Origin: Candidatus Iainarchaeum sp.
GTDB taxonomy: Archaea; Iainarchaeota; Iainarchaeia; Iainarchaeales; CSSED10-239
Assembly (NCBI GenBank): GCA_028700115.1
Contig: JAQVTI010000001.1
Coordinates: 107,798 to 171,797 of the forward strand
Reading direction: 5' to 3'
Length of the DNA: 64,000 nt
Part shown: positions 1 through 64,000 of the stretch, piece by piece
Layout: the number at the start of each line of letters is the position of its first letter
How positions within the stretch are numbered: position 1 is the stretch's first letter
Made by a program: the position numbers and the translations under genes
Notes under the pieces: model-generated
What the model saw: the letters and a program-made list of their open reading frames with translations, nothing else
What the model was told of the DNA's origin: nothing
The model's database searches: none

Positions 1-1776
1 TATAATAGAATAGCAATAATAGATAAAGATAAATGCCAACCAAAAGCATGTAACTATCTATGCCATAGAGTATGCCCACCTGTTAGAATGGGGGAAGATG
101 CAATTGAAATTACAAATAGAGATAACTGGTCACAACCAATAATTAATGAAGAACTTTGTACAGGTTGTGGGATTTGTTCTAATAAATGTCCTTTTGGAGC
201 TATACAAATAATAAATATAGGGGTAGACTTTTCAGAACCAATACATCAATTTTCTATAAATTCATATAGATTATATTCACTTCCAGAAATTGAAAAAGGA
301 TACATTACAGGTATGATTGGAAGAAATGGTTCTGGAAAATCAACTGCATTAAATATATTATCAGGAGAGTTAATTCCTAATTTAGGAAATTATAAAGAAA
401 AAGGAAATATAGATAAAGTAATAGAATATTATAGAGGAAAAAATATACAAAAACATTTTAAAGATATAAAAAATAAAGAAATAAAAGTATCTTACAAGAT
501 ACAAAAAGTTGAAGATATACCTAAGATGTTTAATAAAAAAATAATAGATCTATTAAACATGACTACAAATGATAAAGACAATATTAAAGAAATAATAAAA
601 GAACTTGAACTTGAAAAAATTATTAATAAAAAAACAACAGAAATATCAGGTGGAGAATTACAAAGAATTGCAATTGCTGCAAGTCTTTTAAAAAAATCAA
701 ATATATATTTCTTTGATGAATACACTACTTTTTTAGATATTAGACAAAGATTTAAAATAGCAAAACTTTTAAGGAAAAAAATAAATCCAGAAAAAGCAAT
801 TTTTTTAATAGAACATGATCTTGCAATACTTGATTATCTAAGTGATTTTACACAAATTATGTTTGGACAAAAAAATGCTTATGGAATGTGTTCTAATAAA
901 AAAAGTACTAAAAAAGGAATAAATGAATTTTTAGATGGATTTTTAAAAGAAGAAAATATAAGAATTAGAAAATATTCAATAGATTTTGCATCTTTAAAAA
1001 TAACCCAAGATTTTAAAAAAAATATACTTACCGAATATCCAGATATGAAAAAAAAACTTGGAGATTTTGAATTAGATATAAAATCTGCAGAAATTAGAAA
1101 AGGAGAAATAATAGGGGTAATAGGACCAAATGCAATAGGAAAAAGTACATTTATAAAAATGGTTTCTGGAGAAATGAAACCTGATAATTGTAATATTAAT
1201 AATAACTTAAAAATATCATATAAATCACAATATATAGAATTAGATAAAGAAAAAACTGTAGAAGAATTATTTTTAGAAAAAGATATTGATTATGATATTT
1301 TTAACTCAGAAATAAAAGGACAATTAGATTTAGAAAAGATAATACAACAAAAAATATCAGAATTATCTGGAGGAGAATTACAAAAAGTTGCAATAGCATA
1401 TACAATTTCAAAAAATGCAGACATTTATTTAATTGATGAACCTTCTGCTTTTTTAGATGTTGAACAAAAATTAATTATATCAAACGTAATTAAAAGCGTA
1501 ATAAATAAAAAAGAAAAATCAGCTTTAATTGTAGATCATGATCTTTTATTTATTGACCAAATCTCTGATAGAGTACTTTTATTTGAAGGAACCCCATCTA
1601 TAAAAGGATATGCAAATGAAATTGGAACTATTGAAAACTCATTTAATAAATTTTTAAAAGAACAAAATATGACATTTAGACAAGACCCCCAAACAAAAAG
1701 ACCAAGAGCAAATAAAGAAGGTTCTCAAAAAGATAAAGAACAAAAAAGAGATAATAAATATTATTATTCTCTTTAA
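1..1776 (+). CDS. abce1: ABCE1 / RNase L inhibitor (RLI) ribosome-recycling ATPase, 5' end truncated by window edge
   Basis: Frame of ORF 88..1776 stays open back to nt 1 (YNRIAIIDKDKCQPKACNYLCHRVCPPV = first 4Fe-4S CxxC..CP motif). Second ferredoxin-like CTGCGICSNKCP. Two ABC domains with Walker A GRNGSGKST / GPNAIGKST and signature LSGGELQ x2. Confidence 0.9.
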   Translation, partial: YNRIAIIDKDKCQPKACNYLCHRVCPPVRMGEDAIEITNRDNWSQPIINEELCTGCGICSNKCPFGAIQIINIGVDFSEPIHQFSINSYRLYSLPEIEKGYITGMIGRNGSGKSTALNILSGELIPNLGNYKEKGNIDKVIEYYRGKNIQKHFKDIKNKEIKVSYKIQKVEDIPKMFNKKIIDLLNMTTNDKDNIKEIIKELELEKIINKKTTEISGGELQRIAIAASLLKKSNIYFFDEYTTFLDIRQRFKIAKLLRKKINPEKAIFLIEHDLAILDYLSDFTQIMFGQKNAYGMCSNKKSTKKGINEFLDGFLKEENIRIRKYSIDFASLKITQDFKKNILTEYPDMKKKLGDFELDIKSAEIRKGEIIGVIGPNAIGKSTFIKMVSGEMKPDNCNINNNLKISYKSQYIELDKEKTVEELFLEKDIDYDIFNSEIKGQLDLEKIIQQKISELSGGELQKVAIAYTISKNADIYLIDEPSAFLDVEQKLIISNVIKSVINKKEKSALIVDHDLLFIDQISDRVLLFEGTPSIKGYANEIGTIENSFNKFLKEQNMTFRQDPQTKRPRANKEGSQKDKEQKRDNKYYYSL

Positions 1777-1804
1777 TTTTTTTTATTTTTTTATAATTAA
1801 AAAA

Positions 1805-2314
1805 TTATCTAATTAATTCTAATTGTATAGAATCATTATCAAAATTATCTTTAATAATTTGATTACATAAAGGAGAGATATAATTATTAGATATTTCTTT
1901 ACTAAAATTTAATGTTCTTGATAAAGATAAATCAGAAACTAATTCTCCTGAATAAGAACAAGCTATTTTAATTGAGCCAGTATAGTTAGAACTATTTAAA
2001 TTTGCAGAAAAATCAGAATAATTACAATTAATTGAACTTAAATTATTTATTTCTTGAAAATATAAATTTAAATAATTTTCTACCTTTAAATTATAATCTA
2101 ATTTAGAAGAAATATTACAATCAGAATAAGAAGTATCTGCAAGAGCATCAGCAATAACATTATCTACAGAAATAACTACATCTGTTGAAAACATTTCTAA
2201 ATCTTTTACAATATTAACCTGCCCAACATAATTCACATTTGGTACAAAAAATGCAAGCATAATTAATAAAAATATTGAATTAAATAAACCTTTTTGATTC
2301 ATAATACTCCTCAC
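1805..2314 (-). CDS. type IV pilin-like protein (class III signal peptide), Asn/Ser-rich secreted
   Basis: N-terminus MRSIMNQKG-LFNSIFLLIMLAFF: charged stretch, Gly, then hydrophobic helix resembling archaeal prepilin peptidase sites. Many N-x-S/T sequons. Last of four tandem similar genes. Confidence 0.5.
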   Translation of the reverse strand: MRSIMNQKGLFNSIFLLIMLAFFVPNVNYVGQVNIVKDLEMFSTDVVISVDNVIADALADTSYSDCNISSKLDYNLKVENYLNLYFQEINNLSSINCNYSDFSANLNSSNYTGSIKIACSYSGELVSDLSLSRTLNFSKEISNNYISPLCNQIIKDNFDNDSIQLELIR

Positions 2315-2588
2315 AATAAAATTTATTTAAATTATTATAATTTAATGAATTATCTTCTGTTGAATAAAAAACATATCTTAAACACCAATAATCATTATCA
2401 ATATCCCCAACAGGAATATTTGGAGTTTTACTTAAAAGTTTAGAAGAATAAACCACATCTATATTATTTTGAGAATCTTGTGAAAATGAAAAATATATAG
2501 TAGTAGTTAATACTGCAGCAAATATTATAAAAATAATTACATAATATAAAGTTGTTAAACTAAAAATAAAACCATTTTTATTATTCAT
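2280..2588 (-). CDS. small pilin-like / membrane-anchored protein
   Basis: N-term MNNKNG-FIFSLTTLYYVIIFIIFAAV. Weaker class III signal-like motif. Sits in the tandem pilin-like array and overlaps its neighbours by a few codons. Confidence 0.35.
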   Translation of the reverse strand: MNNKNGFIFSLTTLYYVIIFIIFAAVLTTTIYFSFSQDSQNNIDVVYSSKLLSKTPNIPVGDIDNDYWCLRYVFYSTEDNSLNYNNLNKFYCEEYYESKRFI

Positions 2589-3099
2589 TATACCACACTT
2601 TTAAATGTGCAATAGATATATTTAAATCACAATTTGAACTTCCTTCTATACAAGAAAGATATTTTTCTTTAGAAATATATTTAAAATCACTAATAATCAC
2701 ATTAAAATCAATTTCATAAACATTATCTATATTTGATTGTAATATATCATTACAAGAATTATTTAAAATATTAAATGAATCTATACTAAAATTACATTTA
2801 TAATTATCTAAAAGACCTAAAGAATTTTTATTAATATTTGAATCTGTATAAAAACAATTTCTAAAAACAAAACTATTATCTGAATTACTAATAAAACAAT
2901 TTATTTTAGAATTTTGAGAGATATTATTAAAAGCAATTTGAGATATTGAAGATAATTCTTTTTCTTTAAGAGTAGATTGAGTATTATATATTTTTAAATC
3001 AACAAATCTATTTAAAAGAAAAAACATAATAGTAAGTAAAACTATTGCAATAACAATATCTAAAACCATCATTTGTGCTTTTTCTTTTTTTATAAACAT
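2581..3099 (-). CDS. type IV pilin-like protein (class III signal peptide)
   Basis: MFIKKEKA-QMMVLDIVIAIVLLTIMFF matches the archaeal pilin consensus K-[GA]-Q-x-S/x-hydrophobic. Asn/Ser-rich mature part with N-glycosylation sequons. Confidence 0.55.
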   Translation of the reverse strand: MFIKKEKAQMMVLDIVIAIVLLTIMFFLLNRFVDLKIYNTQSTLKEKELSSISQIAFNNISQNSKINCFISNSDNSFVFRNCFYTDSNINKNSLGLLDNYKCNFSIDSFNILNNSCNDILQSNIDNVYEIDFNVIISDFKYISKEKYLSCIEGSSNCDLNISIAHLKVWYNE

Positions 3100-3136
3100 A
3101 TTTTAATCCATTTTATATTTATATTAAGATATTTAA

Positions 3137-3598
3137 TTAACTACAAATAACCTTATATGTAGATAAATTATAACTGCATTTAAGCTCGTCTCCACAAAAT
3201 GTATTTACATCTGTAGAAAACATATTAAATTTAGTTGGGAGAGTATATTCTATATATTTTTTACCTTTATAATCTGTAAAAATATATATAGAATCATTAG
3301 AAATATTTATATTACAATTTGCTTTAAAACTAAGAGTTCTTATATTTGGTATTTTTAAAATAGAATTATAGTTATTTAAATTAAAATTTGAATCATAATT
3401 ATTTATAGATTCAGTATATGCAAGATATTCATTTATTAAGAGAGCAATTTCTTTTTGATCTGAAATAATTTTGTTAACTTCTAAAGTATAAACATTATCT
3501 TTTGATAGATTATCATATATAAATATAAATAATATAACAAATACAATGATAAATAAAACCTCAATAGAAAATTGAGCTTTTTTATTTTTTAAAAACAT
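3137..3598 (-). CDS. type IV pilin-like protein (class III signal peptide)
   Basis: MFLKNKKA-QFSIEVLFIIVFVILFIFIY. The QFSIE motif closely resembles the processed N-termini of euryarchaeal pilins and archaellins (KGQISMEI-type). Confidence 0.6.
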   Translation of the reverse strand: MFLKNKKAQFSIEVLFIIVFVILFIFIYDNLSKDNVYTLEVNKIISDQKEIALLINEYLAYTESINNYDSNFNLNNYNSILKIPNIRTLSFKANCNINISNDSIYIFTDYKGKKYIEYTLPTKFNMFSTDVNTFCGDELKCSYNLSTYKVICS

Positions 3599-3720
3599 AT
3601 ATTATTTTCCTTTAATATATAATAAATTAATATTATATAATATATATAAAACATTTATAAATAATAGTTTTTAAATAAAAAAAAGAAAATTAAAAAAATA
3701 TAATAAAAAAAATATAAAAT

Positions 3721-3987
3721 TTAAATTAGTGTTGATGCTTCAACCTCAATTTGATTAACTCCATTAATTCCTTCTAATATATTTTCAAGCTTATCTAAAA
3801 GCCCTTCTACTTTTTCAGGATAAATTACATTTACTTTTAATAATTTTAAACCAAAAGCAATAGGTTCTTCTTTAATACCATATATTTTGTATGGTTCTCC
3901 AATTCCTTTTTCTAAAAATTCTTTAATTGAATCAAAATATTCCATATCTTCTGGATAGATTCTATAAACTGTCATTATATCTCCCAT
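3721..3987 (-). CDS. ef1b: translation elongation factor aEF-1 beta
   Basis: 88 aa, the typical aEF-1beta size. Conserved C-terminal GxxKIxxIEVxxxx-like region (VNQIEVEASTLI). A Zn-ribbon partner gene is adjacent. Confidence 0.75.
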   Translation of the reverse strand: MGDIMTVYRIYPEDMEYFDSIKEFLEKGIGEPYKIYGIKEEPIAFGLKLLKVNVIYPEKVEGLLDKLENILEGINGVNQIEVEASTLI

Positions 3988-4039
3988 ATCTATTCTCCTT
4001 ATAAATTATAGAGAATCAATTTATTTAAATAAAAAGATC

Positions 4040-4195
4040 CTATGGTCCTATAAATCCACATGCAGGGCAAACATATTCTTTAGATATAGATTTACATCTA
4101 TTACATCTAACAATTGTTGCTTTACCACAATTTGGACATTTAAATTTTGTAAAATCTTGATCTAATTCAACATTACAACTAGTACATTTTTCCAT
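4040..4195 (-). CDS. small Zn-ribbon protein (COG2888-like) commonly paired with aEF-1beta; not in ORF track
   Basis: Manual translation of minus strand gives MEKCTSCNVELDQDFTKFKCPNCGKATIVRCNRCKSISKEYVCPACGFIGP: four CxxC pairs, 51 aa. Lies immediately upstream of ef1b on the same strand. Confidence 0.6.
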   Translation of the reverse strand: MEKCTSCNVELDQDFTKFKCPNCGKATIVRCNRCKSISKEYVCPACGFIGP

Positions 4196-4371
4196 AATTT
4201 AACACCTCATAAAATATAATTTTTCTAAAATTTTAAAAAACATATAATTTTTAAAAAATAAAGTTTATTACTAAAACTAATAAACTATATAAATATATAG
4301 AAATATATTATATATATAATATAGAAACAATTTATTTATAAATATAAACTATTTATAAAAATTAAAAAAAA

Positions 4372-4443
4372 GGGTCTGTAGCATAGCGGATAGTGCAATT
4401 GGCTTCGGACCAATAGGTCGTGGGTTCGAATCCCACCAGATCC
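4372..4443 (+). tRNA. tRNA-Arg (anticodon TCG)
   Basis: Hand-folded cloverleaf. Acceptor GGGTCTG/CAGATCC with a G3:U70 wobble. D-arm GCAT-AGCGGATAG-GTGC. Anticodon stem ATTGG/CCAAT with loop CTTCGGA. T-arm GTGGG-TTCGAAT-CCCAC. No encoded CCA. Confidence 0.8.
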
Positions 4444-4449
4444 TTATTT

Positions 4450-5112
4450 TTAAATTTCTTTTTCTTCTAAAATATCAAATAAAATCATCTTTGTTTTAAT
4501 ATTTTTAGAAATTAATTCTTTTTTAAACATTTCAGGAGTTTTGTTAAGAAGTGGAAAAGTTCCAAAATGCATAGGAATTACAAAATCTGATTCTAAAAGA
4601 GTACAAGCATATGCAGCTTCTCTAGGACCCATATTATAATATCCATCAATTGGAAGAATACTAATTTTAGGAGAATAAAGATCTTTAATAATTTTCATAT
4701 CATAAAAAACTCCAGTATCTCCTGCAAAATAAATAGATTCATCTCCAAAAGTAATTACAAACCCAATAGCTACACCTTTATTTGAAGAATGATCTGCTTT
4801 TACAAATGTAAAAGAAATATCTTTATAAATAATTGTACCCCCAATGTTTCCTCCTAAAACACAAACAGCATATTTTGATAAAAATTCTGCTAAATCAAAA
4901 ATAGTAATCACACTTGCACCACAAGATTTTGCAATATCTATAGTATCTCCTAAATGGTCTTTATGATCATGGGTAACTAATATAACGTCTGGTTTTATTT
5001 CCAAAGGATTAATAGAAATATTTGGATTATTTGATATAAAAGGATCTGTTAAAATTTTAACTCCATTAATAGTTATTAAAAAACAAGAATGCCCTAAAAA
5101 TTTTAATTTCAT
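4450..5112 (-). CDS. metallo-beta-lactamase fold metal-dependent hydrolase (UPF0173-like)
   Basis: HDHKDHLGD metal-binding motif. MKLKFLGHSCFLI start typical of the MBL superfamily. Confidence 0.65.
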   Translation of the reverse strand: MKLKFLGHSCFLITINGVKILTDPFISNNPNISINPLEIKPDVILVTHDHKDHLGDTIDIAKSCGASVITIFDLAEFLSKYAVCVLGGNIGGTIIYKDISFTFVKADHSSNKGVAIGFVITFGDESIYFAGDTGVFYDMKIIKDLYSPKISILPIDGYYNMGPREAAYACTLLESDFVIPMHFGTFPLLNKTPEMFKKELISKNIKTKMILFDILEEKEI

Positions 5113-5978
5113 AAATTTACCTCTTCGTCAATTTTAACTGTTTTATTTTTTAAATTATTTAATAAATTATAAGGTCCAAAAATATACATTTTTCCAAAAC
5201 TATATTTTAATAAAAATTCATTTAAATAAATTTTAAATCTTACTTGTAAAGCAATATCAAAATTATCTAAAAGTAATTTTTCAAGAGAAAGAATATCTTT
5301 TGTTTGAAGAATATATACATTGTCTGATTTTTTTGTAAACTTTTTAAAAGAATTAAAAAGATTTTCTGTTTCTGGATAATTTTTATAGATTTCTAAGTTT
5401 ATTTCAGAAACATTATTTTTTATACAAAAAGATTTTATATTTTTAAAAGAACCTTTATCAAAATTAATTATCAAAAAATCTTCAAAATCAAGATCTTGTA
5501 AAATACTAATTTGAGATTTTAAAACTTCTAAAATATGATTATAATGAGAAACACTATTTTCAAGTTCTTTTCTTAAAAAATCAAGATCTGAAATATAAAA
5601 AGTAGAACCCGTTTTTCCAATTTTTAAAAGAGAAAAATCAGATTTACTTCTTTCAATAAATATTTGAAGATTTTTAACAATATTATCAACAAATTCTAAA
5701 CTATTTGTATTTCTAGATTTATTTAAAAGATCATTTATACTTATTAAAATTTTATTTTTAAATTTAGATTCAACAGTATTTTTACCTTTATCAGTAAGTA
5801 AATAAAAATCATCCTTTTTAATTAATTGACCAAAAGTAATCAAATTTTTTAAAGATCTTGAAAGAGCTGCTTTTGCAGATGCTACATTTGAATAATTTGG
5901 AATAATTTTAGTTAGTAAATCATTATAGGTTGTTTTTTTTTGATTTACTTGTAAAAGAACAGAATCTGACAAAGACAT
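5109..5978 (-). CDS. hypothetical protein, possible N-terminal winged-helix domain
   Basis: ORF only. Overlaps the MBL hydrolase start by 4 nt, so operonic. No recognisable catalytic motifs. Confidence 0.3.
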   Translation of the reverse strand: MSLSDSVLLQVNQKKTTYNDLLTKIIPNYSNVASAKAALSRSLKNLITFGQLIKKDDFYLLTDKGKNTVESKFKNKILISINDLLNKSRNTNSLEFVDNIVKNLQIFIERSKSDFSLLKIGKTGSTFYISDLDFLRKELENSVSHYNHILEVLKSQISILQDLDFEDFLIINFDKGSFKNIKSFCIKNNVSEINLEIYKNYPETENLFNSFKKFTKKSDNVYILQTKDILSLEKLLLDNFDIALQVRFKIYLNEFLLKYSFGKMYIFGPYNLLNNLKNKTVKIDEEVNL

Positions 5979-6185
5979 ATATAATCTAATTTTATTTTTT
6001 AAATTTTTTTTAAAAATTTTATAACTATAATAATATTAAATAGAAAAATATATAATAGTTAACAAAAACAAATAAATCCAAAAAAATGTTTAAAAAAGAC
6101 AATATTTCGAAAAAAACATTCATTTATAAACATTTTACATAAAAAAGTATATATAAAGCTTAAATTTTAAAAAAGAGGTGTTTTT

Positions 6186-6395
6186 ATGAGCGAATTACCA
6201 ATTGCAGCAGTAGATAGGTTAATTAGAAAAGCAGGAGCAGAAAGAGTTTCTGAAGAAGCAGCAGAAGCATTAGGAAAAATTTTAAGTGATGTTGCAATAG
6301 ATATTTCCAGCCAAGCAATAGAACTTGCAAAACATGCAAAAAGAAAAACAGTTACTGCAGAAGATATACAACTTGCAACAAAAACAATGCAATAA
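6186..6395 (+). CDS. archaeal histone (HMf-like histone fold)
   Basis: 69 aa. AERVSEEAAEALGKILSDVAIDISSQAIELAKHAKRKTVTAEDIQLA is a classic archaeal histone fold signature. The antisense ORF 6167..6760 is spurious. Confidence 0.9.
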   Translation: MSELPIAAVDRLIRKAGAERVSEEAAEALGKILSDVAIDISSQAIELAKHAKRKTVTAEDIQLATKTMQ

Positions 6396-6419
6396 AAATA
6401 ATTTACAACAAAATTAAAA

Positions 6420-7274
6420 ATGATTAAAATGAAAAAAGTTGATTTACATACACACACATATTTTTCAGATGGATTATTAAGCCCAAAACAATTAATTTCA
6501 CTTGCTAATAATAAAAAAATTTCAGCAATATCAATTACAGACCATGATACAATAGATGGACTTTTAGAAGGAAAAAAAGAAGCAATTAAAAAAAACATTG
6601 AATTTATAAATGGAGTTGAATTTTTTTCAATAGAAACAGAGATATTAGGATATTTATTTGATGAAAAAAATTCAGCACTTATTAATTTTCTAGAAAAACA
6701 AATATTACAAAAAGAAAAATACGCTATTAAAAAAATAGAACAATTAAATAATTTAAACATAGATATAGAAATTGAAGAAGTTTATGAGAAAATAAAGCCA
6801 GGAAGAGTAGTTACAACTACACATATAGCACAAATACTCTTAGAAAAAGGATATGTTAAAGAAATACAAGAGGCATTTAAAAAATATATAAATAAAGAAA
6901 AAGTTATACTTAAAGATCCACCAGAAAATGCAAAAAAAATAATAAAACTTATAAAAAATGCAGGAGGAGTTTCTGTTTTACCACATCCATGGTATTTAAA
7001 AGATTTCCAAAAAGAAAATTTAGAATATTTTTTAATAAAATTAGAAAAATATGGATTAAATGGAATAGAAACTACAGGATATATCCCAAATGAAAATATT
7101 TTATTTGAAGGTAAAAATTTAATTAAAAGAATTAAAGAAATATCAAGAGAATTAAAACTTGTAGAAACAGGGGGATCAGATTTTCATTCTGAAAAAATAC
7201 ATCCTCACAATATTTTAGGGAAATATAATATTTCTTATACAAAACTAAATGAACTTAAAAAAAAAATCAAATAA
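6420..7274 (+). CDS. PHP-domain metal-dependent phosphoesterase
   Basis: VDLHTHTYFSDG N-terminal PHP motif. Later His residues (LPHPWY, GGSDFHS). Confidence 0.65.
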   Translation: MIKMKKVDLHTHTYFSDGLLSPKQLISLANNKKISAISITDHDTIDGLLEGKKEAIKKNIEFINGVEFFSIETEILGYLFDEKNSALINFLEKQILQKEKYAIKKIEQLNNLNIDIEIEEVYEKIKPGRVVTTTHIAQILLEKGYVKEIQEAFKKYINKEKVILKDPPENAKKIIKLIKNAGGVSVLPHPWYLKDFQKENLEYFLIKLEKYGLNGIETTGYIPNENILFEGKNLIKRIKEISRELKLVETGGSDFHSEKIHPHNILGKYNISYTKLNELKKKIK

Positions 7275-7836
7275 ATTTTTTAAGTTTATTTTTTGCTTCT
7301 TTAAAAACTTGTTTAATATTTAAATTATCTGTATTTATAATTATATCAAAACCTTTTTTAGAACCAATTTCTATATTGTATAATTTTTTATAATGCTTTT
7401 TATTAAAATTATCTTTTTTATTAAGAAGCTCTTCTGCTTTTTTTAAAGAAATTTTATCTCTTAAAGCAAATCTTTTTATTCTAATTTTTTTAGATGTTTG
7501 AAGATATATTTTAATTATATCAGTTCTATTTTTTATAAGATATGGTAAAGTCCATGAATCAAATATATAATTATTATCAGAATTAATTAAAGATAATAAA
7601 AATTTATCTAAAAGAATATCAATATTTTTATTTTTAAAACGAATATCATCAAGATTAGAAAATTCATACCAACCATCATTTTTAGAAGTAGATTTTATAG
7701 ATGGTTTTTTGTTTTCTGAAATTTGTTTTAAAACATTAGAAGTATAAACAATTTTATAATCTTTAAAAACCTTAGATAAATTTTCTATTAAAAAACTTTT
7801 ACCAGAAGCAGAAAAACCCCAAACTAAAATTTTCAT
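7267..7836 (-). CDS. P-loop nucleotide kinase, archaeal cytidylate/adenylate-kinase-like
   Basis: Walker A GFSASGKS at the N-terminus. Size near 190 aa and C-terminal layout resemble archaeal CMP kinase. Confidence 0.4.
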   Translation of the reverse strand: MKILVWGFSASGKSFLIENLSKVFKDYKIVYTSNVLKQISENKKPSIKSTSKNDGWYEFSNLDDIRFKNKNIDILLDKFLLSLINSDNNYIFDSWTLPYLIKNRTDIIKIYLQTSKKIRIKRFALRDKISLKKAEELLNKKDNFNKKHYKKLYNIEIGSKKGFDIIINTDNLNIKQVFKEAKNKLKKFI

Positions 7837-7878
7837 ATATTTTTCACTTTATTAAAATTTTTTAAATTTATAATCTTT

Positions 7879-8046
7879 TTAAATTTTTTTATCTTTATGA
7901 GCTTTTTTTAAATAATTTATTTTTTCAATTTCACTCATCTTAGACCATTTTTCTAATAATTGTATATCTCCTTTTTCAAATATAAGTTTATTTCTAAGAG
8001 TAATTTGATTATTAATAGTTTTTTTATTTTTTCTAGAAACTGGCAT
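7879..8046 (-). CDS. small basic hypothetical protein (55 aa), not in ORF track
   Basis: Manual translation MPVSRKNKKTINNQITLRNKLIFEKGDIQLLEKWSKMSEIEKINYLKKAHKDKKI. No family recognised. Confidence 0.2.
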   Translation of the reverse strand: MPVSRKNKKTINNQITLRNKLIFEKGDIQLLEKWSKMSEIEKINYLKKAHKDKKI

Positions 8047-8060
8047 AAGATCACAGAAAT

Positions 8061-8166
8061 TATTTTTTTATTTTTTTAAAGTTTTTATTTTTTTAAAGTT
8101 TTTATTTTTTTAAAGTTTTTATTTTTTTAAAGTTTTTATTTTTTTAAAGTTTTTATTTTTTTAAAA
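8061..8166. repeat. 17-bp tandem repeat (aaagtttttattttttt) about 5-6 copies, spanning the 3' end of the CPA2 antiporter gene
   Basis: Perfect period-17 copies start at 8078, 8095, 8112, 8129 and 8146, with partial copies on each side. The period is not a multiple of 3. Confidence 0.9.
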
Positions 8167-9872
8167 GAATTATTTTTAAGCTTATCTTCAACATCTTTTC
8201 TTAAATAACTTAAATATGCAGATTTATAAAAAGACAAATTATCAGGACCTTCTTGAATTAGAACATTTATTCTTTCCAAAAGATAATTTGATTCTAAAAC
8301 TTTAGGAATAATTACTAAATCTGAACCTTCTTCATAAAGTTTTAAAGCATGCTCATTTGTTTTTGCTCTAGTATATATTATTATATTAGGATTTATATTT
8401 TTTGCAATTTTTAAAAATCTCATAGTAATATCAAATCTTGGTAAAGTTAAAATTACTGCCTTGGCATTTTCTAAATCTAAAGATTTTATAATATCCATAT
8501 TATTTATATCCCCACAAATCGCATTTTGTTTATTTTTAATTAATGGAATTATTTTTTCAGGATCTTGATCAACTATAACTAAGGGAATATTTTCATCTCT
8601 TCCTAAAACTTTAATAACTGCTTCACCCACAACATCAGAACCTACAATAATTATATGATCTTTAATTTTTTTTGGGAGATGTTTTAAATATTCAATTTTT
8701 CTAGAAAAATGCTTTAATTTAAAATTTTTAAAAACAGGACTTAAAAAATTATAAATATTATCATTATATTTTGAAAAATATGGAGTTAAAACCATAGTTA
8801 ATGCAGTTATAATTATTATTGCAGAATATTGAGAAGAAGTAATTTGATTTAAAATCCAACCTTGCATAGCTAAAATTAAGGAAAATTCAGACACTTGTGC
8901 TAAAATAACAGTTGTCTTTATAGAAATTCTAGAACCATACCCAGAAAATAATAATATGAAAAAATGAATTAGAGGCTTAATTATAAAAATAAATAAAAGT
9001 AATGCAATTAATAATAAAGGAACCCCCTCCTTAAAACTAAAAGATAATTGCATTCCTAAAGATACAAAAAAAATCATAGAAAGTAAATCTCTAATACTTG
9101 ATATTTTATTTGTAATCTCTAAATTATATGGAAAAACAGATATAGCTAATCCACCTATAAAAGCACCAACTGCAATATCAAAATTTAAAAAATAAGAAAT
9201 AAAAATAAACAAAAAACAACTACCTATTGCAAGTAAAAAAAAACTTTGAGAAGATTTAAATGCAGATTTTACAACTTTTGGATAAAAAAATTTATTTAAT
9301 AAAAATGCAATAAATATTAAAATAGCAGTTTTTCCAAAAACATTTAAAAGTAAATTTATTGAAAATAAATTTAAATCTTTTAAAATTGGAATAGCAATTA
9401 TTGCAATTAAATCTTCAACTAATAAAATTCCAATACTTAATTTACCATGTAAAGAACCCATTTCAAAATTTTCAATTAAAATCTTTGCAACAAGCATTGT
9501 AGAACTAAATGAAAGAATAAAAGAAAAATATAAAGATTGAGTAAAAGTCATTTTCAAAAATGATTGAAAGCATATAAGTATTAAAAAAGTAAAAATAATA
9601 TTAAAAAAAGGAAGTAAAAATACAGATAAATTTAATTTACTAATTTGTTTAAAATCAGTACTTATACCTACACTAAAAAGTAAAAATGCAATCCCAAGCT
9701 CAGATAAAAGTAAAATTTCTGTAGTATTTGAAACCCAATTAAAAACTAAAGGACCAATTAAAATTCCAGTAACTATAAATGCTAAAAGCGGAGGTTGATT
9801 TAGTTTATTAAAAATATAAGTCATGATTGTTGAAACTATTATAATTATACTCAAAGTAATTAAAAAATCCAT
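8136..9872 (-). CDS. CPA2 family K+(Na+)/H+ antiporter with C-terminal RCK/TrkA-N domain (KefB-like)
   Basis: About 12 TM helices, then a Rossmann motif IIIVGSDVVGEAVIKVLGRDENIPLVIVDQD. The last approximately 10 codons (the KKIKTLKK tail) read through the first repeat copies. Confidence 0.7.
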   Translation of the reverse strand: MDFLITLSIIIIVSTIMTYIFNKLNQPPLLAFIVTGILIGPLVFNWVSNTTEILLLSELGIAFLLFSVGISTDFKQISKLNLSVFLLPFFNIIFTFLILICFQSFLKMTFTQSLYFSFILSFSSTMLVAKILIENFEMGSLHGKLSIGILLVEDLIAIIAIPILKDLNLFSINLLLNVFGKTAILIFIAFLLNKFFYPKVVKSAFKSSQSFFLLAIGSCFLFIFISYFLNFDIAVGAFIGGLAISVFPYNLEITNKISSIRDLLSMIFFVSLGMQLSFSFKEGVPLLLIALLLFIFIIKPLIHFFILLFSGYGSRISIKTTVILAQVSEFSLILAMQGWILNQITSSQYSAIIIITALTMVLTPYFSKYNDNIYNFLSPVFKNFKLKHFSRKIEYLKHLPKKIKDHIIIVGSDVVGEAVIKVLGRDENIPLVIVDQDPEKIIPLIKNKQNAICGDINNMDIIKSLDLENAKAVILTLPRFDITMRFLKIAKNINPNIIIYTRAKTNEHALKLYEEGSDLVIIPKVLESNYLLERINVLIQEGPDNLSFYKSAYLSYLRKDVEDKLKNNSFKKIKTLKK

Positions 9873-10017
9873 AAATAATCGTATTAAATTTAATAAATTT
9901 TACAAAATTTTATATCTATAATAAATATAAAAACAATGCTTTATAAATATATTGTATATAAAAATTAAATAGATATTATTTTAAAAAATATAATCTTGGA
10001 CACTATAAGGTGAAAAA

Positions 10018-10440
10018 ATGACAAATTATTTAATAAAAGATTGTTTAAACGATCATACAAAGATATCAAAAATAAATAATTCTTGTAAAGAATTACATAT
10101 TACACAAGCATTTTCATATAAAACTGCTGAAAAAATATATAATAAATCAAAAAAAATTAATTTAATAACAGTATCAAAATCTACAAAAGAAAGAATAAGC
10201 CCAAAAACCAAACAATTTTTAAAATCAAAAAATATTAATTTAGTTATAAAAAAAGAACAAGGAAGACCAATAGATATTCCTATTGAAAAATTAAATCAAA
10301 TAATAAAAATGCACAAAGATTATTCATATAGAGATTTAGCCGAAAAATTAAAAATACCAAAATCTACAATACATTATTTAATTAAAAAATCAAAAAAGAA
10401 AAAATTAAAAAATGGAAATAAAATTATTTATTTAAAATAA
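10018..10440 (+). CDS. small basic protein with C-terminal resolvase-type HTH
   Basis: EQGRPIDIPIEKLNQIIKMHKDYSYRDLAEKLKIPKSTIHYLIKK resembles the HTH_7 tail of serine recombinases. There is no catalytic Ser domain. Confidence 0.3.
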   Translation: MTNYLIKDCLNDHTKISKINNSCKELHITQAFSYKTAEKIYNKSKKINLITVSKSTKERISPKTKQFLKSKNINLVIKKEQGRPIDIPIEKLNQIIKMHKDYSYRDLAEKLKIPKSTIHYLIKKSKKKKLKNGNKIIYLK

Positions 10441-10467
10441 TATTTATAAAAATAAAGAAAAAAAGGT

Positions 10468-10815
10468 TTAAGCAACACCTTCTACATTTTCTTTATTACC
10501 TTCTTGTTTTTTAGAAGAATTTTCTTTTGAAAATTCATTTAATTTTTTTATAATTTCAGATTCTTGTTTTTCTAAATTTTTTAATTTTAATTCAACTGTT
10601 TCTTTAGAATCTTTTGTTTGTTTTAAAACATCTGTTTTATCAGTCATAATAAAGATGTTTCCAACACCTTTAAAGACTCTTTTTTCAGAAGTTTTTTCAA
10701 GTTCTTTAATAGAAGAATCTAAAATATTTATTTGAAATTGCAATTGTTGTTTTTGTTGTGAAACAAACATTAATTGTTGTTTGTAAGTATTTACCATATT
10801 TTTTTCATTACTCAT
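10468..10815 (-). CDS. pfdB: prefoldin beta subunit
   Basis: Coiled-coil, central beta-hairpin (KGVGNIFIM), coiled-coil. Terminal gene of the conserved exosome superoperon. Confidence 0.6.
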   Translation of the reverse strand: MSNEKNMVNTYKQQLMFVSQQKQQLQFQINILDSSIKELEKTSEKRVFKGVGNIFIMTDKTDVLKQTKDSKETVELKLKNLEKQESEIIKKLNEFSKENSSKKQEGNKENVEGVA

Positions 10816-11060
10816 AAATCCACCTCATAAGTTTTAGATATAAGTTCTAATAAACTTATATAATTATTCATTGTTGCTTTAAAAGCAATAATATCTTTTG
10901 CAAAAATCTTAATTACAAGATTTTTAGAATTATCAATATATATTTCTGAATCAGATCTTTTAAAATCTTTTCTTTTAATTTCTAAATCTAATAATTTTTT
11001 TAAATTAATAGATTCTTTTGTAGAAATTATAATTTCAGAAGATAATATATTATCAATCAA
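10812..11060 (-). CDS. Pcc1-like KEOPS subunit (COG2892-type)
   Basis: 82 aa. Sits between Brix and prefoldin beta, where the archaeal superoperon carries the Pcc1 homolog. Sequence alone is weak. Confidence 0.4.
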   Translation of the reverse strand: MIDNILSSEIIISTKESINLKKLLDLEIKRKDFKRSDSEIYIDNSKNLVIKIFAKDIIAFKATMNNYISLLELISKTYEVDL

Positions 11061-11520
11061 ACATAATCACTTTTAAAAGTTTAAATTTTATCCCAAGAAA
11101 AACATCTTGAAATCTAAATTCAAAAAAATCATTTTCATAAAAAAGTTCAAAATCACTTTTTACAGTTTTTTTATTTTTATCTAAAAAATAAAATAAATTT
11201 TTGGAATCTTTTATCTTAATTGGTATAAATGCTTTAAAAGATTTAAAAGATCTTAAATCAATTAAATCTATTAAATATTCTCTTTCTGGATAAAATGAAT
11301 TATCTTTATTTTTATAAATTAAAATACTAATAGATTTTAATCTGTTTTTTTTAATCAAAATAAAATATTTACATCCAAGATAATTTAACTTATTAAAAAT
11401 ATTTTTAAGAGGACCTTTTCCTCTTGGAAAATAATTTAAATTCAGAAGTTTAGAAAGATATTTTGCAAATTTAATAAGAGTTAAATTTGCATTTCTTGAA
11501 CAACTGATATTAATACTCAT
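11053..11520 (-). CDS. Brix-domain (Imp4-like) ribosome biogenesis protein
   Basis: Size and position downstream of rpoP in the superoperon. GKGPLKN motif region. Confidence 0.5.
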   Translation of the reverse strand: MSINISCSRNANLTLIKFAKYLSKLLNLNYFPRGKGPLKNIFNKLNYLGCKYFILIKKNRLKSISILIYKNKDNSFYPEREYLIDLIDLRSFKSFKAFIPIKIKDSKNLFYFLDKNKKTVKSDFELFYENDFFEFRFQDVFLGIKFKLLKVIMFD

Positions 11521-11529
11521 AAATATCTT

Positions 11530-11658
11530 TTAATAAGCTTTAATTTTTTTAATAATAGGAAATCTTTTTTTATAAAAAGTCCTAGAACCACAAACACTAC
11601 ATTTATTATTTTCTGGAATCTCATCAAATTCAGTTTTACATCTTGAACAATAATACAT
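11530..11658 (-). CDS. rpoP: DNA-directed RNA polymerase subunit P (RpoP/Rpc10), not in ORF track
   Basis: Manual translation MYYCSRCKTEFDEIPENNKCSVCGSRTFYKKRFPIIKKIKAY: 42 aa Zn ribbon CxxC..CxxC. Lies between Brix and L37ae, exactly as in the conserved superoperon. Confidence 0.7.
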   Translation of the reverse strand: MYYCSRCKTEFDEIPENNKCSVCGSRTFYKKRFPIIKKIKAY

Positions 11659-11680
11659 TTATATTCACCATTTATTTAAA

Positions 11681-11908
11681 TTATTTAGAACTTAATCTAT
11701 ATGCAGCACCTGCAATTTGGGATTTACATTTATCACATTTATAAATTCCAGAAGCTGTTCTTTTAATTTTTCCTTTATACCCACAATTAGGACAAACATA
11801 TTCAGATTTATTTGTTTTTGTAGCTAAAATATATTTTTGTCTAATACCTCTTCCAGATCTAACACCATATTTTCCAGTTTGTTTAACTTTTTCTGTAGCC
11901 ATAATCAA
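11681..11908 (-). CDS. rpl37ae: ribosomal protein L37ae (eL43)
   Basis: GKYGVRSGRGIRQ..CPNCGY..KCDKCKSQIAGAAY is a classic L37ae Zn ribbon. Confidence 0.9.
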   Translation of the reverse strand: MIMATEKVKQTGKYGVRSGRGIRQKYILATKTNKSEYVCPNCGYKGKIKRTASGIYKCDKCKSQIAGAAYRLSSK

Positions 11909-11966
11909 ATCACTTTTTTAATTTTTATTTTTTTTTAATTTTTATAATATTTTAATTCTATAAAAA

Positions 11967-12764
11967 TTATATTAAACTTTTAATAATCTTAATAATTGAA
12001 TCATATTTTTTTATTGCAAGATCAATCATTATATTAATTTCATCTTCACTAAAACTTCCACCTTTACTTTTTTGACAAGAAACAATTGTATCTTTAATAA
12101 GACCCAAACTAAATCTAGTATTAGATGTAAATTCTTCTTCTTCTGTAGGATCTATTAAAATTTTATTATCTATTTTCTCAAAAGTAATTGATAAAGGAAT
12201 TTTATTTAAATCTATTGGAAGAGAATCAGAAGATAATTCTTTTCCAATATTATTATTTTCATCTAAAATTGGAATTTTAGTATTTAATAAAGCTGCAAGA
12301 GCTGCAAATTCAGTAGCATCTATTAAATTTCCATCTGCATTAATTGCAATACAATCAATAAAAATAACAAATACTTTTTCACCAGAAACAATAGATAATT
12401 TTTTAAAGTCAATAAATTCTGAAGATCTTAAAGCTCTATCAGCAACTCTTCCATATTCAATTGCATCTATTTGTGGGGGTCCAGTAAAAAAATCTGGAGA
12501 AGAAATACCTGTTAATTCTAAATTTAAACTCATAGATCCTTCATCAGGAGAATCTGGATAAGGACTACCTACTGCAAACTTAATTCCTGCAATTATTTCT
12601 GTATTACCTAATTTTACCCATGCAGATCCTGCTGCAGATGGAATCACACCTGTTTTTATTTCAAGATTTCTAAATTCATCTAAATTTCTTCCATCTAATC
12701 TTTTTCCTTCTTTAATTAATTTTAAAACATTATCTGCATTAACAATATTTAATATACTACTCAT
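11967..12764 (-). CDS. rrp42: exosome complex component Rrp42 (RNase PH-like, inactive)
   Basis: RNase PH fold composition, and position after rrp41 in the operon. Confidence 0.75.
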   Translation of the reverse strand: MSSILNIVNADNVLKLIKEGKRLDGRNLDEFRNLEIKTGVIPSAAGSAWVKLGNTEIIAGIKFAVGSPYPDSPDEGSMSLNLELTGISSPDFFTGPPQIDAIEYGRVADRALRSSEFIDFKKLSIVSGEKVFVIFIDCIAINADGNLIDATEFAALAALLNTKIPILDENNNIGKELSSDSLPIDLNKIPLSITFEKIDNKILIDPTEEEEFTSNTRFSLGLIKDTIVSCQKSKGGSFSEDEINIMIDLAIKKYDSIIKIIKSLI

Positions 12765-13486
12765 TGTAAATCACCTTCTAATGGATACTTTTCAAGAATT
12801 GCTTTCTTTTGAAGTTCATAAACTTTTTCAGCACCCTTTACTCCTACAGAAATTATTTTTTTCCAATCTTTTTGATTTACAAAACCATCCATTTGCATTA
12901 AAACAATTTCATTTTGTGGCATTAAAACCCCAATTGCTGTGTCTACAGCATCAAAAGTATCTTCTTCATCTTTTGTTAAATCTAAAACAAATTCTCCATT
13001 TGCTCTTCCTGAAGCAACAGCACTAACAAGACCTTTCATTGGAAGACCTGCATCAGCACACGCTAAAGATGCAGCTGTTAATGCAGCAGCTCTTGTTCCA
13101 GCATCCGCAGAAAGAATTATTGAATTTATATCAATAACAGTATTTGGAAATTGCTCTAAATCAATTGCTTTTTCTAAAGCAAACCCAGAAACTAAAGAAA
13201 TTTCTTTATCTCTTTTTCCAGGAACTGGATTTTTTCTATCAGATACTGAAAAAGGAGCCATTCTATATCTATAATCAATTACAGCCTTTGTAGAATCTGC
13301 TAAATGTTTTGGAAACATTGGTTTTGGTCCATGAACAGTAGCAATAACTATATTTCTACCCCATTCTAAATAACAGGAACCATCTGCACTTTTTACAACA
13401 CCTAATTTTATATTTATAGGTCTTAATTGATCTATTTGTCTATTATCTAATCTTGTCATATTATCACACTCATATATTTTTCTCAA
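12761..13486 (-). CDS. rrp41: exosome complex exonuclease Rrp41 (RNase PH domain)
   Basis: LRPINIKLGVVKSADGSCYLEWGRNIVIATVHGP, plus phosphate-binding GTRAAAL-type AGTRAAAL. Confidence 0.85.
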   Translation of the reverse strand: MRKIYECDNMTRLDNRQIDQLRPINIKLGVVKSADGSCYLEWGRNIVIATVHGPKPMFPKHLADSTKAVIDYRYRMAPFSVSDRKNPVPGKRDKEISLVSGFALEKAIDLEQFPNTVIDINSIILSADAGTRAAALTAASLACADAGLPMKGLVSAVASGRANGEFVLDLTKDEEDTFDAVDTAIGVLMPQNEIVLMQMDGFVNQKDWKKIISVGVKGAEKVYELQKKAILEKYPLEGDLQ

Positions 13487-14081
13487 TATATTCTTTTATT
13501 GAATTTGTAAGGTTTGATTTTTGAGAATTATTTATAATCAAATTAATTGCATTTTCTAAAATTAAATAATTATCACAATTATACCAAATCCAACCATTTT
13601 TACCAATAACAATATTGGCTTTAAGTAAATTTTTAAATAAATTAAGCATAGAATCATTTTTACCAATAAGCCTTGGAACTTTTACAGGAGATGCATTAAA
13701 AAGTCTTCCTTTTGGTAAAATATTTATATGATCTATATCAATAGTATCATTATCATTAACACTAGAAAGCCTTGCAAAAATAATTTGCCCTTTTTTAAGT
13801 TCTTTTTTAATCATTGATTTTGGTAAAAAAGTATCTGTAAAAGAATTATATTCTAAAACATAACCATTTGGAAGATCATCTTTTACAATCAAAATAATCC
13901 CATCATTAACATTTGGCTTATAAATCCCATTTAAAGCAACAACTGAAATATAATCTGTTGATTCAGATAATAACCCAACAACTTGACTATAAACTTTATT
14001 ATTTAAAAGAAAAACATTTGATCCTAATTTTTTTCGTTGATCAGTTAGAAACTCTCCTGGGATTACAATTTTTTTATCCAT
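13470..14081 (-). CDS. rrp4: exosome RNA-binding subunit Rrp4 (S1 + KH)
   Basis: KH GxxG motif IVIGKNGWIW near the C-terminus. S1-like middle domain. Shorter than usual at 203 aa. Confidence 0.65.
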   Translation of the reverse strand: MDKKIVIPGEFLTDQRKKLGSNVFLLNNKVYSQVVGLLSESTDYISVVALNGIYKPNVNDGIILIVKDDLPNGYVLEYNSFTDTFLPKSMIKKELKKGQIIFARLSSVNDNDTIDIDHINILPKGRLFNASPVKVPRLIGKNDSMLNLFKNLLKANIVIGKNGWIWYNCDNYLILENAINLIINNSQKSNLTNSIKEYIEKNI

Positions 14082-14155
14082 TTTTAAATCACACTCACTA
14101 TTAAATTTAAGATATTTATAAAATTTATAATTATTTAAAAAAAATCTTTAAAAAA

Positions 14156-14863
14156 TTAAATATCTTCTTCAACTTTTAAAATAATATTACCATGTGTAAC
14201 ATTATTTAATTCAGAAACTAATTGATTTTTAAGACCAGAAGCAATCTTTATTTTTGCAATAAGACTACCATTTGAAAGCCATTTTTGATCAATAATTTCA
14301 TATTTATAAACAACTGATGAAGCTCTACCAGAATAACTTGCTGGAATTTCAACAGAAACTATAATTTTCTCTAAAGAAATTGGCATAATTCTTTTTAATT
14401 TATCTAAAATTTCTTCAATTTCTTTATCTTTTGTTTTATTTAAATTTATTTTTATTTTTAATTCCTCAAATGCATTTCTTATTCTTTGTTCTGGTATTGG
14501 GGTTTTATTTTTAGGATCATGAGCATTTGTTTTAATAAAAGTAATTATTTCATTTTCTCTTTTTTCAACCATTTGTTGTTTTTGAACAGTAGTTAATTGA
14601 ACATCTCCATGCATTATTATTTCTTTTGCAATTTTAAAAAAATCTGTAGTCCCAAAAATACTACTTAAATCTTCTTTTGAAGCTTCTTCTCCTTTTTTAG
14701 CATCAGTATATACAGCTTCATAAGCAACCATATTGTCTATAGAAATATCTTTACCATGTTTAAAATCCCATGCCATGAAAGGATCAACATAAATTTCAAA
14801 ATTTAATTCATTTTTTTTTAATCTTGCAAGAACTGCATCATCCATTTTAACCATAACAATCAT
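14156..14863 (-). CDS. sdo1: SBDS / Sdo1 ribosome maturation protein
   Basis: KNELNFEIYVDPFMAWDFKHGKD N-terminal FYSH-domain signature. Operon position after psmA. Confidence 0.8.
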   Translation of the reverse strand: MIVMVKMDDAVLARLKKNELNFEIYVDPFMAWDFKHGKDISIDNMVAYEAVYTDAKKGEEASKEDLSSIFGTTDFFKIAKEIIMHGDVQLTTVQKQQMVEKRENEIITFIKTNAHDPKNKTPIPEQRIRNAFEELKIKINLNKTKDKEIEEILDKLKRIMPISLEKIIVSVEIPASYSGRASSVVYKYEIIDQKWLSNGSLIAKIKIASGLKNQLVSELNNVTHGNIILKVEEDI

Positions 14864-15579
14864 ATAAATTTATTTATTTTTTCAACAGATATTCTTTCAC
14901 AAATTTTATCAGAAACAAAATATGCTTCTAAATTACTAGCAATTAATTTTTGTTTAGATTCTAAATTTTGTGAAAGTGTTTTTAATGCTAATTTTAATGC
15001 ATCATCACTTGATAATTTTTCTTTAAAATTTTTTTCTAAAAAAGACATTAGTTTATTTCTATTTTGACCAATTGCAGCAGCTTTATAAGAAGTTGTTGCC
15101 CCACTAGGTTCTGTTTCAAAAATATGATTTCCTAAAGAATCAAAACCAATTGTTAAAGTAGAAACCCCAAAAGGTCTTGCCCCACCATACTGGGTATAAT
15201 ATTGAACTATATTTGCTACTTTTTTAACTAATGTTTCTATCTCTATAGGATCATCATAATATACTTTATTCTCTTGAGCAATTTGTCTTGCAAAATCTAC
15301 AAGTCTTCTACCATCTCCAATTAAACCAGAACATGCGATCCATATATGCTTATCTATTTTAAAAATTTTTTCAATAGAATCTGGGATAATTAAAGAAGAA
15401 TATATTTTTTTATCAGCAACAACAACAACACCTTCCTTATAAGTAATTGCTACTGCTGGAGATCCTTTTTCTATAATTTTTGAAGCATAATCTACTTGAT
15501 ATAGATGACCTTCAGGACTAAAAACTGTAATTGAACGATCATAGGCTTGTGCCATATTAGCACCAGAAACTGGAAACAA
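14860..15579 (-). CDS. psmA: proteasome alpha subunit
   Basis: AYDRSITVFSPEGHLYQVDYA alpha-subunit N-terminal signature. Confidence 0.9.
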   Translation of the reverse strand: MFPVSGANMAQAYDRSITVFSPEGHLYQVDYASKIIEKGSPAVAITYKEGVVVVADKKIYSSLIIPDSIEKIFKIDKHIWIACSGLIGDGRRLVDFARQIAQENKVYYDDPIEIETLVKKVANIVQYYTQYGGARPFGVSTLTIGFDSLGNHIFETEPSGATTSYKAAAIGQNRNKLMSFLEKNFKEKLSSDDALKLALKTLSQNLESKQKLIASNLEAYFVSDKICERISVEKINKFI

Positions 15580-15748
15580 AATTATTCACCTTTTTTATTT
15601 TTTATATAATTTTATTTATATAATCAAACATAATCTAAAATTAGATCTATTTTTTTAAATCTTCTTTTCTATATAATATATATAGTTAACACTTATAAAT
15701 ATATTGGAAAAATGAAAATATTATAAAAACATAAAAAATATAAAAAAT

Positions 15749-16090
15749 TTAAGAAATTAAAGACTTTAAAGTAAAAGATTGCTTTTCTATAAAAAGTAAT
15801 CCTAAATCATTATTTATATAAAAAAGAGAACTTAAAAAATCATTTAAAAATAATTTATTAACTCTTATAATTATAATATTATTTTTAAAATCTAAAACAG
15901 AAATATTTGCCGAAGAAGTTTTAAATAAACCATGTGTTTTTTGAAAATTTTTAATAAATATATATGCTAATTTTTTATTATCATAAGAAGATAAATCATT
16001 AAAACAACTAATTTTTAAATATCTTTTTTTATGTCTTAAAGTAGGTCTAATAACATTAATTTTTTTAAATTTAATCATATTTTTCCACAA
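15749..16090 (-). CDS. rnp2: RNase P protein component Pop5 (Rnp2)
   Basis: IRPTLRHKKRYLKISCF matches the archaeal Pop5 LRxKKRYI start. The real start is probably the internal MIKFKK. Immediately upstream of psmA, as in other archaea. Confidence 0.6.
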   Translation of the reverse strand: MWKNMIKFKKINVIRPTLRHKKRYLKISCFNDLSSYDNKKLAYIFIKNFQKTHGLFKTSSANISVLDFKNNIIIIRVNKLFLNDFLSSLFYINNDLGLLFIEKQSFTLKSLIS

Positions 16091-16691
16091 ATTTATTATA
16101 ATCTAAAATATTATTTAAGATATCTTGGTCTAAATTAAATTCTTTTAAAAAATTAAAAAGAACTTGTTTTGAACAAAGAGAATTTAGATCTTTTGCAAAA
16201 GAACAAAAATACATATTAATTAATTTTTGTTTAAGAAGTAATATAATAAATTGAGCTTGTTTTATATTTTTTTGAAAATTCTTAGATCTAAAAGAATTAT
16301 AATTAAAAACAACTTTAATATTATTTATTTTACACAAATTAGAACATTGCTCATCAAAAATTAGAGAATCAGATAAAGGATTATATAAATATTTAATATT
16401 TTTATTAATTAAAAATTTTGTAAGTTTATTACTTTTAGAAAAATTTGGATTAAATAAAATTATTTTTTTATCTAAATCTTTTAAAATAGAAATATCCTCT
16501 ATAAGATAAATATATTCTAAAGAAATTTTTTTAAAAGAAGAAAAATCAGGATTTAAAATAATATCTTTTTTTGAAACAATAGGAACTATTACAAAAATTT
16601 TATTAAAACCTAATTTTAAAAATATATTTTCTAGTTCTTTTGGATTTGAAGAATCTATTAAATCTTTATAAACTATATCAAAAAATTTCAT
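16071..16691 (-). CDS. rnp3: RNase P protein component Rpp30 (Rnp3)-like
   Basis: Size about 206 aa. MKFFDIVY.. start. Conserved position upstream of pop5 in the superoperon. Confidence 0.45.
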   Translation of the reverse strand: MKFFDIVYKDLIDSSNPKELENIFLKLGFNKIFVIVPIVSKKDIILNPDFSSFKKISLEYIYLIEDISILKDLDKKIILFNPNFSKSNKLTKFLINKNIKYLYNPLSDSLIFDEQCSNLCKINNIKVVFNYNSFRSKNFQKNIKQAQFIILLLKQKLINMYFCSFAKDLNSLCSKQVLFNFLKEFNLDQDILNNILDYNKFVEKYD

Positions 16692-16805
16692 AAAAATACC
16701 TTTATTTGAAATAAATTTTTATATTTTCTAAAAAAAATAAAAAATATAATAAATATATTTATTATAAAGAATTTATAAACATATACATTATTTAAAAATA
16801 AAAAA

Positions 16806-18512
16806 CTACATTTTAGAAGGGATATTTATACCTAAAAGATACAATGCATTTTCTAAAACAATATAAAATGCTTTTGTAAATAAAAGCCTATTTGTAGAAA
16901 TTGATTTATTATTACATAGAACATGACAAGAATTATAAAATTTATTAAAAATATGAGATAATTCAATTACATAATTTGCAATAATATTTGGTTTAAAGTC
17001 TTTAGATGCATATATAACTTTTTCTTTAAATTCATTTAATTTATTAATTAATAATAACTCTTCTTTTTCAAAATCATCTTTTAAAAATAAAAAATCAGTA
17101 TTAAAATTATTAAAATTAGATTTATCTAAAATACTTTTAGCTCTCACACCACTATATTGAACATAAGCAGAAGAATCACCATTAAGATCTGTAGATTTAT
17201 TTATATCAAAAACAATTGTTTTAAAAATAGAATTTTTTAATAATTCAAATTTTATAGTCCCAAAAGAAATATCTTTTATTACTTGACTATCTTTATCTAA
17301 ACCATTTTGATCTAAAACAAAATTTACTTTTTCAAATAAAGCATCTCTAAAATCTTCATATAAAAATAAAGACCCACTTCTAGATTTCATTTTTCCTTCA
17401 GGAGTATTTACAAGACCATGAGATATATGTTTATTATCTAAATTAGGATAAATTATTTTAAATAATTTAAATAATTGCTCAAAATAAAATTCTTGTTCAG
17501 AAGCAACAATATACAAAAAATTATTACAATCTTTAAATTTCTCTTTTTTAAGATTAATTAAACCAATATCTTTAGCACCGTATAAAAGTGCATGATTACT
17601 TTTAATAATAATAAAATTACCAAGATGCTTGTCATTTAAATCTGCAACAATTGCACCTTGATCTTCTTTAAAAATATAGTTATATTTATTAAAAAGGCCT
17701 TCTTTAATTTCATTAAATTTTTTCTCAGATTGACTTTCAAAAAAGTTAAAACATAAATTAATATCTAATTCTTTTGCAACTTCCATATACCCATTAAAAC
17801 TAGAATCTATGAAAAGCTTTAATCTATTTTGTAAATTAATATTTTTAATTAATTGAATTTGATAACTTTCAACTTGAGCTTTATATAAATCTTTATTTTC
17901 TAAAATTTTTTCACCAGCAAGAATGTATATATTACCAAACCATTTACTTTTATCTTTTTCAGGAATTAATTTTTTATTTTCAGCTAAAAAATTATCATAA
18001 TACCAAAGCCATTTTGCAATATGTGTCCCAACATCCCCCATATAAGAAACTGGTCTTGGATCAAAACCTGTAAATTTAAGTAATCTACAAATTGATTCTC
18101 CAACAACTCCATTTCTAATGTGACCTATATGAAGCATCTTTAAAGGATTTGGTTGAAAAGTGTCAATTACAAAAGATTTATTTTTACCAAAATCAGATTT
18201 ACCAAAATCTTTTTTTTTATTTAAAATCTCGGAAATTACATTTTTAACTAAAATTGAAGAATTAATAGTTGCATTTAAATAACCATTTAGTGATTTAAAA
18301 CTAAAAATATCAGAAAAAATATTTTCAGATAAATTATTAGAAATTACTACTGGAGATTTTTTTAAAGATTTAGATAAAAAAAAACAAGGAAAAGAAAAAT
18401 TTCCCAAATCTATTTTTGGAGGTATTTCTATAAGATCATATATTTCTTGAAAATTAAAATCAGAACCTAATTGTTCTAAAATAAGATCTGCAAAACACTT
18501 TTTATAATCCAT
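16806..18512 (-). CDS. argS: arginyl-tRNA synthetase
   Basis: Class I HIGH motif LHIGHIRNGVVGE. C-terminal anticodon-binding domain ending in Met (..INIPSKM), as is typical for ArgRS. Confidence 0.8.
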   Translation of the reverse strand: MDYKKCFADLILEQLGSDFNFQEIYDLIEIPPKIDLGNFSFPCFFLSKSLKKSPVVISNNLSENIFSDIFSFKSLNGYLNATINSSILVKNVISEILNKKKDFGKSDFGKNKSFVIDTFQPNPLKMLHIGHIRNGVVGESICRLLKFTGFDPRPVSYMGDVGTHIAKWLWYYDNFLAENKKLIPEKDKSKWFGNIYILAGEKILENKDLYKAQVESYQIQLIKNINLQNRLKLFIDSSFNGYMEVAKELDINLCFNFFESQSEKKFNEIKEGLFNKYNYIFKEDQGAIVADLNDKHLGNFIIIKSNHALLYGAKDIGLINLKKEKFKDCNNFLYIVASEQEFYFEQLFKLFKIIYPNLDNKHISHGLVNTPEGKMKSRSGSLFLYEDFRDALFEKVNFVLDQNGLDKDSQVIKDISFGTIKFELLKNSIFKTIVFDINKSTDLNGDSSAYVQYSGVRAKSILDKSNFNNFNTDFLFLKDDFEKEELLLINKLNEFKEKVIYASKDFKPNIIANYVIELSHIFNKFYNSCHVLCNNKSISTNRLLFTKAFYIVLENALYLLGINIPSKM

Positions 18513-18537
18513 TTTAAATCAAAATAAAATTTATAAG

Positions 18538-18610
18538 CGAGTCCGGAGGGATTCGAACCCTCGACCCACAGCTTAGAAGGCTGTTGCCCTATCCACTAGG
18601 CCACGGACCC
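18538..18610 (-). tRNA. tRNA-Arg (anticodon TCT)
   Basis: Hand-folded from the reverse complement. Acceptor GGGTCCG/CGGACTC (G2:U71). Anticodon stem ACAGC/GCTGT with loop CTTCTAA. T-arm GAGGG-TTCGAAT-CCCTC. Confidence 0.8.
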
Positions 18611-18683
18611 AATATAATATAGTATAGCAAAATATATAAATAGTAACTTTATTTGAACTAAAAAAAAATATAAAAAAGAAAAC

Positions 18684-20192
18684 CTATTGGTTTTCTAAAA
18701 TAATTTGATATTGTTCATTCAAATATTCTGATTCAGAAGCATATTTATCCATAATTGGTAAAACAATTTTTTCTTGCCCTAAAGAATCTTTTAAACTAAA
18801 TAAAAGTCTATGTGTTTCTAAATAAACTCCTTGTTCTTGAGCACATCTAGAAAATACAGCTGGGAAAATTGCAGAAGTTTCATGAACAACAAAATCTTTA
18901 ATAACAAGATATGCTTTATTTGTGTCCACATATTCCTCTATAAACTTTTCTTGAGTATCTTTTTCAAATAATGTACAATATGGACAATCATAATCTGTAA
19001 AAACATAAACCCCAAAATTAGAATATTTATTTCCAATAACATAATCGTTTGAATTTTCTAAAACAGTAGAATCAATTAACTTATATACAAAATCAAGACC
19101 ACTAGAAGAAACTAAATTAGGCATAACAAATGGATTTAAAAGATAACCTTTTGATTTTGTTTCTATAAATAATTGCTCAAAAAAACTTTGAAAATTTTGA
19201 TCATAAACATCATCTTCAAAAATATTTCCTTCAATATATATAGCTGGGATTGAATCTATTTGAGAACCTTCTATAATTTTTTTAGCATTATCAGATTCAT
19301 AAGAAAGATAAATAGTTTCAAAAGAATCTAAAATATCTGTGAAAAATTCTTTAACATCTAAAGTTAAATTTTCTGAATTTTTTAAAGAATTTATAAATTC
19401 AATTGTATTTTGTTTAGAAACAGCATTATTTTCATTTGTAATAATATATATTTTTGGAACAGAATTTACATCTGAAATAAAAGTATTATTATAATCAAAA
19501 GAAATAATTGGATCATTTAAAGTAAAATCAATTTTTTCTTTAAAAGAATTATAATCAACATATCCTGGTAACAAATAACCATTTAAATATATTCCAGGAG
19601 TACCTGTTATTCCTAAAACATTAGCAAGAGAAATATCTTCAGTAATTTTTTTTATAATATCTGCTTTTTCAAGATTTAAATTTGGATTTGAATAATCATT
19701 TTCTATAATACAAGCATCCATTAATTCTTTATTAATATTTAAATCTTTATAATATGGTTCTAAAACTTCTAATTGTGCAAACTTTATATCTCTAAAAATA
19801 TTTGATTGAAGAGAAGTCACTCTTTCTTCAAATTCTTCTAAACTAAGATTTTCTACAATATTGTTATCTATTTGATTTTCATCTAAAAAAGAATTTTGAT
19901 CAATAGATGAAGAACTGTCAATATTTTTAGGATATAAAATAATTAAAATTACAATTGCAATAATTAATAAACCTAAAACAATAATTGTTGCAATATCTTT
20001 AGATTTATATTTTTTAGTAGACTTTACTTTAGAAATCTTTTTTTTATCATTAGAAGACGCATCTTTCTTTTTAGAAACAATATTATTATCAGAAATAGAA
20101 TTTTTCTTTTTTGAAATATTCTTATTTTCTTTAACTACAACCTTTTTTTGTAGTTTCTTTTTATTACTTTTTTTAGTTGCCAAAATAACCAC
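18684..20192 (-). CDS. membrane-anchored DsbA-like thiol:disulfide oxidoreductase with two thioredoxin-fold regions
   Basis: Lys-rich cytoplasmic N-terminus and a single TM (IATIIVLGLLIIAIVILIILY). First domain carries GITGTPGIYLNG cis-Pro-type DsbA motifs. Second domain carries the CPYC active site (DYDCPYCTLFEKD). Confidence 0.6.
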   Translation of the reverse strand: MVILATKKSNKKKLQKKVVVKENKNISKKKNSISDNNIVSKKKDASSNDKKKISKVKSTKKYKSKDIATIIVLGLLIIAIVILIILYPKNIDSSSSIDQNSFLDENQIDNNIVENLSLEEFEERVTSLQSNIFRDIKFAQLEVLEPYYKDLNINKELMDACIIENDYSNPNLNLEKADIIKKITEDISLANVLGITGTPGIYLNGYLLPGYVDYNSFKEKIDFTLNDPIISFDYNNTFISDVNSVPKIYIITNENNAVSKQNTIEFINSLKNSENLTLDVKEFFTDILDSFETIYLSYESDNAKKIIEGSQIDSIPAIYIEGNIFEDDVYDQNFQSFFEQLFIETKSKGYLLNPFVMPNLVSSSGLDFVYKLIDSTVLENSNDYVIGNKYSNFGVYVFTDYDCPYCTLFEKDTQEKFIEEYVDTNKAYLVIKDFVVHETSAIFPAVFSRCAQEQGVYLETHRLLFSLKDSLGQEKIVLPIMDKYASESEYLNEQYQIILENQ

Positions 20193-20304
20193 CTTAATTT
20201 TTTATTATTTAAAATATTATTTTAAAAAACAATAGATAATATAAAAAAGATAGAAAATGTTTATAAACATACTTTATTTAATGTTTTCTTACAATATAAA
20301 TAAT

Positions 20305-21273
20305 ATGGATAAAGAAAAAATATTTAAAGACTTAAAAAAGAAACAATATGGTATTTTTGGAGATCATAGTGCGGTAGAAATTTGTGAATGGAATAAAAAA
20401 GCATTAAGAGGAGAAGGAGTTTGCTATAAACAAAAATTTTATAATGCAGACTGTCACAGATGTGCACAAATTACCCCTGCTGTTATTTGGTGTCATCAAA
20501 ATTGTATTTTTTGTTGGAGACCTGCAAATTATATGAAAGAACATATTCTTAAAGGAAAAATAAATGAACCAAAAGAAATAATAGATAATCTTTTTGAAGA
20601 AAGAAAAAAATTATTAAACGGATTTGGAGGAAATCCAAAAGTAGATAAAGAATTTTATAAAGAAGCATTAATACCATCTCATGTAGCAATATCTCTTGCA
20701 GGAGAACCAACTATATATCCTAAAATAGGAGAACTTATAAATGAACTTAAAAGCAGAGAAGAAATTAAAACAATTTTTTTAGTAACAAATGGATTAGAAC
20801 CAAAAAGACTAAAAGAATTAAATGATAAAAATAATCTTCCAACACAATTATATTTATCTATAGAAGCATGTAATTATGATATGCATTTAAAAATAAACAG
20901 ACCAAAAATAAAAGACTCTTGGCAAAGACTAAATGAAACAATAAAACTAATGCCAATTTTAAATTGTAGACGGGTAGTAAGATTTACTTTAATAAAAGGA
21001 TTAAATGATTCTTTAGAATATATAGATGATTTTTTAAAAATGTTTGAAGAAACACAAACAGACTTTATAGAAATAAAATCATATATGTTTTTGGGGGAAT
21101 CAAGAGAAAATTTAAAAAAAGAAAATATGCCAACACATACAGAAGTAGAAAACTATGCTAAAGAAATTGAAAAAAGATCTGAAAATTACTCTGTAATAGA
21201 TAGACAAGTTGCTTCCAGAATAGTACTTTTAAAAAATAAGAATAGCAAATATAGAAATTTCATAAAAGATTAA
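20305..21273 (+). CDS. taw1: tRNA 4-demethylwyosine synthase Taw1 (TYW1 radical SAM)
   Basis: Radical SAM CxxxCxxC (CHQNCIFC). Three upstream Cys whose spacing matches the auxiliary cluster ligands of archaeal TYW1 (Cys about 27/40/53 then 63/67/70, counted from Met at 20305). Confidence 0.7.
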   Translation: MDKEKIFKDLKKKQYGIFGDHSAVEICEWNKKALRGEGVCYKQKFYNADCHRCAQITPAVIWCHQNCIFCWRPANYMKEHILKGKINEPKEIIDNLFEERKKLLNGFGGNPKVDKEFYKEALIPSHVAISLAGEPTIYPKIGELINELKSREEIKTIFLVTNGLEPKRLKELNDKNNLPTQLYLSIEACNYDMHLKINRPKIKDSWQRLNETIKLMPILNCRRVVRFTLIKGLNDSLEYIDDFLKMFEETQTDFIEIKSYMFLGESRENLKKENMPTHTEVENYAKEIEKRSENYSVIDRQVASRIVLLKNKNSKYRNFIKD

Positions 21274-21274
21274 T

Positions 21275-22138
21275 ATGGAAGAAAAATACAAACAAAAAAT
21301 AATAAAAGAAATAACAACAAATAAAACAATTTGTTTATTAGCACCTTCTTTTCCAGTAGATTTCAAATATCCAGATATAGTATATAAACTGAGACAAATT
21401 GGATTTGATAAAATATTTGAATTAACATATGCGGCAAAAATAATTAACCAACATTATCATACAATAATAAAAAATGAAAACAAAAAACAATTTATAGCAG
21501 CAAATTGCCCATGTACAATAACATATATAGAAAATCAATTTCCTGAATTTAAAAAAAACATAATAAACATTGCATCACCAATGGTAGTAATGGCAAGATT
21601 TTCAAAAAAAAAATATCCAAAAAAAAAATGTGTTTTTATAGGACCTTGCCTTGCTAAACAACAAGAAGCAAAAAAAAATAAAGAAGTAGATTTTGCAATA
21701 ACATTTAAAAACCTATATGAAATATTTAAATATTTTGAAAAAGAAAAAAAATTTAGAAAAATTAAAAAATCAAAAAAAAATTTGCAATTTGATTCATTAT
21801 ATAATGATTATACAAAAATATATCCATTATCAGGAGCAGTTGCAAAAACAATGCATTATAAAAAAATACTTAAAAAAAATCAAATAATTGTTGCAGATGG
21901 GGTTATAAAAATTAAAGAAGCACTTGAAAAAATGAAAATTAATAAAAATATAAAATTCTTAGATGCACTTTTTTGTAAAGGAGGATGCATTGGAGGACCA
22001 GGAATTATTTCTAAAAATAATTTAAATACAAAAATTAAAAAAATAAAAGAATATAGAAAAAATGCAAAAAAAGAAAAAATAGGAAAACATAAAGGATTAT
22101 TTAAATATTCTAAAAATTTAAATGTAAAAAGAAAATAA
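21275..22138 (+). CDS. [FeFe]-hydrogenase large-subunit C-terminal (H-cluster) domain-like protein, stand-alone
   Basis: Three Cys motifs resemble H-cluster L1/L2/L3: ANCPCTI, IGPCLAKQQEAK (MPCxxKxxE-like) and FCKGGCIGGPG (CxxGCxxGGG-like). Starts 2 nt after the taw1 stop. Lys-rich tail. Confidence 0.4.
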   Translation: MEEKYKQKIIKEITTNKTICLLAPSFPVDFKYPDIVYKLRQIGFDKIFELTYAAKIINQHYHTIIKNENKKQFIAANCPCTITYIENQFPEFKKNIINIASPMVVMARFSKKKYPKKKCVFIGPCLAKQQEAKKNKEVDFAITFKNLYEIFKYFEKEKKFRKIKKSKKNLQFDSLYNDYTKIYPLSGAVAKTMHYKKILKKNQIIVADGVIKIKEALEKMKINKNIKFLDALFCKGGCIGGPGIISKNNLNTKIKKIKEYRKNAKKEKIGKHKGLFKYSKNLNVKRK

Positions 22139-22162
22139 AAAAATTAATTTCTTAAAAAGAAA

Positions 22163-23311
22163 TTAATCAACTAAACCATCACCAGTTACATTATATACAG
22201 CTTCACCATCTGGAAGAGAAGGAGAATCAACTAATTTTGCAATTCTTTTAGAACCAGTTCCTTTTCTTAAATAAACACGTGTTTTAGAAGCATGTTTTAC
22301 AACATTCCCACCAATTGCATCTGTTGGGTCTCCAAACAATATATCTGGTCGTGACATAACTTGATTTGTAACAAAAACAACAACATTATAAAGTTCTGCA
22401 ATCTTTTGTAAAAGTCTCATATGCTTATTGATTTTTTGTTGCCTATCTGATAATTGACCTCTACCAGTAAACTCAGATCTAAATTGACTAGTTAAAGAAT
22501 CAACAATTACAAGTTTAATATTTTTATCTTTAATTAAATCAACACCCTTTTCTGCAAGAAGCATTTGATGATCACTATTATATGCTCTTGCAACAAATAT
22601 ATTTTTCATAACCTTTTCAGGATCAAGTCCTCTATATTGAGCAATTTGAGACACTCTTTCAGGTCTAAAAGAATTTTCTGTATCAATATATAAAACAGCT
22701 CCATCTAAACCACCTTGATCTTTAGGAAGTTGAGCAGTAACACATAATTGAAAACACCATTGACTTTTTCCAGAAGCAAACTTTCCATAAACTTCTGTAA
22801 TTGATTGACTTTCAATTCCACCACCTAATAACTCATCAAGACTTGAAGAACCAGTAGTTATTCTTGAAATTAATTTTCTTCTATCTAAAATTTTTTCAGC
22901 ACTTTCAAAACCCATCTCAAGTGCATCTCTTGCAGCTTTAATTGCTTTTATAGCAGTACCTTCACCTAAAGATGCAACAGCAACAAGCTCCATAGGTGAT
23001 GCAACTGCAATAGATTCATAAGTTTCATAACCTGCGGCTTTTAATTTTTCTGCAGAAGTTGGACCAATACCAGGAAGATCAGTTATTTCTTTTGGTTTTA
23101 TTTTTTCTTTTATAGGATCATCTATAATTTCATCATCTACATCTACTGGAGAATCTAAATTATCATAATCTTCTACACCTTCTTGATAACTATCATCTAA
23201 ATTTTTATCTAAATTTATATTTTTTTTAGACATATTAAACACCTTCTTTTTATTTTTTATAAACTTTTTAAATTGCGTTTTATTTCTTGTGTTTCTCGCC
23301 TCACAAATCAT
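22163..23311 (-). CDS. radA: DNA repair and recombination protein RadA
   Basis: N-terminal HhH (ITDLPGIGPTSAEKLKAAGYETYESIA). RecA core Walker A GKFASGKSQ and Walker B LVIVDS. The likely true start is the internal MSKKN Met near nt 23233. An acidic low-complexity stretch precedes the HhH. Confidence 0.85.
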   Translation of the reverse strand: MICEARNTRNKTQFKKFIKNKKKVFNMSKKNINLDKNLDDSYQEGVEDYDNLDSPVDVDDEIIDDPIKEKIKPKEITDLPGIGPTSAEKLKAAGYETYESIAVASPMELVAVASLGEGTAIKAIKAARDALEMGFESAEKILDRRKLISRITTGSSSLDELLGGGIESQSITEVYGKFASGKSQWCFQLCVTAQLPKDQGGLDGAVLYIDTENSFRPERVSQIAQYRGLDPEKVMKNIFVARAYNSDHQMLLAEKGVDLIKDKNIKLVIVDSLTSQFRSEFTGRGQLSDRQQKINKHMRLLQKIAELYNVVVFVTNQVMSRPDILFGDPTDAIGGNVVKHASKTRVYLRKGTGSKRIAKLVDSPSLPDGEAVYNVTGDGLVD

Positions 23312-23631
23312 AACTTAAGTGAAGATATAACTTAAGAAAATATATATATATATATTATATAATTTAAATATATAATATAATCTATTATACTAAAATTAAT
23401 TTTAATTTAACATAATATATTATTAATCAATATTTGTATACCTCCTATTTATAAACAGTTTTTTAAATTGTTTACAAATTATATAATTAAATAATATATG
23501 ATAATAAATAAGTTAATTTCTAAAGACCTTGTGACCGAGAAAAAAAATATAAAAATAAATTAAATATAAATATATTTCTATTTACTATTAAGATAGAAAT
23601 TAATATAAAAATACTAATAAAATGAAAAAAT

Positions 23632-25761
23632 ATGCTTGACGATAATAATATTAAATGGTTTAAAGATATAAAAGATAGTGAAATTACAGAAATAGGATAT
23701 AAAGCACATAGACTTTCTGAATTACATAAATCACATTTCCCAATACCAAGAGGGTTTGTAATAAACTCAAAATATTATTTTAGTTTTTTTCAACAAAATG
23801 ATCTTAAAGAAAAAATCTTAGAAATTTTAAAAACAATAAATATAGATAATAAAGAGGAAATTTTAAAAAAATCAAAACAAATTAAAGATTTAATATATAA
23901 AACTAAATTTAAAGAAAAATTTATTAATGAAATTGCAAAAATGTATAATAAAATTGGAGAATCACAAATAGGATGGCTAAATAGTAAAGTCGATGAATAT
24001 GTTGCAATTAGAGTATCTATAGTTTCAGAAAAGCACCCCCCTAAAGAACTAGATTTTATTGAAAAATATAGTGGTTTTCTAAATATTAAAGGAATTAACC
24101 AAATTATGGAATGTATTAAAGAAATATGGGCATCTTCTTTTGATCCAGAATTAATTATTGAAAAAAATAAAAAAAATATTTCAGATAATGATTTTGCTAT
24201 CGCAATAATTATTCAAAAAATGATAAATGCACCAATTTCAGGAATTATGAAAACAACAAATGATATTGGAGAAAAAAATACAATTATTGAAGCAATATAT
24301 GGTTTTGGAGGAAGTGGTATAATTTGCCAAATAACTCCAGATAATTATGAAGTAAATAAAAAAAATATAGAAATTATTAGAAAAACACAATCAAAACAAG
24401 AATGGATGTTAAAAAGAATAGTTGGGAAAACAACAAAAGTTATAATTGATGAAAATAAAAAAAATAAACCTAAATTAGAAAATCACGATATTAAAGAGCT
24501 TACATCTATTGGAAAAAAATTAGAACTTTTTTTTGGAAATCCATTATATGTAGATTGGGTAATTGATAAAGCAGATATATATATTCTTAGTGCTGATCCA
24601 ATAGATCCTTCTAAAAAAAAAATTATTAAAAAAAACACAAAAAAAATAGAACATGAAGGATTCCAAGATAAAATGGACTCTTTTAAAAAAGATGTAATTA
24701 TCCAAGGAATTCCTGTATCCCCAGGAATAGCAAACGGAGTTGTAAAAATTATAAAAAATAAATTAGATTTAGAAGAAATTGATTCAGAAACAATTTTAGT
24801 TTCAAAAATGACAAGCCTAGAAATGACTCCATATGTTAAAAAAGCAAAAGCTGTAATTACAGATGCAGGAAGTACTATTTGCCATGCAGCATTAATTTCA
24901 AAAAAATATGATATTCCATGTATAGTTCATACAGAATATGCAACAAGTAAATTAAAAGATGGACAAAATATACAAGTAAATGGAAATAATGGAAAAGTAT
25001 ATAATCTTACAGGAGTAAAAATTATAAAAATAAAAAAAGAAGAAGAAAAAGAAATAAAAATGATTGAAAAAGAAAGCGAGATTCCAAAAACATTTACACA
25101 AATAATTGTAAAAATTGATGAAATTGAAAAATTAAGAGAAATAAATAAAGAAGACATTAATGGAATATATATATGTACACAAAATCTTTTTACAAAAGAA
25201 GAATATATAGAAATAATTAAAGATAAAGAAATATTAATTAAAAAAATTAGATCAAAAATTGATTTAATTAAAAAAATAACAGATAATAAAAAAATATATT
25301 ATGAAATAAATCTCCATCAAAAAGACTTAGTTTATGAAAATATTTCTAATTATGAATTAGAAGCAATTTTTGAAGAAAATAATGAAAATATAAAAATTAT
25401 TTTAGACAATATAAAATCTAAAGAAGAAATTATCCCAATAGAACAGAATACAATAAATAAAATTGGAATAAAAATAGATTCATTAAATACAAATATAATT
25501 TATTCAATATTAGAAAATATAGAAACAATTATAATTAATACAGATAATTTTGATAAATCTAAAAATGTTGAAATTACAAATATTTGTAAAGAAAATAAAA
25601 TTAAAAAAATAATTAATATTAATAAAAATAATAAAAAAAATATAAAAGAATATATTGAATCAAAAATAAATGCAATAATTATAGACTATAATGAAATTAA
25701 TCTAAAAGAAATAGTCTATAAAAAAGAACAAGAGATGTTAAAAGATTTATTATCAATTTAA
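23632..25761 (+). CDS. PEP synthase / pyruvate phosphate dikinase-like protein with ATP-grasp N-domain and phospho-His swivel domain, lacking the PEP/pyruvate-binding TIM-barrel
   Basis: N-terminus HFPIPRGFVIN (PPDK_N-like). Mobile domain with the catalytic His context GSTICHAALISKKYDIPCIV. C-terminal 250 aa are low-complexity K/I/N/E-rich with none of the PEP-utilizers_C motifs. Confidence 0.5.
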   Translation: MLDDNNIKWFKDIKDSEITEIGYKAHRLSELHKSHFPIPRGFVINSKYYFSFFQQNDLKEKILEILKTINIDNKEEILKKSKQIKDLIYKTKFKEKFINEIAKMYNKIGESQIGWLNSKVDEYVAIRVSIVSEKHPPKELDFIEKYSGFLNIKGINQIMECIKEIWASSFDPELIIEKNKKNISDNDFAIAIIIQKMINAPISGIMKTTNDIGEKNTIIEAIYGFGGSGIICQITPDNYEVNKKNIEIIRKTQSKQEWMLKRIVGKTTKVIIDENKKNKPKLENHDIKELTSIGKKLELFFGNPLYVDWVIDKADIYILSADPIDPSKKKIIKKNTKKIEHEGFQDKMDSFKKDVIIQGIPVSPGIANGVVKIIKNKLDLEEIDSETILVSKMTSLEMTPYVKKAKAVITDAGSTICHAALISKKYDIPCIVHTEYATSKLKDGQNIQVNGNNGKVYNLTGVKIIKIKKEEEKEIKMIEKESEIPKTFTQIIVKIDEIEKLREINKEDINGIYICTQNLFTKEEYIEIIKDKEILIKKIRSKIDLIKKITDNKKIYYEINLHQKDLVYENISNYELEAIFEENNENIKIILDNIKSKEEIIPIEQNTINKIGIKIDSLNTNIIYSILENIETIIINTDNFDKSKNVEITNICKENKIKKIININKNNKKNIKEYIESKINAIIIDYNEINLKEIVYKKEQEMLKDLLSI

Positions 25762-25994
25762 ATTTTACCTCTTGAAGCCATAAAAGATAAAACAGAAACA
25801 ACATGCTTATAGGATACATTTGGGTTATTTATAAATATTTTTTTTATTTCTTCTTTTTGAATATCTGATAACCTAGAATAACTTTTTCTAACTTCTTTTA
25901 ATAATAATTGATATTTTTTAGATACAGAAAGCGGATTTAAATTATTCTTTTTTGAAATATTTTCAACTTCTTTTACACCTAAAGTAAATCTCAC
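25758..25994 (-). CDS. small hypothetical protein (78 aa), possible winged-helix
   Basis: ORF only. Overlaps the stop of the preceding gene by 4 nt in a convergent arrangement. Confidence 0.25.
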   Translation of the reverse strand: MRFTLGVKEVENISKKNNLNPLSVSKKYQLLLKEVRKSYSRLSDIQKEEIKKIFINNPNVSYKHVVSVLSFMASRGKI

Positions 25995-26038
25995 TTTATT
26001 TTTTTTAATAATAATATCACCTTAAAATTATATTTAAA

Positions 26039-26109
26039 AGCCAAGGTAGGGAGTCGAACCCCACTCTTCCGCTCTGCAGGCGGAGGCATAACCGATCTGC
26101 CACCTTGGC
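26039..26109 (-). tRNA. tRNA-Cys (anticodon GCA)
   Basis: Hand-folded from the reverse complement. Acceptor GCCAAGG/CCTTGGC with discriminator U (a Cys identity element). Anticodon stem TCCGC/GCGGA with loop CTGCAGA. T-arm TGGGG-TTCGACT-CCCTA. Confidence 0.75.
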
Positions 26110-26192
26110 ATATTTTAATGAAAAGGTTTATATGATATTTTCTATATTAAATATATATAAACAAAAGAATTTATAAACAAAATGGATAAATT

Positions 26193-27401
26193 ATGAAAAT
26201 TGCAATAATTAGTGATTGGCATTTGGGATTAAATTGGAAAACAGAATTAGAAATGGATTCATTTATACAACTAGAAGAAGCATTTAAACAAATAGAAACA
26301 GAAAATGTAGATTTAGTGCTATGTGCTGGGGATTTATTTGATAAACAATTACCTAATCATGAAGTTTATTTTCAAGCAATAAAAGTTTTAAATAAAATAA
26401 ATATTAAAAATAATATAGAACTTAAAAATAAATTTGGGCAATTGTTAAAAATACCAATGATAGGAATTATTGGAAATCATGAATATAGAGGAAAAGACTA
26501 TATTTCTACTGTTGAACTTTTAGAAATTATTGGATTTTTAAAAGTAATCCATGCAGAAAATATAAAAATTGAAAAAGAAAATGAAAAAATAAATATTTTT
26601 GGAATTTCTGGACTTCCAGATTCATTAATTAAAGAAATATTAAATAAATGGAATCCAAAACCTATAGAAAATGAAAAAAATATATTATTACTCCATCAAT
26701 CTATAAAAGAATATCTACCATTTGAAACAGAAGATATGCTTTCTTTATCAAATCTCCCAAAAGGATTTAATTTAATTATAAATGGACATCTTCATTGGAA
26801 TACATTAATAGATTTAGAACAAGGAAAATTTCTTATGCCTGGATCAACTGTTGCAACTCAACTTAAAAAAATAGAATCTAATAATAAAAAAGGATTTTAT
26901 ATCTATGATTCAAAAAAAGAAGAATATAAATATATAGAAATAAAAAATACAAGACAAATAATATATCTTGATTTAAAATATAATAATAAAACAATATCTG
27001 AAATAAAATATAATATAATTGAAAAAATTAATCAAAGCTTAGAAAAAATAAAAAAAGAAAATATAAATAAAAAACCATTTATTAGAATAAAAATAAAAGG
27101 AGAATTAGAAGATGGATTTTTTTCAAAAGATTTAAATATATCATATATTGAAAAAGAATTTCAAGAAAAAGCATATATTTCTATATCAAATAAATTAGAA
27201 GAAAAATCAATAAAAGAAAGTGTTGAAAAATTAAAAGATCTACAAAAAAATAAAGGAAATATTTTTGAAATATCTAAAGAAATCTTTTTTGAACAACTTA
27301 AACAAACAAAATTAAATAATTCTTTTGATACTAAAAGACTTTTTGAAGCATTATACAATAAAGATATAGAAAAGGCAAAAGAAATTATTTTTAAAAACTA
27401 A
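26193..27401 (+). CDS. mre11: Mre11/SbcD-family DNA repair nuclease (calcineurin-like phosphoesterase)
   Basis: Phosphoesterase motifs I-V in order: DWHLG, AGDLFD, GNHE, LLLHQS and GHLH. No rad50 is adjacent. Confidence 0.55.
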   Translation: MKIAIISDWHLGLNWKTELEMDSFIQLEEAFKQIETENVDLVLCAGDLFDKQLPNHEVYFQAIKVLNKINIKNNIELKNKFGQLLKIPMIGIIGNHEYRGKDYISTVELLEIIGFLKVIHAENIKIEKENEKINIFGISGLPDSLIKEILNKWNPKPIENEKNILLLHQSIKEYLPFETEDMLSLSNLPKGFNLIINGHLHWNTLIDLEQGKFLMPGSTVATQLKKIESNNKKGFYIYDSKKEEYKYIEIKNTRQIIYLDLKYNNKTISEIKYNIIEKINQSLEKIKKENINKKPFIRIKIKGELEDGFFSKDLNISYIEKEFQEKAYISISNKLEEKSIKESVEKLKDLQKNKGNIFEISKEIFFEQLKQTKLNNSFDTKRLFEALYNKDIEKAKEIIFKN

Positions 27402-27450
27402 TTTTAAATTAAAACAATACTTATTTAAAATAGTTTATACTAACATATAT

Positions 27451-27756
27451 ATGAATTATAAATCATATCATTTATTTGAAGTAATATCTAATAAAACTAG
27501 ATGGAAAATAATAAGTACACTTTACAAATCAGAAAAATGCGTTAAAGAAATTTGTAAAGATATAAAAGAAGAACAATCAAAAGTTAGTCATAATCTAAAA
27601 ATATTATCTAATTGTAAAATTGTTTTTTATAAAAGAGAAGGGAAATATAAAACTTATTCTTTAAATAAAAAAACAATTATACCAATAATAGAAATTACAG
27701 AAAAACATATAGATAATTTTTGTAAAAAAGAAGGGTGTAAATTTAAAAAAGATTAA
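27451..27756 (+). CDS. ArsR/SmtB-family HTH transcriptional regulator
   Basis: HTH region VKEICKDIKEEQSKVSHNLKILSNCKIV. Precedes the iscS-iscU operon. Confidence 0.55.
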   Translation: MNYKSYHLFEVISNKTRWKIISTLYKSEKCVKEICKDIKEEQSKVSHNLKILSNCKIVFYKREGKYKTYSLNKKTIIPIIEITEKHIDNFCKKEGCKFKKD

Positions 27757-27758
27757 AT

Positions 27759-28904
27759 ATGAAACAAATTTATTTAGATTATGCTGCTACTACACCTGTA
27801 GTTAAAGAAGTATATGATGAAATGAAAGATTATTTTTTAAAAAATTATGGAAATACATCTAGTCTTCATATACTTGGACAAAATGCAGATGAAAAAGTAG
27901 AAAAAGTAAGAGAAAAAATTAAACAAAAATTAAATGCAAAAGATCACAAAGTAATTTTTACTTCAGGAGGAACAGAAAGTAATAACTTAGCTATTAAAGG
28001 ATTAGTTTATGCAAACAAAGAAAAAAAACATATAATTATTTCAAAAATAGAACATGATTGTATTTTAAAAACTGCAAAATTTTTAGAAAAACAAGGATAT
28101 GAAGTCACATATTTAAATGTTGATAAAGAAGGTTTTATTGATTTAAAACAATTAGAAAAATCTATTAAAAAAGAAACTATATTAGTTTCAATAATGCACG
28201 CAAACAATGAAATAGGAACTTTGCAAAATCTTAAAGAAATTGGAAAAATTTGTAAAGAAAAAAAGGTTTTATTTCATACAGATGCTTGTCAAAGTTTTAC
28301 AAAAGAAAAAATAGATTTAGAAGAATTTAATATAGACTTGATTACAATAAATGCACATAAAATTTATGGCCCTAAAGGAATTGGAGCATTAGTTATTAAA
28401 AATGGAATTAAACTAACCCCTTTATTACATGGAGGGGGACACGAATATGGTTTTAGAAGTGGAACTTTAAATGTACCTGCTATTATTGGCTTTGGAAAAG
28501 CAATAGATGTAATTTCTAAAGAAGATATTAAAAAAATGATCGATTTAAGAAATTACATGATTAAAGAAATTTTAAAAAAAATACCAACTTCTAAACTAAA
28601 TGGACCTACAGAAAATAGACTTTGTAATAATTTAAATTTTTTATTTAATTATATAGAAGGAGAATCAATTCTTTTACAATTAGATATGGAAGGAATATGT
28701 ATTTCAACAGGATCTGCATGTTCATCAAATACACTTGAAACAAACCACGTAGCAAATGCTATTGGAATACCAAAAGATAAGGCAAATGGAATTATAAGGA
28801 TATCTTTAGGAATAGAAACAACTAAAGAAGAAACAGATATTTTTATTGAAAAATTAATTAAAATTGTAAAAAGACTTACAGACATGTCTCCTCTTACAAA
28901 ATAA
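27759..28904 (+). CDS. iscS: cysteine desulfurase (IscS/NifS, class V aminotransferase)
   Basis: TSGGTESNN; PLP Lys in INAHKIYGPKG; active-site Cys loop STGSACSS. Confidence 0.85.
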   Translation: MKQIYLDYAATTPVVKEVYDEMKDYFLKNYGNTSSLHILGQNADEKVEKVREKIKQKLNAKDHKVIFTSGGTESNNLAIKGLVYANKEKKHIIISKIEHDCILKTAKFLEKQGYEVTYLNVDKEGFIDLKQLEKSIKKETILVSIMHANNEIGTLQNLKEIGKICKEKKVLFHTDACQSFTKEKIDLEEFNIDLITINAHKIYGPKGIGALVIKNGIKLTPLLHGGGHEYGFRSGTLNVPAIIGFGKAIDVISKEDIKKMIDLRNYMIKEILKKIPTSKLNGPTENRLCNNLNFLFNYIEGESILLQLDMEGICISTGSACSSNTLETNHVANAIGIPKDKANGIIRISLGIETTKEETDIFIEKLIKIVKRLTDMSPLTK

Positions 28905-28923
28905 GCTTTAAAGAAAATTAATT

Positions 28924-29382
28924 ATGCAAAATATAAAATATTCTAAAAAAGTTAAAGAACATTTTCTACATCCACACAATATGGGTAAAATAAAAAATGC
29001 AGATGGTATTGGAAAACTTGGAAACCCAGCTTGTGGGGATGTAATGTATATTTATTTAAAAATTATAAAAAAAAATGAAAAAGAAATAATTAAAGATATT
29101 AAATTTCAAACAATGGGATGTGCAGCTGCAATATCAACATCTTCAATGATTACAGATATAGTAAAAGGAAAAACTTTAGAAGAAGCTTTTAAAATAACTA
29201 ACAAAGATGTTGCAAAAGAATTAGATGGATTACCACCAATAAAAATGCATTGTTCTAATCTTGCTGCAGATGTTTTAAAAGAAGCAATAAAAGACTATTA
29301 TAATAAACAAAAAAATAGAAAAATAAAATATGAAAAAACAGCATGTTATAAATGTTGTGATTCTAAAAAAGAAATGGATTGA
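28924..29382 (+). CDS. iscU: Fe-S cluster assembly scaffold IscU/NifU
   Basis: GNPACGDVMY, FQTMGCAAAIS and MHCSNLAA: three scaffold Cys in canonical contexts. Confidence 0.85.
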   Translation: MQNIKYSKKVKEHFLHPHNMGKIKNADGIGKLGNPACGDVMYIYLKIIKKNEKEIIKDIKFQTMGCAAAISTSSMITDIVKGKTLEEAFKITNKDVAKELDGLPPIKMHCSNLAADVLKEAIKDYYNKQKNRKIKYEKTACYKCCDSKKEMD

Positions 29383-29594
29383 TAAAAATGATTACAAAAA
29401 ATACAACTTTAAAAGAAATTTTAGATCTTAAAAATGCAGAAAAAGTTTTAGAGAAATACAAAGTACCATGTCTTTCATGTCCTTATGCAAAAATGGAAAT
29501 GGATACTTTAGAAATTGGCTTAATTGCAGAAATGTATGATTTAGATTTAGATAACATTATTGAAGAATTAAATAAACTTAAAAAAATAAAATAA
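29379..29594 (+). CDS. DUF1858-like redox-disulfide small protein
   Basis: TLKEILD...VPCLSCPYA...TLEIGL pattern. Overlaps the iscU stop by 4 nt. Confidence 0.45.
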   Translation: MIKMITKNTTLKEILDLKNAEKVLEKYKVPCLSCPYAKMEMDTLEIGLIAEMYDLDLDNIIEELNKLKKIK

Positions 29595-29645
29595 TTATTT
29601 TTATTTAATAATTATTTTTATTTAATTATAAATATAAAAATAAAA

Positions 29646-30995
29646 TTAAATAAATTTTAAAATATCAGATAAATCTTTTGGATCTTTAAAACAAATAACA
29701 TTATTTTTTTCTAAAGTTTCTAAAAAAATATTTGTTTGAAAACCACCAATTGCTAAAACAAATATTGGTTTCTTACTTTTTTTTCTAATATTTATAATTT
29801 CAATTAAAATATCTTGATTAATAGTAGATAATTGAAATAAAAATAATAAAATTAAACAAGAAATATTTTTATCATTTAAACAAATATTTATAGTTTTTAT
29901 AAATCTAAAATTATCACAATCTCCAGTAAGATCTAAAGGATTTTTAATAACAGCATAACTTGGAACAATTTTTTTAATTTTTTCAAAAGACTTTTTTGAA
30001 ATTGAAGGTAAATTAAAACCATTAAAATCTAATTGATCAGAAGTTAAAACTCCAAACCCACCACCATTTGTAATTATTTGGATATTAGAAAGATCTAAAT
30101 AATCATAATTTGAAAAAACTTTTGCAAGAGAAAACATTTCTGAAATAGAATTAACTAGATATGCCCCAGATTGTTTACAAGCAGATTTAAAAACATCAAA
30201 AGACCCAGCAATTGCAGCTGTATGTGACGTTGCTGCAACAATTCCTTTATTTGATATTCCTCCTTTTAAGATAATTATTTTTTTAGACTTTGATACTTTT
30301 TTTAAAGTTTTTAAAAAAAGATTACCATCTTTAATTCCTTCAATATAACATAAAATAATTTTAGTATTTTTCTCATTTTCTAAACTTAATAATAAATCAG
30401 ATTCAGAAATATCTAAAGAATTACCATATGAAAAAAATTTACTAACACCTATATTTTCAAAATTAGCTCTATCTAAAAAAGATAAACCTAAAGCACCAGA
30501 TTGAGATATCAAAGATACATTCCCTTTTTGTGGGAATTTAACTTCAGAAGAAATAAATGAAGCATTTAAATTATTATATAGATCTACATACCCAAGGCAA
30601 TTTGGACCTAAAAGATTAATTTTATTTTTATCTAAGATATTTTTTAAATCTAAAGATAATTGTTTATTTCCAATTTCTAAAAAACCAGATGAAATTAAAA
30701 TAATATTTTTACAAGTTGTTTTAGATATATCTTTAATTACATCTAAAATAAGATTATGAGAAATGGCAATAATTACTATATCTATTTGTTTATTAATATC
30801 TAAAATTGACGAAAAAACTTTTTTATTAAAAATATATTTCCCAGAAAGTCTTGGATTTACATAAAAAACATCTTTTTTAAAAAAAGAAAGATTTTTAGAA
30901 ATAGTATAACCTATACTATTTTCTTTATCAGAAGCACCTATTAAACAAATAGAAGACACATTATAAAAAGTATTTAAATTTTTCATATTTTTCAA
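29646..30995 (-). CDS. acetyl-CoA synthetase (ADP-forming) alpha-type subunit / CoA-binding domain protein
   Basis: N-terminal CoA-binding Rossmann (ICLIGASDKENSIGYTISKNL), then a succinyl-CoA-ligase-like flavodoxin domain. No beta (ATP-grasp) subunit adjacent. Confidence 0.55.
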   Translation of the reverse strand: MKNMKNLNTFYNVSSICLIGASDKENSIGYTISKNLSFFKKDVFYVNPRLSGKYIFNKKVFSSILDINKQIDIVIIAISHNLILDVIKDISKTTCKNIILISSGFLEIGNKQLSLDLKNILDKNKINLLGPNCLGYVDLYNNLNASFISSEVKFPQKGNVSLISQSGALGLSFLDRANFENIGVSKFFSYGNSLDISESDLLLSLENEKNTKIILCYIEGIKDGNLFLKTLKKVSKSKKIIILKGGISNKGIVAATSHTAAIAGSFDVFKSACKQSGAYLVNSISEMFSLAKVFSNYDYLDLSNIQIITNGGGFGVLTSDQLDFNGFNLPSISKKSFEKIKKIVPSYAVIKNPLDLTGDCDNFRFIKTINICLNDKNISCLILLFLFQLSTINQDILIEIINIRKKSKKPIFVLAIGGFQTNIFLETLEKNNVICFKDPKDLSDILKFI

Positions 30996-31138
30996 TATTT
31001 TTTTATAAAATATATATTATTTTTAATTATAAAATTTTTATAAATATTATAATTTTAGAAACATATAAATATACAATAGTTAATTATATAAATATATATA
31101 TTTTAATAAAAATATATTTTACAAAAATAAAGATAATT

Positions 31139-31705
31139 ATGAATCAAAAAAGTGAAATAATATTTTATGGAAGAGGTGGACTTGGAGCAAAAACAGCAGC
31201 ACAAATTCTTGCAGAAGCAGCAAATATAGAAGAAAAAAATATCCAAGCTTTTCCAGAATATGGTCCAGAAAGAAGAGGAGCACCTGTTAGATCTTTTGTT
31301 AGAATATCAGATAAACATATAAGAGTGCATGAACCAATTTTAAATCCAGACTACATAGTTGTAATTGATTCAAACTTATTTGATGTTATTGAAAATTTAA
31401 AAGAATTTAATGGAACTTATATAATTAATACAAATAAACCTAAAGATTATTTTAAAAAAATTCTTAAAAATAAAAAATTTATTTTAATAGATGGAACTAA
31501 GATTGCTTTAGAAAATCTAAAAATAAATAATCCAAATATAGTTTTGATTGGAGCTTTAATTAAACAAAGTAAAATTATTAAATTAAGTTCTGTTGAAAAA
31601 ATAATTGAAGAAGAATTTACAAAAAAAGGAAAAGAATATTTTATTAAGCCTAATTTAAAATGTTTAAATGAAGGTTATAATTATAATTTTAAAAAGAAAA
31701 AATAA
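31139..31705 (+). CDS. porG: pyruvate:ferredoxin oxidoreductase gamma subunit
   Basis: IFYGRGGLGAKTAAQILAEAA start typical of Por gamma. First gene of the porGDAB order. Confidence 0.8.
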   Translation: MNQKSEIIFYGRGGLGAKTAAQILAEAANIEEKNIQAFPEYGPERRGAPVRSFVRISDKHIRVHEPILNPDYIVVIDSNLFDVIENLKEFNGTYIINTNKPKDYFKKILKNKKFILIDGTKIALENLKINNPNIVLIGALIKQSKIIKLSSVEKIIEEEFTKKGKEYFIKPNLKCLNEGYNYNFKKKK

Positions 31706-31727
31706 ATAAATTTAGGATAAAATAAAT

Positions 31728-32042
31728 ATGGAAAATAAAAAAAAATCTAAAGAACTACCAATTGGAAGTATACTTCCAGGAGGAACTTCAACTAAAAACA
31801 AAACAGGTTCTTGGAAAGATAAAGTTCCTGTTTGGGATGAAAAAAAATGTATTCATTGTATGATATGTTATAATAAATGCCCAGAAAACTGTATTCTTGC
31901 ACAAGTTAAAGCAGGAAAAATTAAAAGAACAAAAACAGATTTAGAATACTGCAAAGGTTGTGGAATTTGTGCAAAGGTTTGTCCAGTTGGAGCAATAACT
32001 ATGAAAGATGCAAGTGAAGTTGAAAAAGAAAATAAAAAATGA
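31728..32042 (+). CDS. porD: pyruvate:ferredoxin oxidoreductase delta subunit (2x[4Fe-4S] ferredoxin)
   Basis: CIHCMICYNKCP and CKGCGICAKVCP. Confidence 0.85.
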   Translation: MENKKKSKELPIGSILPGGTSTKNKTGSWKDKVPVWDEKKCIHCMICYNKCPENCILAQVKAGKIKRTKTDLEYCKGCGICAKVCPVGAITMKDASEVEKENKK

Positions 32043-32056
32043 ATTTGTGAAAAATT

Positions 32057-33217
32057 ATGAAAAATAAAAAAATGGCATTAACAGGTGGAGAAGCAATCTC
32101 ATATGCTTTAAAACAAATTAATCCAGATGTTGTGGCGATGTATCCAATAACTCCACAAACTCCTATTATTGAAAGATATTCAAAATATGTTGCAGATGGA
32201 GAAGTAGATACTGAACTAATTAGAGTTGAATCAGAACACTCTGCACTTTCAGCCACAATCGGAGCTGCTGCTTCAGGGTCTCGTGCAGTTACAGCAACAG
32301 CTTCTCAAGGTTTACTTTATATGTTTGAAGTTTTATCTGTTGCTTCAGGACTAAGACTTCCAATTGTTATGCCTGTTGTAAATAGAGCAATATCTTCTCC
32401 AATAAACATACACTGCGATCATTCAGATTCAATGTCTGCAATTGATCAAGGTTGGATGCAAGTATATTGTCAAAATGCACAAGAAAGTTATGAAATGACT
32501 TTATTTGCAACTAAGCTTGCAGAAAAAGTAAACTTACCTATTATGGTTTGTCAAGATGGATTTATAACTTCCCATAATCTAGAAAACATAGAAGTTTTTA
32601 ATGATAATAAAGTTAAAAAATTTATTGAGGACTACAAACCAGCATATAATTTATTAGATGTAGATAAACCTATATCAATTGGACCTTTAGCCTTAACAGA
32701 TTATTATTTTGAAATAAGAGCACAATTATTTGAAGCTTTTTCAAAAATTAAAAAAGAATTTAAAGAAATTTCAAATGAGTTTAAAGAAACTTTTGACATG
32801 AAAATTAATTTTTTAGAAAAATATAAATCAAATGATGCAGAAATTATTTTTATATGCTTAAGCTCAACTGCTGAAAGTATAAAAGATGTAATTGATACTT
32901 ATAGAGATAATGGTTATAAGGTAGGACTTGTAAGACCAGTTTTATTTAGACCATTTTTTTATGAAGAATATGCAAAAGAATTAGAAAATGCAAAAACAGT
33001 AGTTGTTTTAGATAGATCTGAAGGTCCAGGAAGCCATGCACCTTTGTTTAAAGACATAGTTATTTCTTTAACAAACATAGAAAAAAGACCAGAAGTTTTT
33101 TCTTTTGTTTATGGACTTGGTGGAAGAGAGATTTATCAAAAAGATATATGTAAATTATTAGATACTTTAATCTCTGGTAAGCTTCCAAAAAGTAAATATA
33201 TTGGACTTAGAGAATAA
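32057..33217 (+). CDS. porA: pyruvate:ferredoxin oxidoreductase alpha subunit
   Basis: ALTGGEAISYALKQINPDVVAMYPITPQT N-terminal signature of POR/KOR alpha. Confidence 0.85.
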   Translation: MKNKKMALTGGEAISYALKQINPDVVAMYPITPQTPIIERYSKYVADGEVDTELIRVESEHSALSATIGAAASGSRAVTATASQGLLYMFEVLSVASGLRLPIVMPVVNRAISSPINIHCDHSDSMSAIDQGWMQVYCQNAQESYEMTLFATKLAEKVNLPIMVCQDGFITSHNLENIEVFNDNKVKKFIEDYKPAYNLLDVDKPISIGPLALTDYYFEIRAQLFEAFSKIKKEFKEISNEFKETFDMKINFLEKYKSNDAEIIFICLSSTAESIKDVIDTYRDNGYKVGLVRPVLFRPFFYEEYAKELENAKTVVVLDRSEGPGSHAPLFKDIVISLTNIEKRPEVFSFVYGLGGREIYQKDICKLLDTLISGKLPKSKYIGLRE

Positions 33218-33236
33218 TTTTAAATTTGTGAAAAAT

Positions 33237-35672
33237 ATGAATAATTCAGAACTTGCAATAAAGATTAATGAAAATAAAAAATTAGTTCCAGGACATAGAA
33301 CATGTGCAGGATGCCCTATTGCTGTGATATTAAGAACAGCACTTGCTTCAACTGATAAAAAAATAGTTGTAGCTTCAGCTACTTCTTGTGCAGAAGTAAC
33401 TACTACAATATATCCTTATACATCTTGGAATGTTCCTTGGATGCATTCTGTTTTTGCAAATGCAGCTGCAACTATTTCAGGAATTGAAAGTTCTTATAAA
33501 GCTTTAAAGAAAAAAGGCAAAATAAAAAAAGATATTAGATTTTTAGCTTTTGGTGGAGATGGTGGATGTTACATTCCAAAAACAAAAATATTAACTACAG
33601 AAGGTTTTAAAAATGTAGAAAAAATAACTACAAAAGATTTAATTTGGTCAATAAATCCAAAAAATAAAACTTTAGAAAAATCAAAAATAAAAAAAATGCA
33701 TAAATATAATTATAATGAAAAAATAATTTCTGTAAATCACAATTTTGTACATTTTGATGTATCTTTACAACACAACATTCCAATTTATAATAAATTAAAT
33801 AACAAAATAGAAGCTATTAAAGCACATGAATTATTAAATTATGGTAGAAGTGATAAAATAAATATAATAACAGGTGATTTAAACTGGAAAGGTAAAAATA
33901 AAAAATATTTTGAATTACCAAAAATTAAATACAACAAAAATTCAAATAATAAAAAGGACATACCTAAAATAAATATGAAAATTTGGTTAGAATTTTTTGG
34001 ATATTGGATATCTGAAGGACACCTTTCAAAACATAATAGTAAAAGAAATATATACAACACTTTTATATCTCAAACAAAAAAAGCAACTATTAAAAAAATA
34101 GATAAATGCTTAAAACAAACTAAAATAAATTATTGGTATAATAAAGATAGATTTTGTATAAGTAATCAAAAATTATGGGTATATTTAGAACAATTTGGAA
34201 AAGCAAAAGACAAATATATTCCTCAAGAATTTAAAGAATTATCAAAAGACTATTTACAAATATTATTAAATTCATTAATGGAAGGAGACGGCACAATAAT
34301 TAAAAGACTTAAAAGCACAGCTTATTCTTATAGTACAATTTCAAAAAAATTAAAAGACGATGTAATTGAAATTGCACTTAAATTAGGATATAGAGTGCAT
34401 TTAGATGAAAGAACTAGAAAAAACAGAAAAGAATACAGTATATCTTTTTCAAATTACAAACCAACAAGATTAGCAAACCTAAGAAAAAAACACATCACAA
34501 ATTATAATTATAAAGGAAAAATATATTGTCCAGAATTAGAAAAAAACCACATCATGGTTATTGAAAAAGATGGGCGAATAAGTTTAAATATGAATAGTTT
34601 CGACATTGGACTTCAAAGTCTATCAGGAGCATTAGAAAGAGGACATGATTTTACATATATATGTTATACAAACGAAGGATATATGAATTGTTTATCTACA
34701 GATTCACTAATTATGACTGAATCAGGATTAAAACAAATTACAGAAATTAAAAAAGGAGAAAAAGTTTGGGCTTTTGATCAAAAAACATATCAACCTGTTT
34801 TAAAAAAATGCACAGGTGTATTTGATAATGGTAGAAAAAAAGTATATGAAATTGAAACTATACATCAAAATATAAAAGCAACATCTAATCATCCGTTCTT
34901 AGTATTAAAAAGAAATAAAAATAAAGAAAATGAATTTGTTTGGAAAACAGTTACAGAACTTAAAAAAGATGACGAAATTGTAACTCTTAAAAAGAAATTT
35001 TATAAAAACTTAGATATAAATAAAAATCTAAAAAATGATTATAAAATACAAAATAATCATTATTTTATAATAAGAAAAATAAAAAATATAATTCCTAGAA
35101 AAATAGAACAAACATTAGATTTAAGAGTTGAAGGAGAACACAATTTTATTGCAAATGGAATTGTTGTTCATAACACAGGAAATCAGAGATCTTCAGCAAC
35201 ACCTTATGGAGCATCAACAACTACAACTCCTTCTGGAAAAGTTTCTTTTGGTAAAGAAAAATTCCAAAAAGATCTTGCACAAATTATAATTGCACACAAC
35301 ATACCTTATGTGGCAACTGCAAATCCAGAATTCCAAATTGATATGTATGAAAAAATGAAAAAAGCTTTTGAAACAAAAGGACCTTCATTTATTTTAATTT
35401 TTGCAGCATGCCCTACAAACATGAAAGCAGATCCATCAGAGACATTTACAATTAGTAAAATGGCTACTGAGACAAATTACTTCCCACTTTATGAATATGA
35501 GAATAGAAAATATAAAATTAATTATAAACCTTTTAAAAAAGTTCCAATTGAAGAATTTTTAAAACTACAAACAAAATTTAGAGAAGTTTTAAAAGATAAA
35601 AAAGAAATTAAAATCATACAAGAACACGTAGATGAAAAATGGAATAGTATTCTAAAAAAGGAAGAAAAATAA
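33237..35672 (+). CDS. porB: pyruvate:ferredoxin oxidoreductase beta subunit (TPP-binding) interrupted by two inteins
   Basis: Extein pieces CAGCP, AFGGDGG / SFDIGLQSLSGALERGHDFTYICYTNEGYMN / TGNQRSSATPYGAS match the PorB TPP motif. Excising 343 aa and 162 aa leaves about 306 aa, the normal PorB size. Start taken at the Met after the porA stop. Confidence 0.8.
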   Translation: MNNSELAIKINENKKLVPGHRTCAGCPIAVILRTALASTDKKIVVASATSCAEVTTTIYPYTSWNVPWMHSVFANAAATISGIESSYKALKKKGKIKKDIRFLAFGGDGGCYIPKTKILTTEGFKNVEKITTKDLIWSINPKNKTLEKSKIKKMHKYNYNEKIISVNHNFVHFDVSLQHNIPIYNKLNNKIEAIKAHELLNYGRSDKINIITGDLNWKGKNKKYFELPKIKYNKNSNNKKDIPKINMKIWLEFFGYWISEGHLSKHNSKRNIYNTFISQTKKATIKKIDKCLKQTKINYWYNKDRFCISNQKLWVYLEQFGKAKDKYIPQEFKELSKDYLQILLNSLMEGDGTIIKRLKSTAYSYSTISKKLKDDVIEIALKLGYRVHLDERTRKNRKEYSISFSNYKPTRLANLRKKHITNYNYKGKIYCPELEKNHIMVIEKDGRISLNMNSFDIGLQSLSGALERGHDFTYICYTNEGYMNCLSTDSLIMTESGLKQITEIKKGEKVWAFDQKTYQPVLKKCTGVFDNGRKKVYEIETIHQNIKATSNHPFLVLKRNKNKENEFVWKTVTELKKDDEIVTLKKKFYKNLDINKNLKNDYKIQNNHYFIIRKIKNIIPRKIEQTLDLRVEGEHNFIANGIVVHNTGNQRSSATPYGASTTTTPSGKVSFGKEKFQKDLAQIIIAHNIPYVATANPEFQIDMYEKMKKAFETKGPSFILIFAACPTNMKADPSETFTISKMATETNYFPLYEYENRKYKINYKPFKKVPIEEFLKLQTKFREVLKDKKEIKIIQEHVDEKWNSILKKEEK
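33567..34595 (+). mobile_element. intein 1 in PorB (343 aa) with LAGLIDADG homing endonuclease domain
   Basis: Inserted right after the GGDGG of the TPP motif. Starts CYIPKTKILTTEGF (block A) and ends ..ISLNMN, followed by Ser (+1). Carries two LAGLIDADG motifs (FFGYWISEGH and LLNSLMEGDGTI). The penultimate residue is Met rather than His. Confidence 0.65.
34689..35174 (+). mobile_element. intein 2 in PorB (162 aa mini-intein, no endonuclease)
   Basis: Inserted after YMN of YICYxNEGYMN. Starts CLSTDSLIMTESG and ends GIVVHN, followed by Thr (+1): textbook Hint-domain termini. Confidence 0.8.
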
Positions 35673-35686
35673 AAAAGGTTTTAATT

Positions 35687-36394
35687 GTGCCAAACATCTC
35701 AACACATGCAAAAATAATTAAAGAAGTTTATTCTAAAAATAAAAAATTTAATTTAGATTATTTAGTATCTGGAAGTATATTTCCAGATTATTACTATTTT
35801 TTAAAATATCAAAAATATAATGACCCCACTAATTTACTACATTCTAAACTTGCAAAAAGATACTCAGAAAAACTAATTAAATCTGCAAAAAACAAAAAAG
35901 AACTTTCTTTTGCAATAGGTGTTTATTCACACATTATAGTTGACCAAAAAGTTCATGCATATTTAAGAAAAAACAAACTTGAAAAAAACATAAATCACCT
36001 AGTAATTGAACATTTTTTAGAGATAAAACAACATACACCTGTTAACAAAATATTAATTTGTAAAAATTTAATTAAAAGAACTATTCCTAAAAAATATTAT
36101 ATACATTTAAAAAAAATAAATTTATTTAATTCAATTAAATTTATTTTATTTAATAAAACTATATTTTTTTTAATAAAACAAAAATACATAAATAAAAAAA
36201 GATCTAAGAAAAAAAGTATATGGAATTTAATTTTAAGAATAGGTTATAAAAGACCACTTAAAAGAGTAGAGTTTACAGATATAGAAAAAATAGTAAATCC
36301 TAATTTTAAATTAAAAAAACATATAAAAAATATAGAAAAAGAAATAAATTTATCTAAAAAAGAAATAATTAAAAAAATCAAAGAATTAATTTAA
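35687..36394 (+). CDS. hypothetical protein, weak resemblance to Zn-dependent phospholipase C-like (H-rich N-terminus)
   Basis: ISTHAKIIKEV ... SGSIFPDYYY. Basic C-terminus. Low confidence. Confidence 0.25.
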   Translation: MPNISTHAKIIKEVYSKNKKFNLDYLVSGSIFPDYYYFLKYQKYNDPTNLLHSKLAKRYSEKLIKSAKNKKELSFAIGVYSHIIVDQKVHAYLRKNKLEKNINHLVIEHFLEIKQHTPVNKILICKNLIKRTIPKKYYIHLKKINLFNSIKFILFNKTIFFLIKQKYINKKRSKKKSIWNLILRIGYKRPLKRVEFTDIEKIVNPNFKLKKHIKNIEKEINLSKKEIIKKIKELI

Positions 36395-37573
36395 TAATTC
36401 TTTAACATCTCTAATCATTTGTAATTCTTCATTTGTTGGAATAACTAAAACTTTAATTAAACTATCTTCTGATGAAATTATTAATTCATTTGAATTATTT
36501 TTACTTTCATCTAACTTAAGTCCTAAAAAACTAAAATGATCTAAAACAAGTTTTCTTAAAAAAGGAGAATGCTCTCCAACTCCTCCTGTAAAAACAATTA
36601 CATTTATTCCTTTCATCTCAGAAATGTATGCACCAATTATTTTAATTATTCTATTTACTAAAATATCATTTGCAAGAGTACAATCTTTACAACCTTTAAT
36701 TGCATTTTCTTCAATATACCTATGATCACTTGATTGCTTAGATATTCCTAAAAGCCCAGATTGTTTATTTATTAATTTTTTAATATCTTCTTTAGAATAA
36801 CCATTTTCTAATAAAAATAAAATTATTTCAGGATCAAAACTTCCAGATCTAGTTCCCATTGGAAGACCATCTAAAGGAGTAAAACCCATAGAAGTATCAA
36901 AACTTTTACCATTTTTAATAGCACATATACTTTGACCATTCCCTAAATGACATGTAATTATATTTATTGAATCATAATCTTTTTCTAAAATCTCACATGC
37001 TTTTCTTGAAACAAACTTATGAGAGGATCCATGAAAACCATAACTTCTAATTTTAAATTTTTCATAAAGCTCTATTGGAAGAGCATATAAATAATTTTCT
37101 AAAGGTATAGTTGAATGGAATGCTGTATCAAAAACCCCAAAATGCTTTGTAGATTCTGGCAAATGACCTTTTAAAATTTCAACACATTTTAAATTTACAG
37201 GATTATGAAGCGGTGCTAAAAAATTATATTTTTTTAAATCTTCTAAAACCTCAGAAGTAAGCTCTGTTGTTTTATTATATTTTTCAGCTCCATGAACAAT
37301 TCTATGAACAACATAATTAATTTCAAAAAAAGAAGTAATAATATTATTTTCTATTAAAAAATCTAAAAGATTAGAAACAGCTAAATCATGTTCTAAAATA
37401 TCAAACTCATCTTTTAATTTTTTATCATTAAATTTAATTTTTCTAAGACAAGTTCTACCAGAAACTCCAATTCCATCAAATTGTCCAACAATTAATGTTT
37501 TTTCATTTTCAAAATCGGCTAATTCAAATTTTAAAGAACTACTACCTGCATTAATTACTAAAATATTACTCAT
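36386..37573 (-). CDS. ackA: acetate (or short-chain acyl) kinase
   Basis: MSNILVINAGSSSLKFEL N-terminal signature. ASKHA fold motifs (VHRIVHGAEK, GFHGSSH). Confidence 0.8.
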   Translation of the reverse strand: MSNILVINAGSSSLKFELADFENEKTLIVGQFDGIGVSGRTCLRKIKFNDKKLKDEFDILEHDLAVSNLLDFLIENNIITSFFEINYVVHRIVHGAEKYNKTTELTSEVLEDLKKYNFLAPLHNPVNLKCVEILKGHLPESTKHFGVFDTAFHSTIPLENYLYALPIELYEKFKIRSYGFHGSSHKFVSRKACEILEKDYDSINIITCHLGNGQSICAIKNGKSFDTSMGFTPLDGLPMGTRSGSFDPEIILFLLENGYSKEDIKKLINKQSGLLGISKQSSDHRYIEENAIKGCKDCTLANDILVNRIIKIIGAYISEMKGINVIVFTGGVGEHSPFLRKLVLDHFSFLGLKLDESKNNSNELIISSEDSLIKVLVIPTNEELQMIRDVKELLN

Positions 37574-37651
37574 AATTTATTCCTCACATATTTTTAAAAA
37601 TAAAAAAAGAAAATGTATTTTTATAAAAATACATTATAAAAAATTATAAAA

Positions 37652-38803
37652 TTATTTAACAAAAATTTTATTTTTAATTTTTTCTGGGAGATATTTTTTT
37701 GCAACAAAATCTAAAGATTTATTTGCAAGAGCTTGTTGCTCTATCCTGATTTTTTTATCAAGTGCAATCTTTAATTCTTTTTGCCAACCAGGAGTATTAA
37801 ACCAATCATATTTCATTAATTCTTTTGCTCTTTTAATATCCCCATCTTTCATCTTCTCAGTTACATTTTGTAAACCATATGTTTCTACATCTGTTAAAGT
37901 CATACCAACATATTCAGCATCTGGAACTGCAAGATATTTTGAATGAGCTGCAAGAGCCATAGACCCACTTTTAATTACAGAAAAAATATACCATCCATAA
38001 GGATCCCCATCTGTAAAAACAATCACAGGTAAATTAAATTCATATCTTAATCTATGAATTAATCTTCTTGTACCTCTTGCAGCTTGCCCACCTGTTCCTA
38101 TTAAAATAGCTCTATTTTCTTTTGTAAATCTTTCTTCAATTAATCTCCCATACATTGCAGAGGTTTCAATAACTAAAACATAATCTGCATTAACTTCTTT
38201 AATTTCAATCTCTTCAGGTTCAAGTCTAGACATAATAGACCATCCCCCTCTTCCAAGAGTAGAACAATTAAATTCATCATTATCATGCTTTTTATCAATT
38301 AAAGTAATATCCCCATATAAAGATCCTTTAGGATCTGCATGAAGACCTAATTTTTCTCTAATAGTATTTACTGAATGTTCAATATCCACAATTACATCAT
38401 TTGATTCTTCTTGGGCATCAAAAGTGTTTTCTTTAGTACCTTCTACAGTTCTTTTAAGTTCATAATAAATTTCTCTGATAGATGCAGTTTTATCATGAAT
38501 TAAATAATCATAACATTTATCATTTACTAAAACAGTTTGCATGAATTTTCTTGCAGCTCCAAGATTTAAAAAAGGTCTTGTTACTTTTTTATCTCCTAAT
38601 TGTATAAAATTATTTTTTTCATCAAAATAAACATTTGAATATCCTCTAACTCTAGTTGTAAAAGTAGGAGAATGATTATTTTCAATCTGATGTGCAATAT
38701 TTTTTGATATTTCAAAAACTCTTTTTGCAATATCTTTCTTCCCTTCAATTTCATGCTCTTCTAATTTATTTTTTTCTTGTTTTTTAACATTCATAAAAAT
38801 CAC
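37652..38803 (-). CDS. top6A: DNA topoisomerase VI subunit A (Spo11-like)
   Basis: Size, Toprim region (VIVFTDGDPYGW) and adjacency to top6B. Confidence 0.8.
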   Translation of the reverse strand: MIFMNVKKQEKNKLEEHEIEGKKDIAKRVFEISKNIAHQIENNHSPTFTTRVRGYSNVYFDEKNNFIQLGDKKVTRPFLNLGAARKFMQTVLVNDKCYDYLIHDKTASIREIYYELKRTVEGTKENTFDAQEESNDVIVDIEHSVNTIREKLGLHADPKGSLYGDITLIDKKHDNDEFNCSTLGRGGWSIMSRLEPEEIEIKEVNADYVLVIETSAMYGRLIEERFTKENRAILIGTGGQAARGTRRLIHRLRYEFNLPVIVFTDGDPYGWYIFSVIKSGSMALAAHSKYLAVPDAEYVGMTLTDVETYGLQNVTEKMKDGDIKRAKELMKYDWFNTPGWQKELKIALDKKIRIEQQALANKSLDFVAKKYLPEKIKNKIFVK

Positions 38804-38809
38804 AAATTT

Positions 38810-40582
38810 TTATTCTTCCATTTCATCATTTTCTTCAGAAAAATCATCATCTATATTTTCAGGTTTACTAGATAAATGTTTTTCATTTTCATCATCCATT
38901 TTTAATTTTTCTAAAACCATTTTATCTAAATTTTTTTGTAAAATTTTAGGATCTCCCCCAACTGTATGAACTATAGCTTCTACTACATATGGAGAATATC
39001 TAGAAAATACTTTTCTTTTTTCTTTTTTCTCAGCATCTCTTTTTTTATCTATTAAAAACTTACCAAGTCTTCTTGCAACATCTTGTAATGCAAGCTTTAA
39101 ATCAGTTACAATTTCTTCTTCATCTGCAATTGCAGATTTACCTGCAGAAGTATAAGGTATATGAACAGAGATTAAATTTACAAAAATAGAAATTGGTGCA
39201 GAATCTATATTTGATATTCCATATCTTTTCCAATCAATTGAAGAAACTGTTTTAGTAATAACACATCCTCCGGCATCAAAAAGTAAAGGTGCTTTATTTG
39301 AATATCTAATTATTTCAGAAACTCTTACTTCTCTTATAGTTTCTCCATTTTCACTTGCTTCTTCTGCTTCTTCTTTTTTCTTTTTAGAAACTTTTGCAGA
39401 ATTTAAACTAACAAGTCTTCCAGCTTGCCCACCATATGCCAACCCAACTTCAACTTGAAAAGCATATCCACCTTTATAAACAGAAGGTTTTCTAGTATTT
39501 ACAAAACAAAATTCTGGATCAATTACAGATTTTAAAGACTTTTCAATAAAAGGTTCTCCAATAGGCACTAAATTTTCTGTATTTGGTGCAATAAATTTTG
39601 TTTGTTTTATAGCTTTAACAATTTCTTCTGCTTCATCCCAAGTTAATTTTTTTGGATCTTTATTAAGATCAAAATGAACTAATTTTGCAACATTATCAAC
39701 AGCAGTTTGACCAAATCTATCATATGTTATTAAAAGATATGAAGATACTTTTCTTGCAGGGCTATATCTTGCAAGAGATAACATTTCATCAACTGTAACT
39801 CCTCTTGGATGTGGTTTTACTTGTTTTGGAATTTTTGGAAGTTTTTTTACACTTCTAGGATATAAAGTTATTTCTCCAGAAGGATCTTCAAATTTAATAG
39901 TTGCATGAGGATTAGAAATTGCTGTTCGTCTTAAATATTCATCTACTGAATTTTGTCCTTTTTTATATTGTATTTCTTTAAATTTAGACTTTATTGCAAG
40001 ACCTCTAAATTTTTTATCTAAATAAATTTTTTCAGTAATTTTTGGGGAATTTGTTTTTGAATCTATAGATATTTCTAAAGAAACAGTTTTTCCAGTTGTA
40101 GTCCCAGAAATAACTTTAGTTGGTTTACCAGTTGTAATTTGAGAAAATAAAATAATTCCAGAAACTCCAATTCCTTGTTGACCTCTTGTTTGAACTAGTC
40201 TATGAAATTTAGTTCCAGCTAAAAGTTTTCCTAAAGCACTTCCAATTTTATTTTCTGGAATCCCAGGACCATTATCAATAACAGAAATTTCAAAATATTC
40301 TTCACTGATTTCAGAAAGTTTAACTTCTATTTCAGGTAAAATTCCAGCTTCTTCACAAGCATCTAAAGAATTAGTTACAATTTCATGAATAATTGTTGTA
40401 AGTGTTCTTTGTTTTCCATAAAGACCTAACATTTGTCTATTTTTTTTAAAAAAATCAGCTACAGAATTTTCTTTAAATTCAGAAAATAAAACATTTGCAT
40501 CTATTCCATCTGGATTTTTATTATCTTGAGAATTATCAATATCAATTTCTTTTTTATTTTTTATATTTTTATTATCTGGCAT
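38810..40582 (-). CDS. top6B: DNA topoisomerase VI subunit B (GHKL ATPase)
   Basis: Bergerat ATP-binding fold motifs (EIVTNSLDA, IDNGPGI, GQQGIGVSG). Acidic C-terminal tail. Confidence 0.8.
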   Translation of the reverse strand: MPDNKNIKNKKEIDIDNSQDNKNPDGIDANVLFSEFKENSVADFFKKNRQMLGLYGKQRTLTTIIHEIVTNSLDACEEAGILPEIEVKLSEISEEYFEISVIDNGPGIPENKIGSALGKLLAGTKFHRLVQTRGQQGIGVSGIILFSQITTGKPTKVISGTTTGKTVSLEISIDSKTNSPKITEKIYLDKKFRGLAIKSKFKEIQYKKGQNSVDEYLRRTAISNPHATIKFEDPSGEITLYPRSVKKLPKIPKQVKPHPRGVTVDEMLSLARYSPARKVSSYLLITYDRFGQTAVDNVAKLVHFDLNKDPKKLTWDEAEEIVKAIKQTKFIAPNTENLVPIGEPFIEKSLKSVIDPEFCFVNTRKPSVYKGGYAFQVEVGLAYGGQAGRLVSLNSAKVSKKKKEEAEEASENGETIREVRVSEIIRYSNKAPLLFDAGGCVITKTVSSIDWKRYGISNIDSAPISIFVNLISVHIPYTSAGKSAIADEEEIVTDLKLALQDVARRLGKFLIDKKRDAEKKEKRKVFSRYSPYVVEAIVHTVGGDPKILQKNLDKMVLEKLKMDDENEKHLSSKPENIDDDFSEENDEMEE

Positions 40583-40590
40583 CTACAATC

Positions 40591-40766
40591 ACATTTATTT
40601 TAATTTAGGTTAATTTATTTTAATTTATTTTAATTTAGTTTAAAAATATAATTTAATTATTATAAAATTATTATAAAATTATTATAAAATTATTATAAAA
40701 TTATTATAAAATTATTATAAAATTATTATAAAATTATTATAAAATTATTATAAAATTATTATAAAT
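40591..40766. repeat. two adjoining 11-bp tandem repeat arrays (taatttatttt-like about 4 copies, then ttattataaaa x10) in the top6B / asnB-fusion divergent intergenic region
   Basis: Counted copies of ttattataaaa at 40657, 40668 and so on through 40756. The period of 11 is close to one helical turn. Confidence 0.9.
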
Positions 40767-40899
40767 ATTACAAATTATAAATATTATATATATAATATAT
40801 TAAAATATATTTATAAATATATTTATGATAAAGAAAGTAAAATAAATATAATAAAGATAAAACAAATAATTTAAATATATATTGTAAAATAAGATATTT

Positions 40900-43044
40900 A
40901 TGTGTTCGATTGCAGGTAGCTTTAATTTAACTCAAAGCATCAAAAATTGTTATGAAATGAATGTTTTAATGCAAAAAAGAGGTCCTAACCACACATCTTT
41001 TGCACACATCAAAGATAATAAAGTATATATTTATGAATATACAGATAGATTTGAACAAAACAATACAATAAGCCATAATTTACTTGCAATTGTAGGAAAC
41101 ATATCTCAACCTATAAAATATAAAAACACATTAATTACATCTAATTGTGAGATATATAATTGGAAAGAAATTTGTAAAAAAGAAAAAATAAATGCAAGAA
41201 ATGACTCAGAGATGTTAATTAAACTTTTTGAGAAAGAAAAAGTAAATAAGAAAACTTTAGAAAAACTAGATGGAGCATATGCATTTTGTTTCTGGAAAGA
41301 AAACAAAATTTATCTTGCAAGAGATATTTTAGGAGTAAAACCTTTATGGTTTTCATATGAGAACAAAAGTTTTTGTTTTGCATCAGAAAAAAAAGCCTTA
41401 GAAAAAATTGGACGAGAAAAAATAGAATTTTTAGATCCAAGAAAGATTTTAATTTATGATATTAATAAAAATCTAATTAACTATAAAAAAAGAGAATTTA
41501 TAAAAATTAAAGAAAATAAAAATGGTTTAGAAAAAAATAAAAAAATAATTCAAGAAAAATTAGAACAAGCAATTATTAAAAGAATTCCAGAAAAAAAACT
41601 AGCACTTCTTTTTAGTGGAGGAATAGATTCTACAATAATTGCAATGATTCTTAAAAAACACAAAATAGATTTTACAGCATACTTTGCACATCTTAAAGGA
41701 TATAATGAAAATAAAGATTTAGAATATGTTAGAGAGATTGCAAAAAAATATAAAATTAAATTAAAAATTAAAAGTTTAGATTATAAAGACTTAGAAAAAA
41801 ATATTAAACAAGTTGTAAAAACTATTGAATCAACTAACCCTATTAAAATAGGAGTTGGCTTACCTATTTATCTTGCAAGTAAACTTGCTTCAAAAGATAA
41901 AAATAAAGTTATTTTTTCAGGACTTGGTTCTGATGAGATTTTTGCAGGATATAATAGATTTAAAGAATCTAAACATATTCAAAAAGACACACTTAATCTA
42001 CTTTATCAAATACATGAAAATGATTTAAATAGAGACGACTCTCTTACAATGGAAAACAGTATTGAGTTAAGACTTCCTTTTTTAGATTTACCTTTAATTA
42101 AAGAAGTAATTGGAATTGAAGATAAACAAAAAATTAACTCTGAAGAAAATAAAATTATCTTAAGAGAGATTTCAAAAGAATATAGTCTAGATGAAAAATA
42201 TTTTAAAAGAAAAAAAGTTGCTGCACAATATGGTTCTGGGTTTGATAAAGGAATAATTAAACTTTCAAAAGAAAATAAATTTAAATCAAAATCAGAATAT
42301 CTAAAAACTTTTTTAGAAAAGCAGAATCTTAATTTAGGATGTTTATATTCTTCTGGAAAAGACTCTAATCTTTCTTTAAATATTCTAAAAAAACAAAATT
42401 ATAAAATAAAATGTTTAATTTCTATTATTCCAGAAAACAAAGACTCATACATGTATCAAACTCCTGATTTAAAAATTTTAAAAGCACAATCAGAATGTAT
42501 AGAAATACCTTTAGTTTTAGGAAAAACAAAAGGTGAAAAAGAAAAAGAATTAATTGATCTTAAAAAAGTAATTAAAAAAGCAAAAGATAAATACAATCTG
42601 CAAGGAATTGTCTCAGGTGCATTATTTAGTAACTACCAAAGAGAAAGAATTCAAAACATATGTAATGATTTAGGTTTAAGATTGTTTTCACCTCTATGGA
42701 ATATAAACCAAGAAAAAGAAGTTTTGAAATTAATAAAAGAAAAATTTGATTTTAGAATTGTTAAAATTGCTGGATATGGACTAAATAAAGATTGGTTTTT
42801 AAGAAAAATAGATTTAAAAGCTTTAGAAGAACTTAAAAAACTAAATAAGAAATATGGTTTCAATGTAGCAGGAGAAGGTGGAGAATTTGAAACTATTGTT
42901 TTAGACTCACCTGATTTTAAAAAAAAAATAAAAGTTATAGACTACAAGATAAATTTAGAAAATGAATTTACTGGTGAAATTGAAATTAAAAAAATAAAAA
43001 TAGAAGAAAAAAGAAAAACTAATTCTAACAAGTACAACCAATAG
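40900..43044 (+). CDS. asparagine synthetase-like glutamine amidotransferase (Ntn Cys2 + PP-loop) fused to a C-terminal Dph6/MJ0570-type (DUF71, ATP_bind_4) PP-loop domain
   Basis: MCSIAG N-terminal nucleophile; SGGIDST PP-loop at about residue 235. The C-terminal approximately 230 aa carry a second PP-loop SSGKDS and the EGGEFET motif characteristic of diphthine-ammonia ligase-type enzymes. Confidence 0.6.
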   Translation: MCSIAGSFNLTQSIKNCYEMNVLMQKRGPNHTSFAHIKDNKVYIYEYTDRFEQNNTISHNLLAIVGNISQPIKYKNTLITSNCEIYNWKEICKKEKINARNDSEMLIKLFEKEKVNKKTLEKLDGAYAFCFWKENKIYLARDILGVKPLWFSYENKSFCFASEKKALEKIGREKIEFLDPRKILIYDINKNLINYKKREFIKIKENKNGLEKNKKIIQEKLEQAIIKRIPEKKLALLFSGGIDSTIIAMILKKHKIDFTAYFAHLKGYNENKDLEYVREIAKKYKIKLKIKSLDYKDLEKNIKQVVKTIESTNPIKIGVGLPIYLASKLASKDKNKVIFSGLGSDEIFAGYNRFKESKHIQKDTLNLLYQIHENDLNRDDSLTMENSIELRLPFLDLPLIKEVIGIEDKQKINSEENKIILREISKEYSLDEKYFKRKKVAAQYGSGFDKGIIKLSKENKFKSKSEYLKTFLEKQNLNLGCLYSSGKDSNLSLNILKKQNYKIKCLISIIPENKDSYMYQTPDLKILKAQSECIEIPLVLGKTKGEKEKELIDLKKVIKKAKDKYNLQGIVSGALFSNYQRERIQNICNDLGLRLFSPLWNINQEKEVLKLIKEKFDFRIVKIAGYGLNKDWFLRKIDLKALEELKKLNKKYGFNVAGEGGEFETIVLDSPDFKKKIKVIDYKINLENEFTGEIEIKKIKIEEKRKTNSNKYNQ

Positions 43045-44299
43045 CTGCACAACTTTTACCCCAAGCAGTTGCCATTGCTTGACAAAGTGCGACATTACCG
43101 TCTGTAGATGACCTATAAAACATATCACTTGTATCAGTTGTAATCGAAACATTCCATGAAGATAAATTTCTATTCATTTTAGTTCTACCAAACATATAAT
43201 ACATAGTAGATACATTTGAAACATCCCAATTAGATAAATCTTGGTTAAAATTACTTGCATATGCGAACATATTACGCATATTATTAATATTTGAAACATC
43301 CCAATTATTCATATTAGAAACATAAGATACATTTGAACAATTTCTAAAAAAACCTTCTAAACTAGTAACCCCATTTAAATCTAAAATATCAGTTGCAGTT
43401 ATACTAGTTAAATTACTACAACCATAAAATGCATTTGTACTAAATTTTGGGTTAAACCCCCCCCAATGAGATATATTTGTAATTTTAGGATAATCTCCAG
43501 AAGCATTAAAAGACCAACCTTGAATAGTTCCAAACATATTTACATCATAAATTCCTGATGAAGAATAAGTATGTAATTTATCAGAATCATCATAAGAAGT
43601 TATTTCTGAAGTAGTCCCATCTCCCCAATCTACTGTAAAATCATAATTACCTTCAGAAACTAAAGGTAAAGATATTTGATTAGCTTCACTAGATCCAGTA
43701 GAAGTTTTTGTAGTATCCCAAGTTGAAGAAAAATAAGGAATTATACAATCTTGACCACATGAAGAAATTGTTTCATCTCCATTACAAGTTCCATCTCCAC
43801 AATAAGGTGCATTATCACATGAAACAAGACTTGCTCCTAAATAACTTACAGGAATAGAAATATATTTACCATCATTAGTTTTTAATTCTAAAATAAATTC
43901 TTTTGAAGGAATACATATTATATCTAATTGATTACTTCTATTTGGATTAATAACTAAAGGAGTTTCTAAAGTATATTCTGTGTTTATAAAATTTGTATTT
44001 TCTGCGGTTGTAGAAATTAATTTATATGCAACAACATTTAAATCTTTATTAAAATTGTTATTTTCTAAAACAACTTTAGAATAATCCCCAGACATACTTT
44101 CATAAACAGATCTGTATTTTATAAACCCATCTAAATCTGATTTATCATAAGTAACTACAGAAGATTCATCTAGATTAGATGTAGTAAAATCTTTTGAAAA
44201 AGAAACAATTCCTGCAATTAAAACAACTGAAACTAAAACAATTAAAACAGTTGCAATTAATGGAGAAATTGCTTTTTTATAAAAATCATTGCCAAACAT
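43025..44299 (-). CDS. surface protein with archaeal class III (pilin-type) signal peptide, Cys-rich module and C-terminal DUF285/BspA-like repeats
   Basis: Start taken at MFGNDFYKKA-ISPLIATVLIVLVSVVLIAG (archaeal pilin N-domain-like). The longer track ORF begins at 44383. CGDGTCNGDETISSCGQDC module. Repeats NFNQDLSNWDVSNVSTMYYMF / NLSSWNVS..DMF typical of DUF285. Confidence 0.55.
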   Translation of the reverse strand: MFGNDFYKKAISPLIATVLIVLVSVVLIAGIVSFSKDFTTSNLDESSVVTYDKSDLDGFIKYRSVYESMSGDYSKVVLENNNFNKDLNVVAYKLISTTAENTNFINTEYTLETPLVINPNRSNQLDIICIPSKEFILELKTNDGKYISIPVSYLGASLVSCDNAPYCGDGTCNGDETISSCGQDCIIPYFSSTWDTTKTSTGSSEANQISLPLVSEGNYDFTVDWGDGTTSEITSYDDSDKLHTYSSSGIYDVNMFGTIQGWSFNASGDYPKITNISHWGGFNPKFSTNAFYGCSNLTSITATDILDLNGVTSLEGFFRNCSNVSYVSNMNNWDVSNINNMRNMFAYASNFNQDLSNWDVSNVSTMYYMFGRTKMNRNLSSWNVSITTDTSDMFYRSSTDGNVALCQAMATAWGKSCAAIGCTC

Positions 44300-44360
44300 A
44301 TATAAACAATTATAAAAAATATTTAAAAACATATTTATTATTAAATAAAAATTAAAAAAA

Positions 44361-44942
44361 TTAATCAAAAGAAATATCATCAATTTTAACTTCTTGGGTC
44401 TTAACTTTTTTATAACCTTCTGCTTTTAAAGATAAAGATTTTAACATTTTAAAAACAGTTGTATGTTTTACACCTTGTAATATTTTTTCAATAACATCTC
44501 TTACTTCAGAAATATTATCTTGATAACCAATAATAGAAACTGTCTTTCCATAAACAGAAATAAAACAATGAAGCTTATCTTCAATCATTTTTTTAATATG
44601 ACCATCTTTTCCAATAACTCTTCCTCTTATTTGTTCATGTCTATTTCTTGTATTTTTTACAAAATCATCTAAATCAATTATTTCTAAAAGAAAATTATCT
44701 TCTAAAAGATTAAAAGAAACTTCTGGAGAAAACCCTCTTGAAATTGCAGTAAGTATATTTTTTGCGATATGTATTTCATAAAATGATTTTTTAGTTGAAA
44801 TAATTATTTCCCCAGTATGACTATTAATATTTAAATTAGTAGAAGTTTTTTTTTGAATATCTTTTTTAGTTTGACCATTTTCTCCAATAATTACAGCAAG
44901 TCTTTTTTTAGTAACTTTTATTTCATCTTCCATAAAGCTCAA
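44361..44942 (-). CDS. KH-domain RNA-binding protein (Dim2/Pno1-like)
   Basis: KH GxxG motif VIGKDGHIKKMIE. Downstream of the Rio kinase, as in many archaea. Confidence 0.6.
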   Translation of the reverse strand: MSFMEDEIKVTKKRLAVIIGENGQTKKDIQKKTSTNLNINSHTGEIIISTKKSFYEIHIAKNILTAISRGFSPEVSFNLLEDNFLLEIIDLDDFVKNTRNRHEQIRGRVIGKDGHIKKMIEDKLHCFISVYGKTVSIIGYQDNISEVRDVIEKILQGVKHTTVFKMLKSLSLKAEGYKKVKTQEVKIDDISFD

Positions 44943-45660
44943 CTTTTTTCTTTTTTAAATCTTCTAAAAACATGTCATATGTAATTTCTATTTTTGGAAA
45001 TTTTTTAGACAAAAAATCCACAATATTAATAATATCTCTTTTTAAAAAAAACTTAGATTTAGGATGGCTATAAGTTACAGATTGACCCATATCAATAATA
45101 CTTATTATTTGAGAAATAGGGTTAATTAAAATATTAAATGCAGAAAAATCTGCATGAACTATTTTAGCTCCATAAAGCAATTTTGCATAATTATCTATAA
45201 GTTGAGGATAAATTTTATCTAAATCAAAATCAATTTCATTAAGTCTTGGGAAAGATTTATCATTTATACCTAAAAAAGACATAATAATTATATTTTTTTC
45301 TCTAGCTATTACAACAGGACAACTAACATTATATTTTAAAGCAAGAGTTAAATTTTTAAATTCTTTAGAAGCCCAAACCATAAACATATCTCTTTTGTCA
45401 GTAGACATATTTCTAAATCTAAAATCTCCTTTAATATATTGATCCATATTTTTAAATTTAGAAGTTTCTATCTTATAAATTTTTGCAACTAAGGGAGTTT
45501 TTTCTAAATGTCCTAAAAAAGTAATTGCTTCTTTTCCACTAGATATAGGAGAATCAATTGAAGTAATAATATTATTAGAAGAAAGTTTAAATAAAGCTTT
45601 ATGTGTAGATTCATCAAAAACATAATTCTCTATCTTAGTATTAATTTTCATAAATATCAA
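44923..45660 (-). CDS. rio1: RIO-type serine protein kinase (Rio1-like)
   Basis: ATP loop SGKEA, catalytic loop VHADFSAFNILI, metal-binding IIDMGQS. Confidence 0.7.
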   Translation of the reverse strand: MIFMKINTKIENYVFDESTHKALFKLSSNNIITSIDSPISSGKEAITFLGHLEKTPLVAKIYKIETSKFKNMDQYIKGDFRFRNMSTDKRDMFMVWASKEFKNLTLALKYNVSCPVVIAREKNIIIMSFLGINDKSFPRLNEIDFDLDKIYPQLIDNYAKLLYGAKIVHADFSAFNILINPISQIISIIDMGQSVTYSHPKSKFFLKRDIINIVDFLSKKFPKIEITYDMFLEDLKKKKVELYGR

Positions 45661-45682
45661 AATTTATTTATATTAAAAATAA

Positions 45683-46042
45683 TTATTCTTTTTCATTTTT
45701 AGAATAATTATTTGAAGAAACAACATCATGAGTAAATTTATATAAATTATTTAAAACACCTTTTCTTTCAAGTTGACCAACTTGAAAACCTAAAAATCTC
45801 CAAATCACATCTCCTTTTATAGGTTGAAAATCCCAAAGTTTTACTATAACAACATCTCCTGGTTTTATCCAAATATGTTTAAACATTTTTCCAGGTATTC
45901 TACAAACTCTTTCTATTCCATCTTCACAAAGAATAGAAATATTATTTACACCCATAAGTTGTACTACTTTTCCAAATAACTCTAAGTCTTCTTTTCTTGG
46001 CAACCTAAGTCTTTTAAAATTTGGGGTTTGATCTAAGCTCAA
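45683..46042 (-). CDS. eif1a: translation initiation factor aIF-1A
   Basis: OB fold with VCRIPGKMFKHIWIKPGDVVIV signature. Confidence 0.85.
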   Translation of the reverse strand: MSLDQTPNFKRLRLPRKEDLELFGKVVQLMGVNNISILCEDGIERVCRIPGKMFKHIWIKPGDVVIVKLWDFQPIKGDVIWRFLGFQVGQLERKGVLNNLYKFTHDVVSSNNYSKNEKE

Positions 46043-46060
46043 AAATTAATCACTCCTTTA

Positions 46061-46366
46061 TTAAATTTTATATATTTGCACATGTGGCACTTTATTTAAA
46101 AAAATTACTTGATCTTTATTAATTAAATTATTATTTATAAAAAAACCACAAGATTTTTTCCCAAAACAATTTACAGAATCACAATCTTTAAAAAAATCTA
46201 AAACTTCTTTTTCAGAAATAATTTTTTCTCCAAAAAAAGAAGAAGATATCATAATTTCAAAATTTTTTAAAATAATTTTTGTATTAACTAAATTTGAATC
46301 ACAAACAGCTAAGATTTTATTTTTTGAAAAATTATGTAATTTACCAATCATAATATTTGTTTCCAT
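46061..46366 (-). CDS. small conserved hypothetical protein (about 100 aa) between aIF2-beta and aIF-1A
   Basis: ORF only. Position fits a gene neighbourhood seen in archaea, but no motif is recognised. Confidence 0.3.
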   Translation of the reverse strand: METNIMIGKLHNFSKNKILAVCDSNLVNTKIILKNFEIMISSSFFGEKIISEKEVLDFFKDCDSVNCFGKKSCGFFINNNLINKDQVIFLNKVPHVQIYKI

Positions 46367-46399
46367 TTTAAATTTTAAATAATAAACTTTTTAAAAAAA

Positions 46400-46825
46400 T
46401 TATAATTTTGGTAAAGGATTAATTGCACCACAAACACTACATTTTAAAACCTTTACACCATTTTGAGTTACAATATCTGTATCTGGTTTTTTACAAGCAA
46501 GACATATCACAAAATTTTTTAAATATTTCTCAAAGATTTGATTTAATTTATAATTATTAAAAACACCATTTAAAATTAAAGTACCATTTTGAATACTTGA
46601 AGATGTAGAAATCTCTTTCATAATAAATTTATATATTTGAGATTCATCTCTTTTAATAGTTTTTGCAACTTTTGAAAAATTTTTCCAAATAGTTTGTTTA
46701 CCCATAACCATTGATTCAACTGTTGGAAGTATAAATCTAGAATCATCTAATGCTTTATTAGGAAGAGACATATAAATCCTATCTAATAAATCTTTATAAT
46801 TTAATTCATTTTTAGTATCGTTCAT
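46400..46825 (-). CDS. eif2b: translation initiation factor aIF-2 beta
   Basis: C-terminal Zn ribbon CLACKKPDT...CSVCGA. Size 141 aa. Confidence 0.8.
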   Translation of the reverse strand: MNDTKNELNYKDLLDRIYMSLPNKALDDSRFILPTVESMVMGKQTIWKNFSKVAKTIKRDESQIYKFIMKEISTSSSIQNGTLILNGVFNNYKLNQIFEKYLKNFVICLACKKPDTDIVTQNGVKVLKCSVCGAINPLPKL

Positions 46826-46927
46826 AAATATAATATATGATAAGAAGTATTTATAAAACTAAAGTAAAAAGAAAAAAAAGAAAATAAATCAAGAAAAATT
46901 AAAAAAATAAAAATAAACAAAATAAAA

Positions 46928-47779
46928 CTATAAAAGAAATATTAAAATATAAATAATTACAAAAAGCATAAATAAAGTTTGAAGGGGAAGAGCAGGAAGT
47001 GCTTTTATTTTTTTAGACTTAGAAAGAATTACAAAAGTTAAAACCAATCCTAAAATAGAAGCAAGCCAAATAAACATAATAGGAAATATTGTTTGAATAA
47101 AGGTATATTTACCAATTAATATATAAAAAAAAGATACAGAAGTTAATAATGGAATAACAATATCTCCCCCTCCAAGTTGATATACTTTTCTTTTAGTAGG
47201 AATAGAAAATGTAAAAGCTAATTTTTTTTTAATAACCATATTTGCTAAAACCACCATATGCTTTGTATAAAAAACAGCAATAATATCATAAATAGATAAT
47301 AAAATTATAAAAACGATTACAGGAATAACACCTAAAGATAAACCAATAATAGACCCTGCTCCTGCAATAGATATAGCTAATAAAAAATTATTATACCACA
47401 TTAAAAGTTTTATATTTTTTTTAAATTTTAAAAAATTTCTAAAAACTAATAAAAACAAACTAATTAACAAAGCAAAATAATAAGATAAAAAAACATCAAA
47501 AACAACTACACAACCAACAAATAAAGCCATAATTTCAAAAAAATTAAGATAATTTTGTTTTTTAAAAAATCTTTTTAAAAAAATCATAAGAAAAGTAAAT
47601 ATTAAAATTTCAATTAAAATACCAAAAGCATTAATTACATTATTAGGATCTTCTGTAAATACACCTCTAACAGCATCTTGATTTAAATAATAATTTGCAG
47701 AAATTAACCCAATTATTTGTATAAATACAAAAATTAAAATAAAAATTATAAAAAAATTAAAATCTAATTTTTTAGTCAT
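46928..47779 (-). CDS. presenilin / signal-peptide-peptidase family intramembrane aspartyl protease (A22) homolog
   Basis: Multi-TM protein with the three family motifs in order: YD (LSIYDIIAVF), GxGD (QLGGGDIVIP) and PAL (KALPALP). Confidence 0.65.
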   Translation of the reverse strand: MTKKLDFNFFIIFILIFVFIQIIGLISANYYLNQDAVRGVFTEDPNNVINAFGILIEILIFTFLMIFLKRFFKKQNYLNFFEIMALFVGCVVVFDVFLSYYFALLISLFLLVFRNFLKFKKNIKLLMWYNNFLLAISIAGAGSIIGLSLGVIPVIVFIILLSIYDIIAVFYTKHMVVLANMVIKKKLAFTFSIPTKRKVYQLGGGDIVIPLLTSVSFFYILIGKYTFIQTIFPIMFIWLASILGLVLTFVILSKSKKIKALPALPLQTLFMLFVIIYILIFLL

Positions 47780-47856
47780 AAATAATCTTTTTTTAAAATT
47801 TTATTTTAAAAATATATATTTTATAATGTTATTAAAAATAATAAATATCTTTAAAA

Positions 47857-48234
47857 TTATTTAGAAAATTCTTTTTTAAAAGGTTTTTTATATGAAAAAT
47901 CTTTAAAAATATTATAATCATTAGAAATCTTTTTAAACAAAAGACTATAAAGACCTTTTTGTTTATAATAACTTGAAATTACAACTTCTTTTTTAAAAAA
48001 CTTATTAGAAGAAACTTTACCAATTATAAAACCTATTGCATTTGTATTTTGTTTTGCAATATAAATCACATAATTTTTATTTAAAACTAAATCTTCTAAA
48101 TCTTTTTTAACTTTTGGAATACTTTTTGTAATATCTATTCCTGGAAATTTAATTTTTAAAAAATCAGAAATATATGAATCTTTTAAAAAAATAATATTTT
48201 TAGAATAAATTTTAGAATAAATTATATTGTTCAT
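47857..48234 (-). CDS. GNAT-family acetyltransferase-like protein (short)
   Basis: AIGFIIG ... QKGLYSLLF resembles GNAT motif A (Q/RxxGxG/A). 125 aa, possibly truncated. Confidence 0.35.
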   Translation of the reverse strand: MNNIIYSKIYSKNIIFLKDSYISDFLKIKFPGIDITKSIPKVKKDLEDLVLNKNYVIYIAKQNTNAIGFIIGKVSSNKFFKKEVVISSYYKQKGLYSLLFKKISNDYNIFKDFSYKKPFKKEFSK

Positions 48235-48257
48235 ATTAATATATACTTTACAAAATA

Positions 48258-50402
48258 TTAAAAACTATCCTGTTCAATAGGTTTTAATAAACCTATTTTT
48301 GGTTCATAAACATCTCCAATTTTTTTAAGTTTAGAAATTGCTTCTAAAACCTTATCTCTATTATGTCCTTCTTTTTCAGCAAAATCTAAAACTTCCTTTG
48401 TAGGAATTGGATTTCCATTTTCACAAAGATCTTTTATATATCTTAAAACAGTTTTTACAAGATTTCTTTCAGATTGAGATTGACCTGTTGCTAAAATATC
48501 AATATCTATTTTTCCAGTTTCAACATCTAAAGCAGTTTGTTCTAAAGAAGTTTTAAAAATTCTAATTGCTCTTTGAGCATCATCTGGGTCAATTATTTTT
48601 TTTAATTTTATTTTTGCACTAGCTTCAGATAATCTAATTAATCCTTCTAACTGTCTTGGAGTTGCTGCAAAACTTTTTTGTTTTCGCCCAAGATCTCTTA
48701 AACTAATATAATAATCTAAAATAATTTTTGAAGCTTCAGCAGAAAGAATAGGTTTTATGTTCTGTCTTGAATAAGCAACATATTTTTTATAAAGTAAAGG
48801 ATCTATTTCTGGAAGAATATTTCTATTTGCTTCATCATATTCTTCTTTATCTATAGAATTATCATTTGTTGAAAGTTTTTGTGCAAAAGTTTGTGTATTT
48901 AAAATATGCTTTGCAATACTTATATCTTGATCTCTTTTTAAATTATCAGGAATAACAAAATATAAATCAAATCTTGAAATTAAAGAAAAAGGAAGATCTA
49001 TTTGTTCAATTGGATTTTTAAAAGGATCAAATCTATTATATTTAGGATTTGCAGCAGCAAGAATAGAACAATCTGCTTTAAATTTACTATATAATCCAGC
49101 TTTTGAAACAGAAACAGTAGATTGAGCCATTGCTTCATGAAGAGAACTTTTATCTTCAGGACTTATTTTATCAAATTCATCAATTAATGCAATCCCACCA
49201 CTTGCTAAAATAACAGCACCAGCCTTTAAAGTCCAACCACCTTCTCCAAATTCATCTTTTACTGCTGAAACTGTAAGCCCTGCTCCTGAAACTGTTTTTC
49301 CTGCAACATAAACAGATTTTGGTGCTAAAATATTTGTATATTCTAAAAGTTTAGATTTTCCTGTAGATGGATCACCAACTAAAAGAATATGAATATTCCC
49401 TCTTAATTTTTGTTTAGCTGCTTCTTTTTTAACACCACCAAACATTTGAAGAGTAATTGCTTCTTTTACAACTTCATGACCCCAAATATTAGGGGCAATA
49501 GATCTTGCTAAAACATCATAAATATCATTTTTTTTAGAAAGTTCTAAAATTTGTGTTTCTTCTTCAGGATCAATGGTTAATTCATCATATTCTTGATCTA
49601 TTTTTTCAATATGATTTGCAACAATATATTTCCCATAAATATTCATATCTCCTTTTGGAGGTCTTAATTTTAAAACACCAGTAACTAAAATTTTATCTCC
49701 TGCAGAACATTTATTAACAAGATCTTGAGAAAGATAAACATCTATATTACTTGCTTGATCAGAACCTTTTAAACTTTCTAAAGGCTCTTGCATTTGAATT
49801 TTTTGATAATCTATAAAAGCAGATTGCTCTAAATCAATATCAAATTCTCTAGACTTACACTCCCTACATAAAACAGGTTTTGAAAGCTGTTGGGATTTTT
49901 GTTCGATATCAATTGCAGTACCACATTTTCTACAAACAAAATGAGCTGTAGTTAATTTTTCTAATCTTTCAGTAATTAATCTAATTGTTCCTTCTGCAGA
50001 AATTAATTTTGTTAAATGATCAGAACCAATATCTCTTATTGAAACCCTATATTCTTTTGGAAGATTATAAAATCTAATAATAGGTTCAAACTTTTCTTCA
50101 ATTTCAGAATCTAAAATTCCAATATCTATTTTTTTAATTGCAGCATTTGCTGCTTCAATTATAATTTGAGGATTATCTATTAATCTTTCAGAAATATTTA
50201 AATCAAATTCTTCTAATTTTTTATAATCTATATCAAGACTTATTTTTTTAGGATAATTAGAAGCAAGAAACTCAATTTCTCTTTTATATATATCATCAAA
50301 AAATTCTTGCAAAATATCTATATAACTATCAATTGCTAAATCTTTTGGCTTTCCAGTATTTGTATCTTCAAGAGAATCAAATTCTTTATCTAAATCAATC
50401 AT
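48258..50402 (-). CDS. mcm: MCM replicative helicase
   Basis: Zn finger CRKCG...CRECKS. Walker A GDPSTGKS, Walker B IDEFDK, arginine finger SRFDL. No intein. Confidence 0.9.
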   Translation of the reverse strand: MIDLDKEFDSLEDTNTGKPKDLAIDSYIDILQEFFDDIYKREIEFLASNYPKKISLDIDYKKLEEFDLNISERLIDNPQIIIEAANAAIKKIDIGILDSEIEEKFEPIIRFYNLPKEYRVSIRDIGSDHLTKLISAEGTIRLITERLEKLTTAHFVCRKCGTAIDIEQKSQQLSKPVLCRECKSREFDIDLEQSAFIDYQKIQMQEPLESLKGSDQASNIDVYLSQDLVNKCSAGDKILVTGVLKLRPPKGDMNIYGKYIVANHIEKIDQEYDELTIDPEEETQILELSKKNDIYDVLARSIAPNIWGHEVVKEAITLQMFGGVKKEAAKQKLRGNIHILLVGDPSTGKSKLLEYTNILAPKSVYVAGKTVSGAGLTVSAVKDEFGEGGWTLKAGAVILASGGIALIDEFDKISPEDKSSLHEAMAQSTVSVSKAGLYSKFKADCSILAAANPKYNRFDPFKNPIEQIDLPFSLISRFDLYFVIPDNLKRDQDISIAKHILNTQTFAQKLSTNDNSIDKEEYDEANRNILPEIDPLLYKKYVAYSRQNIKPILSAEASKIILDYYISLRDLGRKQKSFAATPRQLEGLIRLSEASAKIKLKKIIDPDDAQRAIRIFKTSLEQTALDVETGKIDIDILATGQSQSERNLVKTVLRYIKDLCENGNPIPTKEVLDFAEKEGHNRDKVLEAISKLKKIGDVYEPKIGLLKPIEQDSF

Positions 50403-50727
50403 TTATAAAAACCTCAAAAATATTATATATAAAATATTTATAAACATAAATAAAGGGTATGTGACCAAAACCTAAATTTACAAAAAATATAAATATATAA
50501 ATTTTATTAAAATTTTCTATATATTACAAATTTTAAAAAAATCCTTAAAAAAACCTATTTTTAAAAATAGGTTTTTATTAAAGAAAGTTTTATAGTTGTA
50601 TAAAAATAAATATTACAAATCTTATATATTATTATTTAGTTTGGAAAAAATAAAAAAAAACATATAAAATAAGGAAATAATACAAGAAGTATAGAGGTAA
50701 AATAAAAAAAAATAAAAAAAATACAAA

Positions 50728-51069
50728 TTAATTTACATAATAATTATATAAATAATTTGCAGCACCTTGACAACTTGCTTGACAAGCTTGCATATTATAA
50801 TTACAACTAGATACTGATGATCCACTATCTATACATATTTCAAAATTATCCTTACAACCATTAATACACCAATTATAAAAAGCACTATTATATGGAGATT
50901 CTTCATCTAAAGAAAATGGATTTGCAATAGATATAGGTTGTGAAATAATATTGTTTGCAGAACCAGATATTGTTAAATCATTTATTAAAAAACCAACAAT
51001 TATTCCAATAACTAAAGCAATAATTACTAAAAGACTTAACTTTAAATTATTTTTCATAAAACTAAACAC
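50728..51069 (-). CDS. small secreted/membrane-anchored Cys-rich protein (10 Cys in 60 aa)
   Basis: N-terminal hydrophobic segment LSLLVIIALVIGIIVGFLI, then NWCINGCKDNFEICIDSGSSVSSCNYNMQACQASCQG. Confidence 0.4.
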   Translation of the reverse strand: MFSFMKNNLKLSLLVIIALVIGIIVGFLINDLTISGSANNIISQPISIANPFSLDEESPYNSAFYNWCINGCKDNFEICIDSGSSVSSCNYNMQACQASCQGAANYLYNYYVN

Positions 51070-51148
51070 CTCATAAACAAATATTTTAAAATATTTAATA
51101 ATATATATTATAAAAGATAATGTTTATAAAACAAATTAATATATAAAA

Positions 51149-52480
51149 CTAAACAAAATCAATAGAATTTGCAAGTAATTCTATTTCTGAAGAAAAACCA
51201 TTAAGTTTAGCTCTTCCTTTAATTTTTATTCTTTTACCTAAAAGATCATCTTCAAGCTTAGAAAAAATATTTTCTTTTTCTTCTTCAGAAAATTCTTTTA
51301 TAAAATCTTCTTTTTTAATATTAAATATTTTTTCAACAACTTCTTTAAAGAAAACAACCTTTAAAATACCAGTACCATCATCTACATCAATAGATGCAAA
51401 AAGATTAACTTCAGGATTATCAACTTCTTTATTACATTTTTCACAAATAAATGATTCATTTATTAATTGTATTTTTTCTTTACAATCAGGACATTTAAAA
51501 TATCTTAATTTATTTCTATTTACAGAAACAATAGTAGCTTCAATTTCATAATTTTTAGAATCTTCTAAAGAAGAAATTGTTGAATTTTCATAACTTTGAG
51601 AAAAAGCATCTATTAATTGCTCTAAAGAAGGAATATTTAAATTATTTTTTGGATTTTTAAAAATTGTAGAATTCCAATTAATATTTATTTCAAAATCATA
51701 TAAACCTTCTCTTACATTTACATCTGTTAATTTTACAATATCTCCTCTTTTATAATCTTTTTCAAAAGTATGTGCTAATTGATCCCAAGCAGTACACTTT
51801 ATAGACTTTATTCCATCAGAAATTTCAAAATTTAAAACAAATCTTTTTTTTTGATTTTTATCTTCAAATTCTCTAATAGGATAAATAGCTATAATTCTTC
51901 CAATAGTTTCAATTAATTTATCAGTTAAATCAATTTCAGAAACTTTTATAAAAATATTTTCAATAGGTTTAATATCAGGAGCATTTTCTGGAAGAATAAT
52001 GCTTCCTCCATATCTTAAAGCAAGTTCTTTATTATCATTATAAGTTGTAACATATGCATCTTTTATTAAAACTAAAGAATTTTTTTCTAAATTTAAAGAA
52101 TCTATTAAATCTACTTTTTCATTAAAAAGATTTAATTTAATTTCACCAGTATCATCTTGTAAAAAAACATTTTGAATTTTCCCAAGAGAACCATCCTTTG
52201 CATTATATGTTTTAAAAGGTGGGATAGATTTTACTCTAGCATATAAACTAACCCCATCTTGAGAAGAAGAAATTTCTGAAATTTTATATATAGAAGAAGT
52301 AGATTTTATATCTAAATCTACATTATATTGCTTTGCAAGCATTATATTTGCACCAACATCAGAAAGTAGACCTTGATATTTATCTTTTATTTTATTTATT
52401 TCTTCTAAAAGCTCTTCATCAGTTTTCTTAGTTTCAACTTTTATTTTTTTAAAAATATCTTCAGCATTATTTAATTGCAT
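51149..52480 (-). CDS. rpa: replication protein A (RPA)-like ssDNA-binding protein with OB folds and C4 Zn ribbon
   Basis: OB-fold-like N-terminal region (ARVKSIPPFKTYNAKDGSLGKIQNVFLQDDTGEIKLNLF). Zn ribbon CPDCKEKI...CEKCNKEV. Confidence 0.6.
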   Translation of the reverse strand: MQLNNAEDIFKKIKVETKKTDEELLEEINKIKDKYQGLLSDVGANIMLAKQYNVDLDIKSTSSIYKISEISSSQDGVSLYARVKSIPPFKTYNAKDGSLGKIQNVFLQDDTGEIKLNLFNEKVDLIDSLNLEKNSLVLIKDAYVTTYNDNKELALRYGGSIILPENAPDIKPIENIFIKVSEIDLTDKLIETIGRIIAIYPIREFEDKNQKKRFVLNFEISDGIKSIKCTAWDQLAHTFEKDYKRGDIVKLTDVNVREGLYDFEININWNSTIFKNPKNNLNIPSLEQLIDAFSQSYENSTISSLEDSKNYEIEATIVSVNRNKLRYFKCPDCKEKIQLINESFICEKCNKEVDNPEVNLFASIDVDDGTGILKVVFFKEVVEKIFNIKKEDFIKEFSEEEKENIFSKLEDDLLGKRIKIKGRAKLNGFSSEIELLANSIDFV

Positions 52481-52710
52481 AATTTAAAACCATTTTTATT
52501 TTTTTAATTTTTTATAAAAATTTTAAAAAAATTATAATATAAATATATATTAATAAAGAAAATATTAATAAAAGGGTAAGAATATAAAATAATACAAAAA
52601 ATAAAACCAATTTAAAAATATTAAAATAAATATAATTATAAATATATTAGACTAAATATATTAAATAAAATATATTTTAGAAAATAAAAATTTATAAAAA
52701 GTGTAAAAAA

Positions 52711-55020
52711 ATGAAGATAGGAAAATATACTGTTGGAAACTACATAGTTACTCAAGAAGGAAATAAAAAAAAATTAGTTTTTGACTGTAGAAACTGTCCA
52801 TATAATACATCAATTGCAGAAGATGCAAGATGTAGATACCATGTTTTAAAAACATTAGAAACAATAGATGCAGATGAAATAATATTAGCAGAAGTATATG
52901 AAAGAAGCTATGATAAAATACAAACAAAATTTTTAAAAGAAATGGTAAATCTTGGGATGGATTTTGAAAATAAAGCTGTTTGGGTTTCAGAACATTTAAA
53001 TATTAATGATATTGATTGCGATCAATGTTACCCACAAAGACATAATAATATTTTAAAATTTGCAAGAGAACTAATCTCATATGACCCAATAGCATCATAT
53101 ATAACTTTATTAAAAGAAATAGAAAACAATAAAACAAGAGAAGAAGACTCAAAAGGAAAAGAATGCGAAAAATGCTTTACTGCAAATATAAATCATTTAT
53201 TAAATTTAAAAAAACAATATGAAAAAACTGAGTTTATTAGAAGAATCAAACCAATTTTAGTAAAAAGCAAAGATCTTTCTGACTTAACAGATATTTATAG
53301 AACCATTTTTGAAGTAGAAATAAAACCATCTTTTATTGGATCTAAAATATCTTTTGAAAATATGGATAAATTAGAACTAATAGACGAATACCAAGTATTA
53401 AACACAAATGTACAAATATTTAAACATCCAGAAAAAATAGAATATATGTATATGATTAACCCCCCAGAGTACACACTTTCTCCAGACCATTATTTTGTAC
53501 TTACAAAAACAAAAGAAACTGTTGCAAACTATGCTCCTGGAACAGTTACTCTTACAACAGGGGATTCAACTAGAAAATACTTTCAAAGAATATATCAAAG
53601 CACAATAACAGATATTGCACGAAAATTTGCAATAAACATAAATGCAGAAGACATTTTTGCACTTTCTGAAATAGTTACAAGATATACAATTGGATATGGA
53701 ATTTTAGAATTACTACTTTCAGACAGACAAGTAACAGATGTTTATCTAGACTCACCACTTGGTTCAAAACCAATCTATTTAGTTCACTCTAAATATGGAC
53801 AATGCCAAACAAACATACAATACCCAGAAAGCGATGCTGAAAGCTTTATTGGAAAAATTAGAGCAATGTCTGGAAGACCATTTGATGATGCACATCCAAT
53901 TTTAGACTTTGATTTACCAGATCTTAACACAAGAATTGCAATTATTGGAAGACCTCTTGCAACTGATGGGATTGCATTTGCATTCAGACTTCATAAAGAC
54001 ACTCCTTGGACTCTACCACAGTTAATAAATGTAAAATCACTTAACTCACTTGCAGCAGGTATGCTTTCATTTTTTATAGATAATAATTCAACTATGCTAA
54101 TTGCAGGATCACGTGGTGCAGGAAAAACTTCTTTAATGACTTCTTTAATGCTTGAGATTCTACAAAACAGTAGAATCATAGTTCAAGAAGACACATTAGA
54201 ACTTCCTGTAATGTACATGAAAGATATTGGGTTTAATGCCCAAAGACTAAAAACAAGATCTGCAATTGGTGGAACAGGAGATCTAGCAACATCTGAAGTT
54301 AAACCAGAAGATGCTCTAAGAACAGCTTTAAGACTTGGTGACTCTGCTTTAATTGTTGGGGAAGTTAGAAGTGTTGAGGCTAAAGTTTTATATGAAGCCA
54401 TGAGAATTGGTGCAGCTGGAAATGTTGTTATGGGAACAATACATGCTGATTCAGCTTATGCAGTTTGGGATAGAGTTGTAAATGATCTAGAAGTTCCAAC
54501 AACTTCTTTTAAGGCAACTGATATTGTAGTTGTTGCAAAGCCTATAAGATTTAAAGGATCTTTAAAAAACCATAGAAGAGTAGTTCAAATCACAGAAGTT
54601 AGAAAGCATTGGAATAATGATCCAGATGCAGAAGGCGGACTTTTAAACTTAATGGAATATGATGCTTCAAAAGATACACTTGTTTTAAATGAAGATGCTC
54701 TAAAAGACTCTGAGATGTTTACAAAGATAAGTAAACTTTCTGGTATGAAGATAGAAGAGATTTGGGAGAACATTAACTTAAGGTCAAAAGAGAAACAGTT
54801 CCAAGTAGATTTTGCAAAAGAAAAAGATGTGATTGAAATTTTAGAGGCAGAACACACTGTTTTTGCACACAACAAGCTTCTTATCATGAAAGAAGAATAT
54901 TTGGAGTATTATAATGATAAGCTAGATTATAATGATTTATACGAAAAATGGAAAAAATGGTATACAGAAAGCTTTGCTCCAAGAGTAATTAAAAGAATAA
55001 AAGATAATAGAATTGAATAA
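52711..55020 (+). CDS. FlaI/VirB11/TadA-family secretion ATPase (type IV pilus/archaellum assembly) with about 250 aa Cys-rich N-terminal extension
   Basis: Walker A GSRGAGKTS. Asp/Glu box IIVQEDTLEL. His box region TIHADSAY. N-terminal CRNCPYN...CRYH, CDQCYPQRH and CEKCF suggest a Zn-binding module. Confidence 0.65.
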   Translation: MKIGKYTVGNYIVTQEGNKKKLVFDCRNCPYNTSIAEDARCRYHVLKTLETIDADEIILAEVYERSYDKIQTKFLKEMVNLGMDFENKAVWVSEHLNINDIDCDQCYPQRHNNILKFARELISYDPIASYITLLKEIENNKTREEDSKGKECEKCFTANINHLLNLKKQYEKTEFIRRIKPILVKSKDLSDLTDIYRTIFEVEIKPSFIGSKISFENMDKLELIDEYQVLNTNVQIFKHPEKIEYMYMINPPEYTLSPDHYFVLTKTKETVANYAPGTVTLTTGDSTRKYFQRIYQSTITDIARKFAININAEDIFALSEIVTRYTIGYGILELLLSDRQVTDVYLDSPLGSKPIYLVHSKYGQCQTNIQYPESDAESFIGKIRAMSGRPFDDAHPILDFDLPDLNTRIAIIGRPLATDGIAFAFRLHKDTPWTLPQLINVKSLNSLAAGMLSFFIDNNSTMLIAGSRGAGKTSLMTSLMLEILQNSRIIVQEDTLELPVMYMKDIGFNAQRLKTRSAIGGTGDLATSEVKPEDALRTALRLGDSALIVGEVRSVEAKVLYEAMRIGAAGNVVMGTIHADSAYAVWDRVVNDLEVPTTSFKATDIVVVAKPIRFKGSLKNHRRVVQITEVRKHWNNDPDAEGGLLNLMEYDASKDTLVLNEDALKDSEMFTKISKLSGMKIEEIWENINLRSKEKQFQVDFAKEKDVIEILEAEHTVFAHNKLLIMKEEYLEYYNDKLDYNDLYEKWKKWYTESFAPRVIKRIKDNRIE

Positions 55021-55021
55021 A

Positions 55022-55222
55022 TTATTCTATTATCTTCCATTGTCCTTTTTTTGTAGAACCAATTCTCTTTAATTTACCTTTTTCTTTTAATTTAGATATA
55101 TTCCACTCAACACCCCTAACAGATAATCCAACTTTTAAAGATAATTCTTTTACAGTAATATTAGGATTTTTCTTAATTAATAAAATTATTTTATCCACAG
55201 TTTCTTCCACAGTCTCTTCCAC
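55022..55222 (-). CDS. small winged-helix DNA-binding protein
   Basis: ITVKELSLKVGLSVRGVEWNISKLKEKGKLKRI HTH/wing. N-terminus encoded by a 12-bp tandem repeat (EETVEETV). Confidence 0.45.
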   Translation of the reverse strand: MEETVEETVDKIILLIKKNPNITVKELSLKVGLSVRGVEWNISKLKEKGKLKRIGSTKKGQWKIIE

Positions 55223-55377
55223 AGTCTCTTCAAAAATTATTTAAAAACAAATAAAATATATATAATTTTCTAAAAGTCAACTAATTAATTAGCAAACTAA
55301 TTAAATAATATAGAATAATTTATAAATATAATAAACAATATTAATATATTATTTAAAAAAACAAAACAAGAGAAAAC

Positions 55378-56004
55378 ATGAAATTATTTAATAGAGTTAG
55401 AAAACCTAAAAGAGAGACACCTCATAAGATAATAGAAAAAACATATAAAATAAATGAACTTGAAGCAGCTTTTACAAAAGAGAAAGGCAAAAACTCAAAA
55501 TTAAAAGAAATAAATGCAGTTAGAAGAAAAGATTCAGGTAAATTTGTTTTAGGAGATATTAAAGATAAATTTTACCACACACATATTCTAGATAGTCTAA
55601 AAGAAAGAAATAAATTAATACCTAGTCCAGAAGACATAGTTACATCTAGTTTACTTAAAAGATATAAGAATGTAAAAAACAATGGTGTTTTTCTAATACA
55701 CAAAGGTAAAGAAATTGGAAAAATACATTTTAGATTAAGTGATAAATTTATTAAAGATATTAGAGAAGGAACAGAGAGAGCAAGTAAGACTAATAAAGAT
55801 ATTAATAAGGTTGATTTTTTTAATGCATTTCTAAAACTAAGAATAAGTAATATTTATTCTTTTAATATTTTAAAAGATAAAATGACTTTAGAAAAACAAG
55901 TTAAGATAATTAATGAACTTAAAAAAGAAGGTATACAAATAAAATATAAAGCAATGCCTGGATATAAGTTTAATGAAAAAACTATGCTTTTTGAAAAAGC
56001 ATAA
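55378..56004 (+). CDS. hypothetical basic protein
   Basis: ORF only. Its last 7 codons lie inside the left copy of a 53-bp direct repeat. Confidence 0.3.
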   Translation: MKLFNRVRKPKRETPHKIIEKTYKINELEAAFTKEKGKNSKLKEINAVRRKDSGKFVLGDIKDKFYHTHILDSLKERNKLIPSPEDIVTSSLLKRYKNVKNNGVFLIHKGKEIGKIHFRLSDKFIKDIREGTERASKTNKDINKVDFFNAFLKLRISNIYSFNILKDKMTLEKQVKIINELKKEGIQIKYKAMPGYKFNEKTMLFEKA

Positions 56005-56028
56005 AACTAATTTTATTTTTATAAAAAA
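55976..56028. repeat. left copy of 53-bp perfect direct repeat (aaaaaactatgctttttgaaaaagcataaaactaattttatttttataaaaaa)
   Basis: Identical to 57485..57537. The pair brackets the AAA-ATPase gene. Confidence 0.9.
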
Positions 56029-57362
56029 CTTTTTGGTTTTTCTAACATAGCTAAAAACATACATACAGGTATAACTAAATTATTATTTAGATTAATATCT
56101 GCAGGTGCAACTAAATTTTTTGAAAGCATAATATATTCATCAACATCTTCTATAAAATTAGGTTTTTTAAATTTATTTCTATATTTAACTTCAATTGCTT
56201 TATTTTTAAAAACAAAATCAATTTCTTTTTGATCTACATTATAATATTTTAATTCTAAATTATAAATATTTTGTAAATGACTACCAACTGTATTTTCTAC
56301 AAGCTTACCTAAAAAAGTATCATTAAATAAAAGAGATCTACTTTCTTCAAAAGAATCTAAATTATTTGAATAGTTTAATAAAGAATGAATAATAAAAGGA
56401 TCTTTAATATAAAATTTCTTTAAAAGATCTCTTGCAGATTCTTTTATTTCAAAAATAATTAATAATTCTTTTAATTCATTTAAATATTTTTTAATAGTAT
56501 CTATAGAATAACCTGTTTTTTCACTAATAGTTGTATATTTTAAAGAACCAGTTAAAGATTCAATTAAAACTTTTAATATTTCAATAGATTTTGTTTTATC
56601 CATTTTTTCAAATATTTTTTGAATAATATCTTCATAATATTTTTCAGAAATTGAATTATTTTTAAAATAAGAGTTTATAGTTTCTGGAAAACCACCTGTT
56701 AATAAATAAATATTAAAATATTTATTAATTTCATCAAAATAAGATTCTATATTTAAAAATTTACTAAGTATATCTTCATTAGATAAATTTAAATTAATTT
56801 CAGACTTAACTAAAAGGTTATATAAACTTAAATTATCAGTTTTAGTTATATTTAAAAGAAATTGCCTAAAAGTTAAAGAAGACATAACTTTTATTTCTTC
56901 AGATCTTCCAATTAATGCTTGTTTACATTCTTCAATTTTTCTAGGATCAGAACCAGTAACTACTAAACAAATATCTTTTAATAAATTAGAATCTTTTAAA
57001 GCTTTTAAAAAGGCACAACTATTTTGTAAAGATTGAATCTCATCAAATAAAATAATTTTAATAGGATATAAATTAATTATTTTTTCCATTTGCCTAAATA
57101 GTTCTTTTTCTTTTAAATTTAATAAAATATCAAAATTAAAATAAATTACTTCCTTTGAATTAGTAGAATAAGCAATTTGTTTTAAATAAATTGTTTTTCC
57201 TACTCTTCTAGGTCCTTTAATTAAATTTATAGTCCCAGGAGTAAGATTTATAGAATCTCTAGTTATAATATATTTATTTTTAGATAAATTATCTATATCT
57301 GGATCTTTTTTTCCTGAAAACCAGGGATTTTGACTTAAAACAACATTCCAATCTAAAGGCAT
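56019..57362 (-). CDS. AAA+ ATPase of the archaeal COG1373 / DUF4143 type
   Basis: Walker A GPRRVGKT, Walker B ILFDEIQ. C-terminal DUF4143-like region. Confidence 0.6.
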   Translation of the reverse strand: MPLDWNVVLSQNPWFSGKKDPDIDNLSKNKYIITRDSINLTPGTINLIKGPRRVGKTIYLKQIAYSTNSKEVIYFNFDILLNLKEKELFRQMEKIINLYPIKIILFDEIQSLQNSCAFLKALKDSNLLKDICLVVTGSDPRKIEECKQALIGRSEEIKVMSSLTFRQFLLNITKTDNLSLYNLLVKSEINLNLSNEDILSKFLNIESYFDEINKYFNIYLLTGGFPETINSYFKNNSISEKYYEDIIQKIFEKMDKTKSIEILKVLIESLTGSLKYTTISEKTGYSIDTIKKYLNELKELLIIFEIKESARDLLKKFYIKDPFIIHSLLNYSNNLDSFEESRSLLFNDTFLGKLVENTVGSHLQNIYNLELKYYNVDQKEIDFVFKNKAIEVKYRNKFKKPNFIEDVDEYIMLSKNLVAPADINLNNNLVIPVCMFLAMLEKPKSFL

Positions 57363-57484
57363 ATATTAATTATACACCTATAAGTTTATAAATTTATCTA
57401 AAAGTCAACTAGTTAACTAGTTGAAATTATCTAAAAGTCAACTAATTAACTAATTAACTAATTAACTAATTAATTAAATAATAA

Positions 57485-57537
57485 AAAAAACTATGCTTTT
57501 TGAAAAAGCATAAAACTAATTTTATTTTTATAAAAAA
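57485..57537. repeat. right copy of 53-bp perfect direct repeat
   Basis: See left copy. Preceded by operator-like motifs at 57397..57475. Confidence 0.9.
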
Positions 57538-57538
57538 A

Positions 57539-58114
57539 TCATACATTAATATAGTCTTTATGAATATACTCTTTTACAAATAATAAAACATCTTTATTTG
57601 TAAATTGATTTATACTCTTTTTATGATCTTCAAAAAACAGTTCATAACAATATCTAAGATATGAAGGATTAAGAGTTTTTACTTGGTTAAAAAATTTAAC
57701 TTTTAACTCTTTAGAAATATCTAATTCTTTTATTTTTTTATCTAATTTATATTTTAAGATATTTCCTTGTCTATCAGATCTATTAACATAGATTTCTGCT
57801 TCACGTTTTTCTATTTGTGCATATTTTAAAAAATGTTCAACAATTTTTATATATTCTTTTTGAGTTAGTTTTTTCATTAACTCTTTTGTAGTCATGTTTT
57901 TTTTATCTCTTAAAAGAATATTATGCATATGAAAAACAATATCAGAATCTGATAAAAATTTATCTTTTTGTTTAATTAGTTCTCTTAGTTTAGGGTCTAC
58001 TACTTTTTGATTTAGTTTCTTTGTAGACCTATTTCTAGTTATTTTAAAACTTTGTCTTTTTTCCTTAAATGTATAAGGTTTATTTGTTTTTGGATTTATT
58101 TTTCTAAAAGGCAT
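57539..58114 (-). CDS. hypothetical basic protein
   Basis: ORF only. Starts 2 nt after the right direct-repeat copy. Confidence 0.3.
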   Translation of the reverse strand: MPFRKINPKTNKPYTFKEKRQSFKITRNRSTKKLNQKVVDPKLRELIKQKDKFLSDSDIVFHMHNILLRDKKNMTTKELMKKLTQKEYIKIVEHFLKYAQIEKREAEIYVNRSDRQGNILKYKLDKKIKELDISKELKVKFFNQVKTLNPSYLRYCYELFFEDHKKSINQFTNKDVLLFVKEYIHKDYINV

Positions 58115-58216
58115 AAATAATTAACTCTTTTATATTATAACAAATATATAAAAGATAAATAAATTTATAAATAGTAATTTTTATTAAAAAAATAAATTTT
58201 TTTAAAGAAAATTCAT

Positions 58217-58960
58217 TTAATTAATTTTATTTAAAATAAACTTACAAATAAGTTTAAAATCTAATCTATATTTTTTTAAAATATAATGATTTGTTGAATT
58301 ATTATACAATTTTATTTTATAATCATCATTTATTATATTATTTAATTTATTAATAACTATAGATTTATCTTTTATTGGAAAATTATTATCTTTTAGTATA
58401 ACATAGATATCATAAATATCTTTACCTTCATCTCTATTTATAAAAGCTTTAATTTTTTGATAAAATAATTCTTCTAAACTATAAACATTAAAATAAGATA
58501 TATCAAAATCAACAAATCCAGGATAAATTATTTTTTTATTAATATCAGGCATATCTTTATTATTTAATCTAAATTCAAGCATAATTTTATCTTTTTGATT
58601 AATCTCATTAATATACTGAATATCAAATCTAATTGTTTTATTCATGATTCTTGGTTTATTTACAATATAAGATTTCAAATATTTTTTTAAAATTAAATAA
58701 ATATCTTCTTTTAAAATATTTATTTCTTTTTTAGAAAAAATATCAAAATCAATATCTTCAGAAAATCTTTTAAATTTATTAAAATAAACTCTATTTAAAG
58801 AAGTTCCTCCTTTTAATATTATATTATCAAATTTATTCTCTAATAATTTAAATATTTTTGAAATTTCTTTATCTTTTATAATATAATTTGTAGATAATCC
58901 AGTATCTAAACAAATTTTTCTAATAAGTTTTATATCCATTAATTTAATACCACCAATCAA
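58217..58960 (-). CDS. abiEii: AbiEii/AbiGii-family nucleotidyltransferase toxin (type IV TA, DUF1814)
   Basis: IILKGGTSLNRVYFNKFKRFSEDIDFDIF matches the LKGGTAL...RFSEDIDF signature. Confidence 0.65.
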   Translation of the reverse strand: MIGGIKLMDIKLIRKICLDTGLSTNYIIKDKEISKIFKLLENKFDNIILKGGTSLNRVYFNKFKRFSEDIDFDIFSKKEINILKEDIYLILKKYLKSYIVNKPRIMNKTIRFDIQYINEINQKDKIMLEFRLNNKDMPDINKKIIYPGFVDFDISYFNVYSLEELFYQKIKAFINRDEGKDIYDIYVILKDNNFPIKDKSIVINKLNNIINDDYKIKLYNNSTNHYILKKYRLDFKLICKFILNKIN

Positions 58961-59732
58961 TTATATTTTTTTCACCTAAATTATCTTTTAGTTTCCATTT
59001 ATCTATATATTTTGATTTTTTATTATTTATATTTAATAAATAAGTATTAGATTTGTCTTGAGATAATAAATATTTTAAAAAATAATTAGGTATTTTTAAA
59101 TTTGTATTTTTAAGTAAAATATCTAAAATATAGCCAGTAATTTGATTTTGTCTTTTACTAGAGTATTTTTTATAAATTAATAATAATTTATTCCAATTTA
59201 TTTTATTTGAACCTAAATATATAGCTTTAGATAAAATAGAATAACTACCTATATATTTAAATTTATTAAAACAATCAAATATAGTTTTTTCTAAAGAAGA
59301 AATATAAATATTATCTATTCTTATAAAATCATTATAAAAATTAGTATTTATATATTTTAGATTATATTCATATAATTTAATATTTTTAGATTTTTTATTA
59401 GTAGAAATATATATGTTGAAAGGATGGTAATCTATTAAACCATAATAAAATAAAGCAGATGAAAAAGAAATATATCCAGGATATAAATTAGTTGCTATTT
59501 CAAAAAGATCATTTATTGAAAAAATATCTTTTTTAATATAATTATTTTTTTTAAGATTTAATAAATACCCTTTATCTTTTAATTGTTTTAATAAAAAATT
59601 AATCTTATAATTAGAATAATCTTTAAAAGCAGATTTTAAATCATTGTTTTTTAATATATTATTCTTTTTTTTAGAATCTATATAGTTATACAAATAATTT
59701 TCATTATTTGTTAATTGGTTATTTTTTTGCAT
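58944..59732 (-). CDS. abiEi: AbiEi-family antitoxin / transcriptional regulator
   Basis: YPGYISFSSALFYYGLIDYHP matches the AbiEi_4 motif YxSxxSALxxHGL. Overlaps the downstream toxin gene by 17 nt. Confidence 0.6.
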   Translation of the reverse strand: MQKNNQLTNNENYLYNYIDSKKKNNILKNNDLKSAFKDYSNYKINFLLKQLKDKGYLLNLKKNNYIKKDIFSINDLFEIATNLYPGYISFSSALFYYGLIDYHPFNIYISTNKKSKNIKLYEYNLKYINTNFYNDFIRIDNIYISSLEKTIFDCFNKFKYIGSYSILSKAIYLGSNKINWNKLLLIYKKYSSKRQNQITGYILDILLKNTNLKIPNYFLKYLLSQDKSNTYLLNINNKKSKYIDKWKLKDNLGEKNIIDWWY

Positions 59733-59937
59733 ATAACATAATTATATTACATAACCTTTAAAAAATTAACCAAAAAATATTTATTTAAAATATATTAAAA
59801 ATAAATAAAATTTTAAGAAAAAGAATAAGTTTTAGATTTTTAAAATTTTTTTAAAAATAAAAAAAAGAAAAGAAAGAAAAGGAAATAAATCCTTTATCTT
59901 TAACGGTTTAGATTTAATCTATTTTATTTTCAAACAT

Positions 59938-62493
59938 TTACATGTTTTCAATAACGTTGATTAATTCTTTAGCAGCCATTGCAGTGTCTTCAGCTGTCAT
60001 TCCAGCAACAACAATATTACCTTCAGCGTTTTGTCCTAATACATAGTCTCCAGAAGCTGTTAACATAGTATCTAATCCTATATTTTGAGCTAATGTGTTA
60101 ACTAAGTGACCACCAACAATGATTTTGTTTCCTGCTGGGTTTTCGTTATCAAGGTATACTAATTTGTTTGTTGCAACATTCCATGTCATTGGAACAATAG
60201 CATCAGTTGCAGCTCCACCAGATAAAGCAACAGCATCTAATGATACAGATACTCCGTCTTCTGTTTGTTGTTCTCCTTCAGCTGTTAAAGTGAATGTTGA
60301 ACCGTTAATTGATGTTGAAGTACTAGCTCCTCCACCAACGAAGATTTGTCCATATAATTTAGTATCAGGAACAATTGCAGTAAACATACCTCCGTCTACT
60401 TCAGCATATGTACCAAATTCTGTATATCCCCAAGTTAAATCATCAGAATCTTCTTGATTTAGTGTGTAAGTTACAGCATCACCAGTTGTGAAAGCTGAAT
60501 TTCCATTTACAACAAGAACTTGATCAACAACAGCTAAATAAGATGAATCATCTGTATCTACTAAATTTCCAGTTCCAGCATCAATATGAGCTACTACTGA
60601 ATCTTGACCATCATCAACAACAAATTCAAACATAGATTTCATATCAGTACCGTCTGTTAAAACACCTGTAGCAGTTTTACCAACATATGTACCATCACTA
60701 GTTGCAGCAACATCTATTTGTGTATATATATTTTTAATAGTCCAATCTTGAGTAGGACTATCAATAGTACCTTCAATAGATCCTGCAGCACCTTCTTTAA
60801 GACCTAATGCAAATTGAGTAATATCATTTGTTCCAGTTGCACCATCTTCGTTAATATATAAACCATAAGCTAATTTTTCAGATTCATTATTATATAATGG
60901 GATTGTTAAATCTGTAAATGCAGCATCTGTGTAAACAAATTTAGAATTATCTGTATTTGTTGTTTCCCAAGTCCAAACATTAGAAGTTTTTGTTAAGTAA
61001 TCTCCATCATCATCTTCTAATTGAACTGTGAAATAACCAATATCTAAAGCATCATTTGCAGCATTAGGAATTCCACCAACATTGGAATCTTCATTACCAT
61101 ATATAAAACTATCATAAGAACCTACATCTGTAGTAGTATTAAAATCCTCATCAGCTGTATGGAATTCAATGTATAATTTCTTATCATCTAATGTTTGCAT
61201 AGTTGTATAGTTTTCACCATCTCCGTAAGTTCCATCTTCTTCTTCATAAAAGAATACTTTGTGATCGTCGTCAGTAGCATCTATATAAGAAATATATCCA
61301 TCTTCAACAATTACTTCTTTTGATGATTCATTAGTTAAACCTAAAAAGTCAATAGAACCTAAATCAAATGGTAAAACAATAGAGTCATCTACTTTTAAAG
61401 CATCTTCATCTTCCCATTGAACATCTTGATCTTCATTAGTAAATACTATTTTTGTAATAGGATCAGAACCTGTAAAACTAACTTTCCATAATTTATCATC
61501 TATATTTGGGAAATCTTCAATAATTTGTCCACTTTCAAGCTCTATACTTGTACTTGTACCTGAAACAACAGTTACTTTTTTATCATAAACTGTATCTATT
61601 TCTACATTTGATTCTAAATATTCGTTGAATACTGTTTCATAATCTGTAAAAACTTCAGAAGCTAAAATTGCACCATTTTGAGAAATACTTAATTCAACAG
61701 AATAATTATTACTAGATTCTAAAATATCTTCAACAGTGATTGTATATCCGTCAACTTCAAAAGAAGCACCTTCTTCATAAGGAGCTGTATTTTTATTTTG
61801 AACTAAAGTTACAATTCCATTAGAATAGTCTTCAAGAGTATATTCATTACCCATTAAATTAAATTTGAAATCAGGACTACCTTCATCATTAGCACCATTA
61901 TTAATTCCAGGATTAAATTCAAGAGTATATGAAATATCCCCTCTATCAAATGATGCTGTTAAATCAGCTACATCTTTATCTGAATCAAAAGCAACTGTAG
62001 GAGTAATAGTAATACTTTCTTGTACATTTATTTCATCAGTATCAAAAATACTATCATCAACATCTACGTCATAATCTCCTAAAACAGAATAATCTCTGTC
62101 ATCAAGAGTTTCTGTAACACTAGTAGATCCTAATTCCCAATCATCTGTTAACAAACCGTCTCCAGAAATTGTAGATGTTGATTCAGCACCAGCTGTAACA
62201 GTTACACTTTCTAATGCAGCTCCAGCGATTGCGTCACCTGATGTGTAAGCTTTCTTTCCAATAGCAGCAGCTATGTTTCCAGCCCATACAACATCAACTG
62301 GTTGAGCCATAGATCCAACGATTACATTGTAAGCTGGTCCTGTAGCACCAAATAATTGATCTTTTGTTAAGTTGTCTATTCCAGTGTATGTGTCATCTGC
62401 CATGTTAGCAGCAGCAACAGCACCTGCAAATAAAGCAGAAACTGCAAAAACACCTGCACCAGCAACTATTTTCTTCATATTTATATTCTTCAT
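59938..62493 (-). CDS. putative S-layer / major cell-surface protein
   Basis: Sec signal MKKIVAGAGVFAVSALFAGAVAAA. 851 aa, Thr/Asp/Gly/Val-rich with almost no Lys, unlike the K/N/I-rich rest of the window. Local GC clearly higher. Long AT-rich promoter region. Confidence 0.5.
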   Translation of the reverse strand: MKNINMKKIVAGAGVFAVSALFAGAVAAANMADDTYTGIDNLTKDQLFGATGPAYNVIVGSMAQPVDVVWAGNIAAAIGKKAYTSGDAIAGAALESVTVTAGAESTSTISGDGLLTDDWELGSTSVTETLDDRDYSVLGDYDVDVDDSIFDTDEINVQESITITPTVAFDSDKDVADLTASFDRGDISYTLEFNPGINNGANDEGSPDFKFNLMGNEYTLEDYSNGIVTLVQNKNTAPYEEGASFEVDGYTITVEDILESSNNYSVELSISQNGAILASEVFTDYETVFNEYLESNVEIDTVYDKKVTVVSGTSTSIELESGQIIEDFPNIDDKLWKVSFTGSDPITKIVFTNEDQDVQWEDEDALKVDDSIVLPFDLGSIDFLGLTNESSKEVIVEDGYISYIDATDDDHKVFFYEEEDGTYGDGENYTTMQTLDDKKLYIEFHTADEDFNTTTDVGSYDSFIYGNEDSNVGGIPNAANDALDIGYFTVQLEDDDGDYLTKTSNVWTWETTNTDNSKFVYTDAAFTDLTIPLYNNESEKLAYGLYINEDGATGTNDITQFALGLKEGAAGSIEGTIDSPTQDWTIKNIYTQIDVAATSDGTYVGKTATGVLTDGTDMKSMFEFVVDDGQDSVVAHIDAGTGNLVDTDDSSYLAVVDQVLVVNGNSAFTTGDAVTYTLNQEDSDDLTWGYTEFGTYAEVDGGMFTAIVPDTKLYGQIFVGGGASTSTSINGSTFTLTAEGEQQTEDGVSVSLDAVALSGGAATDAIVPMTWNVATNKLVYLDNENPAGNKIIVGGHLVNTLAQNIGLDTMLTASGDYVLGQNAEGNIVVAGMTAEDTAMAAKELINVIENM

Positions 62494-62865
62494 ATATTCA
62501 CCTTTTTTTTTATATAAAGACTGAACCTGTGTAAATTAATTTTAAGTTAACAAAAAAACAAAGTTAGCTTATAAAACAGATTCGCCAAAGTAACGTTCAT
62601 AGTTTACACTCATGTTACTGTAAGATATTAAAGAAAGAATATATTTAAAAAGGTAAGTTTTTTGGAAAGAAAACAAAAGGTTTATAAAGAAATATGCCTC
62701 ATAAAAATTGTTTTCCAAACCATAAAAAAACCTTATTTTAGACATATAATAATAAATTATATTTGTTTATATATAATATATATTAAATATATAATATTTT
62801 AAAATATAATCTATTGAATAAAAAAAGAACAAAAAAGAACTAAAAAGAAAATATCTAAAAAAAAA

Positions 62866-63401
62866 TTATTTATCTAGATAAATATCTAGATACATAGGCA
62901 AGGCACCTTTATCTCTTTCTTTTAATATTTTAAATTTAAATTTTTTATAAAAATGAATAGAATCTTTACTTTTGTCCTTATTTCTTTTTACATCTAAAAT
63001 TAAAAATCTACAACCACAAATACTAGATAACTTTTTAGCTACACTATAAGAAATTTCAAGTAACATTGTTCCAAAGCCCATTCTTGAAAAATCATCATCA
63101 ACTGCAAGTCTACCTATCTTTAATGCAGGAATTGCTTTATATTTAACATTTTTTTAAGAAAAAAAGTCTTTAAAGGTTTAGTTAAATTTAAAGAATCAGT
63201 TAATAAAGTAACATAACATACTAAATTATCTTTATAAAATAATAAATAAGTAGTAGATATTTTTTGTTTTTAATTACTTAAAGCATCATCTACTAAAAAA
63301 TCTTTCAAATCTTTCTCATAGGTTTTAAAATTAGTAATAATATCTTTGTCAGTTTTTAAAATAGGTCTAATTTTAATATATTTTAAATTTATTTTTTCCA
63401 T
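62866..63401 (-). pseudogene. GNAT-family acetyltransferase (toxin-like size, about 178 codons) disrupted by two frameshifts in A/T homopolymer runs
   Basis: Three consecutive minus-strand frames: MEKINLKYIKIRPILKTDKD..DDALSN* / KQKISTTYLLFYKDNLVCYVTLLTD..KKMLNIKQFLH* / KNVKYKAIPALKIGRLAVDDDFSRMGFGTMLLE..CRFLILDV..FYKKFKFKIL. Motif A is intact. The frame changes sit near nt 63285 and 63160. Confidence 0.55.
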
Positions 63402-63556
63402 AATTGACTTTCATAAAAAGATCTGTTCTTTTCTGCATTTTTAATAAATGCAACTCTTTCTTTAGAAGGATGCTTTAACTCTTTAGCCCATCCTTTAATA
63501 AACTTATCAGCATCATCCCCTCTTAATACAGGAGTTGCTCTAATTAGTTTAGCCAT
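63389..63556 (-). CDS. small protein (55 aa) upstream of and overlapping the GNAT gene start; possible antitoxin-like partner
   Basis: Manual translation MAKLIRATPVLRGDDADKFIKGWAKELKHPSKERVAFIKNAEKNRSFYESQLWKK. Its stop overlaps the GNAT ATG by 11 nt. Confidence 0.3.
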   Translation of the reverse strand: MAKLIRATPVLRGDDADKFIKGWAKELKHPSKERVAFIKNAEKNRSFYESQLWKK

Positions 63557-63709
63557 ATTTATCACATTTATATAATATATATGTATTTATTAAAACAATT
63601 TATAAGTATTTGTATTACAAATAAAAAAAGAACAAAAAAGAAAGAGAAATAGAATATAAATTTTTAAAAAAAAGAAAATAAAAAAACAGTTTTTAATATT
63701 TTAAAAAAA

Positions 63710-64000
63710 CTATCTCCTTCCACCACTAACTGCATCTTCTATTGTCCAATTAAAATTATTTATAATATAGTCTTTTGCAGTAAGTCCATCTCCAGAAGGA
63801 GTACTATTTCCTGCATCAAAAGATACATTTGATTGTAAAGGCAATTTACTCCAACTAATTAATAAAGAATTATAATTTGAAGAAGATAAAGAAGTAATTG
63901 AAAACATATTTCCCATATCTGTTACATTAGAAACATTCCAAGAAGCTAAATTTTGATCGAAAACCTCATTATTACAAAACATATAATACATATTATTTAC
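63710..64000 (-). CDS. DUF285/BspA-like surface protein, C-terminal part (continues past window end)
   Basis: MYYMFCNNEVFDQNLASWNVSNVTDMGNMF repeats, same family as 43025..44299. Reading frame is open to nt 64000. Confidence 0.5.
   Translation of the reverse strand, partial: VNNMYYMFCNNEVFDQNLASWNVSNVTDMGNMFSITSLSSSNYNSLLISWSKLPLQSNVSFDAGNSTPSGDGLTAKDYIINNFNWTIEDAVSGGRR

Follow-up and report, generated by a model that had tools for sequence, protein, structure and literature searches.

Four co-inherited genes for predicted type IV pilin-like proteins in an Iainarchaeota-type DPANN archaeon

A four-gene operon beside ABCE1

The window, that is, the whole 64 kb stretch of Candidatus Iainarchaeum sp. 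DNA that was analyzed, contains four consecutive minus-strand ORFs that fall exactly within positions 1805-3598. This agrees with the initial annotation, and the N-termini quoted there are correct for all four genes. Gene A (3137-3598, 153 aa), the first gene of the operon, encodes a predicted EppA/DUF361-type pilin-like protein with four invariant cysteines; its predicted leader, MFLKNKKA, is followed by a mature sequence beginning QFSIEV, which places Gln at +1, Ser at +3, and Glu at +5. Gene B (2581-3099, 172 aa) has the leader MFIKKEKA, then QMMVLD, with invariant Gln+1, Leu+5, and Asp+6 (alignment A4). The smallest of the four, gene C (2280-2588, 102 aa), reads MNNKNG, then FIFSLT, and possesses an invariant Thr+6, two invariant cysteines (WC...YC), and a conserved C-terminal KRFI (alignment A5). 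In gene D (1805-2302, 165 aa), the leader MNQKG precedes LFNSIF; the residues K-G-L-F are invariant, as are four cysteines (alignment A6).

Genes B and C overlap by 8 nt, and C and D by 23 nt. The start of gene D is an ATG with a GAGGAG Shine-Dalgarno sequence 4 nt upstream, and public gene calls also give a product of 165 aa; a GTG at 2314 was rejected as the start in favor of this ATG. Between the EF-1beta gene and gene A lies an AT-rich intergenic region (3599-3720, minus strand) with runs of T8, T7, and T8 downstream of EF-1beta, which from its sequence is likely to be the terminator and promoter boundary of the A-D unit. T-runs are ubiquitous at the approximately 20% GC of this genome; as terminators they are therefore weak and are not relied on here. 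Genes A to D are real genes and form one operon. The quartet is placed among housekeeping genes.

The order A-B-C-D recurs in eight loci, namely the window and seven other DPANN loci (L004, L005, L007, L008, L009, L010, and L011), each of them beside ABCE1. The ABCE1 gene is convergent with the quartet, and EF-1beta is usually found upstream. Identity to the A-D proteins of the window ranges from 26 to 64%, compared with 62-85% for ABCE1 in the same comparison. The quartet is co-inherited as a unit. An exhaustive HMMER search of 1.84 billion proteins retrieved only 22 representatives of family A, and no relatives of its globular domain were detectable beyond these 22. Word-indexed homology searches with A and D returned only the query itself and one orthologue, and gene D gave no match when searched against genome contigs.

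Leader motif, family relations, and structure

Conservation of the leader was assessed in 45 sequences spanning the four families. Residue -1 is Gly or Ala in 45/45 and residue -2 is Lys or Arg in 44/45, with leaders of 4-16 residues; past +7, the uncharged stretch extends to between +20 and +34. Each of the four proteins has one hydrophobic segment, at its N-terminus, that is long enough to span the membrane. The window's own C carries Asn at -2 (KNG before F), where seven of the eight family C orthologues have Lys; Gly or Ala stands at -1 in all eight. As judged from the sequences, conservation at -1 and -2 is far above chance and is the substrate pattern of a prepilin peptidase, as originally proposed. 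The FlaFind-type definition (K/R at -2, G/A at -1, and a hydrophobic stretch of approximately 20 residues) describes all four proteins, with the exception of the window's C at -2.

The suggested FlaFind-style check was run as a pattern search over all six frames of the window, and bears this out. A strict pattern matches A and B only, whereas a relaxed one adds C, D, and one real protein; the remaining relaxed matches were dismissed as internal or antisense artefacts. The additional protein (43025-44299, minus strand, 424 aa) is a DUF285/BspA-like fusion (DUF285, E 2e-23) whose class III-like leader, MFGNDFYKKA, is followed by ISPLIATVLIV. PF07790 (Pilin_N) matches it and two of its orthologues from model position 1, below threshold. 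We regard it as a candidate pilin-fused adhesin, one that could share the machinery of A to D.

Scans of A to D against Pfam and NCBIfam gave only sub-threshold noise, with no model reaching its cut-off, and PF07790 did not match any of them even at E 10. The NCBIfam match to ComGD has an E of 8.8 (6.7 bits vs. a cut-off of 70), and one member of the B family matches Pfam ComGE at E 0.13. Profile searches of the PDB with B, C, and D returned chance matches only.

The description of the locus as a tandem array is misleading, since A to D are four distinct families and not detectable paralogues. Paralogy was rejected on two grounds: BLASTP among the four finds nothing both significant and co-linear (the A/B match, at a sub-threshold E of 0.002, pairs non-homologous positions), and hhalign relates only the N-termini of A and B (91% probability, confined to the N-terminal 37 columns). 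The cysteine counts of A, B, C, and D (4, 6, 2, and 4) are all even, and the residues are largely conserved. A membrane-anchored DsbA/thioredoxin protein is also encoded in the window.

Family A comes closest to a described type of pilin. Substrates of EppA have a leader of 5-13 aa, Gln at +1, and Glu at +5 (PMC3875500), and family A has Gln+1 in 21/21 members and Ser+3 and Glu+5 in 20/21 each; in alignment A2, Q9 is invariant and K7, S11, and E13 are each conserved in at least 90%. The QxSxE motif of PF04021 (Class_IIIsignal) is present in family A; B has Gln+1 but Leu+5 and Asp+6, and the motif is absent from C and D. PF04021 itself matches 8/21 family A members at E ≤1, all from model position 1 and all sub-threshold, with 10.8-16.5 bits against a gathering threshold of 23.7 (best, 16.5 bits, E 0.008); in the Pfam scan, it matched neither the window's own A nor B. 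With the family A profile, the PDB search gave one match only, the type IV pilin PilE1 (8pfb), at E 0.88, with E13 of A aligned with the pilin Glu5.

An AF2 model of gene A built on 21 sequences (pLDDT 88.9, pTM 0.79) has a helix of 62 residues (5-66), then a beta-sheet of seven strands. The pilin architecture of an N-terminal helix of about 50 or more residues followed by a beta-sheet head is thus seen in A, the one protein modelled; Foldseek found no solved pilin structure with this model. Taken together, these features point to A being an EppA/DUF361-type pilin-like protein. Neither the PDB profile searches nor Foldseek produced a significant match to a pilin structure.

The four proteins were also initially said to be full of N-glycosylation sequons. 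Their counts are 4, 4, 0, and 7 in A, B, C, and D, and the density in A, B, and D (2.3-4.2 per 100 aa) is indeed high against a background of 0.73. The counts equal the shuffle expectation for such Asn-rich sequences, with D marginally above it (p about 0.03), and the best-conserved sequon column is shared by at most 8/21 orthologues. Enrichment was therefore rejected, and sequon abundance, being an effect of Asn-rich composition, is no argument for glycosylation. The core of the archaeal pilin reading in the initial annotation stands, supported by the motif, the family A signature, the recurrent sub-threshold PF04021 matches in family A, and the family A model; the glycosylation and the duplication fall away, and no curated pilin model is matched at threshold.

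Secretion machinery in the window and in relatives

As the initial annotation stated, no assembly ATPase, platform protein, or prepilin peptidase is adjacent to the quartet, and a scan of the window found a single secretion ATPase. This is a T2SSE protein of the type II/IV secretion family (52711-55020, plus strand, 769 aa; FlaI/PilB-like; PF00437, E 1e-14). A prepilin peptidase or a FlaJ/TadC-like platform protein was found neither in the 64 kb window nor, in the relatives, at any point up to about 10 kb from the cluster. Just two real multi-TM proteins are encoded in the window, a Na+/H+ exchanger and a presenilin/SPP protease (46928-47779). The latter was considered as the prepilin peptidase and rejected; its PF06550 match and its YD, GGGD, and PAL motifs show that it does not belong to the A24 family.

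Relatives of the ATPase (55-58% identical) head an operon that includes a 10-TM protein and several proteins whose leaders end in KG before Q or F. Two such operons from sister lineages (L013 and L014) were compared with the quartet; sister-lineage operons of this kind carry two paralogous major-like genes and four further small genes. Orthology of A to D with the pilin-like genes of L013 and L014 could not be demonstrated (HMM scores of at most about 10 bits; hhalign probability ≤12%). The 10-TM protein encoded after the ATPase in both (770-809 aa) finds no support in Pfam for a platform role and was not accepted as a platform, a tblastn search with the 809-aa protein of L013 gave no match, and no GxGD or A24-like protein was found near either operon. 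In archaea, it is normal for pilin loci to stand alone, at a distance from the ATPase and platform genes (PMC4858521, PMC3875500). We infer that the ATPase at 52711 is a candidate assembly motor for A to D.

Interpretation and significance

We consider it probable that this operon encodes four different type IV pilin-like proteins that are processed and assembled into a filament by an Iainarchaeota/Diapherotrites-type DPANN archaeon. The products would be precursors with a short positive leader ending in Lys-Gly or Lys-Ala, and the cut after the Gly or Ala would be made by a membrane-bound prepilin peptidase of the FlaK/PibD/EppA type, whose gene would lie elsewhere. The hydrophobic N-terminal helix would remain in the membrane, and a type IV filament machine would extract the subunits into a helical fibre; its parts would include a putative platform protein and, as motor, the FlaI/PilB-like ATPase at 52711. 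With its Gln+1 and Glu+5, A would be the strongest candidate for the role of main or filament-forming subunit; the other three would most likely be low-abundance minor pilins with a part in initiating or capping the fibre. The conserved cysteine pairs may form disulfides that stabilize the extracellular heads. Several points count against the pilin reading: no Pfam or NCBIfam cut-off is reached by any of the four, the window and the surroundings of the cluster in relatives yielded no peptidase or platform gene, homology to the pilin-like genes of L013 and L014 could not be demonstrated, C and D have neither Gln+1 nor an acidic residue near +5, and the window's own C has Asn at -2.

One alternative is that A to D are uncleaved extracellular proteins anchored by their N-termini (type II signal-anchors), which would join into a complex tethered to the membrane in the cell envelope, perhaps together with an S-layer or host-contact structure, with no prepilin processing and no filament. 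The full-length transmembrane segment at each N-terminus would suit such a role, as would the housekeeping neighbors, the lack of a peptidase or platform gene in the window, and the lack of a significant match of A to D to any pilin family or structure. An anchor needs only positive charge, however, and here Gly or Ala directly follows Lys or Arg at -1 in 45/45 sequences of four unrelated families. Within the supposed anchor, family A has moreover retained Gln+1, Ser+3, and Glu+5, and a Glu embedded in the membrane is characteristic of pilins (PMC3875500), and the continuous helix of 62 residues in the A model is longer than a simple anchor; we therefore think this explanation unlikely. Ordinary secretion through Sec with class I signal peptides seems very improbable. 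An N-terminal hydrophobic segment and a composition rich in Cys and in Asn/Ser/Thr would be expected of such extracellular proteins, but an uncharged stretch reaching +20 to +34 is over-long for a Sec h-region, and the conserved motif precedes the hydrophobic segment, with no conserved small-x-small cleavage region after it. The S-layer protein of the window, for contrast, displays a normal Sec signal.

The quartet might instead be the archaeal analogue of the bacterial complex of four minor pilins that primes and tips a filament (GspH-I-J-K, FimU-PilVWX, ComGD-GG), with the major pilin encoded elsewhere. Like these complexes, which cap bacterial filaments (PMC12153270), the quartet consists of four pilin-like proteins; they are not paralogues, keep a fixed order, and are always inherited as a set. 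The sister-lineage ATPase operons pair two paralogous major-like genes with four further small ones. A to D nevertheless have no sequence or profile similarity to bacterial minor pilins (ComGD, E 8.8), the archaeal stand-alone pilin loci described so far encode major pilins (PMC4858521), A has the features of a filament-forming subunit, and only two of the four have an acidic residue near +5. We treat this analogy as a tentative possibility.

Among known systems, the Epd/EppA-type pilins (DUF361, PF04021) of Methanococcus maripaludis and other Euryarchaeota, TFF "system 1", share the short leader, Gln+1, and Glu+5 with family A, and Gln+1 alone with family B. They likewise comprise several different pilin-like genes at loci scattered from the ATPase and platform (PMC3875500), and system 1 has been reported in some DPANN archaea (bioRxiv 10.64898/2026.04.22.720090). 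Unlike them, A to D often have Ala in place of Gly at the end of the leader, C and D carry Phe or Leu at +1 and lack an acidic residue, and no EppA gene was found in the window. The bacterial minor-pilin sets (T2SS GspHIJK, T4aP FimU-PilVWX, Com ComGD-GG) are, like A to D, four distinct, small, contiguous, and co-inherited genes, and they form a filament-priming tip complex (PMC12153270); the archaeal quartet, for which a complex would be hypothetical, differs in having no sequence or profile homology to them and in not lying beside a major pilin, ATPase, or platform gene. Archaeal PilA-type pilins (Haloferax PilA1-6, PF07790) are encoded outside the machinery operon as singletons or in tandem (PMC4858521), as are A to D. 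The latter have neither a PF07790 match nor the conserved hydrophobic-domain sequence of that family.

The quartet is not conceptually new, as precedents for scattered pilin loci and for several minor pilins exist in Methanococcus, Haloferax, and Sulfolobus; it is probably a new example, restricted to its lineage, of a familiar kind of system. The genomes of DPANN archaea are tiny, and many of these organisms spend their lives attached to another cell. Attachment most likely depends on their surface filaments, whose subunits are mostly annotated as "hypothetical". Against this background, A to D are predicted to be new families of archaeal pilin-like proteins and are probably subunits of a surface filament. 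More speculatively, and with little confidence, the quartet, conserved in one Iainarchaeota clade, could be a fixed heterotetramer that serves as the nucleus of a type IV filament, presents adhesins such as the 43025-44299 protein, and thereby attaches this small-genome archaeon to other cells. If the quartet is the counterpart of the bacterial tip complexes, a "four-pilin cap" would be older than the bacterial-archaeal split, or would have arisen twice. In this clade, the filament genes would be dispersed, with the ATPase and the quartet at separate sites, while sister lineages keep an ATPase-led operon. The analysis defines four new co-inherited pilin-like families, each with a precise predicted cleavage site.

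Gene layout and conservation of the quartet

The four consecutive minus-strand genes claimed at 1805-3598 correspond to ORFs that span this interval exactly: A (3598-3137, 153 aa), B (3099-2581, 172 aa), C (2588-2280, 102 aa), and D (2302-1805, 165 aa), here collectively termed the quartet. The longest ORF of D begins at a GTG (2314); we placed its start at the ATG at 2302 because a GAGGAG Shine–Dalgarno sequence lies 4 nt ahead of this codon and public gene calls give 165 aa. The reading frames of B and C share 8 nt and those of C and D 23 nt, and 37 nt separate A from B, which is an operon layout. EF-1beta (3987-3721), with T8, T7, and T8 runs after it, lies upstream, and the convergent ABCE1 (88-1776) downstream, in a window with a GC content of ~20% throughout.

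The quartet genes are real and conserved. A copy identical to A is found as a hypothetical protein in the 'Candidatus ainarchaeum sp.' MAG GCA_028691725.1 (contig JAQUYT010000002.1), and the quartet, its gene order kept and its gene sizes similar, sits beside ABCE1 in seven further loci (L004, L005, and L007, L008, L009, L010, L011) drawn from independent metagenomes and MAGs, in most of which it is also directly downstream of EF-1beta. The relatives' quartet proteins share 26-64% identity with those of the window, as against 62-85% for ABCE1 of the same loci; the quartet is therefore co-inherited and evolving about two times faster than its housekeeping neighbors. Fast evolution is usual for surface proteins. 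When 1.84 billion representative proteins were searched exhaustively with the A profile (HMMER), just 22 were recovered, almost all of them full-length (~145-163 aa); family A is restricted to one clade.

Leader peptides and mature domains

A strict FlaFind-like pattern, applied to all six frames of the window, matches A and B only. Relaxing the pattern brings in C, D, and one more real protein (43025-44299); the other matches of the relaxed pattern were rejected as internal or antisense artefacts. The initial annotation's assignment of class III leaders to all four genes is supported by alignments of family A (21 sequences) and of families B, C, and D (8 each), tabulated around the predicted prepilin-peptidase cut. 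The residue just ahead of the hydrophobic segment (-1) is Gly/Ala in 45/45 sequences, and that at -2 is Lys/Arg in 44/45, the sole exception being the window's own C (KNG before F), whose seven orthologues have K there. In other respects the leaders vary, with lengths of 4-16 residues, and the uncharged stretch beyond +7 extends to +20 to +34.

Family A begins K-[AG], then Q-x-S-[ILVF]-E (Q+1 in 21/21, S+3 and E+5 each in 20/21), and has four invariant Cys and a CG motif that reads CGQ in most members. In family B, [KR]-[AG] precedes Q-x-x-x-L-D, with Q+1, L+5, and D+6 invariant, as are one Cys (the remaining Cys being partly conserved) and a Trp near the C-terminus. Family C shows K-[GA], then [FLY]-x-x-[ST]-x-T, an invariant WC...YC, and a C-terminal KRFI in most, while family D combines K-G, then L-F, all four residues invariant, with four invariant Cys. 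All-against-all BLASTP of A-D found no significant co-linear similarity (the only sub-threshold match, A/B at E 0.002, was rejected since it pairs non-homologous positions), and profile-profile comparison linked A and B over the first 37 columns only, that is, leader plus hydrophobic helix (probability 91%), with nothing for A versus D or B versus D. The term tandem array, in the sense of duplicated genes, should therefore be dropped; by these comparisons, the quartet is four distinct families with a common leader type.

The N-terminal pattern of family A is the signature of the EppA substrates of Methanococcus maripaludis, which possess a leader of 5-13 residues plus conserved +1 Gln and +5 Glu, in the DUF361 domain (PMC3875500). 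Consistent with this, 8/21 family A members match PF04021 ('Class III signal peptide') from model position 1, at sub-threshold scores (10.8-16.5 bits vs the 23.7-bit threshold); the window's own A does not match this model. Searched against PDB sequences at E <=10, the A profile hits a single entry, the type IV pilin 8pfb PilE1; the alignment spans 56 N-terminal helix residues and places Glu13 of A on pilin Glu5, and its E value of 0.88 makes it a hint, short of proof. An AF2 model of A from two sequences was mediocre (pLDDT 71); one from the 21-sequence alignment (pLDDT 88.9, pTM 0.79) has a single continuous helix (residues 5-66) followed by seven beta strands, a generic pilin layout, so that the predicted architecture is pilin-like. 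A structural match of the head domain to solved pilins, sought for A, was not obtained: Foldseek against the PDB returned nothing significant for either model (best E 0.13, to sliding clamps) and no pilin among its matches.

The quartet had also been described as full of N-glycosylation sequons. Asn content is 12-14% versus 7.4% in 42 background ORFs, and A, B, and D do carry 2.3-4.2 sequons per 100 aa against a background of 0.73, but these counts equal those of shuffled mature sequences (D being marginally above, 7 observed vs 3.4 expected, p ~0.03), C has none, and each sequon column in family A is common to at most 8/21 sequences, some orthologues having no sequon at all. Glycosylation may occur, the sequence evidence being one of composition only. 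The cysteines are more telling: A-D possess 4, 6, 2, and 4, all even numbers and largely conserved, at 2-3.5% of residues versus 1.0% in the background. Conserved cysteines are a common trait among archaeal T4P components (PMC4858521). A membrane-anchored 502-aa protein at 18684-20192 (minus strand) combines a single predicted TM segment with thioredoxin/DsbA-like domains (PF13462, E 6e-20; PF01323). It may serve as an extracytoplasmic disulfide oxidoreductase, a function that would suit the conserved cysteine pairs of A-D.

Machinery and other genes of the window

Neither a platform nor a prepilin peptidase gene was found in the 64-kb window or in the ~10-kb flanks of the quartet in any of its relatives; the initial annotation had noted that none is adjacent. 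Just two genuine multi-TM proteins are encoded here, a Na+/H+ exchanger and a presenilin/SPP homologue (46928-47779, minus strand; PF06550, E 5e-18; motifs YD, GGGD, and PAL); the latter was rejected as prepilin peptidase, being a GxGD intramembrane protease and not of the A24 family.

The window does encode a T2SSE-family ATPase (PF00437) at 52711-55020 (plus strand). Its conservation and distribution far exceed those of the quartet, with >1000 homologues at 55-60% identity across Diapherotrites, the close ones labelled Candidatus Diapherotrites. Together with the identity of A to the 'Candidatus ainarchaeum sp.' protein, these labels mark the host as a DPANN archaeon of the Iainarchaeota/Diapherotrites type. 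In one relative (L012, ATPase 74% identical) the context is the same 'orphan' one as in the window (SPP, MCM, RPA, ATPase, S-layer). In two others with ATPases 55-58% identical, the ATPase is the first gene of an operon (L013:10001-20077 and L014:10001-18695), followed by a 770-809-aa protein with ~10 predicted TM segments (L013 copy), two paralogous genes whose leaders have KG before the predicted cut and QAFSVF... after it, and four more small genes, three of them with leaders RG or KG before Q, KG before F, and KG before Q....D. This ATPase family therefore works with Gln+1/Phe+1 leader proteins, and the window's clade appears to have dispersed its ATPase and pilin-like genes, which suggests operon fission. 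Orthology of A-D with the genes of these operons is not demonstrable (HMM <=~10 bits, hhalign probability <=12%), and the 10-TM protein has no Pfam match that would identify it as a FlaJ/TadC platform.

Near the ATPase, between MCM and RPA, lies a 113-aa protein (50728-51069, minus strand) with an N-terminal hydrophobic anchor, a Cys-rich C-terminal region, and no family match. The 424-aa protein at 43025-44299 (minus strand) has a class III-like leader of a second kind, MFGNDFYKKA then ISPLIATVLIVLVSVVLIAG. It matches PF07790 (Pilin_N) below threshold, beginning at model position 1, and continues into a fused DUF285/BspA-like domain (E 2e-23). Orthologues sharing this N-terminus occur at L010:7128-8549 and L012:2436-3806, and we regard the protein as a candidate pilin-fused adhesin. 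An ORF at the window edge (63710-63991, minus strand) matches DUF285 from its first residue and may be a piece of a larger gene. The S-layer protein (59938-62493, minus strand; PF05124, E 1e-12) has an ordinary Sec-type signal peptide. A small islet at 56019-59732 (minus strand), which encodes an AbiEii nucleotidyltransferase toxin (PF08843, E 4e-22) with its overlapping upstream partner gene as well as an AAA_14/DUF4143 ATPase, coincides with the window's GC minimum (14.7% at 58-60 kb) and is likely a defence or toxin-antitoxin insertion.

Proposed role of A-D

We consider it fairly probable that A-D are pilin-like proteins of a filament; their cleavage, assembly, and stoichiometry are what we infer. 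The precursors would be inserted N-in, an A24 prepilin peptidase encoded elsewhere would cleave behind Gly/Ala, and an ATPase plus platform machine would assemble the mature proteins via their N-terminal helices. Archaeal pilin loci as a rule stand alone, and several pilin sets can share ATPase/TadC pairs (PMC4858521). The strongest candidate for the subunit that polymerises is A, because its gene comes first, it has Glu+5, and its mature form of ~145 aa is close in size to the Aap and Ups pilins of Sulfolobus (PMC3875500). B-D probably act as accessory or minor subunits.

The main rival, that A-D form an uncleaved signal-anchored envelope complex, is unlikely, since an uncleaved anchor has no need of Gly/Ala at one fixed position across four unrelated families; nor does an ordinary Sec signal fit, as its cleavage motif is expected behind the hydrophobic core, whereas that of A-D precedes it. 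A more specific version of the filament reading, in which the quartet would be an analogue of the bacterial tip complex of four minor pilins (PMC12153270), matches the pattern of four distinct, co-inherited proteins but lacks homology support, and we consider it rather unlikely.

A-D are new clade-restricted families within a known class, the archaeal type IV pilin-like proteins, and pilin loci detached from their machinery are a genomic arrangement of a known type; the finding as a whole should not surprise a specialist. It is of use for annotating DPANN surface structures and can be tested directly.

Follow-up and report, generated by a model that had tools for sequence, protein, structure and literature searches.

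The window examined here is a 64-kb stretch of DNA from Candidatus Iainarchaeum sp., in which the gene of the wyosine enzyme Taw1 (taw1) is directly followed by a gene for a stand-alone [FeFe]-hydrogenase-like domain (hydA). Genes for Fe-S cluster assembly and pyruvate oxidation lie further downstream (Table 1).

Table 1. Position of the main features in the window and evidence used to assign them.
Feature	Position	Strand	Evidence
taw1, 4-demethylwyosine synthase, radical SAM	20305..21273	+	TIGR03972, PF08608, PF04055, 2YX0 matches
Taw1 auxiliary-cluster motif C43-x12-C56-x12-C69 (338-aa ORF numbering)	20383..20463	+	translation; alignment to P. horikoshii TYW1
Taw1 radical SAM motif CHQNCIFC, CX3CX2C (C79/C83/C86)	20491..20514	+	motif scan
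taw1-hydA operon junction (taw1 TAA, 1 nt, hydA ATG)	21271..21277	+	sequence
hydA (287 aa), predicted group E 'ultraminimal' [FeFe] hydrogenase with the H-domain alone	21275..22138	+	PF02906; Forterrea HydA identity; AF2 + Foldseek
HydA LLAPSF motif, equivalent to CpI A230-P231-S232 ([2Fe] CN ligand contact)	21335..21352	+	invariant in family alignments, including the 79-sequence one
HydA L1 motif IAANCPC, C78 equivalent to CpI ligand C300	21494..21514	+	phmmer alignment to CpI; per-clade residue table
HydA L2 motif GPCLAKQQE, equivalents of CpI C355, K358, E361	21641..21667	+	CpI and family alignments
HydA L3 motif LFCKGGCIGGPG, equivalents of CpI C499 and bridging C503	21968..22003	+	CpI and family alignments
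ArsR-type regulator, cysteine desulfurase (class V aminotransferase), NifU/IscU scaffold	27451..29382	+	Pfam HTH_5, Aminotran_5, NifU_N
porC-porD-porA-porB, pyruvate:ferredoxin oxidoreductase	31139..35672	+	Pfam POR_N, PFOR_II, Fer4, TPP_enzyme_C, Intein_splicing; TIGR02175 PorC

At its longest, the taw1 reading frame spans positions 20257-21273 (+) and encodes 338 residues, the ATG at 20305 being codon 17. Homologues align from about residue 24-30, and therefore both starts (20257 and 20305) are possible. The protein scored 366.6 bits against the equivalog profile TIGR03972 (rSAM_TYW1), the curated cut-off of which is 317.95 bits, and also matched PF08608 (Wyosine_form domain, E 1.2e-20) and PF04055. 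The alignment with P. horikoshii TYW1 (2YX0, E 9.8e-78) was end to end; the segment CYKQKFY, which holds the substrate lysine, is identical in 2YX0. The frame encodes a bona fide Taw1/TYW1 with both Fe-S cluster motifs kept, as a first-pass annotation of this DNA had called it.

The protein encoded by the second gene covered the PF02906 profile (Fe_hyd_lg_C) from position 3 to 245 of 245 with its residues 18-242 (E 1.1e-40), and no Fer4 domain was found in the profile search. In a phmmer alignment with CpI, AANCP, GPCLAKQQE and FCKGGCIGG were paired with TSCCP, MPCTSKKFE and ACHGGCVNG, respectively. C78, C125, C234 and C238 are the equivalents of CpI C300, C355, C499 and C503; all four H-cluster cysteines are present. 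HydA has seven cysteines in total, and C20 is the only one ahead of the L1 motif. When the AF2 model (pLDDT 89.1, pTM 0.88) was compared with known structures by Foldseek, the best 50 PDB matches listed were all [FeFe] hydrogenases, including CbA5H, CpI and HydABC, with TM values of 0.69-0.77, which fits the [FeFe] hydrogenase fold in the condensed-loop form of group E; the ligand correspondence comes from the sequence alignments. Both the profile search and the structure prediction named in the first-pass annotation agree with its description of a stand-alone H-cluster domain bearing the L1, L2 and L3 cysteines and devoid of ferredoxin domains. On sequence grounds, this frame is assigned to the group E ultraminimal [FeFe] hydrogenases, as a stand-alone H-cluster domain.

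The earlier remark that [FeFe]-hydrogenase-like proteins are rare in archaea has been outdated by the first description of group E enzymes from DPANN (Greening et al., Cell 2024, PMC11216029). The characterised group E enzyme is Fm of Ca. Forterrea multitransposorum (PMC11216029). HydA is 55% identical to Fm over 279 residues (E 7e-114), and the Fm gene was the only hydrogenase-like gene found in the Ca. Forterrea sequence CP045477. Fm has 286 residues, which is also the mean length of group E, and HydA of the window has 287; both are restricted to the H-domain and have GPC..K..E, C..GGC and C-x-N-C-P in common, the last one reading AANCP in the window. The taw1-hydA gene order is also found in a Forterrea-type locus (L003), and HydEFG are absent for both proteins, from the genome for Fm and from the window for HydA. 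Downstream, the window hydA is followed by radA, whereas Forterrea hydA is followed by a convergent SUF operon. Reconstituted Fm held a single [4Fe-4S] cluster before cofactor addition; matured with synthetic cofactor, it took up [2Fe]adt, showed H-cluster FTIR bands and evolved H2 in vitro; it works in both directions, favouring H+ reduction (PMC11216029). The window HydA thus belongs to an enzyme kind already described, and enlarges by one a family known since 2024.

HydA1 of Chlamydomonas reinhardtii (M1-type minimal group A) also consists of the H-domain without F-clusters, is reduced directly by ferredoxin, and has the four H-cluster cysteines and the K358 equivalent in common with HydA. 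However, it is longer (457 aa, with longer loops), possesses a full proton relay including the cysteine, which HydA does not, and needs HydEFG; the phmmer match between the two reached an E-value of only ~3e-5. The closest characterised homologue of Fm is HydS of Thermotoga maritima (28% identity), from group C, which was placed sister to group E (PMC11216029). HydS is multidomain, biased to H2 oxidation and regulatory, whereas HydA is single-domain. The source name of an SR1 homologue, 'NtrC family sensor kinase', looks mis-annotated, maybe from a HydS-like resemblance. Nar1/NARFL, of the eukaryotic CIA pathway, also display the H-domain fold with four conserved cysteines, act in cells without HydEFG, and have radical SAM enzymes such as TYW1 among their clients. 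Nar1 differs by a further Cys4 cluster at its N-terminus and by the loss of the [2Fe]-pocket residues; in contrast, HydA lacks the Cys4 motif and its pocket residues are invariant. With 55% identity to Fm in addition, the Nar1-like identity suggested in the first-pass annotation is not supported.

The conservation of the pocket was followed in 79 family members from archaea and bacteria. The four cysteines and the equivalents of P231/S232, S323/P324, K358 and E361 were invariant in all of them. Since P231/S232, S323/P324 and K358 contact the [2Fe] subsite only, a site that is always empty would be hard to reconcile with their invariance, and the [2Fe] site appears to be under selection in the HydA family. 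The classical proton relay is absent: CpI C299, E279, S319, E282 and R286 correspond to N77, Q59, I97, H62 and K66 of HydA, and HydA lacks the proton-transfer pathway of prototypical group A enzymes. Therefore, protons must come by another route. The asparagine that replaces C299 in L1 is invariant in the clade of the window HydA, whereas other clades have Val/Ala or Pro there. Two further L1 residues, A75 and C80, are unique to the window HydA in the per-clade residue table; they occupy the positions of CpI T297, which is a cysteine in 51/52 clade members, and of CpI G302.

At the junction, the TAA stop of taw1 (21271-21273) is followed by a T (21274) and by the hydA ATG (21275). The start described in the first-pass annotation as 2 nt after the stop is thus a 1-nt gap, which, with the shared strand, fits the operon-like pair it had proposed. 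The pairing is also kept in relatives, which that annotation had wished to see checked: among Iainarchaeota-type loci with upstream DNA, taw1 lies directly upstream of hydA on the same strand in 18/18 GTDB loci, and 1-3 genes upstream in 28/28 metagenome loci. According to the ORF calls, the gap in relatives ranges from -4 to +56 nt, with one call of 288 nt as an exception (L104); for the majority of archaeal loci it lies between -4 and +16 nt. In one close relative (L084), taw1 is followed directly by radA without an adjacent hydA, and its Taw1 nests inside the hydA-linked Taw1 clade. ORFs of 192-255 aa between taw1 and hydA (L092, L096, L099, L102, L126) showed no family match and no Cys motif, and were rejected as a flavodoxin- or ferredoxin-like third partner; an ORF of 133-144 aa overlapping taw1 in L081 and L083 was rejected as a redox partner for its lack of an Fe-S motif. 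No Taw1-HydA fusion with PF02906 was found with a 625-aa concatenated query among 8000 candidates scored, in a search that missed self-hits; the matches were Taw1-type proteins only (343-442 aa), one also with PF01981. A promoter and terminator scan (17 sigma-70-like sites for 19.5 expected, no terminators) is uninformative for an AT-rich archaeon. For a bulk-catabolic hydrogenase, so close a link to a tRNA-modification gene of low abundance would be odd.

HydA homologues of the same size, with 45-52% identity, are abundant in SR1/Absconditabacteria, Gracilibacteria-type and some other Patescibacteria. In code-25 CPR bacteria, they are common beside RimO-like and HemW-like radical SAM genes, which lie at most 2 genes from hydA in 27/34 GTDB loci and up to about 3 genes away in 26/35 metagenome loci. 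RimO is found upstream of hydA in loci of the Gracilibacteria type and downstream of it in those of the SR1/Absconditabacteria type, indicating that the linkage outlived rearrangement; small ORFs upstream of hydA in the SR1-type loci are not flavodoxin-like and were rejected as redox partners. In L126, a TatD-linked-type radical SAM gene is convergent to hydA. Overall, CX3CX2C genes accounted for 51/149 direct hydA neighbours but only 11/538 other flanking genes, a pattern that pure promoter capture does not explain. UvrB, however, is linked equally consistently in the CPR loci, so that plain synteny plays a part. In the Nanoarchaeota (19) and code-11 CPR (8) loci, hydA had no radical SAM neighbour, its neighbours being RNase Z, an Sm-like protein and GlyRS. 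In L001, L003, L005 and L007, a SUF operon converges on hydA; it comprises SufU-like and SufD-like genes plus two other conserved ones (481 and 255 aa). A literature search on a link between hydrogenase and Taw1, or radical SAM enzymes, yielded nothing relevant, and the repeated placement of hydA by radical SAM genes in archaea and candidate-phyla bacteria seems undescribed. This adjacency hints at a redox link.

Group E has been presented as archaeal and monophyletic (PMC11216029). With the bacterial homologues included, Iainarchaeota plus code-25 CPR sequences separated from Nanoarchaeota plus code-11 CPR sequences with 100/100 bootstrap support. Judged from these proteins, archaeal HydA is not monophyletic, CPR sequences splitting it, and the strength of the split favours an origin of hydA by horizontal gene transfer. 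The archaeal non-monophyly, the conservation of the taw1-hydA pair and the code-25 CPR homologues by radical SAM genes go beyond the main text of PMC11216029.

The maturases HydE, HydF and HydG were not recognisable in the 64-kb window by motif scan and P-loop ORF check, in keeping with the first-pass annotation, which had seen none nearby. Taw1 is the sole CX3CX2C ORF among the 71 ORFs of the window. The P-loop ORFs correspond to RLI, CMP kinase, MCM, a FlaI-like ATPase, RadA and a 447-aa ORF (56019-57362) without family match; HydF was rejected among them on the basis of family matches. The closed Forterrea genome is also without HydEFG, an absence already reported for these archaea, for which an alternative H-cluster maturation pathway has been postulated (PMC11216029). 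The in vivo H-cluster of HydA is therefore putative.

The window also encodes fermentation enzymes. The porCDAB operon, with PorD as the 2x[4Fe-4S] subunit and an intein in PorB, lies 9 kb downstream of hydA, and the pyruvate:ferredoxin oxidoreductase (PFOR) it encodes probably supplies the reduced ferredoxin. An ADP-forming acetyl-CoA synthetase alpha (29646-30995) and an acetate kinase (36386-37573) are encoded on either side of it, and IscS/IscU (27759-29382) are found 5.6 kb from hydA. A 51-aa ORF with eight cysteines (4040-4195) was rejected as a ferredoxin, being a zinc ribbon. PFOR was not found among the clustered neighbour families checked at 160 hydA loci.

Altogether, we favour, with a probability of about 60%, a reading in which HydA would be a group E hydrogenase engaged in ferredoxin-linked H2 evolution, and in which its pairing with taw1 would chiefly be that of a horizontally transferred gene on a constitutive promoter. 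In such an enzyme, C78, C125 and C234 would ligate one [4Fe-4S] cluster, and C238 would ligate it and bridge to the [2Fe] subsite. HydA, having no accessory clusters, would by homology to Fm pass electrons to and from a small carrier of low potential without an intermediary. This carrier would most likely be ferredoxin reduced by PFOR; electrons would leave as H2 in a pyruvate-to-acetate fermentation, with protons arriving by a non-classical route. Because PFOR is encoded so close by, ferredoxin-linked H2 evolution is most likely the role of HydA. That hydA is co-transcribed with taw1 is suggested by the 1-nt gap, their common strand and the conserved pairing; the two-gene unit would be ancestral to the Iainarchaeota clade. 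The pairing would first of all reflect a horizontally exchanged hydA riding the promoter of a constitutive gene, perhaps reinforced if both enzymes draw on one and the same electron carrier of low potential; we do not take it as the sign of a dedicated Taw1-HydA complex.

A rather unlikely alternative is that HydA of Iainarchaeota and code-25 CPR docks on radical SAM enzymes as a dedicated redox partner, on Taw1 in archaea and on RimO-like or HemW-like enzymes in bacteria, the H2/H+ couple priming their [4Fe-4S] clusters or taking off surplus electrons. It draws on the three or four kinds of radical SAM gene that neighbour hydA (Taw1 at the 18 GTDB and 28 metagenome loci, RimO-like and HemW-like genes in most code-25 loci), the CX3CX2C enrichment, the RimO linkage kept through rearrangement, the short archaeal gaps, which suggest translational coupling, and the solvent exposure of the H-cluster in published models. 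The role of electron donor to Taw1, proposed in the first-pass annotation, may claim some support from the repeated adjacency. Moreover, HydA would be a stand-alone counterpart of the flavodoxin of eukaryotic TYW1: archaeal Taw1 is single-domain with a physiological reductant that is not defined, and the eukaryotic enzyme bears an N-terminal flavodoxin domain (PMC8941971). That flavodoxin (PMC8941971) is a redox module fused to the radical SAM domain, whereas HydA is linked by operon only; FMN-containing flavodoxin and H-cluster-containing HydA are unrelated in fold and cofactor, and the likeness is functional and hypothetical only. The loci are related, leaving about 2-3 independent adjacency events and, by a rough and informal estimate, a chance probability of ~0.002-0.01. 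UvrB is as consistently linked in CPR, the Nanoarchaeota and code-11 CPR loci have no such neighbour, and no fusion was seen among the 8000 candidates scored. The L084 locus with taw1 alone, the bias of Fm to H+ reduction (PMC11216029) and the nearby PFOR operon argue against an obligate Taw1-HydA partnership. That HydA proteins of the C-x-N-C-P clade, which joins Iainarchaeota and code-25 CPR bacteria, are dedicated partners of Taw1, RimO or HemW rather than bulk fermentative enzymes, the gene landing beside a radical SAM gene at each interdomain move, is improbable in our judgement.

There is a slim chance that HydA is a [4Fe-4S]-only protein in vivo, similar to Nar1 or apo-HydA, acting as an Fe-S carrier, insertase or one-electron carrier for Fe-S enzymes encoded nearby, since without HydEFG the [2Fe] subsite would never be made. 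The missing maturases of the window and of the closed Forterrea genome, and the single [4Fe-4S] cluster of reconstituted Fm (PMC11216029), are consistent with this, as are the Fe-S enzymes among the neighbours, the convergent SUF operons and the nearby IscS/IscU. However, Fm accepts [2Fe]adt and turns over H2 (PMC11216029). The invariant [2Fe]-only residues and the absent Nar1 Cys4 motif also stand against it.

HydE and HydG are radical SAM enzymes, and it is precisely in the lineages examined that hydA has radical SAM neighbours, but it is scarcely credible that these neighbours share in a HydEFG-independent maturation of the H-cluster. Another archaeal pathway has indeed been postulated (PMC11216029), yet as alternative maturases the neighbours are unlikely: they are three unrelated housekeeping families (Taw1 above its equivalog cut-off, RimO/MiaB and HemW), Taw1 has all its catalytic motifs intact and is found without an adjacent hydA in L084, and the Nanoarchaeota and code-11 CPR homologues do without them.

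The strict conservation of the [2Fe] pocket in lineages without HydEFG sharpens the question of an alternative H-cluster maturation. The bacterial homologues alter the evolutionary picture of group E and enlarge the pool of minimal hydrogenases available for engineering. Finally, the conserved taw1-hydA operon bears on which physiological reductant serves Taw1 in archaea, and radical SAM enzymes of ultra-small cells in general. If HydA did serve these enzymes, the H2/H+ pair would be coupled directly to radical SAM activation or electron disposal in carrier-poor cells.

The window is archaeal, with a G+C content of ~22%. The product of taw1 scored above the curated TIGR03972 cut-off (317.95) and aligned end to end with the solved enzymes of P. 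horikoshii (2YX0, E 9.8e-78) and M. jannaschii (6DJT). Intact motifs are present for the radical SAM cluster (C79/C83/C86) and for the auxiliary cluster (C43-x12-C56-x12-C69). By these sequence criteria the ORF is a genuine Taw1/TYW1, as proposed in the first-pass annotation. Homologue alignments begin only at about residue 24-30; therefore both the start at 20257 and the second in-frame ATG at 20305, chosen in that annotation, are possible.

Features of the window and of related loci
Feature	Coordinates	Strand	Remarks
taw1	20257-21273	+	TIGR03972, 366.6 bits; PF08608; PF04055
hydA	21275-22138	+	287 codons; PF02906 (Fe_hyd_lg_C), whole profile, E 1.1e-40
radA	22163-23311		RadA
PEP-synthase-like gene	23632-25761	+	709 aa
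ArsR, cysteine desulfurase, IscU	27451-29382		5.3 kb downstream of hydA
ADP-forming acetyl-CoA synthetase, alpha subunit	29646-30995		
porC-porD-porA-porB	31139-35672		
PFOR beta ORF	33201-35672	+	823 aa
Acetate kinase	36386-37573		
Amidotransferase fusion	40900-43044	+	714 aa
DUF285 protein	43025-44383	-	452 aa
taw1 then radA, locus L084	194-2360		70 nt between the genes
ORF overlapping taw1, locus L081	6061-6495		
ORF overlapping taw1, locus L083	6062-6463		
ORF between taw1 and hydA, L092, L096 (split), L126			255 aa; no family match
ORF between taw1 and hydA, L099, L102			192 aa; no family match

A single base separates the taw1 stop codon (TAA, 21271-21273) from the hydA ATG. The profile search revealed no domain besides PF02906 in the hydA product. 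Alignment to the reference [FeFe] hydrogenase CpI placed C78, C125, C234 and C238 at the ligand positions C300, C355, C499 and C503, and K128 and E131 at K358 and E361. The suggested stand-alone H-cluster domain, with three Cys motifs equivalent to H-cluster motifs, is thus borne out, the ligand positions being judged by alignment rather than by coordinates. An AlphaFold2 model built from 32 homologues was confident (pLDDT 89.1, pTM 0.88), and the best 50 PDB matches listed were all [FeFe] hydrogenases (TM 0.69-0.77).

The 'group E ultraminimal' [FeFe] hydrogenases of DPANN archaea, defined by Greening et al. (Cell 2024; PMC11216029), consist of the H-domain only, with a mean length of 286 residues. 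Their representative Fm, from Ca. Forterrea multitransposorum, contains one [4Fe-4S] cluster, takes up synthetic [2Fe]adt and shows the FTIR signatures of an H-cluster; in electrode measurements it works in both directions, with a bias to proton reduction (PMC11216029). The Forterrea chromosome was recovered as locus L003 in our scan of GTDB species representatives; it encodes a protein of 286 aa that shares 55% identity with the window HydA over 279 residues (E 7e-114). This level of identity assigns the window protein to group E, an already known kind published in 2024, and not to the Nar1-like proteins considered in the first pass, whose structural reading was otherwise good.

Conservation of the pair was assayed by tblastn of the window Taw1 against 80 GTDB loci. 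A same-strand taw1 (59-73% identity) lay directly upstream of hydA in 18 of them, that is, in every archaeal locus of the window's clade (Iainarchaeota, Forterrea and 'Diapherotrites'). In our own ORF calls the gaps ranged from -4 to +45 nt, many being 0-1 nt. Metagenomes, scanned independently and with some loci that duplicate GTDB genomes, showed taw1 one to three genes upstream of hydA in 28/28 Iainarchaeota-type loci, five of which carried an unannotatable co-directional ORF between the two. The divergent upstream block (DsbA-like/ArgRS/c9) is syntenic as well, and the downstream genes vary between radA, a convergent SUF operon and others; the conserved block therefore ends with hydA. The pair was retained despite a different upstream context in three loci (L009, L017, L026). 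The SUF operon, which comprises SufU-like and SufD-like genes plus two more conserved ones (481 and 255 aa), converges on the hydA 3' end in L001, L003 (Ca. Forterrea), L005 and L007, and also in L086, L088 and L089, whereas the window has ArsR, cysteine desulfurase and IscU genes further downstream instead. In L084, a close relative, taw1 is followed directly by radA and hydA is absent. The L084 Taw1 (63% identical) nests within the hydA-linked Taw1 clade. Thus the pairing is not obligate, and L084 looks like a clean presence/absence polymorphism at the exact hydA site. More distant taw1 genes (57-58% identity; L081, L083) have other neighbours. In these two DPANN-type archaea, the taw1 3' end is overlapped by a conserved ORF of 133-144 aa that matches no family and lacks Cys motifs; genes for AdoMet decarboxylase and spermidine synthase come next.

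A protein search returned more than 1000 HydA homologues. The best 120 were 258-333 aa long with PF02906 only; SR1/Absconditabacteria and allied candidate-phyla bacteria contributed many of them. Among loci L013-L066 (GTDB) and L093-L160 (metagenomes), group E-type hydrogenases, 283-320 aa long and sharing 45-52% identity with the window protein, are common in CPR bacteria that use code 25 (SR1/Absconditabacteria, Gracilibacteria-type) and also occur in some code-11 Patescibacteria. Code 25 was recognized in 35 GTDB loci by in-frame TGA within hydA. In a bootstrapped NJ tree, the split between {Iainarchaeota + code-25 CPR} and {Nanoarchaeota + code-11 CPR} was found in 100/100 replicates; the branching order within the former was not supported. 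This split rules out archaeal monophyly of the family and implies inter-domain transfer of hydA. It contradicts the description of group E as archaeal and monophyletic (PMC11216029). In public records, the homologue of SR1 bacterium RAAC1_SR1_1 (CP006913; P0058, locus L027) bears the name 'NtrC family signal transduction histidine kinase'; this is probably an annotation error, which may have been transferred from the sensory hydrogenases of group C.

Radical SAM genes also accompany hydA in bacteria. The gene order is UvrB, RimO-like, HydA, HemW-like, NusA in the Gracilibacteria type and UvrB, (x), HydA, RimO-like in the SR1/Absconditabacteria type. RimO-like proteins scored 287 bits with TIGR00089 (MiaB/RimO family model; cut-off 251), and HemW-like proteins 160 bits, under the cut-off of 205. 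One or the other lay at most two genes from hydA in 27/34 of the code-25 loci from GTDB, and at most about three genes away in 26/35 of those from metagenomes. L126, an archaeal locus, has in addition a radical SAM gene of the TatD-linked type (95 bits, under the cut-off) convergent to hydA. Genes with CX3CX2C made up 51/149 direct hydA neighbours vs 11/538 other flanking genes. No radical SAM neighbour was detected in 19 Nanoarchaeota and 8 code-11 CPR loci; the 19 Nanoarchaeota loci show the order Sm-like, RNase Z, HydA, GlyRS, with gaps of 120-450 nt. The HemW-like gene downstream of hydA in L044, L122 and L144 carries a mid-protein DUF559 (endonuclease-like) insert, giving proteins of 562-576 aa vs the usual ~400.

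Because the loci are related by descent, these counts are not independent. They would reduce to about two to three events: the pairing with Taw1 in Iainarchaeota, a RimO linkage dating to the code-25 ancestor whose gene order was swapped later, and HemW in the Gracilibacteria type. Radical SAM genes represent ~0.6-1.4% of genes in these regions, so that the chance of adjacency (four lineages, two neighbours each) is roughly estimated, rather than formally tested, at ~0.002-0.01. UvrB linkage is as consistent as RimO linkage; plain synteny therefore contributes. The main rival to a ferredoxin-linked hydrogenase is that HydA is dedicated to radical SAM enzymes as their redox partner, by analogy with the flavodoxin domain of eukaryotic TYW1 (PMC8941971). 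We consider this rather unlikely.

The active site was compared in 79 family members drawn from the fetched loci. All four Cys ligands were invariant, as were the residues matching CpI A230/P231, S323/P324, K358 and E361; at the S232 position, Ser occurred in all sequences but one. This set includes contacts to the CN ligands of the [2Fe] subsite. Such strict conservation across two domains argues for an occupied [2Fe] site in vivo, and a role of HydA as only a [4Fe-4S] carrier appears improbable. The classical proton relay is not present in the 79-sequence alignment: at the C299 position, 52/52 members of the window protein's clade have Asn, Nanoarchaeota have Val or Ala and one code-11 CPR clade has Pro, and the E279, S319, E282 and R286 positions are unconserved. 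A Cys two residues ahead of the Asn (C-x-N-C-P) occurs in 51/52 clade sequences. The sole exception is the window protein, with A-A-N-C-P-C (within residues 74-80, 21494-21514): A75 occupies the T297 position and C80 that of G302, where no other of the 52 has Cys. C80 may be a relocated functional thiol, or else neutral variation.

As the first-pass annotation had noted, maturases are missing nearby. Among 71 window ORFs, no CX3CX2C protein except Taw1 was found as a candidate HydE or HydG, and no HydF among the P-loop ORFs (RLI, CMP kinase, MCM, FlaI-like ATPase, RadA and a 447-aa protein with no family match). The closed Forterrea genome likewise lacks HydEFG (PMC11216029); that neighbouring genes act as alternative maturases in their place is very improbable. 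The window itself encodes the full pathway by which reduced ferredoxin is made and disposed of: porC-porD-porA-porB, the ADP-forming acetyl-CoA synthetase alpha subunit, acetate kinase, the PEP-synthase-like protein, and ArsR, cysteine desulfurase and IscU.

Several other features of window genes were noted. The ORF for the PFOR beta subunit (TPP_enzyme_C) is far longer than a typical PorB and is interrupted by an intein, several hundred residues in length, that includes a LAGLIDADG homing-endonuclease domain. Of the 798 positions in the PEP synthase model, the PEP-synthase-like protein matches 4-543 only, with PPDK_N and mobile domains and a C-terminal 250 residues matching no family; its gene adjoins radA in relatives too (cluster c14). 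A glutamine amidotransferase and asparagine-synthase-like PP-loop module is fused to Diphthami_syn_2 (diphthamide synthase). The DUF285 protein has 13 Cys and a Mycoplasma-type repeat unusual for an archaeal genome.

Altogether, our favored reading (probability roughly 0.6) is that HydA is a group E hydrogenase, linked to ferredoxin and evolving H2. Here hydA would be a horizontally exchanged gene placed 3' of a constitutive one and co-transcribed with taw1. This reading builds on the identity of the domain, the conserved ligands and operon, the nearby PFOR genes and a homologue with in vitro activity. HydA would take electrons from ferredoxin as its presumed partner, with an H-cluster cofactor assembled in vivo, and hydA would have gained expression from its position behind taw1. 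The pairing was perhaps helped by Taw1 and HydA drawing on the same low-potential carrier. The main text of PMC11216029 makes no mention of radical SAM, tRNA or wyosine. Three features go beyond that main text: the placement of hydA beside radical SAM genes is conserved across domains, group E has CPR members and is not monophyletic, and its [2Fe] pocket is conserved in genomes without HydEFG.

Follow-up and report, generated by a model that had tools for sequence, protein, structure and literature searches.

Two inteins interrupt the porB gene of a por operon around its thiamine-diphosphate/Mg2+ loop

The window, meaning the whole 64,000-nt stretch of DNA that was analysed, is AT-rich (GC 15-32%) and contains a four-gene operon in the order porG-porD-porA-porB (gamma-delta-alpha-beta), which the Pfam and NCBIfam assignments of the neighbouring genes identify as being of the por type (Table 1). 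No rRNA gene and no second porB were found in its 64,000 nt. A tiny genome, as supposed in an earlier note on this DNA, would be in keeping with the low GC content and with the names of the relatives, which are those of DPANN lineages. The porB open reading frame lies on the + strand, ends at 35672, and can be opened either from a TTG at 33201 or from the ATG at 33237. The TTG-extended frame encodes 823 amino acids, the length quoted in that note, and overlaps the 3' end of porA. Residue 1 of the porB homologues is aligned with residue 13 of the TTG-extended query, so that the start is placed at the ATG; the figure of 823 is right for the extended frame, but positions 33237-35672 correspond to a precursor of 811 amino acids.

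Table 1. Positions of the por genes and of the parts of the porB precursor in the window. Residue numbers within intein A are counted from its first Cys.
Feature	Position	Strand	Evidence
porG/porC, gamma subunit of 2-oxoacid:ferredoxin oxidoreductase	31139..31705	+	Pfam POR 1e-34; TIGR02175 PorC_KorC 191 bits, above cutoff
porD, delta subunit (2x[4Fe-4S] ferredoxin-like)	31728..32042	+	Pfam Fer4 families; TIGR02179 PorD_KorD 83.6 bits, above cutoff; best equivalog PorD_Arch
porA, alpha subunit	32057..33217	+	Pfam POR_N 2.5e-74 and PFOR_II; best NCBIfam model PorA_Arch, 453 bits, below cutoff of 550
porB precursor CDS, 811 aa and stop	33237..35672	+	ORF; ATG start as in homologues; spliced form gives a single PorB stretch
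N-extein, 110 aa, ends FGGDGG (GDG of thiamine-diphosphate/Mg2+ motif)	33237..33566	+	Junction and spliced alignment; GDG role from StOFOR (PMC5020499)
Intein A, 343 aa, full-size, class 1, with nested LAGLIDADG endonuclease	33567..34595	+	Junctions, AF2, Foldseek, family conservation
Endonuclease part nested in intein A, aa 106-305 (approximate boundaries)	33882..34481	+	Pfam LAGLIDADG_3; secondary structure of model; I-DmoI, I-SceI and I-OnuI matches
LAGLIDADG motif 1, WLEFFGYWISEGH, catalytic-position Glu150	33984..34022	+	Glu in 76/79 family members; Gly151 in 79/79
LAGLIDADG motif 2, LLNSLMEGDGTI, catalytic-position Asp241	34263..34298	+	Asp241 in 79/79 family members; Gly242 in 78/79
Middle extein, 31 aa (SFDIGLQSLSGALERGHDFTYICYTNEGYMN), cofactor-binding loop with putative motif Asn (TNE)	34596..34688	+	Junctions and spliced alignment; Asn by spacing
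Intein B, 162 aa, canonical class 1 mini-intein without endonuclease	34689..35174	+	Pfam, TIGRFAM, 1mi8 match
C-extein, 165 aa, begins TGNQRSSATPYG	35175..35669	+	Junctions and spliced alignment

Two inteins of the self-splicing type, here named A and B, interrupt porB at junctions that can be read exactly. With the junction marked by a slash, these are GGDGG/CYIPK...SLNMN/SFDIG for intein A and GYMN/CLSTD...IVVHN/TGNQR for intein B. Removal of both in silico leaves a predicted PorB of 306 amino acids, which reads ...FGGDGGSFDIGLQ... (FGGDGG-SFDIGLQ) across site A and ...EGYMNTGNQR... across site B. The spliced sequence aligns without gaps over both junctions with the PorB chain 9bt4_C in the PDB (E 3.5e-78), and likewise with 5c4i_C, the beta subunit of oxalate oxidoreductase. 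The NCBIfam PorB model NF008819 matches the spliced protein in one stretch and the unspliced one in three; on the spliced protein it is the top model (364 bits, below its cutoff of 405; model positions 6-296 of 300), with VorB as the runner-up at 317 bits. Membership of the spliced protein in the beta family of Por/Vor-type OFORs is secure, and its sequence points to pyruvate as the probable substrate. The earlier note had put an intein of 343 residues directly behind GGDGG and one of 162 residues behind YMN about 30 residues further on; both junctions are exact and the spacing is 31 residues. The comparison with PorB orthologs that it had suggested as a check confirms both sites, and the extra segments are not conserved insertions of PorB, as orthologs lack them and the segments carry the Hint fold and intein blocks.

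Once the inteins are removed in silico, the GGDGG...TNE thiamine-diphosphate binding motif is restored. In StOFOR this motif consists of GDG (residues 89-91) and Asn118 (PMC5020499), and by the same spacing, Asp+28, the Asn of TNE is taken as the likely motif Asn of the window's PorB. Intein A lies inside the GDG...N motif, two residues past the Asp. Intein B lies five residues past the motif Asn, within the conserved YMN/TG segment. The earlier description of both inteins as lying inside the motif therefore fits intein A, but intein B is at the edge of the motif. From these positions it is reasonable to expect that the precursor is inactive unless both inteins splice.

Intein A possesses Cys1, a block B of the form S66-x-x-H69, Cys321 at F:4, His328 at F:13, the ending Met342-Asn343 and a +1 Ser. 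No Pfam Hint model matches its splicing domain at E<=0.01, and no PDB entry is matched by sequence alone at E<=0.1. Its AlphaFold (AF2) model (pLDDT 91, pTM 0.90) was matched by Foldseek to the endonuclease-bearing inteins TliVMA, PI-SceI and PI-PfuI with E values of 2e-15 to 1.5e-12, and among Hint-only structures to 6zgq and 2lwy. A Hint-only profile of the intein A family also finds the Mja KlbA intein 2jmz (E 8e-8). The model thus predicts a Hint fold for the splicing domain. In the KlbA alignment Cys321 stands opposite the F:4 Asp and His328 opposite the F:13 His; the F:4 and F:13 assignments follow this alignment, a site-B profile being out of register on the C-terminus of intein A. Among 79 relatives of intein A, Cys1, Thr or Ser at B:7, His at B:10, Cys at F:4, the terminal Asn and a +1 Ser, Cys or Thr are invariant. 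The penultimate residue is Gly in 95% of them and Met in 5% (4/79).

Block G of intein A thus keeps Asn343 and the +1 Ser, with Met in place of the penultimate His. This was pointed out in the earlier note as a possible non-canonical junction, and the substitution is real, but it is not peculiar to this gene, Gly-Asn or Met-Asn being the rule throughout the 79 relatives. The Met-Asn ending is common to four diverged alleles (the window, L001, L002 and L003), whose inteins are 63-75% identical, and so has persisted under selection. A Met at this position could slow the cyclisation of the Asn. About 5% of functional inteins have no penultimate His, splicing in its absence is established, and Cys is the second most common residue at F:4 after Asp (PMC4031507). 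Since such functional inteins exist, a non-His penultimate residue is compatible with class 1 membership, and on sequence grounds intein A is best classed as a known class 1 variant whose Met-Asn end is a variation on the family-wide Gly-Asn end.

Nested in intein A is a LAGLIDADG endonuclease, as the earlier note had proposed. It is recognized by Pfam LAGLIDADG_3 (2.5e-09, 37.7 bits, cutoff 22.5), and this part of the model is matched by Foldseek to I-DmoI, I-SceI and I-OnuI. Both LAGLIDADG motifs are present with their acidic residues, and the fold matches agree with an alpha-beta-beta-alpha-beta-beta-alpha pseudo-dimer.

Intein B was correctly recognized in the earlier note as a mini-intein ending in HN/T. 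Blocks A, B, F and G are all readable: Cys1, T-S-N-H in block B, LDLRVEGEH in block F, the His-Asn end and a +1 Thr. It is matched by Pfam Intein_splicing PF14890 (2.7e-17, 63 bits, cutoff 35.8), exceeds the cutoffs of TIGR01443 and TIGR01445, and is matched by the Ssp DnaB mini-intein 1mi8 (E 4e-12). Compared with the full-size site-B intein of P0001 and L002, it lacks about 210 amino acids. Inteins at site B end in HN/T in 106 of 107 proteins and in MN/T in the remaining one.

Both inteins and the exteins are under purifying selection. The dN/dS values, which are rough because dS is near saturation (about 1), are 0.07-0.12 for the Hint parts of intein A and 0.27-0.32 for its endonuclease; intein B has a value of 0.23, and the exteins lie at 0.15-0.22.

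Inteins at the same two sites are carried by at least 120 PorB protein clusters from DPANN archaea and Omnitrophota. All of the best 120 database matches (120/120) have an intein at one or both sites, and among these and the window's own protein a site-B intein, full-size or mini, is present in 107 of 121. Occupancy differs among close relatives: L001 has intein A only, L002 has intein A with a full-size intein B, and the window has intein A with a mini-intein B. Double-intein alleles recur in L002, L054, P0116 and P0125, and the existence of these four independent alleles speaks against an assembly chimera. An exact-sequence look-up gave no record of the 811-aa protein in the public collection, so this particular allele rests on a single assembly. 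Between distant hosts the identity of the inteins exceeds that of the exteins, for example 0.65 against 0.47. The intein A family as a whole comprises 3,187 representative clusters that match at E<=1e-30 and is spread over many host proteins, among them MCM, carbamoyltransferase-like and sugar-nucleotide decarboxylase-like proteins, DNA methyltransferase and phage portal protein. Some of the best 120 PorB matches are already labelled '.../intein/homing endonuclease' by the JGI pipeline. The six-frame open reading frames of the window, scanned with both intein HMMs, contain no further intein. PorB inteins did not appear in the intein literature searched, including the text of the Novikova 2016 survey, yet the earlier note's doubt that porB is a standard host is corrected by the number of clusters that carry them. 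PorB inteins are common in uncultured small-celled archaea and in some bacteria, and the window provides a new example.

Several known inteins resemble those of porB. TliVMA (7qsu, 7qss), PhoVMA (7qst), PI-SceI (1vde), PI-PfuI (1dq3) and PI-PkoII (2cw7) have, like intein A, a Hint domain split by an endonuclease with two LAGLIDADG motifs. Intein A aligns with these endonuclease-bearing structures at Foldseek E values of 2e-15 to 2e-12 and TM scores of about 0.55-0.63, with a sequence identity of 10-14%. It differs from them in residing in a TPP enzyme, where their hosts are ATPases or polymerases, in ending in Met-Asn rather than His-Asn, and in its F:4 Cys. The MCM inteins of Methanoculleus (HEAMEQQ/CYDDETEVLT...CGN/SISVAKAG) belong to the intein A family by profile search and are 27-38% identical to intein A over the full length. 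They share with it the start CY[DS]xxTE[IV]LT, the [VI]YC...NH of block F and both LAGLIDADG motifs, whereas the host gene and the site are different and the end is Gly-Asn instead of the Met-Asn of the window's clade. The Mja KlbA intein (2jmz), the best PDB sequence match for the Hint part of the family, has blocks B and F in register; it is however of class 2, begins with Ala1, carries Asp at F:4 and lacks an endonuclease (PMC4031507), whereas intein A has Cys1 and a Cys at F:4. The Ssp DnaB mini-intein (1mi8, 6frg) aligns end to end with intein B, with the same blocks and the endonuclease removed at the same linker position; its deletion was engineered and its host is a helicase, while the loss of about 210 amino acids from intein B is natural and the host is PorB. 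Haloarchaeal MCM and Mycobacterium smegmatis DnaB likewise have several inteins per conserved domain with variable occupancy (PMC10643990; PMC6195587). Those hosts are replication ATPases; porB encodes a catabolic TPP/Fe-S enzyme, and its two sites are 31 codons apart. Only two DPANN genomes were covered in the survey of PMC10643990, with no multi-intein gene in them.

It is highly probable that porB, in this operon for a four-subunit pyruvate/2-oxoacid:ferredoxin oxidoreductase, contains two independent class 1 inteins, located at hot-spot sites flanking the thiamine-diphosphate/Mg2+ loop, and that it yields a PorB of 306 amino acids by splicing. The analysis establishes the exact junctions, the folds and motifs, and the conservation, purifying selection and distribution of the inteins; from these we infer actual splicing, endonuclease activity and a catalytically dead precursor. 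The gene would be translated as the 811-aa precursor, from which each intein would then excise itself in the four standard steps. An N-S acyl shift at Cys1 would be followed by a transesterification moving the N-extein onto the +1 residue, Ser for intein A and Thr for intein B; the terminal Asn would then cyclise, and an O-N shift would finish the peptide bond. The two excisions together would produce PorB with an intact GDG...N loop. The endonuclease of intein A keeps both catalytic acidic residues and is probably still active in homing, cutting porB alleles that lack the intein at the sequence coding for GGDGG/S. Intein B probably derives from the full-size intein of site B by loss of the endonuclease, so that it would now be an immobile, vertically inherited passenger.

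Alternatively, one or both inteins may have decayed and no longer splice, so that porB would be a pseudogene or give rise to a dead precursor and acetyl-CoA would be obtained by another route. The Met before the terminal Asn of intein A, found in so few members of the family, the loss of the endonuclease from intein B and the lack of another porB in the window are in line with decay. On the other hand, the frame of 811 codons is intact in DNA of such low GC content, where stops arise easily, all catalytic positions are kept in both inteins, dN/dS is well below 1 in inteins and exteins alike, and the Met-Asn ending has persisted in four diverged alleles. Natural mini-inteins, moreover, splice unimpaired after loss of the endonuclease (PMC4031507), and decay is considered very unlikely. 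A different chemistry for intein A is still less credible, to the point of being almost negligible: that it is class 3-like, the Cys of block F rather than Cys1 making the first attack on the N-terminal junction. The invariant F:4 Cys and the absence of a penultimate His would agree with this, as would the top Hint-only structural match, the class 3 AceL NrdHF split intein 6zgq (rmsd 1.6 A over 100 columns). Class 3 inteins, however, have no N-terminal nucleophile, whereas Cys1 is invariant in 79/79 family members. Of the class 3 signature Trp(B:12)-Cys(F:4)-Thr, intein A has the F:4 Cys as its sole element: B:12 is Ile in intein A and M, V, I or L in 78/79 relatives, with one Phe and never Trp, and where the signature calls for Thr, next to the terminal Asn, the family has Gly or Met. 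The F:4 Cys itself is the second most common choice among inteins generally (PMC4031507).

The inteins might also have been co-opted as a redox- or cofactor-responsive gate that keeps the oxygen-labile PFOR inactive as long as conditions are not reducing. Such a gate could work, for example, through a disulfide formed upon oxidation between Cys1 and the F:4 Cys of intein A, a trap like that of MoaA. For disulfide trapping of this kind there is a precedent in Pyrococcus abyssi, in the intein of MoaA, an oxygen-sensitive protein (PMC10663303, a review); in PorB, with an intein on either side of the cofactor loop, the precursor is expected to be inactive, and both Cys are invariant in the intein A family. 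The same pair is however present in relatives from unrelated hosts (MCM, DNA methyltransferase, phage portal protein and others) and for that reason is no adaptation to PorB. Sites are patchily occupied among close relatives, as is expected of a selfish element, and the exteins have no Cys at -3 or +1 for the known types of trap. A gate, which could explain the wide retention of PorB inteins in anaerobic DPANN archaea and Omnitrophota, is accordingly judged very improbable, and two ordinary class 1 inteins remain the preferred reading.

Described inteins are concentrated in ATPases of replication, repair and nucleotide metabolism. PorB is a central catabolic enzyme with two heavily used sites around its cofactor loop. 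Inteins as a rule insert where the sequence of an active site is most conserved, and PorB extends this rule to another cofactor motif. It is a major intein host in the poorly surveyed DPANN and Omnitrophota lineages, so annotation and metabolic reconstruction should expect porB products of 650-1000 amino acids rather than treat them as broken or fused. The porB inteins are mechanistically ordinary, and the understanding of intein function is unchanged by them. Splicing without a penultimate His could be studied on the many natural variants found in the intein A family, with its F:4 Cys and its Gly-Asn or Met-Asn end, and the compact intein B could interest protein engineers as a tool.

The porB gene of this contig is interrupted by two inteins, as the earlier note had recognized from the sequence, and both that observation and its core interpretation hold. 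The elements are two ordinary class 1 inteins, and they occupy insertion hot spots on either side of the PorB cofactor loop. Intein A, inserted after GGDGG (site A), is probably still mobile, and intein B, inserted after YMN (site B), is an endonuclease-less remnant. The pair is not mechanistically surprising and is of use for annotation and for the natural history of inteins.

The contig is archaeal and very AT-rich (GC 15-32% along the window), and it also encodes topoisomerase VI A and B, MCM and an S-layer protein. The mechanically called porB ORF has 823 codons and starts from a TTG at 33201, 36 nt 5' of an ATG, overlapping the last porA codons. Residue 1 of the homologues pairs with query residue 13, and these alignments indicate the ATG at 33237 as the real start and thus a precursor of 811 amino acids. 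The gene coordinates in the earlier note stand, while its length of 823 amino acids reflects extension to the upstream TTG. Against the NCBIfam PorB model, the precursor aligns as three separate segments, whereas the spliced protein gives a single match (positions 6-296 of 300, 364 bits). This score lies below the NCBI equivalog cutoff of 405, so membership of the Por/Vor-type family is secure but the specificity for pyruvate is presumptive. A gene of the zinc-dependent phospholipase C family follows porB directly, acetate kinase is encoded just downstream of the operon on the opposite strand, and a PEP synthase/PPDK-like gene lies upstream. Pyruvate:ferredoxin oxidoreductase, acetate kinase and the PEP synthase/PPDK-like gene together suggest fermentative ATP generation from pyruvate to acetate.

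Features of the por region and of the rest of the window (a slash marks a splice junction)
Feature	Position (nt)	Strand	Remarks
PEP synthase/PPDK-like gene	23626-25758	+	
Gamma subunit, Por/Vor-type 2-oxoacid:ferredoxin oxidoreductase	31139-31705	+	first of four co-oriented genes
Delta subunit, same enzyme	31728-32042	+	co-oriented gene
Alpha subunit, same enzyme	32057-33217	+	co-oriented gene
Beta subunit (porB), same enzyme	33237-35672	+	co-oriented gene
Intein A	33567-34595	+	343 aa; GGDGG/CYIPK...SLNMN/SFDIG
Intein B	34689-35174	+	162 aa; GYMN/CLSTD...IVVHN/TGNQR
Zinc-dependent phospholipase C family ORF	35687-36394	+	235 aa; Pfam 3.9e-13
Acetate kinase	36386-37573	-	Pfam 2.4e-130
Three-domain ORF	40888-43041	+	718 aa
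MCM helicase	48261-50402	-	714 aa
S-layer-like gene	59941-62535	-	865 aa

Deletion of both inteins leaves 306 amino acids from the ATG, and the spliced protein aligns without gaps at either junction with the solved PorB 9bt4_C (E 3.5e-78) and with the oxalate oxidoreductase beta subunit 5c4i_C. The earlier note had placed both insertions exactly. In the Sulfolobus tokodaii enzyme, the Mg2+ of thiamine diphosphate is held by a Gly-Asp-Gly motif together with an Asn 28 residues past its Asp (PMC5020499). Applied to the spliced protein, this spacing points to the Asp in GGDGG and the Asn in YTNEG as the probable equivalents. Intein A begins two residues past the motif Asp and intein B five residues past the motif Asn; the 31-residue extein between them is essentially the cofactor-binding loop, and the unspliced precursor can soundly be predicted to be inactive. 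The +1 residues, Ser for intein A and Thr for intein B, are also present at these positions in intein-free PorB.

Intein B is a textbook mini-intein. It matches Pfam Intein_splicing (2.7e-17), scores above the cutoffs of the TIGRFAM N- and C-terminal intein models, and aligns over its whole length with the Ssp DnaB mini-intein 1mi8 (4e-12). All its motifs are in place: Cys1, T-S-N-H, LDLRVEGEH and His-Asn/Thr. The 372-aa site-B intein of the nearest double-intein relative (P0001/L002) is 80% identical over the 162 residues of intein B and has, in its middle, about 210 further residues with the LAGLIDADG domain. This comparison of sequences identifies intein B as a natural endonuclease-deletion derivative.

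For intein A, Pfam identifies only a LAGLIDADG_3 domain, and a sequence search of the PDB matched no chain. An AlphaFold model (pLDDT 91, pTM 0.90), built from an alignment of 16 PorB site-A inteins, was matched by Foldseek to the endonuclease-bearing inteins TliVMA 7qsu (2e-15), PI-SceI, PI-PfuI and PI-PkoII, and in its central part to I-DmoI-type nucleases. A Hint-only family profile aligned with the Mja KlbA intein (8e-8), placing Cys321 on the KlbA Asp at position 4 of block F (F:4) and His328 on the KlbA block F His. Of 79 family members from species-representative genomes, every one has Cys1, the block B Thr/Ser and His, the F:4 Cys, the terminal Asn, and Ser, Cys or Thr at position +1; the two LAGLIDADG acidic residues are kept in 96% and 100%. 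The penultimate residue is Gly in 75 and Met in four, namely in the intein of the window and in those of the three relatives closest to it. Each of the 16 PorB site-A inteins ends in Met-Asn or Gly-Asn. In inteins generally, F:4 is most often Asp, with Cys next, and about 5% of functional inteins have a penultimate residue other than His (Mills, Johnson and Perler review, PMC4031507). Given this frequency and the family pattern, the MN ending, correctly read in the earlier note and taken there for a possible non-canonical splice junction, is a trait of the family and would be one of the known variants of class 1. Classification as a class 3 intein is excluded by the invariant Cys1, by the lack of Trp at position 12 of block B in all members, and by a residue other than Thr before the terminal Asn. 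In the site-A intein of L002, Lys replaces the conserved Glu of LAGLIDADG motif 1 (GYWISKGH versus GYWISEGH in the window), and to judge from this substitution its endonuclease may be inactive; unlike it, intein A of the window keeps both acidic residues.

Comparison with the two closest alleles gives dN/dS values of 0.07-0.12 in the Hint parts of intein A and 0.27-0.32 in its endonuclease; intein B is at 0.23 and the exteins are at 0.15-0.22. All these values are approximate, since dS is near saturation. Which sites are filled differs even among close relatives: site A alone in L001, site A plus a full-size intein at B in L002, and site A plus a mini-intein at B in the window. Inteins of distant hosts are often more alike than the exteins around them (identity 0.65 versus 0.47 between an Omnitrophota and an archaeal allele), and the window and the database relative L003 share 0.63 and 0.49, respectively. 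Such patchy occupancy and higher intein identity are the pattern expected of homing elements. Near-identical site-A inteins occur in PorB of Omnitrophota (L025, L026, L028, L032, one of them from a single-cell genome) and of DPANN archaea (L022, L054, L071), and may reflect transfer between archaea and bacteria, barring MAG binning errors or contaminated bins.

The intein A family is very large, with 3,187 representative clusters at E<=1e-30, a number that rises to 8,144 at E<=1e-10. Among the proteins that host it are MCM of cultured Methanoculleus species, carbamoyltransferase-like and sugar-nucleotide decarboxylase-like enzymes, radical-SAM, NrdD-like and GltB-like proteins, a D12 methyltransferase, family B polymerase, glycosyltransferases and a Mu-type portal protein. 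This range bears on the idea that splicing is redox-gated and protects an oxygen-labile enzyme, for which the MoaA intein offers an analogy (PMC10663303); since the family, cysteines included, is spread over many unrelated hosts, such gating would be very improbable in PorB, and an ordinary class 1 pair is preferred. A Mu-type phage portal protein (P0130) and a D12 N6-adenine DNA methyltransferase (P0121) host inteins closely related to intein A, a hint that viruses or mobile elements help to spread the family.

Each of the best 120 database matches to the precursor is a PorB protein in which at least one of the two sites holds an intein. With the window included (121 proteins), site B is occupied in 107, by 83 full-size inteins and 24 minis of 140-240 aa, and site A in 16. 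Their source names include Nanoarchaeota, Woesearchaeota, Aenigmarchaeota, Iainarchaeum, Diapherotrites, Micrarchaeia and Omnitrophota, and some carry the JGI pipeline label 'beta subunit/intein/homing endonuclease'. Further double-intein alleles are L002, L054, P0116 and P0125, the last being 42% identical overall with the same layout of full A and mini B as the window. A full-text literature search returned no description of inteins in PorB or any 2-oxoacid:ferredoxin oxidoreductase, the main text of a large intein survey mentions neither pyruvate nor ferredoxin, and DPANN archaea are represented by only two genomes in a recent survey of multi-intein genes (PMC10643990). PorB therefore appears to be a frequent host of inteins that has gone undescribed; the earlier note's view that it is not a standard one agrees with the literature but not with the databases.

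HMM scans of all six-frame ORFs of the window detected no intein besides A and B. No intein interrupts the MCM gene (MCM_OB, MCM P-loop and lid domains), whereas MCM of many Methanoculleus genomes holds a member of the intein A family. The 718-aa ORF joins glutamine amidotransferase, asparagine synthase and C-terminal diphthamide-synthase-like (Diphthami_syn_2) domains in an unusual-looking fusion. The GC minimum of the window (14.7% at 58001-60000) adjoins or overlaps the end of the S-layer-like gene.
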